A stretch of 63,742 nt of DNA. It comes from Amphiscolops sp. MND2022. Taxonomy: Eukaryota. Location of the stretch: positions 124,001 to 187,742 of the forward strand of contig CAXLNC010001113.1 in the NCBI GenBank assembly GCA_964187785.1, in the 5' to 3' direction. Under the pieces are notes generated by a model that did not search any database, was not told the origin of the DNA, and was given only the letters and a program-made list of their open reading frames with translations. A program made the translations under genes and the position numbers. Below are positions 1-63,742 of the stretch, piece after piece (position 1 is the first letter of the stretch; each line of letters begins with the position of its first letter).

Positions 1-3000
1 GACACGGATCCCTTTCCAGGGTCTTGCTTAGCCTGTAACCCTGTATACGGCAAACTCACCTGGATGGGAACCAAGCCTAGGAGACTCTCCACCGGTGTCA
101 TCAGTACAACATCCGCCTTGTCGTCAAGAGCATGATCTCCCAAAATCTTTAGAGACTGATTGGACAAAACCACGTAGCCACCTTTCACCTCCTTCATCGT
201 CACGTCCTTCAACATCTCCCATGCGCTTTCAGCCGGCTCGAAGTCGTCATAGATTTTGCTCAGCTGCCATTCATGAATCCACAGGAAGGTTGACGAGAGG
301 TACGGGTGGAGTCTCATCGTAGTGGCCATCATCATTGAGTAGTACATCAGAAGACCAAGGTACTTGAGAATTCCAGAGGTTTCCTTCGCTTCTTGAGCTA
401 TGCGCAAGTCCATCACTGTCTGCTCCAAGGTGGTCACCGGATCATCGATCAGTCGAGGCAAAGTGATCGGTGCCACTTCGGGCGGCTGACTTAACTTAGT
501 GAGATACTCACCCACAACATTAGACAGCCACATCATACTTGTCATCAACGCTGACTGCCATCCATGTTGTCCCAGCCGTTCCACGTCCCCTTTCGGAGCA
601 TTGTCACACAACGACACTTGGATACCCACATTCGCAAAGGTGAACTGAGATGGATCTTGCCCCGAGGTTTGTCCCACTCGTGAGGCCCTTTCCGGGTGAT
701 CGCTTCCTACATCTGGTTCGCCCTTCCGGGTCTGAATGAGCAACTGCGAATAGTCACTCGGCACATAGTCATAGGGCTTAATGAGTTTCCCATTGGAGTG
801 CAGCAGCCACTTTCCAGTGTTGGTTCTGGAGACTGTGAAGTTCAACGACTCCTCCGTGCACTTGCATGCCCTTGCATGAGCTGTTCGGGTCCAGGACAGG
901 TGCGTAACACTGTCATGTTGCTTTCGCATGTTATCACCATGCTTCACAAGAAACGCATCTTCCAACCAATCTTGTAAACCGCACTCCTGACCAAGGTTCA
1001 GTACTAGGTAGATGACATCAACCAATTCAGCTAACACATCGTGTGCAACTCCTGACTTGATGGCCTCTTCGATCTCACGTACCTCCTCAAGAAGCATCCT
1101 CCCATACTGCTGTCCTCTTTCATAACTAACGATTTTCATTGACGTCCCTTCCGGGAGACCCATGACGCTATTGAACTCCCGGGTCAACAGTGCCAGCTGC
1201 TGAAGTGAACATCCAGTAGGTCCTGGGGATACTGCATGAGGTCTTGGGATCTGATCGACCAACTGACTCAATGCCTCGTCCACCTTTTCTGCCCTTCCGG
1301 GTCCAGTCTGCAATGCCGAGATAGAAGTGTCAATGGTTTCATCTTGGGCCTGTTCCTCACGAACGGTGGCCTCTCTCGCCTCCACATCGATCACAGACTC
1401 CTTCGGCTGGACTCTAGGCTCAGCAGATGCCCTTCCGGCGTACAGGTGGACTGGGAAGCCCTTCGACTCAAGATTCATCCAATCACGATCACTCAGTCGC
1501 TCCAAATGGCTAGGAGTGAACAACGTCACAGAGAAGCGCTCCCCTTTGGTCACTTCACGGACTCGATGTTCAATAATGTCAGCCGTGAACTCCGTCCAGA
1601 CCAAAGGAACCGCACACGACTGCCACTCATCATCTCTCAGCATCTCCAGGTGACCGCCCTCATACTGTCCGAAGTTAATGGTGTAGTTGAGATACTCCTC
1701 ATGGTTGCGATAGTCCTTGTGCTTGTTCAATCCTTGTCCTTCCGACAGTTGAGTCACGTATATTCCCAGATAAGGTAGCTCCTTGGAGCAACTCGCCGCT
1801 AGTGCGTGCACCTTCATCAAGACCTCCTGGTAACGTTCCTGGAAAGTCCTCTTCACCACGCATCCCTGCTGCAAGCCTCTATTGGTTTGTGCTCCAAGAA
1901 ACAGTGCTCGCGATCCTCCCGCAATACTTGTCCTGTTATTCTGGTAGGGCCATGCGATTCTCTGGATTGTCTGCTGGGCATCGATAATTTTCTTCATATA
2001 TACTCGTCGTCCACCCTTCATCTCCAGAAAACGGATCGAAGCCGGTCGAGCAAGTGACACCGCGTTTAGGTCACCAGGTGCCTCTCGGGCAAGAAGAGAA
2101 TCTCTGAACTGACCGGCTGTCATGCCGCTGCAGGAACCATTCCGCTTCCAGATATCTGCCATAACTGCCCAAAAGGTTTCTTGGTCCATGTAGTGCATCT
2201 TTGACTTCTCCGTCAGCTCGACCTCTCTGCCTTCCGGCGACTGCACTATCACTCGGATTTTTCCTTTATCCACTTCCGGGAGATACTTCCATCCAGCCAG
2301 TAGAAGCAACCATGACAGCGGCATCAACGGAGTCGCCCCCTCAATAGCCACTGCATGATAATCTTCACCGTCACAGGCCACCACTTGAACCACCATGCCA
2401 GAGACCACCTTTCCGCCGGGTACTGTGCACTGAGCTTCAGCTCCCTTCATTCCCCTTTTCTTTGGAACCACCAAAGCGTTGGCTCCTGTATCCAAGAGAC
2501 AATAGCATCGAACGTCAACGCAGTCCATTGCATTCAAGAGGAGCATCTGAGTCTCGAACGATCCCTTTCCTTTCCCCTTCTTGGCTGCATTGAAACGATC
2601 ATACCGTGCCAATAGTTCCGGAGCAATTTTCAGTGGCTTGCCATCCGTACCAAGGATGTGACCATACTGACAGGCTTCTCCTCGTGTACAGTTGCCTCTG
2701 AAGAAGCGGATACACTGTTGTCCCTTTTTATTCGCTGCAATCTTGGCTGCCTGGTCCGGGTCAGTCTTACCTTTTCCCTTTCCAGGGCTTTCCTTCTGAG
2801 CGCTCGCAACATTGGGTTCGCGAGGAGGGGCAGGTCCTTCAGATCGTAGAGGAGTAGATGGGGTAGAAGTGCCCTTGGCCCCTTCCGGGGGTGTAGCTGC
2901 CTTCGCCTTGGGCTTAGGCTTCGGTTTTGCATCCACGGCATGGGCCTTCGCCGTGTGAGGCAGCCATCCCGTCACCGTCGTCGTCTGATTCAAATAGACC

Positions 3001-3100
3001 TCGACAGTGTGGAAGAATATCGCTGCCTCTTCCGGGCTAACATCGTCCATTGGCATCTTGTTGCGCTCGGTCTGATAAAACCAGTTGCCTCGCGCATTGC
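1..3100 (-). CDS. Copy A polyprotein segment, missing from the ORF track: Gag end, CCCH (2658-2714), protease (2475-2498 DTG), 2OG dioxygenase (~1500-1950), MazG-like (~760-1190), degenerate MazG repeat
   Basis: My manual translation of the minus strand is stop-free from ~3100 to base 1 (CIRFFRGNCTRGEACQYGH; LLDTGANA; HKDYRNHEEYLNYTINFG; EHRV; RFSVTLF; EEVREIEEA..AELVD; KHGDNMRK; GKLIKPYDY). Confidence 0.88.
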
Positions 3101-6074
3101 CAGATTGAATGAAGCCAAGATCTTGTCAAAGGCGCTCATCAGAGTAGTCACACCTGGCAAAGTTCCGCCCATGTGCCGCAACCTTCGAGCTGCCCCCTTC
3201 CAGAGTTGTAGTTTCTGAAAGGTAGATACTACTCCCTGGTCACCAGCCACTGGGTCCTTTACATACTGGTGCAAGTCATCTTCCTCCCTAGATCTTGCCG
3301 GTAACAGACGATGGTAGGCTGTCATGAGTATCAGTCTCACCGGAGGATTGTGCCTCAACATCCTAGCCAAGTCCCAACACTCCTGCGAGATCCCAATATG
3401 CTGAAGCTGAAGATTGACAACGGCCTCTGCTCTGCTATGCCACTGCTCTTCCGGCAACTTCTTCGTCCAATCTCGAGCCGTTGTGCGATCATCCCTTTTC
3501 CGATAGACTGGTAGATCCTGCTGGACTCCGGCAATAACCGCCTGTGCATATAAGGCTGCTGAAGGACTAATGATCCCCATTGCCCGAATGAAGTCAGCTT
3601 CGAAGTTCTGGATCAACGTCGCTCTCCTTACAGAGGATGTCTGGGTTGTAGGGAACTTGGTCGTCCGGAGGTCAAGCGCTACCCATTTTTCTTCTCGAAC
3701 ACATTCTCGAGCATTCACCTGACCCACATCTGGCAGGCTTCCTTCTGTCATATCCTGCAGTACGGTTGCCCAAGCTGCAGGTCCTGACGTGTCCATGCCC
3801 TTGCAGAAGTAGTCATCGAGCGGAGAGGAACCTTCATCTTCTTGTTTCACCCTCCACTGAGAAGTTCCATTGCGTTCATGCCCTCCAGACTCCTCAGGAT
3901 GCCTTCCGGCCTCATTTCTCTGGTCTTCTCCTCGGGAAGAACTCCCTCTGAGTCCCTGACCAAATGCCGGTAACTCCGGAGGTAGATCAACGAATGGCAC
4001 TCGACCTCTTGGGGCTTGTCGTACTGGAGGAGGCATGACACCGCTTATCGCTCCACCCTGACTCTGAGGTGCCTCTCGGGCTTCAATAATACGCTGTATC
4101 CGGGCGTCCAACTCAAGGTTGCCATAAGCATGATCCTGAGCTTCATCACCTTCACTAGTTCTTTCCGGGAGTGCCCTCTCGATCAGGTCAACGCGGCATA
4201 CGTAATGTACATCGTCATCCGATCCTCTCCTGTACACAGATAGTCGATCACCCTCTGCCTGAAGGAACTCATCATCGGCTAATGGACGTATCACAGTCCC
4301 TTCCGGGTAATTTCCTTCAATAGGAAACCGAAAAATCAGACTGCCCTTGCCGATGACCATCTTCGCTTCCTGCTCTCCCAGGACAACCACTTCACCCACG
4401 CGAAAGGCATCCGGCGCTTCAACTTCGACTCGAAGATCGCCCTTCATCGCTGCTGCTGTTAACTTCGTCAGTCTCAGTCGCTTCGGTGTCGGTTGTGACG
4501 CTCCCGCTTGATGAACCTCCTGAATCATTTTGTGTACACGGTCCATATACGCCTCTACCGCCTGGAAGTCCCTCACACTGTCATCTTGCCAACCTGAAGT
4601 CTGCTGCTGATGGCGGGTCAATCTTCCTTCAATCTTGGCTAGTCGGTCCTCAAGGCCTCGCTGAACCTCATCAGAGATCCCTTGATGCCCTTCCGGCTGG
4701 GGTTCTCTCTTACAAATTCTGAGCTCCTGCTGTAGCTGGGAAACCCGCTGATCGCCATCTCGAACCTTCCGTTCCAACGTCTCCACCTGTTGAAGAGCCT
4801 TCCCGAGATCATGTCGAAACGTCCCCAATTGCTCCTGATAATCGGAAACGTCAGGCATTTCCTTCTCAGGTGCCTCTCGGGCTCTCTTAAGCTCCTCGCG
4901 GATTTCGTCCATCTGAACTCCCAGTTCGAAGATCAGTTCCTTCATCTCGAGAACCTCATTGTCCCTGACTTGGATGTCCGCTTGATAGTCATTAGCGCAC
5001 TGACTCAACACCCCTATCTCAACAGCTTGCTGTTCGTGTCTGGCTCGAAGTTCGCGCACCTCTGTCTCATGCTGTTGACTCTCAATGCCGACCCTTCTTT
5101 CCAAACCTTCGATCCGCTTCCGGGCATTGACCAGCTCGCCGACGATTTCATTGACGCGTGACATCACCTGTTCCACCTTCCGTGAACCCTCTGCACACTC
5201 TGACTGAAGCTGATGCAAGTTCGTCAACACTTCTGATACGACTTGGTGTACCATTCCGGCATCACATTTTTTGTTCTGTCAACGAACCCAGCTTCATCAT
5301 CCCTTCATGCAGATAGTCGCACGCTTGCCTTAGGATGTGGATAGCTGACTCCATGCCTTCTAACTTCACATGGCTTGCCAAGGGCCACGTCTGGGCGCAT
5401 TGCGTATACGTGCGCTCCACCGTGCCCTGTTCTGTCTTCACCTCTTGCCACTGCTGAAGAATGGCCTGTACGCCTGCCTCTGTATCTGTGCCACTTCCCA
5501 CAGGATGGGCACTTGATGCACTTCCAGCAACCAGGTTTGGGCTCATAACCTGTGTAGGGACTTGAATAATCGAAGGCGATGAATTAGCTCTCGTAATTGG
5601 AATGGTATCTGCGCTATCATCAAAGCCCCTTTCGCTGGCAGCTCGGGCTCTTACAGGTGGAACCATCTCAAAAGATGAACTCCCCACTGCATCCCCGACT
5701 GGTGTATAAGGATGTGCACGTTGTGGCCCACTTGTGGGAGTACTGGCAGGGACAATTGAACCTTCAGAAATGGGTACTTCTGCGGCGTCAGTGACTAGTG
5801 TTCTGAGGCGAGGGGGTCCTGGGATGTTAGTCCGACCCCTTTCCTTCCTTTCTATTTCGGCAAGACTGGTCTTAGCTCTGATCCGCCTTTTGATGCGAGG
5901 GCTTAAGGACGAACCCTCAGTATTAGCTGCGCCCCGGGCATGCACATGCCCAACTACCAGATCTTCTCCCAATGGGAGGCGCGGTCCCCCTATTCCCGAT
6001 TCCACCATGCCTCTCGGGCCGGTGAGATGGTACTGGGGCCGCCCCTTCCGGGGAAAGGTTCTGTGTGAGACCAC
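3100..6074 (-). CDS. Gag-like region of copy A (coiled coil plus conserved core); 1-nt frameshifts near 5270 and 3100
   Basis: ORFs 5262..6074 and 2990..5254 align with the B/C Gag (PLDDYFCKGMDTSGPAAW, FEADFIRAMGIISP, VSTFQKLQLWK). Confidence 0.8.
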
Positions 6075-6331
6075 TAACTTGTGACAACGAGATTCTGGCT
6101 ATGTGCTCACAACGATTGTTCCTATGATGTACCACTATCCTCGATATCCAGGCGTCACGCTCCTGCACTTCCTCGATTGGAAGTCTAAGCCCACATGGCT
6201 TGAGGAGGTGACAGTTCGTCATGCAAATGGATTCAAGTCAAGGACAGAACCTCTCCTGCACCTGACTCTGCAACAAGCTCTACAGATTGCCCGAACCCCA
6301 AGGGGCTTGCAAAGAGAGAGGCCCATTGACA
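6075..6331 (-). repeat. 5' terminal/LTR-like leader of copy A
   Basis: Begins TGTCAATG and shares blocks (TGGGGTTCGGG, CAGGTG, TCAAGCCATGTGGGCT, GGTACA) with the B and C leaders; the LTR 3' boundary cannot be defined. Confidence 0.6.
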
Positions 6332-7547
6332 GGGTTTGTAAACCAGTTTGCAGGCCATATGTGAATTGGCCCCTTTCTTGGATAATGGAGTGGGGCCATT
6401 GTTGAATACAGTTGAGTAGGAGCGAAACGCAAATTTGGTGCCCAGCATGGTGGGCTTGGCTTTTTAAATCATAGTGTTGCGTTCGGGCCAATCTTGTGGC
6501 CGTAGAGCTTTGCAATGATAATATTTTGCTTGGGGCTGGGACAAAAGCCCATCAACACCCTGCTCACATGAAGAACATGTCTTTGCCGAAAGAAATGCCA
6601 TCCGGACACAAATCTATACAGCTTCACCACGTGAAGTGTACGCTCTCAGGAATCTATGCGTTTACAGGTTTGTATGTCTAGCAGATTAAGTGGGCATAAA
6701 GGCAGCAGGCATTACATGACCAAACTTTGAGTGTATAGATTTGCGCCGGGGTGAAATGGGCCACCAGCAAGAAATTGGGTGGCAGATGTCCACCATAGGC
6801 CTGGAAAAAGTTGTCGAGGAGGCCAGCAATTTATTCCAAAACATGTTCTTTCTGTGGTGGTGGTGGTGGCGCGGTGGTGGTGTGTGCCTTTTGCTTCCTT
6901 GCGCCATTGCATCTCGGAGTTTACAGCTAAAGGAGCGAGCATTAGGGTGCGAAAATCAGCGCGCCTCATGTGGTCATCCTTGCAAAAAGTACAGATGAGA
7001 CGCCCAATTCCCTGAGAAAATCCTTTCCATGGAGACCTCGAGGACGAATAATCCGTCCAGAGATAGGAGAACTAACTCTGAGGGAATTATTATCGCAATC
7101 ATGTTGTGTCAGAGTGCAAACTATGAATACACAGAACAGTGCAATTTCGTGTAATCCGTTTGTAGGTTCTCCTATATTGCCACTCATGCAAAGTAATCCT
7201 AGAGCATTGCCTATAACATTGGTCATTCTCGTTGGGCTTGCCACCACTTGGCACTGATACCCTGCTTTATGTTTCATTCTACAGCTCTGCAAGTACGGCC
7301 CACGATTTCAAGAGAGGACTCCATTGCATTTACGGACACGGACCCTGGTTGGAACCGGATCAATGCCAGCGTGTCTGTGTCCCTACACCATGTGTTATGG
7401 CTGTTAACAGATGTACTTGCAGTGAAGAGACAGTGGCCCTCAAGTGCTTAACTCGTTTGGATGGGGCGGTGGCTGCCCAACCGCATCCTCATCGCACCAT
7501 GAAAGGCTTGGGAGGCACATGCATCATGATGGTATTGATGACATCGC

Positions 7548-7585
7548 TGATGATGATGATGATGATGATGATCATGATCATGATC

Positions 7586-7623
<38 letters not shown>
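7548..7623. repeat. (GAT)n microsatellite
   Basis: Direct inspection. Confidence 0.95.
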
Positions 7624-7626
<3 letters not shown>

Positions 7627-8029
7627 CACCACTGTGAGTGCGAAGCGCAAGGGTTGGAACTTGCGTTGCTCCTGCCGCAAGGTTACGAATCCTCAAGTGC
7701 AAACTGCACAATCTCAAATCCGCGCCCCGCCAATTCCGATTAACGGTTGACCACTAGACCTTGGGTGGTGGGCCCTACACAACTGCCGGGACTGTCGTGC
7801 AGTTCCTCGATGCAGCGCAGCAGCAATGCTGCCTTTTGCAAACCCCATGACCACATGGGCAAACACAGAAGCAGACACAGACCGCACAACACCCAGTGCG
7901 CAACGCCATGACTATACCTCAACACCAAATCCGCACGAGCATCTTTGTACAGCGGGAGACCACGTGGAGGTGGCGGGGCTCAACTGCCCTCCTTCCCTTA
8001 GAGCAATAGACAGGAAGAAAGATTGAATC

Positions 8030-8037
8030 AGATAGAC

Positions 8038-8092
<55 letters not shown>
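8030..8092. repeat. (ATAG)n microsatellite
   Basis: Direct inspection. Confidence 0.95.
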
Positions 8093-8338
8093 GGGAACAG
8101 CCGTAGGAGCCTGAGAAGGCTCCGGCTGCAGTTCGGGNNNNNNNNNNNNNNNNNNNNNNNNNNNNNNNNNNNNNNNNNNNNNNNNNNNNNNNNNNNNNNN
8201 NNNNNNNNNNNNNNNNNNNNNNNNNNNNNNNNNNNNNNNNNNNNNNNNNNNNNNNNNNNNNNNNNNNNNNNNNNNNNNNNNNNNNNNNNNNNNNNNNNNN
8301 NNNNNNNNNNNNNNNNNNNNNNNNNNNNNNNNNNNNNG

Positions 8339-8750
8339 CGAGGGATCGCCTCTGACAACAAGACAAAGGACAATCCCCACACCACCATCATGGAGATGCA
8401 AGCCCCGAACACCTCAACCTGCTTGTAGCCATAGCTATAGTCAAGGTCAGGGATCTTCTCTGAGAAGGACAGGGCCAAGATGGAGACAGCAAAGCCACCA
8501 ACATCTGAGAGCATGTGCGCCGCATCAGCCATGATGGCGAGCGAATTCGCGATCATGCCGCCGATGAGCTCAACGAGCATGAAGAACAATGCACAGTAGA
8601 CTGCAAAGCGAAGCTTGCGTTTGTCTTTGGCGTGCATGTCTTCCGGTGTGCCCTCGTCGGAACTCGAGTCGCAATGGCCATGACCGCTCTCCTCTTTATG
8701 GCCGTGCTCGTGATCATGGGAATGGCCATGTGTGCTCCCATGCCCGTTAC
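8339..8750 (-). CDS. Exon of a cation diffusion facilitator (SLC30/ZnT/MTP-like zinc transporter): His-rich N-terminal part plus TM1-3
   Basis: VELIGGMIANSLAIMADAAHMLSDVGGFAVS..YSYGYKQVEVFGA matches the CDF signature (SLAxxADAxHxLxD; YGYxRxE-like). The frame extends upstream as GNGHGSTHGHSHDHEHGH to a TAAG|G acceptor-like site at 8751; the downstream end abuts an N-gap. Confidence 0.85.
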
Positions 8751-8974
8751 CTTAGCAGGTCAGAATCGCGAAACGTGGCCTGGAACCGCCAGAATTTCTG
8801 CAGCGAGAAGCACAAAAGCGAGTCGAATCGCTATCAAGTTCCAAGTAGCATCGCAGAGAAATTGACTTGGAATCGCCAATCCGAATGGCAACCTATCAAT
8901 AGTTTAAAGCTACTTCCGCGCAACCTTGGAATCGCCCGATTCTCGATTCTGAATTGCCAATTCAGCGCCACTAA

Positions 8975-9489
8975 CTTAGAGGCCCAGCAGCGATACTTTT
9001 CACATCGCGCGATACTTGTAGCCATAGTCCTGCACTACTCTTTCGTGTCTATTTTTATTGGGTATCGCACAATAATTGCGTGATGTGTTGCAAAATGGGG
9101 TATCTTGGAAGGGGGGGAAAGACCCCCACCCCCAAGATTTCAGCCTTACTAAGAAAACGGCCCGTTTTACTAAGGGTCAATTTCGTCCTTACTGAGGACC
9201 GAAAACGGCCTTACTACGGACATTTTTGTGGTAAAATACACAGGGAGGGGTCTTGTAGTAAAGCGGCCCGGGGCCCTTAGTAAAGTCCAGATGCTGACTC
9301 TTGTCTTGGGGGTGGGGGTCTTTTCCCTTCTTCCAAGTATCGCTCGGATGTGCCTATGTGAAACTAAGTGCCGGGGGGGGGGGGGGTCGCACCATTCTGC
9401 GGGAGTGCTGAGCTCCCTGAGAAGGTATCGTGCGATATGGGATATCGCAGCGATAGGTTCACAATATCGCGCGATATGGTGCCACTAAG
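8975..9489. repeat. Dispersed GATATCGC-rich repeat with imperfect terminal inverted repeats (CTTAGAGGC..GCCACTAAG), interrupted by a MITE
   Basis: With 9105-9336 removed, its flanks align with 36603-36848. Confidence 0.6.
9105..9336. mobile_element. 232-bp MITE with ~33-bp TIRs and 5-bp TSD GTATC
   Basis: TTGGAAGGGGGGGAAAGACCCCCACCCCCAAGA / TCTTGGGGGTGGGGGTCTTTTCCCTTCTTCCAA; GTATC at 9100-9104 and 9337-9341. Confidence 0.85.
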
Positions 9490-9547
9490 GCCACTGTCAG
9501 CGCGCTCCAAACACACCCAGAAAAAGGGCAGTCGTCCAGCGAGGGGG

Positions 9548-9745
9548 CACAAGTTGGGGGACTGCTTTTCATACACCTCAGGTGCTGGAAGGTGCTGCCC
9601 TCTTTGACAATTCAGCGGCAGCGGTGTATAAAAATCATGTGCCCTAAGGACCCTGAATTTTATACACTGCTGGTGCTGCATTGACAAAAAGGGCAGCACC
9701 TCCCAGCACCTGAGGTGTATAAAAATCAGTCTCCCACAAGTTTGC
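9548..9745. repeat. Foldback element with long inverted arms
   Basis: 9571-9632 is nearly the reverse complement of 9658-9720 (ATACACCTCAGGTGCTGG..), with weaker pairing extending outward. Confidence 0.8.
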
Positions 9746-10094
9746 GTGTGTTTGTACCTATATGGCCGGTCATGAGGATGCCGGGGCAATGACCGGCCAT
9801 ATAGGAACAAACACACCCAAATTTGTACCCCCTCGCAGGGGGACGACCACCCATTGGACCTACTTAAACGGGGATGTGCAAATTCGGGTGTGTTTGGAGC
9901 GCCTAAGGCCACCAATGGGCAGCCCGCATCCGTCACCTCATGTGAAAACACTCTGCAACTTCAAACCCCAAATTTGGTCAGAAATTATCACATCACGTGA
10001 TGCCGAAAGTACTTGTTTTTAAGGCTCAAGGACGGCATGTGATGTGATAATTTTGGATTCTTGGCGTTTTTTTGAGCAGATTTTGGCCGGAAAG

Positions 10095-10411
10095 TGTCAA
10101 TGAATGCTCTCTCCTAAACCCCGGTTTTGCGTCATTGGGGTCGGGATACAGAGTGTTGAGCAGAGACATGACTGCTGACAGGCAGGTGAGGATCTGTCTG
10201 GTTTTGTTGCATGTGACCTTTACATGCATTCGCCCTCACAAGCCATTTAGGCTAAGTCTCGGTCAACAGACCGAGGAGAAGGGCGGTACAGATAGCCACA
10301 AGGAAGGTTAGCATCATCACCAGATTGATAGCAGCATCAACACGCCTATTGAGCCATATCCTAGATAGACAGTAGTGACATCCAGCCCTCTGCCTTTCCC
10401 TGTGTGGACTG
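10095..10411 (+). repeat. 5' terminal/LTR-like leader of copy B
   Basis: Homologous to 56307-56620 and 6075-6331; the upstream flanks are unrelated among the three copies. Confidence 0.65.
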
Positions 10412-13400
10412 ATGGCAGAAGGGTCTGGTCACCTTCCAAATCCCGCAATGGGCAGAGACCTCGTGGCTGGCCATATTCACAAAGACCGTTATGGTCGCAG
10501 CCCGGCACCAGCATCGAGCCATCGCCCTGTAGGGAGAAAAAGAGTCCAAGCATCAGCAGATAGATCTCCTAAGCGGGTAGAACCTCCAGAATTGCCCAGG
10601 TTGAGAGCCCTAGAGGCACAAGCAGCAGCAATCCCTATCTCTAGTTCCGCGGCATCCTCCACCTCTCCCAGAAGCGGATCTTCTCGTGTCAATCCATACC
10701 CAATTGGGGAGGCTACCGAGAGCTCACCCTTGAGATTGTGCCCTCTGTGGCTACCCAAGCTACCCAATCTTGGGAACAGGGAGGATCATTGGATTTGACC
10801 CCGATAAGGAACGAGACTAGCCCTACCACTCCTTCCAATAAAACCATACAGGTTATGAGCCCAAACCTGGGTCAGGGATTGGCATCAGGTTCGACTCAGG
10901 TTGAAGAGGGAGAGATAGAGATGGATACCGCAATGGCCAGAGCTATTCTTCAGTCATGGTCGGAGACAAGGGCTGAAGATGGAACAGTGCAGAGAACATA
11001 CACTCAGTGTGCTCGTGAATGGCCTCTGTCAGAAACGGATTGAAGCTGCACTAAATGTTCTGAAGCGTGCTTGTGAGTATCTCCATGAAGGCATGATGCA
11101 GATGGGAAAGACAGTTGAACAGAAGGCCAATATTCCCAGTGTGGAGGCCGCTGTCAGAGAACTTGCTCATCACACTCAAGAGGTCCGTAATGGAGTGCAA
11201 CGAACAGTGACTCGCCAGACTGAGTTCTCCAACAGGCTGGACAGCATGACAGAGCACAATCAGGAAGCTCGTGGTCGTATGGAGGCATTGTCAGCCCAGG
11301 GTGATCAAGGAGGACGAGAACACATGGCCCTCGCTGTGGAGTATAGGCACTCAATAGACGAGACTCAACGAAAGGTGATTCAGTTGGGGAGCCTTATGGA
11401 ACATTCCCAAGTGGACACTCAGAGACTCGACAAGGGTCTGACTGATCTACGAGAAAATGTCTTCAATAATAGTGTGGCTATTGATCACCTAAAGGAGGAC
11501 ACGCAGCGCGAAGTAGCGAAGCTGAGTACCCTGAGTGGTCAAGCAACAGACATGTCAGTCTATCAACGGCATGCTGCCAGTCACGATCAAGCGCTTACTC
11601 AGTGCCGTACTCAGCTGACAACTCAGGCGCAGCGACTCGATGAAAGTGAACAACACCTTCGGCGTCTCCAACAGGAAGTGGCAGGCTTGACGGGTGAGCC
11701 GACTCCTCGAGTGGAGCAGGGCATCCCGAATCGAGATCCAGAGTTGGCCATCCGCCTGTCACAGCTGGAGGAAGGATTGAAGACTCAGCAAAGGGCGATG
11801 AAGCAGCTCAAAAGGGACAATGCTGAAGACGCCAAGGAGGTGAAGCAGTACCTAGACCAGGTACATGACCTTCTCACTACGACCCTCGAGGCAGTTGGCT
11901 CTACAACCTCCGAGCGGGCTACAGGAGGGATGACGAGGTTGTCCAAGGTGGCCAAAAGAGGAGATTTTAGAGTTGACGTGGAAGACAGTGACTTCTGCAA
12001 GGTGGGAGAGATTGTCCTTATTGGGGGTCAGGAGGCGAGAACAGTCATGGGTAAGAGTAGCCTTATCTTCAAAGTGCCACTGGATGGGGAATATCCCGAA
12101 GGAACGACTGTGAGAACCCTGCGGGAGAATGAATTTCTTCAGCTGGACGGTGAGAATGTGTATGTCTATGCGCAGGATTCAGAGGGACAGAGTCATATGG
12201 TGTGTGGTGTGGACTTGATGCATCGAGCACCCCCTGAGTGGGCAGAAGAAAGGGATGATGTCCAGGACCAAGTCTATTCAGATGACCTGGATCAACGGGT
12301 CCAGAGGGCCGTAGACGCTAGAATGGCGACTCCGAGGCCAGTTGTCTCGGGAGCAGGAGGACCGATGGTACCACCATGGACAGCATCCCATGCCCATGAA
12401 TGGAGTGCCTCGAATGGCCAGACAAAAATTCCTGTGTTGCCTTCTTTTGGAAAGAAGGAGGAAGGTGAGCCAGCGCAGGAACAAGGAGCATCTTATCAAG
12501 GCTGTGTCAAGCAAGAGGAGGATGTTAAGTTCGAGTCCCTGGATGACTACTTCTGCAGAGGAATGGACTCATCAGGACCAGCTTCATGGGATAAAATCCT
12601 TCGAGAAATGGAGCAGAATTCCCTTGAAGACGTGGGCACCATGAATTATCGAGAAGGAGTACGAGAAGAGAAATGGGGAATGTTGGACTTGAAGAGTATA
12701 CAGTTCCCAAAGGTGACCGCTCAATCGGTCAAAAGGGCGACCTTACTGCAGTACTTTGAGGTGGACTTTATCCGAGCTATGGGTATTATCAGCCCTGCAG
12801 CGGCCACCTATGCCAAAGCAGTGATTGCTGGTGTCCACAGAGATCTTCCTGTCTATCGCAAGCGAGATATGAGCACGACTGTCCGCGACTGGACCGGGAA
12901 GATGGTTGAAGAACTGTGGCATACACGCGCTGAAGCAGCGGTGAACTTAGCTTTACAGACAGCAGGGGTATCAGCAGAATCCTTGGAGATGGCGCGAATG
13001 CTAAGGCATGACCCACCAGTGAGGTTGATATTGATGACGGCTTATCATCGGCTGCTGCCCTATCAGTCTAGAGAAGAGGAAGAATTGCAGCAATATGTGA
13101 GGGAACCCCAGGTGGGCGATCAAGGAGCAGTGTCTACTTTTCAGAAGCTTCAGGCATGGAAGAGTGCTGGTCGTCGCTTAAGGCAGATGGGAGGTATGCT
13201 GCCCGGTATTCCTGCCTTGATGACTGCCTTTGACAAGATTTTAGCGGCCTTCAACATTCACAATCAGAGAGGGAATTGGTTCTACCAGACGGAGAGGAAC
13301 CTTCTTCCCATGGTGGACGCGACTCCAGGCCAAGCTGCATTCTTCTTCCACACCGTCGAGGTCAACTTGAACCAGGTCACGACAATGGTGAGCTATCTCC

Positions 13401-13658
13401 CACCTTCTGCTGCGAAAATCCATGCTGTGGATGCAAAGCCCAAGGCAAAGCCTAAGCCAAGGGCAAAGGCTAATAGCTCAGGGGGGGGGAACATCTGCTC
13501 CCACGAGCCCACCGCCTTCCTCTCCAGTGAAGACGGAAGGTCCGATTCCAAAACCTAATGCCCAGGTGGCCGAAAAGGGAGGCTCACCCGGAAAAGGTAA
13601 GAGCAAGGGAGCGGGATCAAGCACTGATAGACCGCCAGTGAACAAGAAGGGCCAACAG
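10412..13658 (+). CDS. Gag-like protein with Ser/Pro-rich N-terminus, long coiled coil (~11100-11900) and conserved core; frameshifts near 10735, 11030 and 13485
   Basis: ORFs 10412..10798, 10738..11043 and 10979..13558 together match the single copy C ORF; position upstream of the zinc finger and protease. Confidence 0.75.
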
Positions 13659-13715
13659 TGCATTCGGTTCTACCGAGGAACTTGCTCACGAGGTGACCAA
13701 TGTCAGTATGGACAT
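13659..13715 (+). other. CCCH zinc finger (C-x7-C-x5-C-x3-H) at the nucleocapsid position
   Basis: CIRFYRGTCSRGDQCQYGH, conserved in all three copies. Confidence 0.85.
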
Positions 13716-13869
13716 ATTCTTGGGACAGATGGAAAGCCCTTGAAGATCGCTCCGGAATTGCTGGAAAGGTATGACCGGCATTCAGCAGCGAGACGGGAGG
13801 GCAAGAAGCCAGAGACGACCGTGACGGCACAGATGCTTATGCTGAACGCCATTGAGCAAGCCGACTCTT

Positions 13870-14190
13870 GTTGCTTCTGCCTGCTGGATACTGGCGCGAA
13901 TGCCTTGGTACTTCCTCGTAAGGGAGAGATGTCTGGTACTGAAGCTCATTGCACTGTCCCGGGTGGCACCATGGTTCCCGGAACAGTTGTCCAGACACTC
14001 CGGTATGGGGAGGATGACTATCACGTTGTGGCTATTGAGGGTGCGTCTCCACTGATGCCACTATCATGGCTGATCTTGTTGGCAGGATGGTCCTACATGC
14101 CAGTGGTGAAGGATGGGAAAATGGAGGTGACGATCGCATCCCCGAGGGGACTGTCTGTGACGCTTGTCGAGCGTTCAAAGATGCATTATA
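13870..14190 (+). CDS. Retropepsin-like aspartic protease domain
   Basis: CLLDTGANALV, with the catalytic DTG starting at 13887. Confidence 0.88.
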
Positions 14191-14399
14191 TCGACAAGGC
14201 CACCTTCTTCAATGTCCTTCAGGACGCTTGGAAGCGTTGTAAGGCCTCGGATGGCATGGACTATGACCAGCTCAAGAGAGCCCTGTCAATGGAGACGCCC
14301 CATGTGGCAAGTGCAGTGAAGATGGAGCGACCCTCCTCTATCCGTTTCTTGGACATGAACATGAGCCGCAAGGGCTATATGAGGAGGATTGTGGATCTC

Positions 14400-14870
14400 C
14401 AAAGAACAATCGAGTCTATGACTTGGCCAAGTCAGAACAATAGGCCAGGACATGGCCTCTTCTTGGGAGCACCAATAGGGGATATGAGAAAGGATGTGTT
14501 TCCAAGAAGACCTTTGACGCGCAGTATACGCAGATCTTGCGGAGGGTACGTGCGCTGGCCAGATGTTGCCAAAAGACAATCCAGTATATGGGCGTATATC
14601 TGACAAAGTTGGAGTCTGGTCAAGGACTTAATCAGCACAGGGACTTCCGCAACCACGAGAAGTATCTCAACTACACCATCAACTTCGGTCACTATACGGG
14701 TGGACACTTAGAGGTGCTTCGTGACGATGATTGGGAGTCCTGTGCGGCACCGTTGATCTGGGTTGAGTTCACGGCGGACATCATCAAGCATCGGGTAAGA
14801 GAGGTGACTTCAGGTGTGCGATATTCAGTGACCCTGTTTACTCCAAACCACCTGGAGAGGCTGTCCGATG
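14400..14870 (+). CDS. 2OG-Fe(II) dioxygenase domain (TET/JBP-like motif pattern)
   Basis: HRDFRN (14636), FGHYTGGHLEV, KHRV (His at 14789), RYSVTLF (14819); all conserved in copies A and C. Confidence 0.82.
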
Positions 14871-15169
14871 ATGAGGATGAATCTTGAATCGTTTGGTTTC
14901 CCAGTGGACCAGTATGCTGAAAGGAAGACCACCAGTGTCTCTGCCGTGAAAGGCCCCACCGTTGAAGAACTTGACACTTCCGGTGAGGTGGAGATTCCCT
15001 CGACAGCGAGGATTGAGGAGATCCTAGAGAACTCCGAAGAAGCGCTCACTGTCCAAGCGGTGGAGAAGCAAGTCAGAGCTCTATCAGATCCATTGGACTC
15101 CCTGAGTGGTCAGGTGCCACGACCAAGCGCATCTGAGAATCGATCTTCGCGGCTGACTTTGGAGACATG

Positions 15170-15620
15170 TGCCTTGATGACACGGGACTTCAATACCGCG
15201 ATGGGTCTGCCGAAGGGCGAACTTCCTCAGTGCGTGGGTCAAGACAGGGGTTCCGTATATGGACAAATGCTGCGTGAAGAAGTTCAAGAAGTGGAAGAGG
15301 CCGTAGCACGAGGCATTCTTCATGAAGTGCTGGCCGAGTCCGTTGATGTCCTTTACCTTGTGTTCAACTTGCTGCAGGAGTGCGGCCTTGAGAGAGCTGT
15401 TGATCCAGCCTTCTCGCTGAAGCACGAAGACAACATGAAGAAGCAGCATGAGACAGTGACGCACCTGGCTTGTACCAGGAACGCATATGCTCAGTCTACT
15501 GGGAAGTCTGAAAAGGAGTTGGCGTTCACTGTCTCCAGAACTGAAGGAGGTAAGTGGCTCTTGTACTCCCAGGGCAAGCTGATCAAGCCTCATGACTATG
15601 TCTCGAGTGACTTTGACTCC
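15170..15620 (+). CDS. All-alpha MazG/DR2231-like NTP pyrophosphatase (dUTPase-like) domain
   Basis: EEVQE-x15-ESVDVLY (ExxE..ExxD), KHEDNMKK, GKLIKPHDY. Confidence 0.78.
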
Positions 15621-15799
15621 GTTGTTAGGATGCTCGCAGATGAGGAGTCCGTGAATGGACAAGAGAATGCGCAGAAGGCTCACTCATCAGGACCTCACAC
15701 CACTCAGTATACTTTCGCAAGTGTGGGTGTCCAAGTGGCCGCTGCCTCCATTGACTCCTCGCAGCGCACCTCAGGTGGTGGACAAAATCACCATGGATG

Positions 15800-16260
15800 G
15801 CAACCAGCATTGATGACTTCTTTCATGTGGTTAGCCAACGTCACTGGTGAGTTCATCTACCAAATGGGTGAAGACATCACTACAGTCCCCAAGCGGGCCA
15901 GGCCACGGTTGGTGGATGACCCTTTGGGAATGATGGAACAGGCACTTGTTGATTTGCGAGTCGCATGGGGTATGCATGATAGCTCAGCCATGTTGAGACA
16001 TCTCACTGTGTTGACCTACTTTGCGGTCCAGATGACTACTAGTCTCCATCTACACCCTTACCTTTCATCGACTTTCCTGTGGATCCACGAGTGGCAAATG
16101 GGGAAGATCTATGAGGACTTTGCTCCAGCAGAGAGCGCCTGGGAGATGATGCAGAATCTTACTATGAAAGAGATCCGAAATGGCTATGTCCTTGTGAACA
16201 GCGATTCCAGGGTCTTGGGTGACGACATTCTGGAGGAGAAAGCAGATGTGGTGTTGACCA
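15800..16260 (+). CDS. Degenerate second MazG-like repeat lacking the acidic metal ligands
   Basis: EQALVDLRVA / LTYFAV / FLWIHEWQMGK / GYVLVNSDSRVLG parallel EEVQEVEEA / VLYLVF / FSLKHEDNMKK / GKWLLYSQGKLIK. Confidence 0.5.
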
Positions 16261-16403
16261 TACCTGTTGAGAATCTGCTCATGTTGGTCCCCTACAAGAC
16301 TCATCTGCCGTTTGTGGGTATGACAAGTATTGGACAGTCGCCCTTAGTGGCAGAGGACATGGCTCACAAGGCCAACTCCACGGAGTTGGTGTCCCCTTCT
16401 CTA

Positions 16404-16445
16404 TGACAAGTACGGGCCCTCCTTAGGTCTCCTGAGGAGGTGCCC
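16404..16445 (+). promoter_or_regulatory. Putative stop-codon readthrough signal: TGA-CAAGTA, 7-nt spacer, hairpin 16414-16445
   Basis: Upstream and downstream ORFs are in the same frame; an identical arrangement is present in copy C. Confidence 0.8.
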
Positions 16446-16454
16446 TTTGATGCA

Positions 16455-16583
16455 TGCGCAGTGTGCTTTCGCCCATGTGCCCTCTGTGGCCCGAAGCATT
16501 GCATGCTGTGTTACCGTCGAATTCACCCATGGTGTGCCACGTCCCCACATGACGATGCACATCCCATTGTGTGCAGATTTTGC
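16455..16583 (+). other. PHD-like zinc finger with an extra CxxC, N-terminal to the integrase
   Basis: CAVC..CALC..CMLC-x4-H-x2-C-x12-CRFC. Confidence 0.7.
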
Positions 16584-16899
16584 GCCTCTTCCCCTGGTGG
16601 ACGTACTCATTTTCAGGTGCACAATGTTCAGATGAGACAGCGCTTTGTGATCTCTGGGTGCGCTACAGCCATGCCTGAGGTGCTTGAAGAACCCGCCATC
16701 ACGGTGCACTCCTCCGACAAGGACATTGCCAGTGGAGATGAGCATCCCTCTGTGGAAGAGCTACCTGCTGCACGGTGCAATCCAGTTCCCTTAGTGGACC
16801 GAATGGTGTGCGTCCAGGCACATAGGTCAAGCCAGACTGCACCTTTTATAGTTCCGGATATTCACCGTGTTCTTGAAGGAACAGGCATGTTGGAGTGCC

Positions 16900-17750
16900 C
16901 AGACCACAAATTGGACCATGGTGTTCCGGATCCTAAATGTGACTATTGTAAAAGAGCTCTGGGTCCCTTATACAGACATTCGGCCCTGAAGGAGTCAAGG
17001 GAGATTCCGATCCTCACATTTGATTTCTCAGGACCGCACCCCTCCACAGTGCATCCTGCCAAGCAATTGATGGTTATTGTTTGGTGCCTGAGGGAGGTGC
17101 GACTGATTTGGGCAATGGGCGTAGAAAATAGAGATGATCCCCATGTGGTCGCCGGATTACAGGTTGCTCTTGATGATTTGTCCAGCTTAACCGGAGGTTG
17201 CCGAGCACCTGTCCTGCGTCTTCATTCCGACAAAGCAAAGGAGTTCCTTGCGACAAGTGTGCGAAAATTGTTGCGTTCTCATGGCACACGCCAGACCACC
17301 AATTCCGGGTACGATCCTGCCGCAAATGGCATAGCTGAGCGATGGGTAGGTATTATCAAGGTCCGTGCAACGGCACTGCTGGCAGAGCATCGACTTCCTC
17401 CGGACTATTGGACATATGCCTGCAAATGGGTTGCCTATGTGCACAACCATCGTGTTCTGAGCATTCAGCTTAATGCCAGTTATCCACTTTTTGGAGATGT
17501 GGTGGTCGTACATCGTTTCTTGAAGAAACCACCGAGCTTTGAGGATCGTGGGATCACTGGAGTTTGTTTAGGACGCAATCCGTTAGTTTCTGGAGGGGTG
17601 ACAGTGGGAACGGTCTCGGATGGCCTTTTTAATGTGATTGTCACTGCCAAGGTCCGAAAATTGGGGGAGCGTCGTCCTCAGCGATGGAAGCTTCATGTGC
17701 ATCCTACGGAGCCTCGAGCGGCCGCCTATGTGCGCAATGATGGGGAGATC
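16900..17750 (+). CDS. Integrase (HHCC plus DDE core)
   Basis: DHKLDHGVPDPKCDYC; TFDFSGP; LHSDKAKEF; NGIAERWVGIIK. Confidence 0.92.
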
Positions 17751-19181
17751 CGATGGAACCTGAACGACTTAGACGTGGCCACTGTGGAAGAACTGGAACC
17801 AGAAGGTGCCGTTGAAGTGCAAAATCTCCGTTCTCTCGGAATGGGCTGGGCATGGTATGTGAATGACCTCAGCAAATATCTTCCGGATGCGGAGACTCTA
17901 GCCGCAATGGCCCCCACAGATGACGATGTCGTGGGTGTGGATCATGATGTCCCATTGAGTGAGATTGCTCTGGAACCTGAGAGGGTGGATGTGCCCGTTG
18001 AGATCGACCCTTATACAACTCCACTACCTTTTCCTCATGCCGCGCCTGGCCCAGCTGAATATGAGACACTTGCCGGTATGGCACCAGATTTGCTTCCTCG
18101 TTCACAAGATGTGGATCTGGTCGTGGCGGCAATGGATATTCCTCTAGCACCAGCTCTACGTGCTCACTTGAAGTCATGGACGCGCGAAGACCTGAATGTA
18201 CGAGTGTTTCAAGGTGTTCGTCGTGGAGGACCTCCTTCTCACCGCGTCTGGTGTCGTGAGACATATGAGATGAATACTGGCAAGCTCATTGCGCGGGAGT
18301 TCTACAATCCTGATCAATCTTCTTTGGTTCGTTTGCCCACACCGGCACTTCCAGATTGTACACCGATGAATGCCGACCGTCGATCGATTCGCAGTATCTT
18401 CTGGTATTCTGAGACTGATGTCTTGCCCTCCCACCTCTCCCGACTTGTTCCTGGCCGTGTTCTGGCTTCTGCGGCTCCTGCGGGCGGACCTCGCCTACCC
18501 ACCTCGGTCCGGGGGGAGGGTGGTGAGCCGCATATGGCATATGATGCTCAGAGCCAGCAACGTCAGGACTTGACGCCAGATTCCGGGGGAGCCTCAGCGA
18601 AAGGGCAAGAGTCTCCTACCGAAGCTGGAAGCGGGGGAGCTGTGGGCCTCGACCAAGAAGAAGTTCTCTCACAAGATAGCTTTGAGACTGCCATTTCTCA
18701 GGGCTACCGAACAGAGGATGAAGAGGGAAATTGGGATTCCTCCGTTTCCTTGGTGCACCTCGGGTGGTTGAACGTAGAGCTGAAGTCTGACGACTGGGTC
18801 AAGGTAATGGATCAGCCACCGGTCCGAATCATGAAAATCACAATGGATGAGGATAAGAACCGCAAGAACACGAAGAAATTTGTGGTTGAGGAGAATGACC
18901 AAGGAACCTCGGTAAAGACCTATTGTGTTACTGGTCTCGATACGAGTAAGCAACTGGAACTGGTGGAGGCATCGTTTCAGTTGAGATGCAGGATCTTCGA
19001 ATTCAATGCGGTGTCCTTTGCGGCCATTCCTTTGGAACTGGTGCCCCTAGAGGTCGACTATGTTGATGCGTTGTCAAAGCAAGACGTACCGGACTATTTT
19101 GCTGGGCCGTCAATGGCTAAGACACTGACACAAGAGACCCGGGTGGTATTTGGACCGGAAAAGGGGGAGTAGAAAGCAGCA

Positions 19182-21101
19182 ATGCTGGCTGAACTACAAT
19201 CTTTTGCCAAACTGGATGTGTATGAGGCAGTTTCCCGTGCGGACGTAGGCCACCAAGAAATACTTCCTGGCAGGCTGGTTCTTGTGGTGAAACCCAATCC
19301 AGAGGGCGTGAAAGGGAAGAAGAAGGCAAGAATTGTGGTGTGTGGGAATTTCCAGACTATTCATCAGGATGAAATGACCTCTTCAAAGACTCCTTCGTAT
19401 CCTATGCTGAGAATGCTCTTGTCCTTAGCTTCATATCAAGGTTGGCCGATAGAGACGTGGGACGTATCAACAGCTTTCTTGTACGCCAGGTTGTATGGGG
19501 ATAGGGATACGGACCTTGATGGTCAATACATCTATATGAGGCCGCCAAAGGTCATTGAGAAGCTTGGTCTGTTACCGGAAGGGACGATATGGAAGTTGAA
19601 GAAGGCGCTTTATGGATTACGTACTTCACCGCTTGCTTGGGAAGTTGAGAGAGACAATACCCTTGCACAGCTCCAATGGGAAGTTGAAGAACGATGGTAT
19701 GGTTTGGTTCCTGCAAAAGGCAATCCCTGTCTATGGGCGATCGTTGAGCTTGATGCGGGAAATCATTGTGTGCCCGGTGTGGCCAGGCCATCTGCACAGA
19801 CTCTGAGAGCCGAAGAACCAGGGCAGCCGTCAATGGCCAAGAAGTATCGCACAATAGGAATTCAGACAGAAGGTCAGGAGAAACCTGTGAGGTTGCTAGG
19901 AGGACTGGTCATGTATGTGGATGACCTGTTGCTGGCAATGCCGGAATGGCACTTAAGACCTGTGGTGGATCTATTGTTAAAGAAGTATGTTATGAAGCAG
20001 TCGGGTGTTCTCCCTAGTGGGCCACAGAAACAGGATGTGCAGATTGGTTTCCTTGGATGTCGAATAACCAGAGACCAGTATGGTATCATTTTCTGTGACC
20101 AAGAAAAGTACATCCAACACTGCATGCATGAGAATGGGTTTGTTGGTGCAACGCAACAAGTGACGTTGAAGCCCTTTCACCGACCACCCGAAGTGGATGA
20201 GCGACTGCCTGAGGAAGTCTTGTCAGAAGAAACCAAAAGGAAGCATGTTGCAGAGTGCCAGAAGTACATAGGCCAACTGATGTGGCTGGCCACAAGGACA
20301 AGGCCAGACATCTCAGCTGTCCTAGGCATCTGCGCTTCCTTCATATTAAAGACTCCTCAGAAAGTGGCCAATCATTTAGTTGATTTGTGGAGATATGTGT
20401 GGACAACTCGTAGGTATGCAATGTCTACCCTTTCTCCCGCTATGGGCCCATCAAGTAGTTCTCCTCTTCCCGCAATGGGCTCGACAACAGGAGACCAACA
20501 TGGAAGCGATGTGGGTGAGAACATACGTCAAGATGGTTGCCTTGATGGCAGTGAAAGATTATCAATTGACAGACCGGAGTTTCACATCCATGCTTATACC
20601 GATGCCAGTTTTGCTACGTCAGGAGGGAGGAGTCGTTCGGGATTTCTTGTCTGTCTGGTTCAACCTGAAACGGGCGAGTATTCTGTTTTACAATGGTCCT
20701 CGAGGAGACAAACAATCACAGCGTATTCAGCGCCTGAGGCTGAGATAGTGGCAATGTCTGAGGGCATCATGACATCTATCTTGACGTATGATGCAGCAGA
20801 GTTTCTGGGTGTGTGTGTGGGTATAACTCCATTCTTGAAGATCCCAATGAAGACAGACAGTGACACTGGCCTGAAACAGTTAAAGAATCAGTCCATTGTC
20901 GTCAGGAATCGACCTCTCACCAAGAATTACAGCTATTTGCATGATGTGTGCTATGGGACACTGCTCCATCCCCCGTGCATTGAACCTTCATTTCTGCCGG
21001 GAAAGGTACAGAAGGCTGACGGAATGACCAAGATTTTGGGACGGAACCTTCAAATGGAGTTCATGGCCATGTTAGGTATGCGCTCCCCTTCTTACCTCTA
21101 A
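19182..21101 (+). CDS. Copia-type reverse transcriptase plus RNase H; preceded by a copy-specific TAG at 19170
   Basis: KARIVVCGNFQ, WDVSTAFLY, LKKALYGLRTSP, YVDD; RNase H AYTDASFA, WSSRRQ, SAPEAEIVAM, TDS, KADGMTK. Confidence 0.95.
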   Translation: MLAELQSFAKLDVYEAVSRADVGHQEILPGRLVLVVKPNPEGVKGKKKARIVVCGNFQTIHQDEMTSSKTPSYPMLRMLLSLASYQGWPIETWDVSTAFLYARLYGDRDTDLDGQYIYMRPPKVIEKLGLLPEGTIWKLKKALYGLRTSPLAWEVERDNTLAQLQWEVEERWYGLVPAKGNPCLWAIVELDAGNHCVPGVARPSAQTLRAEEPGQPSMAKKYRTIGIQTEGQEKPVRLLGGLVMYVDDLLLAMPEWHLRPVVDLLLKKYVMKQSGVLPSGPQKQDVQIGFLGCRITRDQYGIIFCDQEKYIQHCMHENGFVGATQQVTLKPFHRPPEVDERLPEEVLSEETKRKHVAECQKYIGQLMWLATRTRPDISAVLGICASFILKTPQKVANHLVDLWRYVWTTRRYAMSTLSPAMGPSSSSPLPAMGSTTGDQHGSDVGENIRQDGCLDGSERLSIDRPEFHIHAYTDASFATSGGRSRSGFLVCLVQPETGEYSVLQWSSRRQTITAYSAPEAEIVAMSEGIMTSILTYDAAEFLGVCVGITPFLKIPMKTDSDTGLKQLKNQSIVVRNRPLTKNYSYLHDVCYGTLLHPPCIEPSFLPGKVQKADGMTKILGRNLQMEFMAMLGMRSPSYL

Positions 21102-21279
21102 TGGTGTGTCTCGTCAATTACACGTAATGTGTCGCATGTTGTGCTAAGCTGTGTTTCCTTGGTGGACTGTGTTTGAGAGAATGACTGATGAGATTGAGGC
21201 TGTTCCCGTTATGGGCTAATATTTGTGTGTCTGTCTGGAGCCGTTTACAGGAAAGAGGATCAAGGGTGGCGGTGCGATT

Positions 21280-24200
21280 ATGTCCCACAGGGGGGAGGGA
21301 GCCATCTATCAGGAGGGCCAAGACCGGCCTTCCCAACCTGTTGCCTCTAGTCGGCAAAGGACAAGCACAGCTGGTGCAACTGAGATGGCCCCGAGTGGCA
21401 TTTCTACAGCATCATCCACGCAACCGTCACCACCTCTTCCAACCAGTGACCTACCTAAGGAAGTGCCGCATATGGCAGAAGGAAGGTCACAAATGACCGT
21501 AAAACTCGATCAAGCAGTAGATGCGCGACAATTAGCTGCGCATGATGTGGTACCACGGCTGAGAATACAGCTTGAGGAGATCTTTGAGCCTTCCCCTGTG
21601 GACCAGGTCGACTTATCTCAGACTGTCAATAGTCGAGTGATTATCATTCATGGCCCCACTGGAACAGGAAAATCGACAGTGATCCCATGGGAAGCTATGA
21701 GATGGCTGGAAGAACACTGTTCCCGCAGAGGACGCAAAGCTGGTAGGGTGATTTGTTCACAGCAGAGGAGGAAAGTTACCATCTCCTTGGCCCAGGAGGT
21801 CCGACGTAGACATGGCGAAGTTGGAGTCTCCACAGTGGGCTATCATGTGTCAAGAGACCGCCAAATCACGGATGACACTAGATTGGTTTATCTCACTGAG
21901 GCTATTGGTGTCTTCTCTCTGCTGAATAACAGATCGCCCGGTGTGGCCAATCCGCTAGCAATTGTGATAGCAGATGAAATCCATGAAAGGACCATGTACA
22001 CACAGATGATCATCGGCTTGGCTCGAGATCAGATGTCTCGTAGCACCGGAATGGTCTTGATCCTCATGTCTGCGACAGTTGATATGGAGGAATTGAGAGA
22101 TGCCCTTCCAGGAGCTCGGGAGATTGAAATTGGGAAGCATGAGTTCGCAGTGCACCGCTATTACCTCGAGAGGCCTGTGACTCAGTCTACCAATATTCTT
22201 GAGCAGACAGCACGACTAGTGGTGACCCTGCACCATCAGCATGGCACAACAGATCTGGTGGAGGGTGTCCCGAGCGGCCAATTCTGCGACCATTTCTTGG
22301 TATTTTGTCCAGGCAAGCCTCAGATGAGGGTTCTGGCTTCTATCTTGATAAGATGGCAGGAATTGGGATATACTCGGGGACTGGAAATTGTCCAAATGTC
22401 GAGTGGAGAGGACCCTCGGACCTGGGAGTACTTTGACAAAGCAGTGACAGACTATCCCGTAATGGGCCGTGATCGACCATACTACATGAGTCCTCATGGC
22501 ATCCAGAAAATGAAGCCAAACGCGGGCAAGAATGGTCCACAATATCCTCCCTATGCGGACAAGGACATCGTGACGCAATTATCCCATGTGGTCAAACGGA
22601 AAAGGAAGGTGGGGCTGACGACCAATGTCAACCAGACCGGAGCCACTCTGACTTCGGTTGCTGTGGTGATCTCGACGACAGGCGTCAGGACATGCTCCCC
22701 CAACTTGAGATCCAAAGAGGAGGTCAATTGCATCCAGACGGTGTCCGTGAGTGACCTGATTCAACAGGGAGGAAGGGCTGGACGTGTATGTCCCGGAGAA
22801 CATTATGTGATGGCTTCAGAATCCCAGGTGGTCGGACAGTTTCGAGGAGCAAGTGCACCAGAGCTGCTCAATGCCGATGTGGCACCGCTCATTAGCATTT
22901 GCAAGAGGATCAACATAGATCCACTCAACTTTCCGATCTTGAACATGCCGGATGAGAAGGTGTTGGGAGCCACCACACAGCGAATGAGAATGCTGGAGTT
23001 GCTAGACGATGACGGCAATCTCACCCATCTGGGACAATCACGACTGGTGTTGGACTATACCCCAGAGTGGGCCCGCTTTATTGCCAAGGCATTGGAGTAT
23101 GGAGTGTCGGAGGGAGCTATCCGAATTGCGGCGGTGCTATGCCGAGAAGAAGATCTATACACCCCACATGTTCGTGAATCTCTTTCCCATGTGGACGGTG
23201 ATGTGATGACAATCCTCCATTTGGTATGGTTGGCTGAAGGAATCTTGAAGAGGTTTCACATCACACGAGTCCAGGCACTATCCAACCATGATGCCGCAAA
23301 GGCAACCCTTGAGCGGGCAGGCCTACAAGTCAAAGGGGTGATGCAAGTCATGCAGAACATTGAGCAGCTGCGTGAGTCAATTGCAAACTCAGATCTCCCG
23401 CGTGGGCCCTTGAGGAGATCCTCGGACAAATGCTATGCGACCCTGCTGGTGCATGCTTTGTGGGAGGGGTTCTACATGAATGTGATGATCAAGAGCTTCA
23501 CTGGACAGTACGTGAGCCCTACCTATGGAGGCGAGTGGAGCATCAGCAAGACCACACTGCAATATGCACCCTTGGTGGTCCTCCCGTTGAAGAAGACGAT
23601 CATAGATGGGAACCCTTTCCTCCAGTGGATCACCCCATTGCCAGTTGAGTGGCTTGTCGAACGAGATTGGTGGATCCAGACACATTGGGAGGATAATGAC
23701 TGTCGCATGGTTTACCGCAATCTGGTCGCATGCCCGATATTGCGAGACATGGTGAGCACGGCAAGGCTGTACCCTGGTGGTCGAATCAAGATCATTGAGC
23801 TGAAGGCTATCCCACCAGTGGAAGAAAAGCCGCCAATGGCCGTGACCATCGATAATTGCGCAGTCATGTTGAATAGGTACCTCCTCACAGCCCGAGAGCT
23901 GGAAATCATCTTCGACTTGGTCTCGAGTGACTACTTGGTAACTGCATATGTGTCAGGCTCATATGTCTTGAACAACACGGTCAAGAATGAGGTCACAATG
24001 CAGGTTCTCAAGTGGACAGTGAGCACTTCCAAGTCCAAGAAGCCGTACAAACTGAACACCATTGACAAGCCATCTGTCCAGACACTTGGCGCTTACTCTT
24101 TCATTCCCCGTGAGGACTATCATCAGGAAGCCTGGTTGAGTGGTGGTAGAGAAGTGCAGCTTAAGTCCAATGCGGAAGACCTGGCCTTGTCGCGGATGTG

Positions 24201-27200
24201 GGGCTCCGTTGATGACACAGCCCTTGAAGAGACGAATATGTTCCAGACGGATGCCAGAGACTTGGCAGCAGACCGAGAAGCGGAGGAACATGAGGATAAC
24301 TTCGACTGCTATGGAGAAAAGGAAGTTTCCTCGATGGACAGCATCTTCAAGGAGAATGAGAAGCTCACCAAATGCCGCGAAGGGCACCAGGTCTACGGGT
24401 ATTGTGCTTGGTGCGACGCATCGATACTGAACCCGAATAAGCTTTGGAAGCATTATCTGGACTCACATCAGGTCCTGATGCAAGTGGCGCCTATGTCTCC
24501 TCCAAGCGTGTGGCAGACCCTGATGGGAAGAGAGATGGGAGCGAGAACACCTCAGTTCCAGACACCGCAGGGTCAGTACAAGTACTGGGTACAACCAGCA
24601 AAGAGGGATGGCATTGATACTTTTGTTATTGGGACTACCCAAAGGGGAAACGAGACCCTGGTATCTCTTGGAGAATTGTTTTTGGCAGACAACGGTGCTC
24701 TGCCCTTGGTGGCCACGAGCCCTGCAACACAGGTGCTCTCTCCAAGACAAAAGCCCCCTAATTGCGTGAGGGTTGCCCTGGGTGGCACTGATTACTGGAG
24801 CAAGGTAAAGCTGTATGATATGAATACGCTCCTCTCAATTGGGACCCCAGTCACATCGGACATGGCATTCTTGACGATGTTCAGCGAGTGGGGAGATATC
24901 CAGGGTGGTAAACAGGCTGGAAGAGGAGAGTACAGTTCAGAGGAACTGTATGGCATTCGTCGCTATCCCGACCAACTGAGAATGATGTCTCAAGAGGTGG
25001 AAGATGTGATGAAGTCCCGTGTGGCACCTCTAGATGTTCTCAGGGTTCGAGTGCCACATTGCTCTATGCCGGCCCCAGAGGTGTTGCAGGCGAGAATTAC
25101 ACCAGCCTACCACGAGGATAAAGGGGAAGCAAGGGGGTTCCTTCGTTGTGCCATAGCGGCTAGGCAGCAGAAGGGATATTCGGACTGTTCCACATGCCCC
25201 GAGCGGCAAATCTTCGATCACTTGTGGTTGGATGATTCGGAGTATGTGGCAGAGAGCACACTCCCTTCAAACCCCTTTGCGGGCCAGTGGACTTACGCTG
25301 ACAGCACAGAAGGCGAGAAGTGGAGATGGCTCACCCATGTAGACGTCTGGAGCGTTGCTCAAGAAATTCAGAGAAAAGGGGTGAAGTCAGAACTCAACTA
25401 CCACGAAATGGCAAAGCGGGACAGTGTGAGAAGGGTATGGCCAGTTAGTTTGGTGAGACATCCAGTCCCCAATGAGGCGTCTTCCAATGCCGTGAAGAAG
25501 GTATTGGATCAGTATCCCTGGGTGGACTCCGGCTTGCAGTGGAAAGGCACTATGGTCTTCAAGGAGAGCCCTGGTGAAGACAGGTCAACTCTTTTCGATA
25601 CCACCAAGAAGCCTGGAGTCAAACCCCTGAGCGGGCCTCCCAGTTCTAGCCAGGATGCTTCGTCACTTTCTGCTCCTCCAGCAAAGGCAATGCCTAGTGC
25701 TTTGACAAAGGCTGACACGCCTGCTGGAAAGGCAACTAGTTCAGGGAGGCCAGCAAGTGAGCCCGATATCAAAGACAAGGGAGATGGGACCGCAGGACCC
25801 AAGCCATCTACTCCCTTGAGGGCCGCTTCAGAGTCAGGAATTACTGATCCAACCAAGAAGGAGGATACGTCTGCTGGTCCAAAGGCCGCCTCAACGACAG
25901 TGAGTATGCCGACATCTTCTCCGAAACCCTCGTCCTCAGTGGCATCTATGCACACAGCATCAAGCGCCATGCCAAAGGAAAAGGCTTCATCTGAAGCAAC
26001 TCCGATGTCAGCACCTCCAGCCAAACCCAAGGCAGGACCGGAGACAGGAGGTCTGTCGACCTCGAGAGCCCCGAGTGGTGCAGCAAGCCAGTCGTCTGTG
26101 ACTGCAGGATCCGGTTACCCGACCATTGCAGAGTCGTTGGGACAGAAAAAGGGTCCACCGTTGAAGGCAGCTCCATCCTCGAAGACAACGACAGCGCCTT
26201 CTACCAAGTCAGAAGATACTGGTCATGCTGCCGCGAAAGGCTCTACTTTGGTACCTCCCAAGGATAAGGCTGAACCATCAAATCCACCATCTTCAACGGC
26301 TTCAGTCTCGCAGGTGAAGGAGCCAGCTCAGCCAGCAAGGGCTCCTCGAGCCCCTGCAGTACAACCACCTGTTGAAAAGGATGCCGCGATGTCCTACACT
26401 GAGCAGGTCATGAAGCAGGCTGCCTCAGCAGTTCCCACAGGCAAGCTCACGGATGAGGACTTTGAGAGGATGGCTCAGGAAAGGTGGCAGAGGATACTGG
26501 CTGAATCAACTACCTGTGTCTCAGGCAAGGCTGCGTCTGTTGCTCAACTTCCTCAAGAACTACGAGGCGAGATTCTGCCACCTCAACCATTGTTCTCACC
26601 GATCCGCGGATGGATAGACGGTCTGACACCACCAGTTCACAAGGAAGGTCGAACAATTGAGCTCTCTTTGCCCGGTGTGGTCGGTCTCTTCAAGTGGACA
26701 TTCTTGGCCGAAAGCAGGCACGCAAAGAGACCCGCCCGTACAAGGGTGGAGAGACCAGGCCCTGAGCAGCTAGGCATGGATGCGCTCATCATGATAGTTG
26801 ACCGTTCCACTGGAGATCGCATTCCCTGGAATACCGGTGTGAAGAAAGAGCTGGAAAGAGGCGCATATGCGGCGAGCTATGATCGCGAGAATCCAATGCC
26901 TGGAGACAAGAAGATCATCTTGCACATGCAGCCTATCTCTTACCTGAGCGATGCGAACAAGATTGCATGGATACGAGCATTCTTGGCATGGGCTTACAAG
27001 GCTGTGTTGATCCAAGATGTGAATCCCCAGGTGGGCATGTCCGTTCACACCGGAATGGTGCATTTTCTGAATGAAATGTACTCCCGAGTGAGCGTGAAAG
27101 GAGCCAAGCCACTATCAGAGGTTGGCCAAGGGATTCCGGTTTATGCATCTGGACAGGAGATTCGGACCGGTCGAGAGGGATTGATGACCTCGGATTGGGG

Positions 27201-27463
27201 TAATCCACTCTTCATAGCGGCAGGCCGGAAGATTGTGGACTCCCTTTTCACAGGAGCAAGCTCGAAGAAGGAATCAGACTTGGGTGACAGAATGGAGTCT
27301 GCCTTCAATCTCAGCTTCTGGGAAAAGGAGGGAGCTTTCGACTGGTCTTGGCTCGGTTTGGATCTCGTGAATGAGCGCATGACTGAGGAGCTGTTGGTGT
27401 CCCTTGAGTGGAGTTGTTATCGAGAGTCGGAGATCCAGTTGATACAGACGTTCCTGGACATCT
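21280..27463 (+). CDS. Intronless DEAH/RHA (HrpA-like) SF2 helicase ORF2, >2000 aa, C-terminus truncated
   Basis: GPTGTGKST (21652), DEIHER (21973), MSAT, FCPGK, TTNVNQTG, QQGGRAGR (22762), HA2-like LTHLGQ..LDYTPEWARFI; C2H2-like CAWC..H..H (~24400); low-complexity linker ~25600-26450. Confidence 0.9.
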
Positions 27464-27817
27464 ATAAAGTCCACCTCAAAGTACTGCAGTAAGGTCGCCC
27501 TTTTGACCGATTGAGCGGTCACCTTTGGGAACTGTATTTCTTCAAGTCCAACATTCCCCATTTCTCTTCTCGTACTCCCTCTCGATAATTCATGGTACCC
27601 ACGTCTTCAAGGGAGTTCTGCTCCATTTCTCGAAGGATTTTATCCCATGAAGCTGGTCCTGATGAGTCCATTCCTCTGCAGAAGTAGTCATCCAGGGACT
27701 CGAACTTAACATCCTCCTCTTGCTTGACACAGCCTTGATAAGATGCTCCTTGTTCCTGCGTTGGCTCACCTTCCTCCTTCTTTCCAAAAGAAGGCAACAC
27801 AGGAACTTTTGTCTGGC
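27464..27817 (-). mobile_element. Inverted near-identical duplicate of copy B gag segment 12417-12771
   Basis: The reverse complement matches 12417-12771 with only a few differences. Confidence 0.9.
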
Positions 27818-28559
27818 TCCTTTAGAATTCGGGGAAAAACTCGCAGCAAAATTCGGGACGACGAAAAGTTCTTCAAAATCTCTGGGAACTTTGGCTAGCG
27901 GGGTAGTCATCACAGAGATGATGTCTCCTATTGCGGGGGGGGTTCGTACAAAATCCCTGTTTCCTCTGAATTCGGGCCGTGTCCCTAGAGAAGGGGAATT
28001 CGATTCTGGACTTTGGTTCGCTTATAAACCTCTACATCGCTCTGTGGCCCAAATTATTTCCTCCAACACATTATGCACACGTGGATGTTCTTATTGTTTG
28101 GCGTCTCATGGGCTCGAATTGAATGCACGGAGGTAGCATGGGTTGACAGGGCTTCAATGTACAGACCGATCTCTTGCCACCTGGAAGCAGTGCAACGAGG
28201 TTTGAGTTGCCTGGCATCTCCAATCAGCTACCAACTACATGGCTGGTGCTTGAGATGGGCTGCGAAAGACTTTTCAGGCCCTAGCTGCTGTAGGGTCTGT
28301 AGACCGTGGTTTCCAAACTGTGGTTGGATATTCCTGACGAAGCAGAGTTGTATTGAGGTAAACATGACGTAAAAAGATGTTAACATCAGATTCAACCAGC
28401 TGAAAAGAAACAAGGTTCAAAGAGGTTGGAATCAGATTAAAATCAGGTAACGGGGGGGGGTTCAGTTGAGGTTACAAAGGGTTACGAAAATTTTAGCTCC
28501 GAAAAAAACTCTAACCACCATTTGGAAACCACCGTTTGCAGACCCTCGGCACCCCCCCC

Positions 28560-28795
28560 AGCCAGAAAGTCTTACGAAGATAATTCCAAAAACGTCTGTC
28601 GTGTAACTGCCATGAAATTCTCCAAAACAATTATTCCAAACCAATTTTTCTATGTAATTCTCTGAATCACAAACGAAAACGTGTCATGTAATGTGTGGGC
28701 ATTGACTTCCAGACAAATATGTTTCTGAAACTGATGTGTAATTATCAGGAAATCAATGCCGTTAACAGGAATATACATATGTAATCTTTCTGGCT
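28560..28795. repeat. Small TIR-bounded AT-rich repeat
   Basis: CAGCCAGAAAGTCTTAC versus GTAATCTTTCTGGCTG in inverted orientation. Confidence 0.45.
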
Positions 28796-29314
28796 GGAGT
28801 GTAACCAAGGGGTAGTTTATTAAGGGGAGGTTGTAACAAGAGCTTGTACGTTCCCTTAGCGGTTCCTATTCCTGCCCCCACTTGCGCCCCAACCCCACTC
28901 TTTTTCCTCTTTAGCTCCAGCCCATCCCACCGCCATACACCTCCCCTTACCCAAGGCCCCCGATAGGAACACACAAGCAAATGTGCTAGCTACCCCGGGC
29001 GCTAGCTACCCCCTAGTTAGTGCCTGAGCTTTCCCCTTCCCAAAGAGTCTTTGAACGATTTTTAGAAATAACTTTATGATGACATCAGAAGAAACCTCAA
29101 ATGGCTGTTCAAAACCTATACTGAAGGGTCTAGGTTAGAGTTTAGTGTTGACCTTAAATGGGTTTTCTACAAGGAGTAACCTTGATTCAGGCTTTGTTTG
29201 ATACATTCAGGTGGACATGCTGGTATGGCTGATTCGTGTTTTCATTTTGCTTTTAAGTTGGTTACTTTTTTCTGGAGATGGGTGGGAAGTAGAGGCTTGG
29301 GGTCCCTGTGCTTT

Positions 29315-29610
29315 CTTTCTTTCTTTCTTTCTCTCTCCCTCTCTCACTCACTGACTCACTCTCTCTCTCTCTCTCTCTATTTTCCTTGGTAACTCTTTTT
29401 TAGTATCGCTCTTCCATTTTGCTTCTTGGCTTCTCTCTATCTCTGTCTGATCCACGCACTCTCTTTCTCTCTTTTCATGCTCTTTGTTTGCGTTTCTCTC
29501 ACCATCTCTCTGTCATTCCTCGCTCAGAGAACACTCTCTCTCTCTCTCTCTCTCAGTCTCTCTATCTGTCTCACTCTGCTTCCATCTCTCTCTCTCTCTT
29601 GTTATCTCTC
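29315..29610. repeat. CT-rich simple repeats
   Basis: Direct inspection. Confidence 0.85.
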
Positions 29611-29749
29611 TTGCTCCATGTGTCAATTTTATTCTCTGTCTGGCTTTCTTTGTATATTTGGAGACTATACCACAGCCCCTCCCCCTCCAATCCCCTCTTC
29701 CTGAAGGCACAAGCCCCCAAAAGTTAATGTTTCTGCCGTGGTAAGCAAA

Positions 29750-30490
29750 AAGGACTTCCCACTGCAGAACTGTTAGCTATGGGTCGACTCCCTGAAGTTT
29801 AACATTGCAGAGGTGGGAAGCAAACAATGCTTCTCACTGCAATAATTGATAAATTGGTGTGACAGTCAAAGAGTTGATATTACAGCAGTGCGACCCCAAA
29901 AAGGCTTCCCACTGCAGTGATGTTAAAATTTGTGTGAAAACCGTAAAGTTTAACATCTCTGCAATGGAGAGCAGAATGCTTCCCGCAACTGAGATGTTCA
30001 ACATTTTAGCTTACGCAAGAAAAGCCTGCTTTTAGCTGGGGAAATGTCAAATATGTTAACTTTTTTGGGCAAGTCAGGAGATACCCTGAAGCTCCAATAA
30101 CATTCACATCATTAACATGTTTAACTTGTCTGCAATGTCGAGCACTTGTGTCTTACATAAGCAGAAAGTTTAACACTACAACTGTGGGAGTCATGTGATT
30201 CCCGCAACTGACATGTTAACATTTCGGGCCGCAAAGGGCAGCAAAATTTAGCATTTCTGCAGTGGAAACGTTTTTAAACCTCACAATTGAAATTTTAAGC
30301 CTTTGTGGCAAAAATATTAAAAAAAAATATGCTTCCCGCTGGGGAAACGTTATCCATGTTCAACTTGTCTTGGGCTAATTAGGACATGTTCTGAAAGTCC
30401 CCAGAAACACTAGCATCATTAACCCGGCCACGAAGTTTAACATTTATAGCTGTGGGGATCGTTTTTGGATTCCCAAAGCTGAATGTTATA
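29750..30490. repeat. Array of degenerate palindromic units (AAGTTTAACAT..GCAGTGGGAAGC / GCTTCCCACTGC..ATGTTAAC)
   Basis: At least six recognisable units. Confidence 0.6.
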
Positions 30491-31512
30491 CTCTCTGGTC
30501 AGATTGTTACTAAAAAAGAGTGTGTGTGTTAGTCGAGACATAGAGATCGCTTATTGAGGTCGACAATTGTGAGCCCCAATACCTTAAAAAAGAGTTATTC
30601 AGGATCTGGACTGCCTCAAGGCCCTTTTCAGCAAATAATTACCACCCCCTAAAAGTGGGTTAAAAAGGGTTTTTGTCAATGTCCTGAATTCAATTGGGTC
30701 CAGAGTGGGTAAGAAGTGGGCTTTAACACATTTGCACTTCAAATGAGGCTGCTTTTCTAAGCATATTTTCCCCATCTTAAACCAAGAAGCCCAACAGCAA
30801 TGGCACAATCGACCACATCTCTATTGGGGGTGTGCTAAAGGAGCAGATCAGGCATCGTGCGGAGAAACAGTCGTCCAAAACGCGAAAGTGGACACCAATA
30901 TGTCCTCAACGAACTCATATTTTTCAGGGGGACAGAGAGAAAAACTTACTCTCCAACAACGCCCTTTTGAATGACCATTTCCCTGCACAACGCCTTCTTC
31001 TGATCTGTTCAGCCTTTTTTAACAATAAAACTGGGGGAGCTGAAAAAATTGTCATGCCTGCAGAAGTGCGTTTGAAGTGTTTGGGCGAAATTTGGCTTGA
31101 CATTTGAAATCTCTGATCGGGAATCTCTCGGGAAATGTTGGGGAAGACCTTGTTACCTTTTTTACCTAGCAAGCACGGTATTAGAAATTTCAGGACGTAT
31201 TTCGGGGCAAATTTCGGAGAAACATTTGGAGAACATTTTGGAAACATCGTTTCCAAATTTGCTCCAATTTTTCGGAAGCTTCGTTCAGCAGAAGGGCGAT
31301 GACAACGCTTCTGGCCAGAGCGTGTTGCGCTTCTGTGCTTCCGTCAGCGGCATTATTTTATCCTGAAACTTTGCACTTCGTCTCCTGCATCCCCATTCTG
31401 TGCCCTCCCACATTTGAGGTTTTCCAGCTATGTAGGCCCCAATGCAACATACATAAAACAAAGCATTCACATGTGAAGTCTCTTGTGGGCGACGATGCTT
31501 GTGCTCGGAAAC

Positions 31513-31778
31513 ATTTGGGCCGGCCAAGAACCACTCTTGGATGATCACCACCCTTGGATGCCCCCTGGGAACCCCTGACTCGAGAAATTCCCTCAGCCGA
31601 GCAATTCCTGAGTCGAGGAGTTCCTGAACTGAGGAATCCCTGAGCTGAGATTGACCATCGCTCTAGGCTGAGCCCAAGGAGCCCTCAACCGAGGAACTCC
31701 TCGGCTCAGGAATGAGGAATTCCTCGTGCCAGGAGTTCCTGCGGGCATCCAAGGGTGGTTTCTGGCCGGCCCGAAACA
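31513..31778. repeat. Foldback/MITE-like element with GAGGAATTCCTC-type internal repeats
   Basis: Inverted termini GGGCCGGCCA(A)GAACCAC..CTTGGATGCCC. Confidence 0.6.
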
Positions 31779-32126
31779 TGGTCTGCAGAAGAGCATATGA
31801 AAGTTACCGATTGGGTATGTTGCCCTAGCAAGATCTGTCAAGGAAAGCTGACCACGCACCAAACAAGAGAGAGAGAGACATACAGACAGACAGTCTGTCA
31901 GACAGACAGACAGACAGACACACAGACAATAGATTGTTATGCTGACCACCTTGACCTGCGACACTGATAGAGAGATCATGTGAAAAGCAACTGGCGATGG
32001 TTTAGTGGAAGCCAATGATTACAACTGGGATGACGACATCACAGATTTTCATGGATTACGATCTATGAATTGGATGATTGGGCACTATGATGGCTCATGA
32101 TCATGGATGTCATAGGGATGAGAATC

Positions 32127-32127
<1 letters not shown>

Positions 32128-32161
<34 letters not shown>
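32128..32161. repeat. (GAT)n microsatellite
   Basis: Direct inspection. Confidence 0.9.
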
Positions 32162-33344
32162 CCATGCTCATGATGATGGATTGATGACGGCAACTGAGAT
32201 TGACACGGCGATGAGTACTGCAGAGATGCCGAGGGGTGAGCAGAGAAGGGGGGAGGCTTCCGAGAACCTTCTTAGAAGAAAATAGGTTGTTAGAAGCTTC
32301 TTAGAAACTTCTGATAACAAAGCAAACCCATCTTAGAAGGAAATTGCTTTCTCGCCCCCTCTAGCTCACCCCCTTTACCTCTCTGCGAGTGATGCGACAT
32401 CAAGAATTACTCGATGAGGAGTTGATGGCGACTTTGATAGTGACTTTCTTGATGCATGTGATGACGCTCTGATAATGCATCGATGATGCACCGATATTCA
32501 CAATGATTGCATGCAAGGGTCTTTGTTGTCTCTGTTCTCATGCCAATGCTGCAACCTGAACCAAGCCCCGCCTAATATATAATGAGACACTCTTCACTCT
32601 TCATATGCTAAGGGCAGCTGTGCGGACGGATGCAACAGGAAGGCAGCCCCGGGTCCACCACCTTGCCAACACGTAGATTAGAAGGGCCAACCCCCATTCC
32701 TCTCCCTCTCCTCCTCTTAAACATTTTTTTAATGTAACTGTAGTGTCGTGCATCTGATTCCTTTCCGGAAATTTTAATGTAAGATAGTGTGAAGAAAAAA
32801 AGAGGCGCGGCCTAAGAGCTGCAATCACGATTTTGTTGCGTGAAGCAAAATGTCTTCAATTGATTTTTTTCGGTAAAGATAATGTAATGGCGAAAATAAT
32901 TCAAGGAAAGCAACTACTGTCATGTAAACATTTGGTTTGGGGTCACGTGCTATCTCCAACCCCAGATGCAGTCCTCCCAATGGTCTTCGTTCCGCCAAGG
33001 TCTCACTTAGTCCTCCTTCCACTTCCCTTTCAGAGCGTATCCTTTCATGAGGAATCTTGCTATCCCCGTTCTCTGACATGACCTTGCTGTTTGGGAACCC
33101 TCCCCTCTGCAGGCTGCAAGGGCAAGAGCCGCTGGGAGCCTGCAAAAACAGAGAAATAGAATAAAAACAACAAACTCCAACAACCACTCTCCATCGCCAC
33201 CCCCAACCATAGGGACGACCAGAGCTGCTGACACCTCCTGAGTAAGATGCCTTTGAACAATATTTTGATGATTTTCTGTACGGCGAAGGGCCCTGGCTGA
33301 GGGGCTGCATTTTTTGTCTTTTTTCCTGGCTTGAGAGCGCAGAC

Positions 33345-33500
33345 ACACACGCACACACACACACACTTAACATAGGCACACAGACACTCACAAGCAGAAG
33401 TGCACACATACACACGCATACACGCATACACACACATACATATATGCCATACCATACACACCACACATACCATACATAACATGTATACCACACACACACC
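33345..33500. repeat. CA/TACA-rich simple repeat
   Basis: Direct inspection. Confidence 0.8.
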
Positions 33501-36370
33501 CCTTGCAACATAAGTAATTACATGACCGTTGTGACCAAAATCATTACAAAATCAATTCATTATCGGATTAATATATGCAATCATTCTCAAAGTCATATGC
33601 AATCACAGGAAATGAATTTGGCTGGCATGTTTTTGAACGCCATTGCTATGGCAATGCAATCCAGTGCACAATACAAGTGTTTGCAAATGCACCGCACAAC
33701 AACATCGATCTGAGTAAAAATCAATAGTTGGCGCATGCGGCAAAAATAGCTCGGAGACATTGAGCTGATCATGTAAGACACAGCAAATCACAGCAAGGAG
33801 GCTGACAATGGGAACCATGTTGTTCATCGAAAGCAAAAAGGTTGCTGGGCTACGTTCCGATAGTGATGTTTTTTTTTTTTTTTTGCGGTGCAAAAACCTT
33901 AATGCAAAAGGCCATTTCCACCATCACAGACATGGAAACTCTGAGGCTGAGGTCGGCATTCGCCGTGGAGCTTAGATTCCTGAAGCCCCATAGAAAAAAA
34001 AACTCAAGGCTTGGCCATGTTGCAACCGTGAGTGCATGAACGTCCGTTGCCCGAATTTCCAAACGACGGTGCGAAAAAGATGCGTTTACATGCCCCATTG
34101 GCGAACTTAGCGACAGTCTGGGGCAAAAGTTCTCTGAGCCTCCTCCTTTGGATTCTGACATGCTCAATCTGCGGCTTGGACCTCTCTTCGACCCAAGTCT
34201 GGAAGAGTTGGCCGCAATAGTTCGAATGACATTGACGCTCTCGCTTTGTGCAAGTTCTGCAGGCTGTGGCTAAGAGTTACGATCTCCTTTCACAAAACAA
34301 CACAGACCGAGACATGTTTGCAAAGCGCAGATGGTCACTTCTGGTCTTTTTGATTTGTTGTTGGATGCCCCAATATATCATCATCCCTCACGTCCACAAT
34401 GCTCCTGAAACAAAAAAAATGAATCCTCGCGACATTGAGATCCTAAGGTGCGTGGAGGAAACCCCAATCCATCAAGCACATGTTTCCGTCCCAACTTGTC
34501 CTTCTGGGGCATGGACAGTGAAACACGTGTGCCATCCTCGTTCTGAAGATTTGGAGCTAGATGCACTGTATTTTGAGTGACTTGCTCAGGGGCAAAGCTG
34601 GACCCCGAGAATCCCTTCTGAATTCCGAAGTCCAGAATCGTGAATTCCGAGGTTTGGAATTGGAAATTCCGAAGTTATGGATTCTCAAAAAGGCCTCGTT
34701 TGGGGAATTCCAAAATTTTGGTTGCCTCGTGGAATCCGAAGATTGAGCAATTCCAGAAACCGCCCCTTCCGAAGCACTGCCCGCTGATGTGGTTCCATTC
34801 CCGCCTTTGCCGTGTCATTCGCATGCTCCTTGGTGCTGTCAGTGCAAAAATGTATGCATGTCCACTGCAATCTTGAAAGCCGTCTCTCAGGGCTCACCAG
34901 AATATAATTCTGTAACAGATCACAGAAAACCCAAAACTGTCTCTTTCCTTTCTCTATCTGCAAAGATTGGTTCAAAACAGTACTGTCTGCTTGTCTTTTC
35001 TCAGGTCCCTGTTTTGCACCATTTACGTGACCACCCCATTTCAAGTGAACATGTGCGCGCAACTGAACTGTCAGGGGCTTGTCACCACAAAGGGCCCGTC
35101 AACGCGACCAGCTTCCTGGCTGTTGGCACCCCAGGTGTTGGGACTTTCACTTTTTCCTTACAGGCTGAGGGAAACCTCCTCGCATGGCAAATCCCGAAAC
35201 GGGAGACTTACTGAAAACATACCCCCACTTTCTAATTTCGGGGGTCAATTTTTTCAGTAAGTTTTCCCCATCTTCGGGGGTGTTGCCAAAAAGGGGATTG
35301 TGTAATTTTCCCCAATTCTCGGGATTTGCCATGCGGGGTGGCTGTAAGAGAGCAGTGAAGTCCCAACCCAAGCTCTTCCGCTCCTTGATGGTGGCCTTCC
35401 AACTTTTTTGGGTCTCATTCTCACCTCTTTGAGCTGTGGATGCTGCCCACATGTCTGCAGAAGCAGCCAAGACCAGTACAAGAGCAACAGAGACCTGAAA
35501 GTTGCTGTGCGAGATTGGAAGCTTGCTAGGGCATCTTGAATCAGAAAACTCGAGAAGGCTGTGGCTAGACAAATTCCTTGCTGGAAAAGTTTTCCGGTAA
35601 ATTTCGACGCTGCTGGGAAATTCTACCCTTACATGCAATCTCAAGGTTTTGGTTTCCGGCAAGGAAGATGCTTGAGTTCTTCTGATAGAAGGGGTACCAT
35701 CTGCCACAAAAACGTTACCCAATGAATTTGGAACACTTCAAGTCAGGTCATGATTACCCAAATCCACAAATCCATTCGTGTAAGAAAGCGTTCAGGTGGC
35801 GGTAGTTCTACACCAGGAACAATACATACAAGCAGTAGAGAATCAGCACCAAAGCGAATTCCCCAAAGGGGGATCGGGGAACGGCAATTGAATAATAATT
35901 CGCAACGCTAGTTTCTGATTGGTCAAGTTGTTGTGGCGAGTGGTAGAAGCTGCCACAACCGCAATTGCATCATTGGGTTGCAGGATCAAAGTGGATTTCA
36001 TAAGTTATGCCTGTTTTTGTAAGCCATATTTTTGTGTCAGAGGGTATCTCTGTACCCCTAAATGTCACATCGGATGCGCCTTACACAGAATGGGCAATCT
36101 GATTTCAGAAGACTCCTGAGTGGGAACCGTCTGCGGCTTCTTTCTGTGACAATCTGCAGCTCCCAATCATAGACTTTGGAAGACGCACAGAGGGGGCGAG
36201 CATAGAAGGGGGAGGGTTCCGAAACCTTACGAAGCCTCTAAAGGCTCTAAGGAATATCGGGCCTCTAATCGAGGCACTCAGGGGCAAGTTTCGAGGCTCC
36301 AAGGATCTAGCAAAACACCCGAGGCTCTAAGAGCCTAGAAGGCCCTGTTTGGATACCCTTCCCTTAAGAT

Positions 36371-36602
36371 TTGGAAGAAGGGAAAAGACCCCCACCCCCA
36401 AGACAAGATTCAGCATCTGGACTTTACTAAGGACCCCTGGCCGCTTTACTACAAGACCCCTCCCTGTGTATTTTACCACAAAAATGTCCGTAGTAAGGCC
36501 TTTTTCAGTCCTTAGTAAGGACGAAATTGGCCCTTAGTAAAACGGGCCGTTTTCTTAGTAAGGCTGACATCTTGGGGGTGGGGGTCTTTTCCCTCCTTTC
36601 AA
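36371..36602. mobile_element. Second 232-bp MITE (opposite orientation to 9105-9336) with 5-bp TSD AAGAT
   Basis: Same TIRs and internal sequence; AAGAT at 36366-36370 and 36603-36607. Confidence 0.85.
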
Positions 36603-36848
36603 AAGATACTTTTCATATCGCGCGATGCTTGTAGCGATAGTATCACAAACTACTTGGTGCTTGCTTTCAAGGGGTAGCGCACAATTGTCGCGTGATATGT
36701 TGCAAGATGGGCTATCGCACAGATGTGCCTGTGTGAAGGGGGGGCATCGCACCACTTTAGGAGCTGTTACCATCACGCAACAAGTATCACGCGATTTCGG
36801 GCGTCACAACGATGGTGTCGCAACATCGCGCAATATGGGGCCACTAAG
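36603..36848. repeat. Uninterrupted homolog of the repeat at 8975-9489
   Basis: GATACTTTTCA.ATCGCGCGAT..GCACAAT..GTTGCAA.ATGGG.TATCGC..GATGTGCC..GCCACTAAG. Confidence 0.65.
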
Positions 36849-37189
36849 CCCCTTCCCCTTCTTAGAAGAAAGTCTTCTTTGAAAGCAAATCATGCCTCAT
36901 CCCCTCTAGCTGACCCCCTGTAACTCTCGGCGANNNNNNNNNNNNNNNNNNNNNNNNNNNNNNNNNNNNNNNNNNNNNNNNNNNNNNNNNNNNNNNNNNN
37001 NNNNNNNNNNNNNNNNNNNNNNNNNNNNNNNNNNNNNNNNNNNNNNNNNNNNNNNNNNNNNNNNNNNNNNNNNNNNNNNNNNNNNNNNNNNNNNNNNNNN
37101 NNNNNNNNNNNNNNNNNNNNNNNNNNNNNNNNNAATTTCTTAATTTTTTCCGTTTTTCTCTTTTTTTTGGTCTCATTCTCGTTTTTTAA

Positions 37190-37320
37190 TTTTTTGCTCG
37201 CTCTTCCTCGCTCTTCCTCGCTCTTCCTCGCTCTTGCTCGCTCTTGCTCGCTCTTGCTCGCTCGCTCTTCCTCGCTCTTCCTCGCTCTTCCTCGCTCTTC
37301 GCTCTTCCTCGCTCTTCCCC
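37190..37320. repeat. (CTCGCTCTTC/G)n decamer repeat
   Basis: Direct inspection; a degenerate relative lies at 39770-39910. Confidence 0.85.
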
Positions 37321-40300
37321 GGTCTTCTTGTGTTGTTTTTTTTCTGTTTCTCGTTCTGTTCTGTTCATTTTGGTTTTGGCGGTTCGTTTTTGCTTTGTTT
37401 TGCTCATTTTCTGTTTTCTCCAATTTTCACGTGTTTTCGCTCTGTTTTGCTCTTTCTCGTTTTTGTCGCTTTGTCTGCCCTCTTTGTATTTTTTCTCGTT
37501 TTTTTTGCGTTTTGTCTGTCCTCCTCGATGTTGTGACTTGTTTGCTCTTATTCACTTATTTTTAATTTGTCTGTGTGGCGGTGTTTCTATCTTGAGTACT
37601 CCCGTTTTTTTTTTTTTGGGGGGGGGGGGGGCGTGTCTTTGTCATATGTGTTTTTTGGGGTCCATTTTTGCTTCTGTTGCCGAATGGCCGATTTTTCGGC
37701 TTTGAACTTTTGAAGGACTTGCTTTTCAATGTCGCTCGCAAGTAGTTTGGTTTGTCTATGTTTGTAGTGTTTTGGTGTTCTGTCACAGGTTTCGTTTTGT
37801 CGGAGTCTTACAAGGTTCTCATGTTGCTTCAGATTTCTTTGTTCAGCTGGGTCACTGGTTCTTGCGGATGTCTCTTTCTTGACATTGTTGGTGTGGTTGT
37901 GTTTGATGTGTTTCCGATGGATGTTTGCTGGGCAGGTTACTCTTCCTTCTGTTTTTGCGCACGTCCTTTTGTTTTTGCGTCTTTCGCTCATGATTGATAG
38001 ATGGTTGATGCCATGCGAGATGGATGGGAGTCGGTGTGGACTGAATCACACAATATAAGGCACATCGAAGCTATTCTGTGTGTTGGATTTTCTTTGTTTT
38101 AGTCGCAAGGTTTTCAAAACTGAGTGTTGCGTGTGTGTGCGCGCCCGGGCTTTTCGGGCGTGGCGTGGAAGGACTGCCGAGATGAAGCCCAAAACTACAG
38201 CCTTGGGGCGTGCTTTCTGCTGCCTTTTGAACAAAGAGCAAGGGATGCAAAGGAAAAAATGCGCACAATAGCCAAGCCCGCGCTGGGAGCGCATGCAAGG
38301 TCTTTTGCGTTTTTGCACGAGACAAGACTTGACTGAAAATTGTGGAAATAGAGGGCATTCCGCATGCAGAACCACTGGCCTAACCATAAGACTTGGGGCG
38401 AACCAGAGAGCCTGTGAAGATGACCGAGCTTGCCTTTTTGCTTTTTCTTGGCGCGCACACATCCCTCCAAAAAAAAGCACCATCAAGACCCCCCCCCCCA
38501 ATCACCTGCAACAGCGCAGCGAAACAAACAGCCAGTTGTTTTCGTCAATCTTGAGGTCTGAAAGCGAAAAGGCCAAGCGTCCAAAACAACCTGAGTTTGC
38601 CTTACTGTGATGTAGCATTGGTCACGCATGCGGGACAACTCAAGTTTGTAGACGTCAGGGAGTTGGCCAGAGCAGCAGCGGCTGAGTAGCAAACAAAAAC
38701 AGAACGAAACGGGCAGAGTAACAAAACACATCCGTCAGTGTTGCAAGACTTGCAAAAAATTCACATGCAAACACGTCACGAGCAGTGGCGTGGCCTGTGC
38801 TTGCGACATCATCAACTCACATGACAAACGCTCAAAGTTTTTCGTCTAAGCCTCATCAAACCAGACGCGAAGCACAAAGAAGCCACAAACAGAATCTAGA
38901 CATGGAGAATATGCAATTTGTTGTCCTCCAAACCGCTATCTCATCACTGCATGCTTTAGGATTGGAAACTTTTCCAGATGCAGGTTCGACACGAACTAAT
39001 GCCTTGGAGCCTATGTGTTTCGCATTCTGTCAGCAGACTCAGCGTATGGTTTTTCTACGTCAACAGTTGGTAGGTTTTGCCCAAAATACGCAACGTCTGG
39101 CTTATCATGTGTGGTTGGTGGAATGTTTCAACTTTCAACTTTGCAATAAAATTCTTCTGGATTGCTGCAATATCCAAACAAAATTGCTTACTTTGCAGCT
39201 CTCCAAACTGTTTGCCTTGCATCTCTGGAATGCATATGAGCCATCAATGACTTAAACTATTGTACGCATTCACTCCCCAAGTCTACTTAGAAATGTACTT
39301 CAATGACGGTGAAGCAAATACTTTGCATCGGATTGCGACGTAAACAACATGCGACGCAGTTTGGGTCGAAATTGTGAAAACTCTTTGCCTTCAGCTTGCC
39401 CAGTGTGACAAAAACAAACACTAGGTAATTGAACTTCGGCAATGTTGTCTCAGCTTGTCTGGAAATCACTCCACCGTGAACGGCAATGGCCGAGAAATTG
39501 TATGTCTTGCGCACGTGTCCTAGCAATGGAAAAACAGGAACGATTGTTAATTTGATTCTCTGATGCGTTCAACTCTCATAGCGCCGACACACGGCAAGAA
39601 GTTGTTCGCGCGAGAAAGATGGGGGTTGGGCAGAGAAGCACGAGTCGCCAGTGCCCATATCACACTAAACTTGACTAAAGGCTCGGACAAATTCTGAGGA
39701 GCTGTCTGCGTGCGCTATCCGGAGTTGTTTCAAACTAGAGCAAAATTCTGGGCTTGCTCAAAGTCTTTGCTCGCTTTTCCTCGCTCTTGCTCGCCCTTGC
39801 CGTCCTCTCTCTTGCATGCTCTTCCTCGCTCTTGCTCGCCCTTCCTCGTTCTTGCTCGCCCTCCCTCGCTCGTCCTCGCCCTTCCTCACTCCTCTCACCT
39901 CGCTCTCCCTCCCTCTTTTTCTCCCTTTTGGAACTCTTTGCTTCGTTTTTGACTTTGTGTGTGTGTGTTGATCTCACTTTTGCGTTTTCGTTTCTCTCCT
40001 TTCTGTGGTTATCCTCCCTATCTCCCTTTGTATTCGCTGTGTTTGTCTCACGTTTGTTTCCCATCGTTTCTTGTTTCTTCTTCTGTGTTTTTCCGCGTTT
40101 GTTCTGGTCAGTTGCAGTTCTATGTGGTGGCGCTAACATGCAGAATTGTCCCGATTCACTTCATTGCAAGCCAAAAGCGCCAATCACAAACGCTTTAGAG
40201 CCAGAATCACCGCAGTTTGGGGACGGCGCGCACGCCGGTGACTTCAATCACAAACCTGTCTCCAGGCCAGAAAGGTGCGATTGGTGTTCGTAATAACCCA

Positions 40301-41280
40301 CAATGAGCAATCGCGTTTGAATTTACATCCTTCCCTTTGACAGGATTGCCCCAACAGTTGTGGACAACTGAAGCTTCTGTGTTTTGAAGCGGCGTGAAGC
40401 AACAAGCTTGACATTTGATTTGAACGTTCTTTTTTTTGGCGAAAAGAGTCACGCACGCATTGGACAGACAATTTGTTCAATGCTTGTTTGGATCATACTT
40501 GTCAAAAATGACGATGCAGCCTAGGAAAGCATCTTGTGTTTTGTGACTTGCGCAATCAGCAGTGCATTGTGTGTTTGCAAAGCACAGTTTTTCATATGGT
40601 TGTCTTCAATCCTAACATGTACCCTTGAATGCCTGCCTCAAGCGGGTTCAAACTTTCAATGTTCGGTGGCAGCACGGCGGTGGTGGCTGTTTAAGTTTTG
40701 CGTTTGCCCAAAATAGCGGTTTGTGTCTCCCAAGCTGGCTGTATTTTTCAGTCAACGTTGCAACTCTGAGAAAGAGACGTACCGTACAGTGGATTTCATA
40801 CTTTTTGTTTTTTTCACGCACTAACTCCTTTAGGCCAAGTCGTTGTGAAGGGTTGTTGACTGGAAAAGGGTTTGGCTGTTGCTGTTATCGGTGTTTCAGG
40901 CGCCTTGTTGCAGAATCCAGGAAAAAGACGTTCACAAAGTTGATCAAAATATCAATTCTTCTTCAAAAGGGGAACTGCAAAGTCAAGTGACAACAGATTT
41001 ACCATTGTTCGGCCGGAACAATATTTGGAGACGCGCGCAACAGGGGTTTTGCAAGATGACAAAAGAAAGCAAACTTCGAGCCATGCGAACATCGGGGAAA
41101 TAGAGATTTTTTTCGGGGCGGGGGTTTTGACCGTCTGTGAGGCTGTTTCAAACTAGGTTTTGTTGAAACACAGTCGACGTTTGTGTGGCTTTGTCAAAAT
41201 TCACATTTCCACCCCGCAAGTACGAATATCTCGAGGGGCGCCAAACAGCCCCGCACGCGCACCCAGGGCGAAATTAGCAA

Positions 41281-44200
41281 GCCATACCCTCCTTCCACTG
41301 TCACGTTCAGCGATATCAAGGAAGATGATCTCCGACTCAACTCCCTTCCTCTGGATTTCTTGAGCAATGCCCCAGACATCCACATGAAGCATCTGGCTCC
41401 ACTTCTCGAGTTCCGTGCTGTCCGCAAAGGACCACTTGTTTGCAAAGGGGTTCGAAGGCGACTTGCTGTCTGCCACGTATTCTGAATCATCAATCCACAA
41501 ATGATCGAAGATCAGCCGCTCGGGGCATGTAGAACAGTCAAAGTAGCCTATCGCTTCTGCCGCCAGGGCACACCGAAGAAACTCCCTTGCTTCACCCTTG
41601 TCCTCGTGGTAAGCCGGTGTGATCCTTGCTTGATCGGCCTCTGGGGCTGGCATCGAGCAATGTGGTACACGGAGTCTAAGAACATCTAGAGGCCACACGG
41701 GACTCCATCACATCCTCCACTTCTTGAGACATCATTCTCAATGTGTCTGGATAGCGACGAATGCCATACATCTCCTGTGAGCTGTACTCCCCTCTACGTC
41801 CTGCTTACCACCAAGGATGTTTCCCCACTCACTGAACATCGTCAAGAAAGCCATGTCTGAGGTGATTGGAGTCCCAATTGACAGAAGTGTATTCGCATCA
41901 TACAGCTTGACCTTGGACCAGTAATCGGTGCCACCAAGGAATACCCTCACACAGTTGGGAGGCTTCTGTCTTGGTGAGAGGGTTGAGGTCGCAGGACATG
42001 TGGCCACCAAGGGCAAAGTACCGTTTCCAGCCAGCAATAGCTCTCCGAGGGATACCAAAGTCTCCTTGCCCCTTTGGGAGGAGCCTATGACAAAGGAGTC
42101 AATCCCATCTCTCCTTGCTGGTTGCACCCAGTACTTGTACTGACCTTGTGGAGCCTGAAACTGAGGGGTCCTTGCTCCCATCTCTCTTCCCATCAAAGTC
42201 TGCCACACACTCGGCGGTGACATCGGTGCAACTTGCATCAAGACCTGGTGCACATCTGAGTAATGCTTCCAGAGCTTGTTTGGGTTCCCGATTGACGCAT
42301 CACACCATGCGCAGTATCCATAAGTCTGGTACCCTTCGCGGCATCTGGTGAGCTTCTCATTCTCCTTGAAGATATTGTCCATCGAGGAAACTTCCCTTTC
42401 TCCATAACAGTCGAAGTTGTCCTCATGCTCCTCCGCTTCTCTATCTGCTGCCAAGTCTCTGGCATCTGTCTGGAACATGTTTGTCTCCTCGAGGGCTGTC
42501 TCCTCAACAGAGCCCAAGGTCCGCGCCAATGCTAGATCATCACATTGGACCTAAGTTGCACCTCCCGGCCACTCTTTAGCCAAGCATCCTGGTGGTAGTC
42601 CTCACGGGGAATGAAGGCGTAAGCACTCAGTGCTTGGACAGACGGCTTGTCAATGGTGTTCAGCTTGTAGGGCTTCTGGACTTGGACTTATTTGTTGTCA
42701 CTGTCCACTTGAGGACCTGCATGTTGACTCATTCTTAACAACGTTGTTGGAGGCATACGAGCCGTACACATAGGCACCCACCAAATAGTCACTCGAGACC
42801 AAATCGTAGATGAGTTCCAGTTCTCGAGCTGTTAGGAGGTACCTCATCAACATGACGGCGCAATTGTCGATGGTCACGGCCTTTGGCGGCTCTTCCCTTG
42901 GTGGTGGAATAGCCTTGAGCTCAATGATCTTAATACGACCACCAGGGTACAACCTTGCCGTGCTCAACATATCTCTCAATATCGGGCATGCGACCAGATT
43001 GCGGTATACCATGCGACAATCATTGTCCTCCCAATGAGTCTGGATCCACCAGTCTCTCTCCACAAGCCATTCAACGGGCAATGGCGTGATCCATTGTAGG
43101 AATGGGCATCCATCGATGATCGTCTTCTTCAGCGGTAAGACCACAAGGGGTGCATATTGCAAAGTGGTCCTGCTGATGCTCCACTCACCTCCGAATGTGG
43201 GACTCACATACTGTCCAGTGAAGCTCTTGAGCATCACGTTCATGTGGAAGCCTTCCACAACGCATGGATCAACAAGGTCGCATAGTACTTGTCTGTGGGA
43301 CGCCCTCGGTGGCCCACGTGGGAGATCTGATTGTGCGATCGACTCATGCAGCTGCTCAATGTTCTGGATGACTTGCATCACCCCTTTTACTTGTAGACCA
43401 GCCCGCTCAAGGGTTGCCTTTGCGGCATCATGGGTAGCAAGTGTCTGGATGCGTGTGATGTAGTACCTCTTCAAATTCCTTCGGCCAGCCACACTAGGTG
43501 GAGAATTGTCATCACATCACCGTCCACATGGGAAAGAGACTCACGGATATGTGAAGTGCACAAGTCTTCTTCACGACAGAGTACTGCCGCAATCCTGATA
43601 GCTCCTCCGACACTCCATACTCCAGCGCCTTGGCAATAAAGCGAGCCCACTCAGGGGTGTAGTCCAATACCAGTCTTGATTGACCAAGATGGGTGAGATG
43701 CCCATTGTCATCCAGCAACTCCAACATTCTCATTCGCTGTGTGGCTGCAGCCAGCACCTTCTCGTCGGGCATGTTCAAGATCGGAAAGTTGAGGGGATCA
43801 ATGTCGATCCTCTTGCAAATGCTGATGAGCGGGGCCACATCGGCATTCAATAGTTCTGGTGCACTTGCCCCTCTGAACTGACCGACCACTTGGGATTCTG
43901 CTGCCATAACATAGTGCTCTCCGGGACATACACGTCCAGCTCTCCCTCCCTGTTGTATCAGGTCACTCACGGACACTGTCTGGATGCAATTGACCTCCTC
44001 TTTTTGGATCGAAGATTGGGTGAGCATGTCCTGACACCAGTCGTAGATATCACCACAGCAACCGACGTCAATGTGGCTCCTGTCTGATTGACATTGGTTG
44101 TCAAGCCCACCTTTCTCTTACGCTTGACCACATGGGAGTTCTGCACCACAATGTCACCGTCCGCATAGGGAGGATACTGGACTCCGTTCTTGCCAGAAAA

Positions 44201-45414
44201 CGGCTTCAGAGCCGTGATGCCGTTGGGATTCATGTAGTACGGCTGATCTCTGCCCATTACGGTGTAATCCGTCACTGGCAAGTCAAAGTACTCCAGGTCT
44301 TCGGGTCCTCTCCACTCGACATCTGGACAATCTCCAGACCTCTTGTGTAACCCAATTCCTGCCATCGTATCAGAATTGAAGCCAAGATCCTCATCTGAGG
44401 CTTTCCTGGACAGAATACCAAGAAGTTGTCGCAGTATTGGCCACTCGGGACACCCTCTACCAGATTATCGTTGCCATGACTATGGTGAAGAGTCACCACC
44501 AGGCGTGCAGTCTGCTCGAGGATGTTGGTGGACTGCGTCACCGGTCTCTGGAGGTAGTAGCGCTCTACCTTGAACTCGTGCTTTCCAATCTCAATCTCGC
44601 GTGCTCCTGGCAAAGCGTCTCTCAACTCATCCATGTCAACTGTTGCCGACATAAGGATCAAGACCAGTCCGGTGCTTCGAGACATCTGATCTCTGGCTAA
44701 TCCTATGATCATCTGAGTATACATGGTCCTCTCATGGACTTCATCGGCAATGACTATGGCAAGAGGAGGGGCCACACCGGGCGTTCTATTGTTCAGAAGG
44801 GAGAATACTCCAATCGCCTCAGTGAGATACACTAATCTTGTGTCATCTGTGATCTGACGATCCCTTGACACATGATAGCCCACTGTGGAGACTCCAACCT
44901 CACCATGTCTACGCTGGACCTCCTTGGCTAATGAAATAGTAACTTTCCTTCTCTGTTGTGAACAAATCACCCTTCCAGCCCTTCGTCCCCTACGGGAACA
45001 ATGGTCTTCTAGCCATCTCATTGCTTCCCATGGAATCACTGTCGATTTCCCTGTCCCTGTCGGACCATGTATGATGATCACACGACTATCCACAGTCTGA
45101 GATAGGTCAGCTTGATCCATCGTAGTAGGCTCGAAGATAGCCTCCAGCTGTGATCTCAAACTTGGAACCACATCATGTGCGGCAAGCTGTCGCACATCTA
45201 CTGCTTTGTCAAGCTTCATAGTCATTTGTGACTTCTCTTCATCTGCCATACGCGGCACTAATTTTGGTACGCTGCTTGCTGGAAGAATAGGTGGTGGCTG
45301 TGTCTGCGATGCGGATGTCAGGCCACTCTGGGCAATATCAGCTGCATCATCTGCACTTGTCCCTTGCCTTTTCAAGGCAACAGGAGGAATAGAACCCTCC
45401 CCGCGGTGGGACAT
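41281..45414 (-). pseudogene. DEAH helicase ORF2 of copy C, split by several 1-nt indels
   Basis: ORFs 44272..45450, 43967..44365, 43512..44027, 42698..43492, 41738..42529 and 41201..41698 tile the copy B helicase (GPTGTGKST, DEVHER, QQGGRAGR). Confidence 0.88.
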
Positions 45415-45597
45415 GGTTACACAACCACCCTTGAACCTCTTCTCCTGCAAACGGCTTCAGACAGACACACACACCTCAGCCCATAACGGGAACAACTCAC
45501 ACATTATCAGACTCTCTTCTCATCACTCTTTGTCCACCAAGGGAACACAGCACAGCACGACATGAGACACATTACGTGTAATTGATGAGACACATCA

Positions 45598-48500
45598 TCA
45601 GAGGTAAGAAGGGGAGCTCATACCAAGAGTAGTAATGAACTCCATTTGAAGGTTCCGTCCCAAAATCTTGGTCATTCCATCAGCCTTCTGCACCTTTCCC
45701 GGCAGGAATGATGGTTCAATGCACGGGGGATGTAAGAGTGTCCCATAGCACACATCACGCAAGTAGCTGTAATTCTTGGTGAGAGGTCGGTTCCTGACAA
45801 CAATAGAGTGGTTCTTTAACTGTTTCAAGCCAGTGTCACTGTCTGTCTTCATCGGGAGCTTCAAATATGGAGTTATGCCCACACACACACCCAGAAACTC
45901 TGCTGCATCATACGTCAAGATGGATGTCATGATGCCATCGGACATTGCCACAATCTCAGCCTCAGGCGCTGAATATGCTGTGATAGTTTGTCTCCTTGAG
46001 GACCATTGTAATACGGAATACTCGCCCGTTTCTGGGTGCACCATACAGACAAGAAATCCCGAACGACTCCTTCCTCCTGACGTAGCAAAGCTAGCATCAG
46101 TATATGCATGAATGTGAAACTCCGGTCTATCTATTGATCTCCTTTCATGGCCATCAAGGCACTCATCTCGACGTATGTTCTCTCCCATCACGCTTCCATG
46201 TTGGTCTCGTGTCACCTTTGAAATAGTGTTCAGTGAGCCCATTGCGGGACAAAGAGAAGAACTTGATGAGCCCATAGCGGGAGTGAGAGTGGACATTGCA
46301 AACCTACGGGTTGTCCACACATACCTCCATAAATCAACCAAATGGGTAGCAACCTTCTGAGGAGTCTTTACCATCATGGAAGCGCATATGCCGAGGACAG
46401 CTGATATGTCCGGCCTTGTTCTAGTGGCTAGCCACATCAGTTGACCTATGTACTTCTGGCATTCTGACACATGCTTCCTTTTGGTTTCTTCTGACAACAC
46501 TTCCTCTGGCAGTCGCTCATCCACCTCGGGTGGTCGGTGAAAAGGCTTCAACGTCACTTGTTGCGTTGCACCGACAAACCCATTCTCATGCATGCAGTGT
46601 TGGATGTACTTTTCTTGGTCACAGAAGATGGTCCCATACTGGTCTCTGGTAATTCGACATCCTAGAAAACCAATCTGCACATCTTGTTTCTGTGGCCCAC
46701 TAGGGAGAACACCCGACTGCTTCATTACATACTTCTTTAACAATAAATCCACCACAGGTCTCAGGTGCCATTCCGGCATTGCCAGCAATAGGTCATCTAC
46801 ATAAGTGACCAAGCCTCCCAATAGTCTCACTGGTTTCTCTTGACCTTCTGTCTGGATTCCTATCGTGCGGCATTTCTTGGCCATTTGCGGCTCTCCATGC
46901 TTCTTGGCGGTCTGAGATGGTGCAAATGCACTGGCCTCACAGGGCACGCAGTGATTTTCAGCATCAAGCTCTATGATCGCCCATAAGCAGGGATTCCCTT
47001 TCGCGGGCACCAGGCCATACCAACGTTCTTCCACTTCCCATTGAAGCTGTGCGATTGTATTATCCCTCTCAACTTCCCAAGCAAGTGGTGAAGTACGTAG
47101 GCCATACAGTGCTTTTTTCAACTTCCAGATTGTACCCTCCGGTAATAGTCCAAGCTTCTCAATAACCTTGGGAGGTTTCATGTAGATAAACTGGCCATCA
47201 AGGTCCGTGTCTCTATCCCCATACAACCTAGCATACAGAAAGCTGTCGACACATCCCAAGTTTCTATCGGCCAACCCTGGTATGAAGCTAAGGACAACAG
47301 CATTCTCAACATCGGGTAAGAGGGAGTCTTTGAAGACGTCATCTCATCCTGGTGAACGGTCTGGAAGTTCCCACATACCACAATCCTTGCCTTCTTCTTC
47401 CCTTTCACACCCTCTGGATTAGGCTTCACCACTAAGACAAGTCTACCAGGAAGAATTTCTTGGTGACCTACGTCCGCACGGGAAACTGCCTCATACACAT
47501 CCAGCTTAGCAAAGGATTGCAGTTCGGCCAAGATTGCCGCTTTCCACTCCTCCTTTTCTGGTCCAAATACCACTTGGGTCTCCTGGGTCACTGTCTTAGC
47601 CATTGACGGCCCTGCAAAATAGTCAGGAACATCTTGCTTGGACAGGGCATCCACATAGTCGACCTCTAAGGGTACCAGTTCCAGAGGAATGGCCACAAAG
47701 GACGCCGCGCTGAATTCGAGGATCCTTGATCTCAGCTGATAGGACGCCTCTGCCAGCTCCTGTTGCTTGCTCATCTCTAAGTCAGAAACATAGTAGGTTT
47801 TCACAGAGGTTCCTATACCATCGTCTTCATTCACGAACTTCGTCTTCTTGTGGTCCTTTTCTTCGTCCATTGAGATCTTCATGATCCGGACTGATGGCTG
47901 ATCAGCTATCTTAACCCAATCATTGGACTTCAGCTCTACATTCAACCACCCAAGTTGCACCATTGAGACGGAGGTATCCCATTGACCCTCCTCTTCTTCT
48001 GTTCTATAGCCTTGAGATGTGGCTGACTGGAAGCTGTCTTGAGATCGAACTTCCTCATGTTCAAGCTCCAAGACTCCCCCGCTTTCAGCTTCGTCGCCTA
48101 GTTCCTGCCCATATGCAGACTCTCCCCCGGTTTCTGGAATGTAGTCCTTTTGTAGAGTGTCCTGTTCTTCCACAGCCATACGCGGCACATCACCCTCCCC
48201 CCGGTCCGAGGTGAATAGGCGAGGAGCGCCCGTTGGGGCCGCGGGGACAACCACACGTCCAGGAAGAACACGGGAGAGGTGGGCGGGCAAGACATCTGTC
48301 TCAGAATACCAGAAGACGCTGCGAATCGAACGTCGATCCGCAGTCATAGGTGTGCACTCTGGAAGAGCAGGAGTGGGCAAGCGAACAGAAGAAGTTTGAT
48401 CAGGATTGAAGAATTCTCTGGCAAGGAGTTTTCCCGAGTCCATGTCAAATGTCTCTCGACACCATACACGGTGCATAGGTGGTCCTCCACGGCGAACACC

Positions 48501-50273
48501 CTGAAATACTCGAACATTCATGTCTTCACGGGTCCATGATTTCAAGTGTGCACGTAGGGCAGCGGGCATGGGTATATCAATAGCTGACACTACCAGATCT
48601 ACGTCTTGAGAACGAGGAAGCAAATCTGGGGCCATACCGGCAAGGGATTCGTGTTCAGCAGGAGTGGTATAAGGGTCAAAGGCCTCGGGCAGATCGACCA
48701 TTTCAGGTTCCAGAGCAATTTCACTCAGTGGGACATCATGAGCCACCCCCATAACATCATCATCTGTAGGGGCCATTTCGGCAAGAGTGTCAGCATCTGG
48801 AAGATATTTGCTAAGGTCGTTGACATACCAAGCCCAACCCATTCCAAGGGACCGAAGATTTTGGACTTCCACAGCCCCTTCAGGTTCCAACTCCTCAACC
48901 GTGGCGACATCCAGGTCGTTCAAATTCCAACGGATCTCGCCATCATTGCGCACATAAGCTGCCGCTCGAGGCTCTGTGGGGTGTACATGAAGTTTCCAGC
49001 GTTGAGGACGACGCTCCCCCAGTCTTCGGACCTTGGCAGTGACAATCACATTGAAAAGGCCATCCGAGACCGTGCCCACTGTCACTCCCCCAGAGACCAA
49101 AGGATTGTGACCTAGACAAACTCCCGTTATGCCACGATCTTCGAAGCTTGGCGGTTTCTTCAAGAAACGGTGCACCACCACCACATCACCAAAGAGAGGA
49201 TAGCTTGCATTGAGTCTAATATTCAAGACACGATGATTGTGCACATAGGCAACCCACTTGCACGCATAGGTCCAGTAGTCAGGAGGTAGCCTGTGTTCTG
49301 CCAGAAGTGCTGTAGCCCGGACCTTAATGATCCCGACCCAACGTTCAGCTATGCCATTCGCGGCAGGATCATATCCGGAATTAGTTGTCTGGCGTATGCC
49401 ATGAGAACGTAACAGCTTTCGCACACTGGCAGCCAGGAACTCCTTGGCCTTATCAGAATGTAGCCGAAGCACTGGTGCTCGACACCCACCTGTGAGACTC
49501 GTCAGGTCATCCAAAGCAACCTGTAGACCTGCGACCACATGGGGATCATCTCTATTTTCTACGCCCATGGCCCATATCAGTCGCACCTCCGCAGGCACCA
49601 AACAATGACTAATAACTGCTTGGCTGGATGTACCGTTGAAGGGTGCGGTCCTGAGAAATCAAAGGTAAGGATGGAATTTCCCGTGACTCCTTCAGGGCCG
49701 AATGTCTGTATAAGGGTCCCAAGGCTCTCTTACAATAATCACATTTAGGATCCGGGACACCATGGTCCAATTTGTGGTCAGGGCACTCCAATACGCCCGT
49801 CCCTTCGAGCACACGGTGAATATCCGGGACCACAAAGGGTGCAGTCTGGCTTGACCTATGTGCCATGACACACACCATTCTGTCCACTAAGGGATCAGCA
49901 TCACATGGTGCAGGAGATAGCGCTTCCACCAGAGGCTGCTCTTCTCCAACAACAACATCCTTCTCCGAAGAGTGCACCGTGATGGCGGGTTCATCAGGCA
50001 CCACAGGCGCAGCTGTGGCACACCCAGAAATCACAAAGTGCTGTCTCATCTGGACGTTGTGCGCTTGGAAGTGAGTAAGCCCACCAGGGAAGAAGCACAA
50101 AATCTGCACACAATCGGATGCGCATCTTCTCGAGGAGAGGGTGCACACCAAGGATGAATTCGGCGATAACACAGCATACAATGTTTGGGGCCACATAGGG
50201 CACATGCACGAAAGCATACTGCGCATGCATCAAAGGGCACCTCCTCAGAAGGCCTGAGGAGGGCCCGTGGTTG
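45598..50273 (-). CDS. ORF1b of copy C: PHD (50097-50225), integrase, RT, RNase H; several frameshifts
   Basis: ORFs 50046..50240, 49609..50226, 47178..49601 and 45598..47274 contain LHSDKAKEF, NGIAERW, YVDD, AYTDASF. Confidence 0.9.
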
Positions 50274-50276
50274 TCA
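50235..50276 (-). promoter_or_regulatory. Putative readthrough signal of copy C: TGA-CAACCA, 7-nt spacer, hairpin 50266-50235
   Basis: TCT CTG TGA CAA CCA CGG GCC CTC CTC AGG CCT TCT GAG GAG GTG CCC. Confidence 0.8.
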
Positions 50277-53200
50277 CAGAGAGTTGGTAGCCAGCTCCAC
50301 AGAGCTGACCTGATGAACCCCGCCCTGTGCCACCAGGGGCAGTTGATCAAGCACTGCCATTCCAGTGTAGGGCAACTGGGTCTGATAGGAGGACCAGGAT
50401 GAGGAGATTCTCTACGGGGATCGTGAGTACCACATCTGCCTTGTCTTCCAAAGCGTCGTCTCCCACGACCCTGGATTCCTTGTTCACCAGGGCATAGCCA
50501 TGGCGAACCTCCTTCATGGTCAGATCCTGCATGAACCTCCTTCATGGTCAGATTCTGCATCATCTCCCAAGCACTCTCTGCCGGTGCAAAGTCAGCATAG
50601 ATCTTGGCCATCTGCCAATCATGAATCCACAAGAATGCTGAGGACAAGTAAGGATGCAGATGCAGGCTCAAGGTCATTTGGACTGCAAAGTAGATCAACA
50701 CGGTAAGGTTCCTGAGCATAGCTGAGCTGTCAAGGGTGCTCCATGCTACACGCAAGTCCACCAGTGCTTGTTCCATAGTGCCTAACGGATCGTCCACTAG
50801 TCGTGGACGAGCCCGCTTGGGGACAGTGGTTATATCTTCACCCATCCGGTGAAGGAACTCGCCAGCTACATTCGCCATCCACATGCATGAAGTCATCAAT
50901 GCTGGCTGCCATCCATGATGATGTTCTTCGCCAGAAATGCGCATAGAGGAGTCTATAGACGCAGCGGCCACTTGGACACCCACATTTGCAAACGTATACT
51001 GAGAAGTGTGAGGTCCTGACGAGTGTGCCTTAGGTGCTTGTTCTCGTCCATTCGCGGACTCCTCTGTGGCAATCATTCTGAGGCTGGACTCGAAGTCACT
51101 GGAGACATAGTCATGGGGCTTGATGAGTTTGCCCTTTGAGTACAGAAGCCACTTCCCTCCTTCCGTTCTGGAGACAGTGAATGCCAACTCCTCTTCAGAC
51201 TTTCCTGTTTTCTGGACATACTCTTTTCTAGTGCACGCCAAGTGAGTCACCGTCTCATGCTGCTTCTTCATGTTATCTCCATGCTTCAATAAGAATGCCG
51301 CTCAATAGCACGTTCAAGTCCACACTCCTGTAGCAAGTTGAAGACAAGGTAGAGCACATCAATGGACTCAGCTAACACTCCATGAAGGATGCCGCCTTCC
51401 ACGGCATTCTTCACTTCTTGAATCTCTTCCCATAACATCTGTCCATATGCGGAACCCCTTTCTTTGCCAATACAACGAGGAAGCTCGCCTTTCGGCAAAC
51501 CCATCGCAGCGTTGAACTCCCCGAGTCAACAATGCACAAGAGTCCAGTGTCAGCTGCTCTGCTCGATTCTCAGATGCATTGGGTTGCGGAACTTGTCCAC
51601 TCAGGGATTCCAATGGGTCTGACGGAGCTCTGACTTTCTGCTCTACAGCTTGACCACTGTGGGTTCGGGGGAATTCTCTAGAATCTCTGCAGTCTCCTCC
51701 GTAGATGGAGGCTCCTTTCCCAGAGGATCCTTCACCACAGACGACTTACAAGAGCCACATTCAGCATATCTGTCCACTGGGAAACCAACGATTCAAGATT
51801 CATCCAATCTTCACGAGACAGTCGCTCCAAGTGATTTGGGGTAAACAATGTCACAGAATAACGCACTCCCTTGGTCACCTCTCGTACTCTATGCTGAATA
51901 ATATCTGCAGTAAATTCCACCCAAACCAATGTGCCGCACAGGACTCCCAGTCTTCATCACGGAATACCTCCAAATGTCCTCCCAAGTAGTGGCCAAAGTT
52001 GATGGTGTAGTTAAGATACTTCTCATGGTTGCGGTAGTCCCTATGCTGGTTAAGTCCTTGACCCGCTTCCAGTCTCGTCAAAATATATGCCCACATAGGG
52101 GATAGCCTTTTGACAGCATCTGGCCAGCGCATGGACTCTGAGCAGTACCGGAGTATACTGATCATCAAAGGTCCTTCTGGAAACGCAACCCTTCTCATAG
52201 CCTCTGTTGGTCTGGGCTCCCAAGAAAAGGCCTCGTGATCCTCCAGCAATACCAGGCCTATTATTCTGACTTGGCCATGTCATCGTCTCCATGATCTTCT
52301 GGAGCTCCACAATCCTCTTCATGTAGCCTTTCCTGCTCATATTCATGTCCAGGAAGCGAATCGAGGAGGGACGCTCTACCTTTACTGCACGGCCTCATGG
52401 GGCAATTCCGCAGCTGACAGGGCCCTCTTCAGCTGGTCATAATTCATGCCATTCGAGGCCCTGCAACGATCCCATGCATTTCGAAGGACATTGAAGAAGG
52501 TGGCTTTATCCATGTAATGCATCTTAGAGCGCTCGACAAGCGTCACGCTTGTTCCGCTCGGGAAGCAATCGTCACCTCCATCTTCTCATCCTTGACAACT
52601 GGCATGTAGGACCACCCTGCCAACAGAATCAGCCACGACAAAGGCATCAGTGGAGAGGCACCTTCTATGGCCGCCACGTGGTAATCGTCTTCACCATATT
52701 GTAGTGTCTGCACTATCTGTTCCAGGGACAACAGTGCCACCCGGGACTGTACACTGAGCTTCTGTTCCAGCATCTCAGCCTTTCGAGGCAACACTAAGGC
52801 ATTCGCGCCGGTATCCAGCAAACAGAAGCATCGAGAGTCCATCTGCTCAATAGCATTCAACATGAGCATCTGTGCATGGACAGTCGTCTCCGGCTTCTTT
52901 CCTTCTCGTCGAGCTGCGGAATACCGGTCATATCTTTCCAGCAACTCCGGTGCAATCTTCAGAGGCTTCCCGTCAGTGCCGAGAATGTGTCCATATTGAC
53001 ATTGATCACCTCTTGTGCAAGTCCCTCGATAGAATCGAATGCACTGCTGACCCTTCTTATTGAGAGGAGGCCTATCAGTACTAGAACTGGCCCCTTTGCT
53101 CTTACCTTTCCCAGGTGATCCACCTTTCTCGGCACTTGGGCAGTAGGCTTTGGGATCGGCCCCTCCGACTTTACTGGAGAAGATGGTGGTGGACTCGTGG

Positions 53201-56200
53201 GAGCATTAGCTCCCCCCACAGGGCCACTTGACTTTGCCTTTGGCTTTGGTTTGCCTTAGGCTTCGCATCCACAGCATGAGCCTTCGTAGTAGAGGGTGGC
53301 AGATAACTCACCATGGTAGTAACCTGGTTGAGGTTGACCTCGACGGTGTGGAAGAAGTATGCTGCTTGTCCTGGGGTCACGTCCGCCATGGGAAGATGAT
53401 TTCTCTCTGTCTGATAAAACCAAGTCCCCCTCTGATTGTGGATATTGAAGGACGCTAAAGATCTTGTCGAATGCAGTCATCAACACCGAGACTCCAGGGA
53501 GCATGCCACCCATCTGTCTCAAGCGACGACCAGCACTCTTCCAGGCTTGAAGCTTCTGAAAGGTAGAGACTGGTCCTTGATCGCCCACCTGGGGTTCTCT
53601 CACATACTGTTGCAGCTCCTCCTCCTCCCGAGATTGATAAGGTAACAGACGATGATAGGCCGTCATCAAGATCAATCTCACTGGTGGGTCGTGTCTCAGC
53701 ATTCGCGCCATCTCGAGAGAATCTGCCGAAACACCTGCTGTTTGTAGAGCGAGGTTCACTGCTGCTTCAGCACGTGTGTGCCATAGTTCCTCTGTCATCT
53801 TCCCGGTCCAGTCGCGGACAGTAGTGGTCATGTCTCTTTTGCGATAGACAGGAAGATCTCGATGGACCCCGGCAATTACTGCTTTAGCATATGTGGCCGC
53901 AGCTGGGCTGATAATGCCCATTGCTCGAATAAAGTCCACCTCGAAGTACTGGAGCAAGGTCGCCCTCTTGACCGACTGAGCTGTCACCTTGGGGAACTGA
54001 ATATTCTTGAAATCCAACATTCCCCATTTTTCTTCTCGAACTCCTTCTCGATAATTCATGGCACCGACGTCCTCCAGGGAATTTCGTTCCATGTCTCTAA
54101 GGACTTTCTCCCATGATGCCGGACCTGATGAGTCCATCCCCTTGCAGAAGTAATCATCAAGGGACTCAAACTTGACCTCTTCCTCCTGCTTGATGTGAGG
54201 TTGGTAAGGTGCTCCTTGATCTGGCGCATGATCGCTCTCCTCCTTCTTTCCAAATGATGGCAACGGAGGTACTCTAGTCTGGCCATTTGAGGCACTCCAT
54301 TCGTGGGCATGAGATGCGGTCCACGGTGGCGTCATTGGACCTCCTGCTCCTGAGACAACTGGTCTCGCAGCTGCCATTCTGGCGTCCACTGCCCGTTGGA
54401 CTCTCTGATCCAGGTCGTCAGAATAGACTTGCTCCTGAAGATCATCTTTCTCATCTGCCCACTCAGGGGTTGCCCGGTGTGTCAAATCCACACCACAGAC
54501 CATGTGACTATGCCCTTCAAGATCCCGCGCATAGACGTACACATTCTCACCGTCCAACTGTAGGAATTCATTCTCTCGCAAGGTCCTTACAGTCGTTCCC
54601 TCGGGGTACTCACCGTCCAATGGCACCTTGAAGATGAGACTACTCTTACCCATGACAGTTCTCGCTTCTTGACCTCCAATAAGAACAATCTCCCCGACCT
54701 TACAGAAGTCGCTTTCTTCAACATCAATTCGCAGATCTCCCTTTCTAGCTACCTTTGACAATTTTGTCATTCCTCCAGTAGCCCGCTCAGGGGTTGTAGC
54801 GCTAACTGTCTCAAGAGTTGTAGTGAGAAGGTCATGGACTTGGTCAAGATACTGCTTCACATCCTTGGCATCCTCAGCATTGTCCTTCACGAGCTGTTTC
54901 ATGGTCTTCTGCTGAGCCTTCATACCTTCTTCCAGCTGTGAAAGCCGGATAGCCAACTCTGGATCTCGATTTGGGACAAACTGCTCCACTCGAGGAGTTG
55001 ACTGACCAACCAGCTCTGTCACTTCATGTTGTAGACGCCGAAGATGTTGTTGACCGTCATCAATTCTCTGCGCTTGAGCTGCCAACTGAGAACGGCACTG
55101 AGTGAGTGCTTCATCCTGACTCGCGGCATGTCGCTGATAAGCCGACACATCTGGTGCAGGACCACTCAGGGTGCTCAGCTTCTCTACTTCGCGCTTCAAG
55201 TCCTCCTTTAGGTGCTCTATCTCCACACCATTATTGAAGACATTCTCCTGTAGATCGGTTAGACTCTTATCAAGCCTCTGAATGTCCACTTGGGAATGCT
55301 CAACGACGCCTCCCAACTGAATCACCTTCCGCTGAGTCTCCTCGATTGCATGGCGGCACTCAACTGCAAGAGCCATATGTTCTCGCTCCCCTTGATCTAG
55401 TTGAGCAGATAATGCCTCCATGCGTCCACGAGCTACTTGAAGATGCTCATTCATGCGGTCTAATTGATTGGATAACTCAGTCTGTCGAGTCACTGTTCGC
55501 TGGACTCCATTGCGGACCTCTTGGGTGTGATGAGCAAGTTCACGGACAGCTGCCTCCACACTCGGGATGTTAGCCTTCTGCTCGACTGTCCTTCCCATCT
55601 GCATCATCCCTTCATGGAGGTACTCGCAGGCTCGCTTCAAGACATTCAGTGCACCCTCAATGTTCTCGAAGGCTTCCATTCCTAACAAAGGCCATTCACG
55701 GGCACATTGAGTGTATGTTCGCTGCACCGATCCATCTTCAGCTCGTGTCTCAGTCCATGACTGAAGAATAGCTCTCGCCATTGCAGTATCCATTTCTGCT
55801 TCTTCTTCTTCAGCCTGATTCGAACTTGTTGCTAATCCCTGACCCAGGTTTGGGCTCATAACCTGTATGGGTTTATTGGAAGGAGTAGTAGGGCTTGTAT
55901 CATCACGTATAGGGGTCAACTCCAATGATCCTCCCTGTTCCCATGAGTGGGTAGCTTGGGTAGCCACAGAGGGCACAATCTCAAACGGTGAACTCTCGGT
56001 AGCCTCCCCAACTGGGTATGGATTAACACGCGAAGATCCGCTTCGGGGTGAGGTAGAAGATGCGGCAGAGCTTGAGATGGGTATCGCGGCCGCTTGGGCT
56101 TCCAGGGCTCGAAGTCTAGGGATTTCTGGGGCCTCGGTCCGCTTCGGGGATCTATCGGAGACAGCATGTTGCATCCTTTTCTTTCCCGCTGGGCGGTGAC

Positions 56201-56306
56201 TCGCCGCTGGTGCTGGACTTCGACCGTAGCGATCTCTGTGCACATGTCCAGCTATGAGGTCTCTGCCCATTGCGGGATTAAGATGGAACCCTGTCCCGTC
56301 TGCCAT
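50277..56306 (-). CDS. ORF1a of copy C: Gag, CCCH (52987-53043), protease (~52560-52830), 2OG dioxygenase (HRD 52037-52045), MazG-like (~51090-51520) and degenerate repeat; frameshifted
   Basis: ORFs 53256..56507, 52543..52944, 52050..52346, 51875..52249, 51286..51504 and 49994..51289 tile the copy B ORF1a. Confidence 0.88.
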
Positions 56307-56620
56307 CAGTCCACACGGGGAAAGGCAGCGGGACAAGGAATATATCTGTGTCCTGGTACTGTAGGTGTCACCTAATAATCGTGGTGATGCAGATGTCACT
56401 AATGCACTGATGTGTTCCTTCTCTACGACTATCTGTACCACCCTTTCTCTGGTCAGTTGACCAGTTCTCAGCCCAAATGGCTTGTGAGGGTGAGCGCACG
56501 TTAACATGCGCCATGCACAGGCAGATCCTCACCTGCCTATAAAACCTGTCTCTGAGCTCTACCCTGTTTTCCCGATCCCCATAATGCAAAACTGGGGCTA
56601 GAGAAGAGCATGCATTGACA
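56307..56620 (-). repeat. 5' terminal/LTR-like leader of copy C
   Basis: Begins TGTCAATG; homologous to 10095-10411. Confidence 0.65.
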
Positions 56621-58779
56621 GCATCCTTAGGATACAGTGGACTAAGATGAGTGTGTCCCGACCGTAAGGACGCGCAAGACCGTTTCATATGGAAGTGGCG
56701 GGACGTCAACTGCACTCAGAACACTGCTCCTTCGTGTTGGGACTAGAACGGGCAAGAACGACAATCCTGCCACGGAAGCCAGGACAAATGCCAGAAAATG
56801 TCGAGAGGAACACAAAATCTGGAATTGGGAACCCCCCTCCCCTTGCCTCTCTGAAAGTCGCTGTAACAGGCCGAATATGGTTTCGGAGAGTAGGCTTTCA
56901 AACACTGAACTCAGTGATTTCTTGGCCTTCACCGAGTTCGGGGGAGAGAGCTCTGTGGGTTCCTTTCAGCCTAGCATATGTGTGTGTGCGCGCCAAAGCA
57001 AACTCACCGAGTTCTTCGCAGAACTCACCGAATTCTCTCTTCTTGAGGAATGGCCATACATAGTAAGGTTGGCGAGCCTAAAAGGACCAAAATCGACCTC
57101 TTCAGGCGAATGCCAAAATCCAGTTCTGAAAAGGTTCATTTTGACCAAATGTTCGTCTTGACCAGTTTGGTCCAGTACACCTGGCAGTGCCGCGGTGGCA
57201 ACTCACTTCTGAAACAGTACTCTTGAAACAGCATTCCACCTGTTTCCTAAAATCTTCGAGATTGGCACGTGAAAGGTCTCCCCATTGCTCGGAGCAACAC
57301 GGAGTTTCAATGTTGTGAGATGGGCAACTCAGATGTCTTAGCAGGGCTTCAACCAGCCAGATAAGAGAGAGAGAGACGGAGCATTGTGCAAGCAGCTGGT
57401 ATGGGCAACAATCTCTCACATTCGGGTGTAGCCCATGCGAGCAACGGCATTTTCACGCGAACGAGGCAGGAACAGAAATGCACCACTGTTGTCTGGAACA
57501 CACCAAAAACGATATACACACCTGTAAAACGAGAGAGGAAATTGCCAGCATTTCCTTAGAGTCTCTTTCCTGAAACACCTCACAAACGAACGCAGGATGA
57601 AACTCAATCGCCCATAGAGTGCCCTGTTCTGGTGCATGGGGACCACCCCAATTGTCGAGAAAAAAGCTCAGAGAGTTTGGGTTCCCCCATGCGGCTTCCC
57701 ACCAGTTCTGGGAGTCGCTCCGAGAATTGATCCAAGAATCGGTTTTCTCGCGCGAGGACAAACGTGCAACAACAAACGTGCAAATTGGTTGGGTATTTCT
57801 CTTTTATTCTCCTATAGTCTCGTTGAGTGTCTTGGAACTAAAACCCTTAAGTTTAAGAAAAAGCCAGGCAAACAATTCTGAAAGTAACTCTGAAAGGTGT
57901 GAACATTTCTTGGAAAAAAAGTGCGAAAAGTGCTGAAACGATTTTGCCCTTTAGGCATGTCCCTTTAGTTTCTCTCTGATCTTCGCATAGCTTAGGTCGT
58001 GAGTGCAATTCCGAGAGTTGCTCCGAGAATGCCCCAGAATTCAAGAAGGGCCTTGAATTTCACTCCGAGAGCGTTTCTTATTTTGGGTGGGGGGGGTTGG
58101 TGGACGACGCACAGAACAGGCGAAAGCGAACCTCGACCCACGAGTGGGCCCACGAGTGGCCCCACGAGTCCGGCCACGAGAGCACCCACGAGGGATGATT
58201 TCCCTGTTTTCAGCCCTTCAAGGACTCCCCACCAACCTCCCACGAAGGTGTCCACGGAAGGGCCCACGAGTGGACGGTCGGGGGTTCACCTGTCCTGTTT
58301 TCACCTGTTCTGTTCTTTTACCAGTTGGGGGTAGTTTTCATGCCTCTGACATTTGCGTTGTTTTGAGCCTCACGTGCTTGACACCTGACACATGAACACA
58401 GCCAGCTTGATGATGAGGCACCAAGCCTTAAAGGAGCTGTTGGGCCATCATCTTAGCTTGCCATTGGCATGTTGCAATGCTCTCTGCACGTGTTCTCTTT
58501 CTCTCTCTCTCTCTATCTGGTTGTGTGTGCGTATGCGCGTTCTGTGTGCGTGCGTCCGTNNNNNNNNNNNNNNNNNNNNNNNNNNNNNNNNNNNNNNNNN
58601 NNNNNNNNNNNNNNNNNNNNNNNNNNNNNNNNNNNNNNNNNNNNNNNNNNNNNNNNNNNNNNNNNNNNNNNNNNNNNNNNNNNNNNNNNNNNNNNNNNNN
58701 NNNNNNTTGTGTGTTCTTGTGTTTTATGGTGTGTGTGTGTGTTCTCTGTGTGTTGGGGGGGTTGTGTGAGTGTACTTTA

Positions 58780-58780
58780 G

Positions 58781-58817
<37 letters not shown>

Positions 58818-58825
58818 ATTGTTGT
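58780..58825. repeat. (GTT)n microsatellite
   Basis: Direct inspection. Confidence 0.9.

Positions 58826-63742: not shown

Follow-up and report, generated by a model that had tools for sequence, protein, structure and literature searches.

A predicted DEAH/RHA helicase gene inside giant Ty1/copia elements and its possible role in reverse transcription

The window analyzed here is a stretch of DNA of 63,742 nucleotides containing three copies (A, B, and C) of a long terminal repeat (LTR) retrotransposon. The gene order of protease, integrase, reverse transcriptase (RT), and RNase H, together with an RVT_2-type RT, identifies it as a Ty1/copia element. Copies B and C have a 5′ LTR only, and both lose their 3′ end: copy B is broken off at 27463, where an inverted 355-nt duplicate from its own gag takes over, and the helicase open reading frame (ORF) of copy C starts at 45414, is frameshifted, and ends at 41281. 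Copy A runs on to the left of the window with pol, the helicase ORF, a polypurine tract (PPT), and a 3′ LTR, and totals 22,040 bp. The features of the window are as follows.

1..6331, minus strand: copy A, with 5′ LTR (6331-5551), primer binding site, and gag-protease (sequence)
10095..10850, plus strand: 5′ LTR of copy B, TG...CA (79% to the LTR after the helicase ORF in C1832)
10237..10256, plus strand: degenerate dinoflagellate spliced-leader (SL) relic in the LTR (2 edits from the SL core)
10851..10863, plus strand: primer binding site, complementary to the tRNA-Met anticodon arm (13/13 letters)
10919..13555, plus strand: gag-like coiled-coil region, frameshifted in B (sequence; without a Pfam gag match)
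13392..14600, plus strand: CCCH zinc finger and aspartic protease, LLDTGA (Pfam zf-CCCH, E=1e-3; protease motif by reading)
14450..14880, plus strand: 2OG-Fe(II) oxygenase-like domain, broken in B and open in A (Pfam 2OG-FeII_Oxy_3, E=1.3e-4 in A)
15183..15389, plus strand: MazG/PRA-PH-like NTP pyrophosphohydrolase domain (Pfam PRA-PH, E=5e-8)
16404..16446, plus strand: conserved in-frame UGA, then a hairpin (UGA here in 12/12 copies examined)
16407..19169, plus strand: PHD-like finger and integrase (Pfam rve, E=5.5e-5; finger by reading)
19173..21101, plus strand: RT (YVDD) and RNase H (Pfam RVT_2, E=8.5e-19)
21102..21279, plus strand: 178-nt spacer between the RNase H stop and the helicase ATG (sequence)
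21280..27463, plus strand: helicase ORF, the 5′ 2,062 codons of a gene of ~3,380 codons (frame reading, relatives)
21610..23760, plus strand: DEAH/RHA helicase core with RecA1, RecA2, winged helix, ratchet, and OB fold (sequence and fold matches)
24403..24468, plus strand: C2H2 zinc finger, in all three lineages (sequence)
27464..27817, minus strand: inverted copy of the element's own gag at the end of copy B (98% to 12417-12771)
41281..56620, minus strand: copy C, 80% identical to B, 3′-truncated (sequence comparison)

Pfam returned only coiled-coil and CCCH finger matches for the gag region and no Gag capsid domain. The primer binding site was matched to a tRNA-Met gene from the large chromosomes of the assembly, which served as a proxy. 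A thymidylate kinase domain is also among the cargo of these elements. The YVDD motif was found in 12/12 RT frames of the family; in copy B, a premature stop lies just before the RT/RNase H part. The hairpin after the UGA had z values of -2.2 to -4.7 in 8/8 copies of lineages I and II, and of -0.9 to 0.5 in four lineage III copies. Judged from sequence, the UGA and hairpin before the integrase are likely a readthrough signal. Candida Tca2 (PMC2194720) also has a conserved UGA that breaks its frame ahead of the pol functions, whereas here the UGA sits behind the protease, with a simple hairpin next in lineages I and II.

In copy B, the helicase frame is unbroken from the ATG at 21280 to a stop at 27490-27492 (2,070 aa). 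A first-pass annotation had placed its start about 180 nt past the RNase H stop, and the distance proved to be 178 nt in B and 183 nt in C. The complete superfamily 2 (SF2) motif set and the deviations from consensus that it described were all located in frame: motifs I (GPTGTGKST, 21652-21678), Ia (SQQRR, 21757), II (DEIH, 21973; DEVH in copy C), III (SAT, 22069), V (TTNVNQTG, 22618), and VI (QQGGRAGR, 22762). Motifs I-VI are thus present, with QxxGRxGR and DExH; the literal DEAH is confined to part of lineage III, the other element helicases having DEIH or DEVH. Pfam matched the ORF to DEAD (E=2.4e-6). The HA2-like region was borne out by the top PDB sequence match, DHX15 (E=3e-34), whose phmmer alignment over residues 462-814 covers the C-terminal winged-helix, ratchet (HA2), and OB domains. 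An AlphaFold model (pLDDT 74.9) aligned by Foldseek to Prp43/DHX15 with a TM of 0.70-0.72 over 700+ columns, at ~20% identity to Prp43, and the best giant-virus model reached 0.69. A helicase of the viral NS3/NPH-II/CI type was considered and rejected, as TM values to NPH-II, potyviral, and pestiviral models were 0.3-0.44 versus 0.72 to Prp43.

The catalytic residues are unchanged across element lineages that share only 21-31% identity. At the serine position of motif V, 7/7 element helicases have G or A, and 50/57 others have S. Since the available text of PMC6486627 describes the serine side chain as not required and mentions that NS3 has G there, the replacement was not taken as loss of function or class exclusion. 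Taken from the sequence and the structural model, the ORF at 21280 codes for a full DEAH/RHA helicase with predicted ATPase activity.

Whole helicase ORFs in unbroken relatives elsewhere in the assembly measure 3,285-3,393 aa; the frame had been described as intronless over 6.2 kb, and it is unbroken over that length, but 6.2 kb is not the whole gene. The helicase part occupies the first ~800 aa, and three quarters of the ORF is something else: a ~2,500-aa tail with a C2H2 finger, a PHD-like finger, and domains without assignment. Both fingers recur in each of the three lineages, and the tail may target the complex. The ORF had been called env-like, which holds for its position but not for a membrane protein, as no 19-residue window exceeded 1.8 on the Kyte-Doolittle scale in three full helicase frames; Pfam gave no match to a fusion glycoprotein in the ORF. 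A GDxxE motif in 10/11 rows had suggested an RNase III domain in the tail, which follow-up did not support. The tail model (pLDDT 60) aligned to an RNase III with Z 3.3 and rmsd 4.8 over 127 residues, comparison with 80 RNase III domains gave no HMM match and an hhalign probability of 0.5%, and fold, Foldseek, VIA, Pfam, PDB profile, and hhalign results were all at or below noise. ESM Atlas searches with tail segments gave no usable match.

The helicase gene lies inside the element, between RNase H and the 3′ LTR. As the first-pass annotation had proposed, the helicase is element-borne: the 3′ LTR was found downstream of its ORF, not before it, in 8/8 copies, these being all copies in which an LTR matching a family 5′ LTR could be placed, and a PPT and TG start lie behind the helicase in two lineage III copies. 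The PPT and 3′ LTR start ~80-290 nt past the ORF end, GGGGAG (the polypurine tract) precedes each 3′ LTR, and the flanks beyond are unrelated from copy to copy. Two direct TG...CA LTRs were found in A, C1677, and C1561 (22,040, 24,699, and 25,672 bp, with LTR distances of 0.087, 0.003, and 0.011, respectively), and one whole and one partial LTR in D; the lineage III element is ~29 kb, a sum of distances taken from two copies. Target-site duplications flank 0/3 two-LTR copies, which may be mosaics, and one true solo LTR (L284) has a 5-bp, T-rich duplication. Across 39 related RNase H loci, a helicase follows in 31; of the other eight, two have ORF fragments, and the remaining six stop at a contig end, an insertion, or a truncation. 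RNase H runs directly into an LTR at 0/8 of these loci, and no PPT was seen in the six small-contig regions examined.

The description as a second ORF applies to lineages I and II; in lineage III, the helicase is fused in frame to the C-terminus of Pol (a 6,671-aa frame), and ENA protein P0100 likewise has RT and DEAD in a single chain. The helicase is under purifying selection as strong as that on the RT, with dN/dS of 0.052-0.072 in four helicase pairs (a fifth was saturated) and 0.052-0.074 in two RT pairs. The helicase and RT trees are congruent, indicating co-descent. The phylogeny that followed up the earlier question of kinship had Prp43, Prp22, Prp16, Prp2, DHX35, HrpA, HrpB, and giant-virus DEAH sequences as labelled groups; DHX9, Spindle-E, and dinoflagellate DHX genes carried no label in the set. 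In IQ-TREE, the element helicases form their own clade (SH-aLRT 97) on a long stem outside all sampled groups; a topology uniting them with HrpB was not rejected (p-AU 0.45), and FastTree gave the clade a support of 69 with one outsider inside. The element helicases share the whole six-part fold of Prp43/DHX15, other cellular DEAH/RHA helicases, HrpB, and giant-virus HrpA-like proteins, but differ from these in their own long-stemmed clade, a RecA2 insertion, G or A for S in motif V, and the 2,500-aa tail.

A further possibility is that the helicase gene belongs to the host, or to an independent mobile element, and happens to lie beside or inside copia copies. The missing target-site duplications, the short contigs, and the nesting of elements in one another would suit such an origin. 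However, the gene occupies the identical place in three lineages, is fused in frame to Pol in one, lacks termini of its own, and leads into a PPT and 3′ LTR with different flanks in each copy; its tree agrees with that of the RT. The DEAH genes of host type found in the assembly show canonical motifs and group with cellular subfamilies. We therefore consider this origin highly improbable and largely refuted. Co-duplication of a host gene with the element, raised by the first-pass annotation, is refuted by the intronless frame within LTRs, the dN/dS of 0.05-0.07, and the RT-congruent tree.

SL relics, identified against the dinoflagellate SL sequence of PMC12014239, are exact in lineage II LTRs and two edits off the core in the copy B LTR, a distance reached by 0/480 shuffled LTRs. 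Since the LTRs hold these relics and the nearest named proteins to the element RTs are Amphidinium RTs, the host is probably a dinoflagellate, and the relics indicate that element RNA has been through trans-splicing. The spacer of copy B contains AG|CCGTTT (21239-21246) and TCAAG, resembling both ends of the SL relic. This motif lies 40-42 nt ahead of the helicase ATG in 9/9 lineage I copies and 51 nt ahead in 3/5 lineage II copies, one mismatched; its background is 1e-4 per base, and it was noticed after looking. The AG is a candidate trans-splice acceptor. An IRES is not favoured, because the spacer has no unusually stable fold (z -1.3 to 1.5), and readthrough from Pol into the helicase is excluded for lineages I and II because spacer length shifts the frame between copies.

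Such observations also fit a role in RNA processing, export, or translation control, in which the helicase would dismantle spliceosomes on long RNA in a trans-splicing host, as Prp43 or Prp22 might, and spare full-length genomes. The nearest structures are the spliceosomal Prp43/DHX15, and the SL relics and candidate acceptor are consistent with it. Identity to Prp43 is ~20%, though, the tree does not group the two, and a Pol-fused helicase would arise in the cytoplasm in small amounts. We regard this role as quite unlikely.

IMG/VR yielded no relative of the element helicase. Among JGI metagenomes, 41 helicase loci were found at 24-34% identity, none of them close to an RT or integrase of copia type. 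The matches listed from Amphidinium or Symbiodiniaceae included no such helicase. No RNA run was among the listed carriers of the element. Two DNA runs from two studies cover 30/30 bins of B (21,397 and 6,238 diverged contigs), showing a many-copy family, and one run may be related to the source.

We propose that this is an accessory copia gene whose DEAH helicase clears the way for the RT on the long RNA of the element itself, a reading with a probability of about 0.5. In lineages I and II, the helicase would be expressed probably from a shorter RNA, SL trans-spliced at the AG ~40 nt before the ATG, and in lineage III within Pol, after UGA bypass. It would be an active ATPase, enter the particle, and act on the 21-29-kb genomic RNA, pulling 3′ to 5′ along it and stripping structure and bound protein, and the cleared RNA would let the RT complete the minus strand. 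DEAH helicases travel 3′ to 5′ on RNA, which is the direction of RT on its template. As the helicase of lineage III is fused to Pol, it goes wherever the RT goes; the fusion favours RNA unwinding over a silencing role and proves neither. Against helping the RT, three quarters of the ORF lies outside the helicase, and the zinc fingers there speak for binding to nucleic acids or chromatin.

A functional model exists in HIV-1, whose RNA recruits host DHX9/RHA, a DExH helicase that raises RT processivity according to the available part of PMC8191761; HIV-1 borrows its helicase, whereas the copia element encodes its own. Plus-strand RNA viruses come with a helicase of their own once genomes exceed 7 kb (PMC4686597, in part). 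Giant gypsy elements (Burro, >30 kb) have been described with other cargo, and the three helicase passages available from that review are not about them (PMC6431247), so length alone does not demand a helicase.

Alternatively, the helicase might be a counter-defence factor that removes small-RNA or surveillance complexes from element transcripts, with the fingers acting on host silencing at the DNA or RNA level. A transposon-borne SF1 helicase shows weak silencing suppression (excerpts of PMC6338049 and PMC4686597), other non-replicative cargo is present (2OG-Fe(II) oxygenase, MazG-like, and thymidylate kinase domains), and the fingers persist in every lineage. Yet the match to Spindle-E is far weaker than to DHX15 (E 2e-18 vs 3e-34), the suspected RNase III domain is unsupported, and a low-abundance Pol fusion would be ill-suited to a stoichiometric suppressor. 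We consider counter-defence unlikely.

No LTR element with a DEAH helicase was found in the literature searched. Some Ty1/copia (Pseudoviridae) elements, plant Sireviruses among them, have an additional ORF downstream of pol. The present elements resemble these in having the integrase before the RT, TG...CA LTRs, a primer binding site, a PPT, and the additional ORF placed between RNase H and the 3′ LTR, but here that ORF spans ten kilobases, encodes a DEAH helicase without a transmembrane segment, and sits in an element of 22-26 kb. The first-pass annotation knew retroelement helicases as SF1 domains of insect non-LTR elements; this was too narrow, as insect LTR elements also carry a fused SF1 (PMC6338049, in part). 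R1/TRAS, Jockey, and LTR elements of insects resemble ours in a selected helicase, sometimes behind the RT, and the same two functions have been proposed for it; in the accessible text these are sporadic and of tobamovirus-type SF1, whereas here an SF2 DEAH/RHA helicase with winged-helix, ratchet, and OB domains is clade-wide (PMC4686597; PMC6338049). Bdelloid rotifer LTR elements also place non-envelope enzymes in the env position (GDSL esterase, DEDDy exonuclease), typically from a spliced message, but are gypsy-like with small ORF3s, and the available part of the report describes no helicase ORF3 (PMC5408684). The giant gypsy elements Burro and Ogre share sizes above 20 kb, huge multidomain frames, and accessory ORFs that also occur as polyprotein subdomains (PMC6431247, in part), but differ in gypsy order and other cargo, and the word copia is absent from that review. 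DNMT-bearing LINE and DIRS elements of Symbiodinium are likewise dinoflagellate retrotransposons with an enzyme captured early and kept across families, but of other classes and cargo; 'helicase' is absent from the main text (PMC5890265).

For LTR retrotransposons, the available text of PMC6431247 gives a presumed ceiling of about 10 kb, set by RT processivity and packaging. Elements of the present copia clade reach two to three times this length, and all informative members have a spliceosome-type helicase under RT-like selection, in two architectures. Tentatively, and with the odds against it, we suggest that an ancient, virus-like giant copia clade in dinoflagellates beat the RT size limit with its own processive DEAH helicase, delivered Pol-fused or from an SL trans-spliced sub-genomic RNA, together with nucleotide-pool enzymes (thymidylate kinase, MazG-like, 2OG oxygenase) for replication in a modified-thymine host, as a retroelement counterpart of large RNA viruses. 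The SL relics and candidate acceptor would show an LTR element using host trans-splicing for a second cistron. The finding brings within reach of in vitro work the long-standing question of whether a helicase encoded by the element itself raises the maximum length that an RT can copy; in that case, this helicase would also be a candidate for improving processivity when long cDNA is made.

The three giant Ty1/copia copies of the window, which is part of a 208-kb contig in a 1.07-Gb assembly of chromosome-size contigs and many small contigs, are arranged as follows (bare positions are window positions):

Reaching past the left end of the window, minus strand: copy A.
10095–27463: copy B, which breaks off within the helicase ORF.
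56620–41281: copy C, 80% identical to B.

Each encodes a CCCH finger, a protease, and 2OG-oxygenase-like and MazG-like domains, followed by integrase, RT, and RNase H, which is the copia order. Copy B stops at 27463, where 355 nt of its own gag follow in inverted orientation; the helicase ORF of copy C is frameshifted, and the copy is cut at 41281. As both B and C lack a 3' LTR, the window alone could not decide whether the LTR sits after the helicase. Short palindromic MITE-like repeats (9100–9336, 36371–36609, and 9555–9826) were also found inserted in copy D and adjoining C1425.

The assembly was searched for the helicase (44 matches; 36 in a second search using a distant member as query). 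The first-pass annotation had assigned the helicase an env-like position, and this placement was borne out: the LTR follows the helicase in eight copies and precedes it in none. On contigs C1832, C1425, C1711, and C1164, a purine tract comes after the ORF, and the LTR beyond it matches the one at the 5' end of B or A; where it is unbroken, the ORF measures 3,402 and 3,286 codons from stop to stop. Beyond the left end of the window, copy A goes on with pol, helicase, polypurine tract (PPT), and second LTR (22,040 bp; LTR distance 0.087); copy D has the same arrangement, and two-LTR copies of a second lineage were found on C1677 (24,699 bp; 0.003) and C1561 (25,672 bp; 0.011). Searching with RNase H yielded 42 matches, which represent 39 loci; at 31 of these, the helicase is matched close behind it in the same orientation. 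Among the other eight, two retain pieces of the ORF, one leaves its contig within the fused frame, another is interrupted by an insertion, a further one reaches the end of its contig, and the remaining three go no further than RNase H; no PPT was found in the six small-contig regions fetched from this group. Counting against this placement, target-site duplications were absent from all three two-LTR copies examined for them, and one solo LTR has a 5-bp duplication. Since the elements may exceed read length, each two-LTR copy could combine two loci as a mosaic; the RNase H–helicase and ORF–PPT–LTR junctions are independent of this question.

Solo LTRs are rare, with one clear case in about 40 full-length LTR matches, the others having a primer binding site (PBS) or PPT adjoining (L261–L313). 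Nesting was observed where a lineage II copy abuts and truncates a lineage III RNase H (G000:C1677:30212) and where a PPT and LTR start lie inside another copy (C1347:19107). Other long intronless frames of 825–1,829 codons with internal repeats (L133:1918–7404, L131, and L037–L038, C109:7428–13569) have weak RapZ-C and pentapeptide matches and lie outside these elements.

The copies fall into three lineages:

Lineage I: B, C, A, D, C1832, C1711, C1425, C109, C1164.
Lineage II: C1677, C1561, C1667, C810, C1921, C265, C172.
Lineage III: C107, C1453, C1674, C1127, C1878, C1347, C1902, C309, C672.

The earlier description of the helicase as a second ORF holds for lineages I and II, in which it is a separate ORF about 160–190 nt past the pol stop, but not for lineage III, in which it lies in frame behind RNase H after a low-complexity linker. 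In C107, a single frame of 6,671 codons comprises integrase, RT, RNase H, helicase, and tail. ENA protein P0100 likewise has RT and DEAD in one chain; at least 125 unnamed collection proteins share 43% identity or more with an element helicase, and several of them are 3,293–3,393 aa long. The lineages also carry nucleotide-related cargo: MazG-like and 2OG-Fe(II) oxygenase domains in I, an oxygenase in II, and, opening Pol in III, a thymidylate kinase domain (Pfam E 1e-26):

G000:C107, L061:1–4989, Pol-frame residues 104–254, minus strand: thymidylate kinase domain (Pfam).

Dinoflagellates, the presumed host group, have DNA known for 5-hydroxymethyluracil.

The frame from 21280 in copy B is open over 2,070 codons and contains every SF2 motif listed in the first-pass annotation. 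Its best solved relative by sequence is DHX15 (E 3e-34). The helicase core occupies about residues 110–830. A structure predicted from 14 element sequences (pLDDT 74.9) gave TM scores of 0.70–0.72 over more than 700 columns with Prp43/DHX15, 0.69 with the best giant-virus model, and 0.3–0.44 with NPH-II, potyviral, and pestiviral helicases. Sequence and model together indicate that the ORF encodes a whole DEAH/RHA enzyme, not one of the viral NS3 type. All catalytic residues are common to lineages I–III despite 21–31% identity, as are an insertion in RecA2, the replacement of the motif V serine by G or A, and a C2H2 finger and a PHD-like finger in the tail. An RNase III domain suspected in the tail found no support on testing.

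Purifying constraint was estimated from dN/dS, with ratios of 0.052–0.072 for the helicase (four pairs), 0.052–0.074 for RT (two pairs), 0.06–0.13 for the structured part of the tail, and 0.14–0.25 for its low-complexity part; one pair was saturated, and the ratios describe active lineages rather than the present copies, many of which are broken. Trees of RT (105 rows) and helicase (FastTree, 163 rows, 12 short rows left out; IQ-TREE, 64 rows, two left out) agreed on the groups: Ia joined with Ib, lineage II sister to that pair, and lineage III apart. Element helicases formed one clade with an SH-aLRT of 97 in IQ-TREE, but with a support of only 69, with one outsider included, in FastTree. This clade sits on a long stem outside Prp43, Prp2, Prp16, Prp22, DHX35, HrpA, HrpB, and 13 giant-virus rows, and a single, ancient capture of the helicase is likely. 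A tree uniting the element helicases with HrpB, whose Walker A theirs resembles, was not rejected (p-AU 0.45), and long branches may be drawing the element clade together; the shared RecA2 insertion and tail fingers are independent support for the clade.

We infer that the host is a dinoflagellate whose DNA was sequenced together with that of a larger organism. Among named RTs, the nearest are six proteins of Amphidinium carterae (39–48%). In lineage II LTRs, the final 16 letters of the dinoflagellate spliced leader (SL) are present without change; those of lineage I have a degenerate copy, in most cases preceded by CTCAAG or CACAAG, a tandem-relic pattern described in PMC12014239. Exact SL matches lie on small contigs in 39 of 40 cases and PBS matches in 70 of 75, and element contigs have 45–52% GC, whereas chromosome stretches have 39–42%. 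Ordinary DEAH genes, intronless and with canonical motifs, are present on the chromosomes. The large chromosomes G000:C7, C5, C6 (L119–L122), and C8 (L134) have intronless helicase frames of Prp2, Prp22, Prp16, and DHX35 type, as well as a frame of 2,013 codons that encodes two RNase III domains. One lineage III RT/RNase H piece (190 codons, 72% identity) lies on a large chromosome (G000:C7:67542213–67542785, L325), with an N run about 650 nt away and 36–42% GC around it, and may be a misjoin or a transfer.

An in-frame UGA precedes integrase in all 12 copies examined, and in lineages I and II a hairpin lies behind it. The hairpin is kept on stems whose sequences differ from lineage to lineage, the pattern a readthrough signal should show, and the pair is a candidate for one; Tca2 (PMC2194720) is a precedent for such a stop. 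The pair (16404–16446) sits downstream of the protease rather than at a gag–protease boundary; in lineage III the UGA is also present, and what follows it is conserved but different. The pol–helicase spacer shifts frame between copies and has several ATGs. AG|CCRTTT occurs 40–42 nt ahead of the helicase start in nine of nine lineage I copies (TCAAG next in eight), and a similar motif in three of five lineage II copies. It looks like the ends of an SL relic, and the AG of such a relic is known to accept a new leader (PMC3229502, PMC2488372); having been noticed after looking, this candidate leader-acceptor, which in copy B would join the leader at 21241 or 21251, is a lead. SL relics 110–150 nt into LTRs (window 10237–10256; L054:6356–6371) may indicate where the genomic RNA begins at its 5' end and that it was trans-spliced prior to copying.

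We favor, at a probability of about 0.5, a helicase that would help reverse transcription of the element's very long RNA. Its fusion to Pol in lineage III points this way, as does the 3'-to-5' movement that DEAH helicases share with RT. Further support comes from the HIV–DHX9 precedent (PMC8191761) and from RNA viruses, in which the presence of helicases is linked to genome length (PMC4686597). We retain two other roles for the protein, chiefly since three quarters of its ORF has no explanation: countering silencing, which seems less likely, and controlling splicing or export, which seems less likely still.

Retroelements with a viral SF1 helicase and enzymes in the env position are already known. 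Searches of the open literature brought up no report of an LTR element with a DEAH or SF2 helicase, and dinoflagellate repeat libraries may already contain these elements. What is new is the class of helicase carried as cargo, its constancy over a clade, the size of the elements, and their two architectures.
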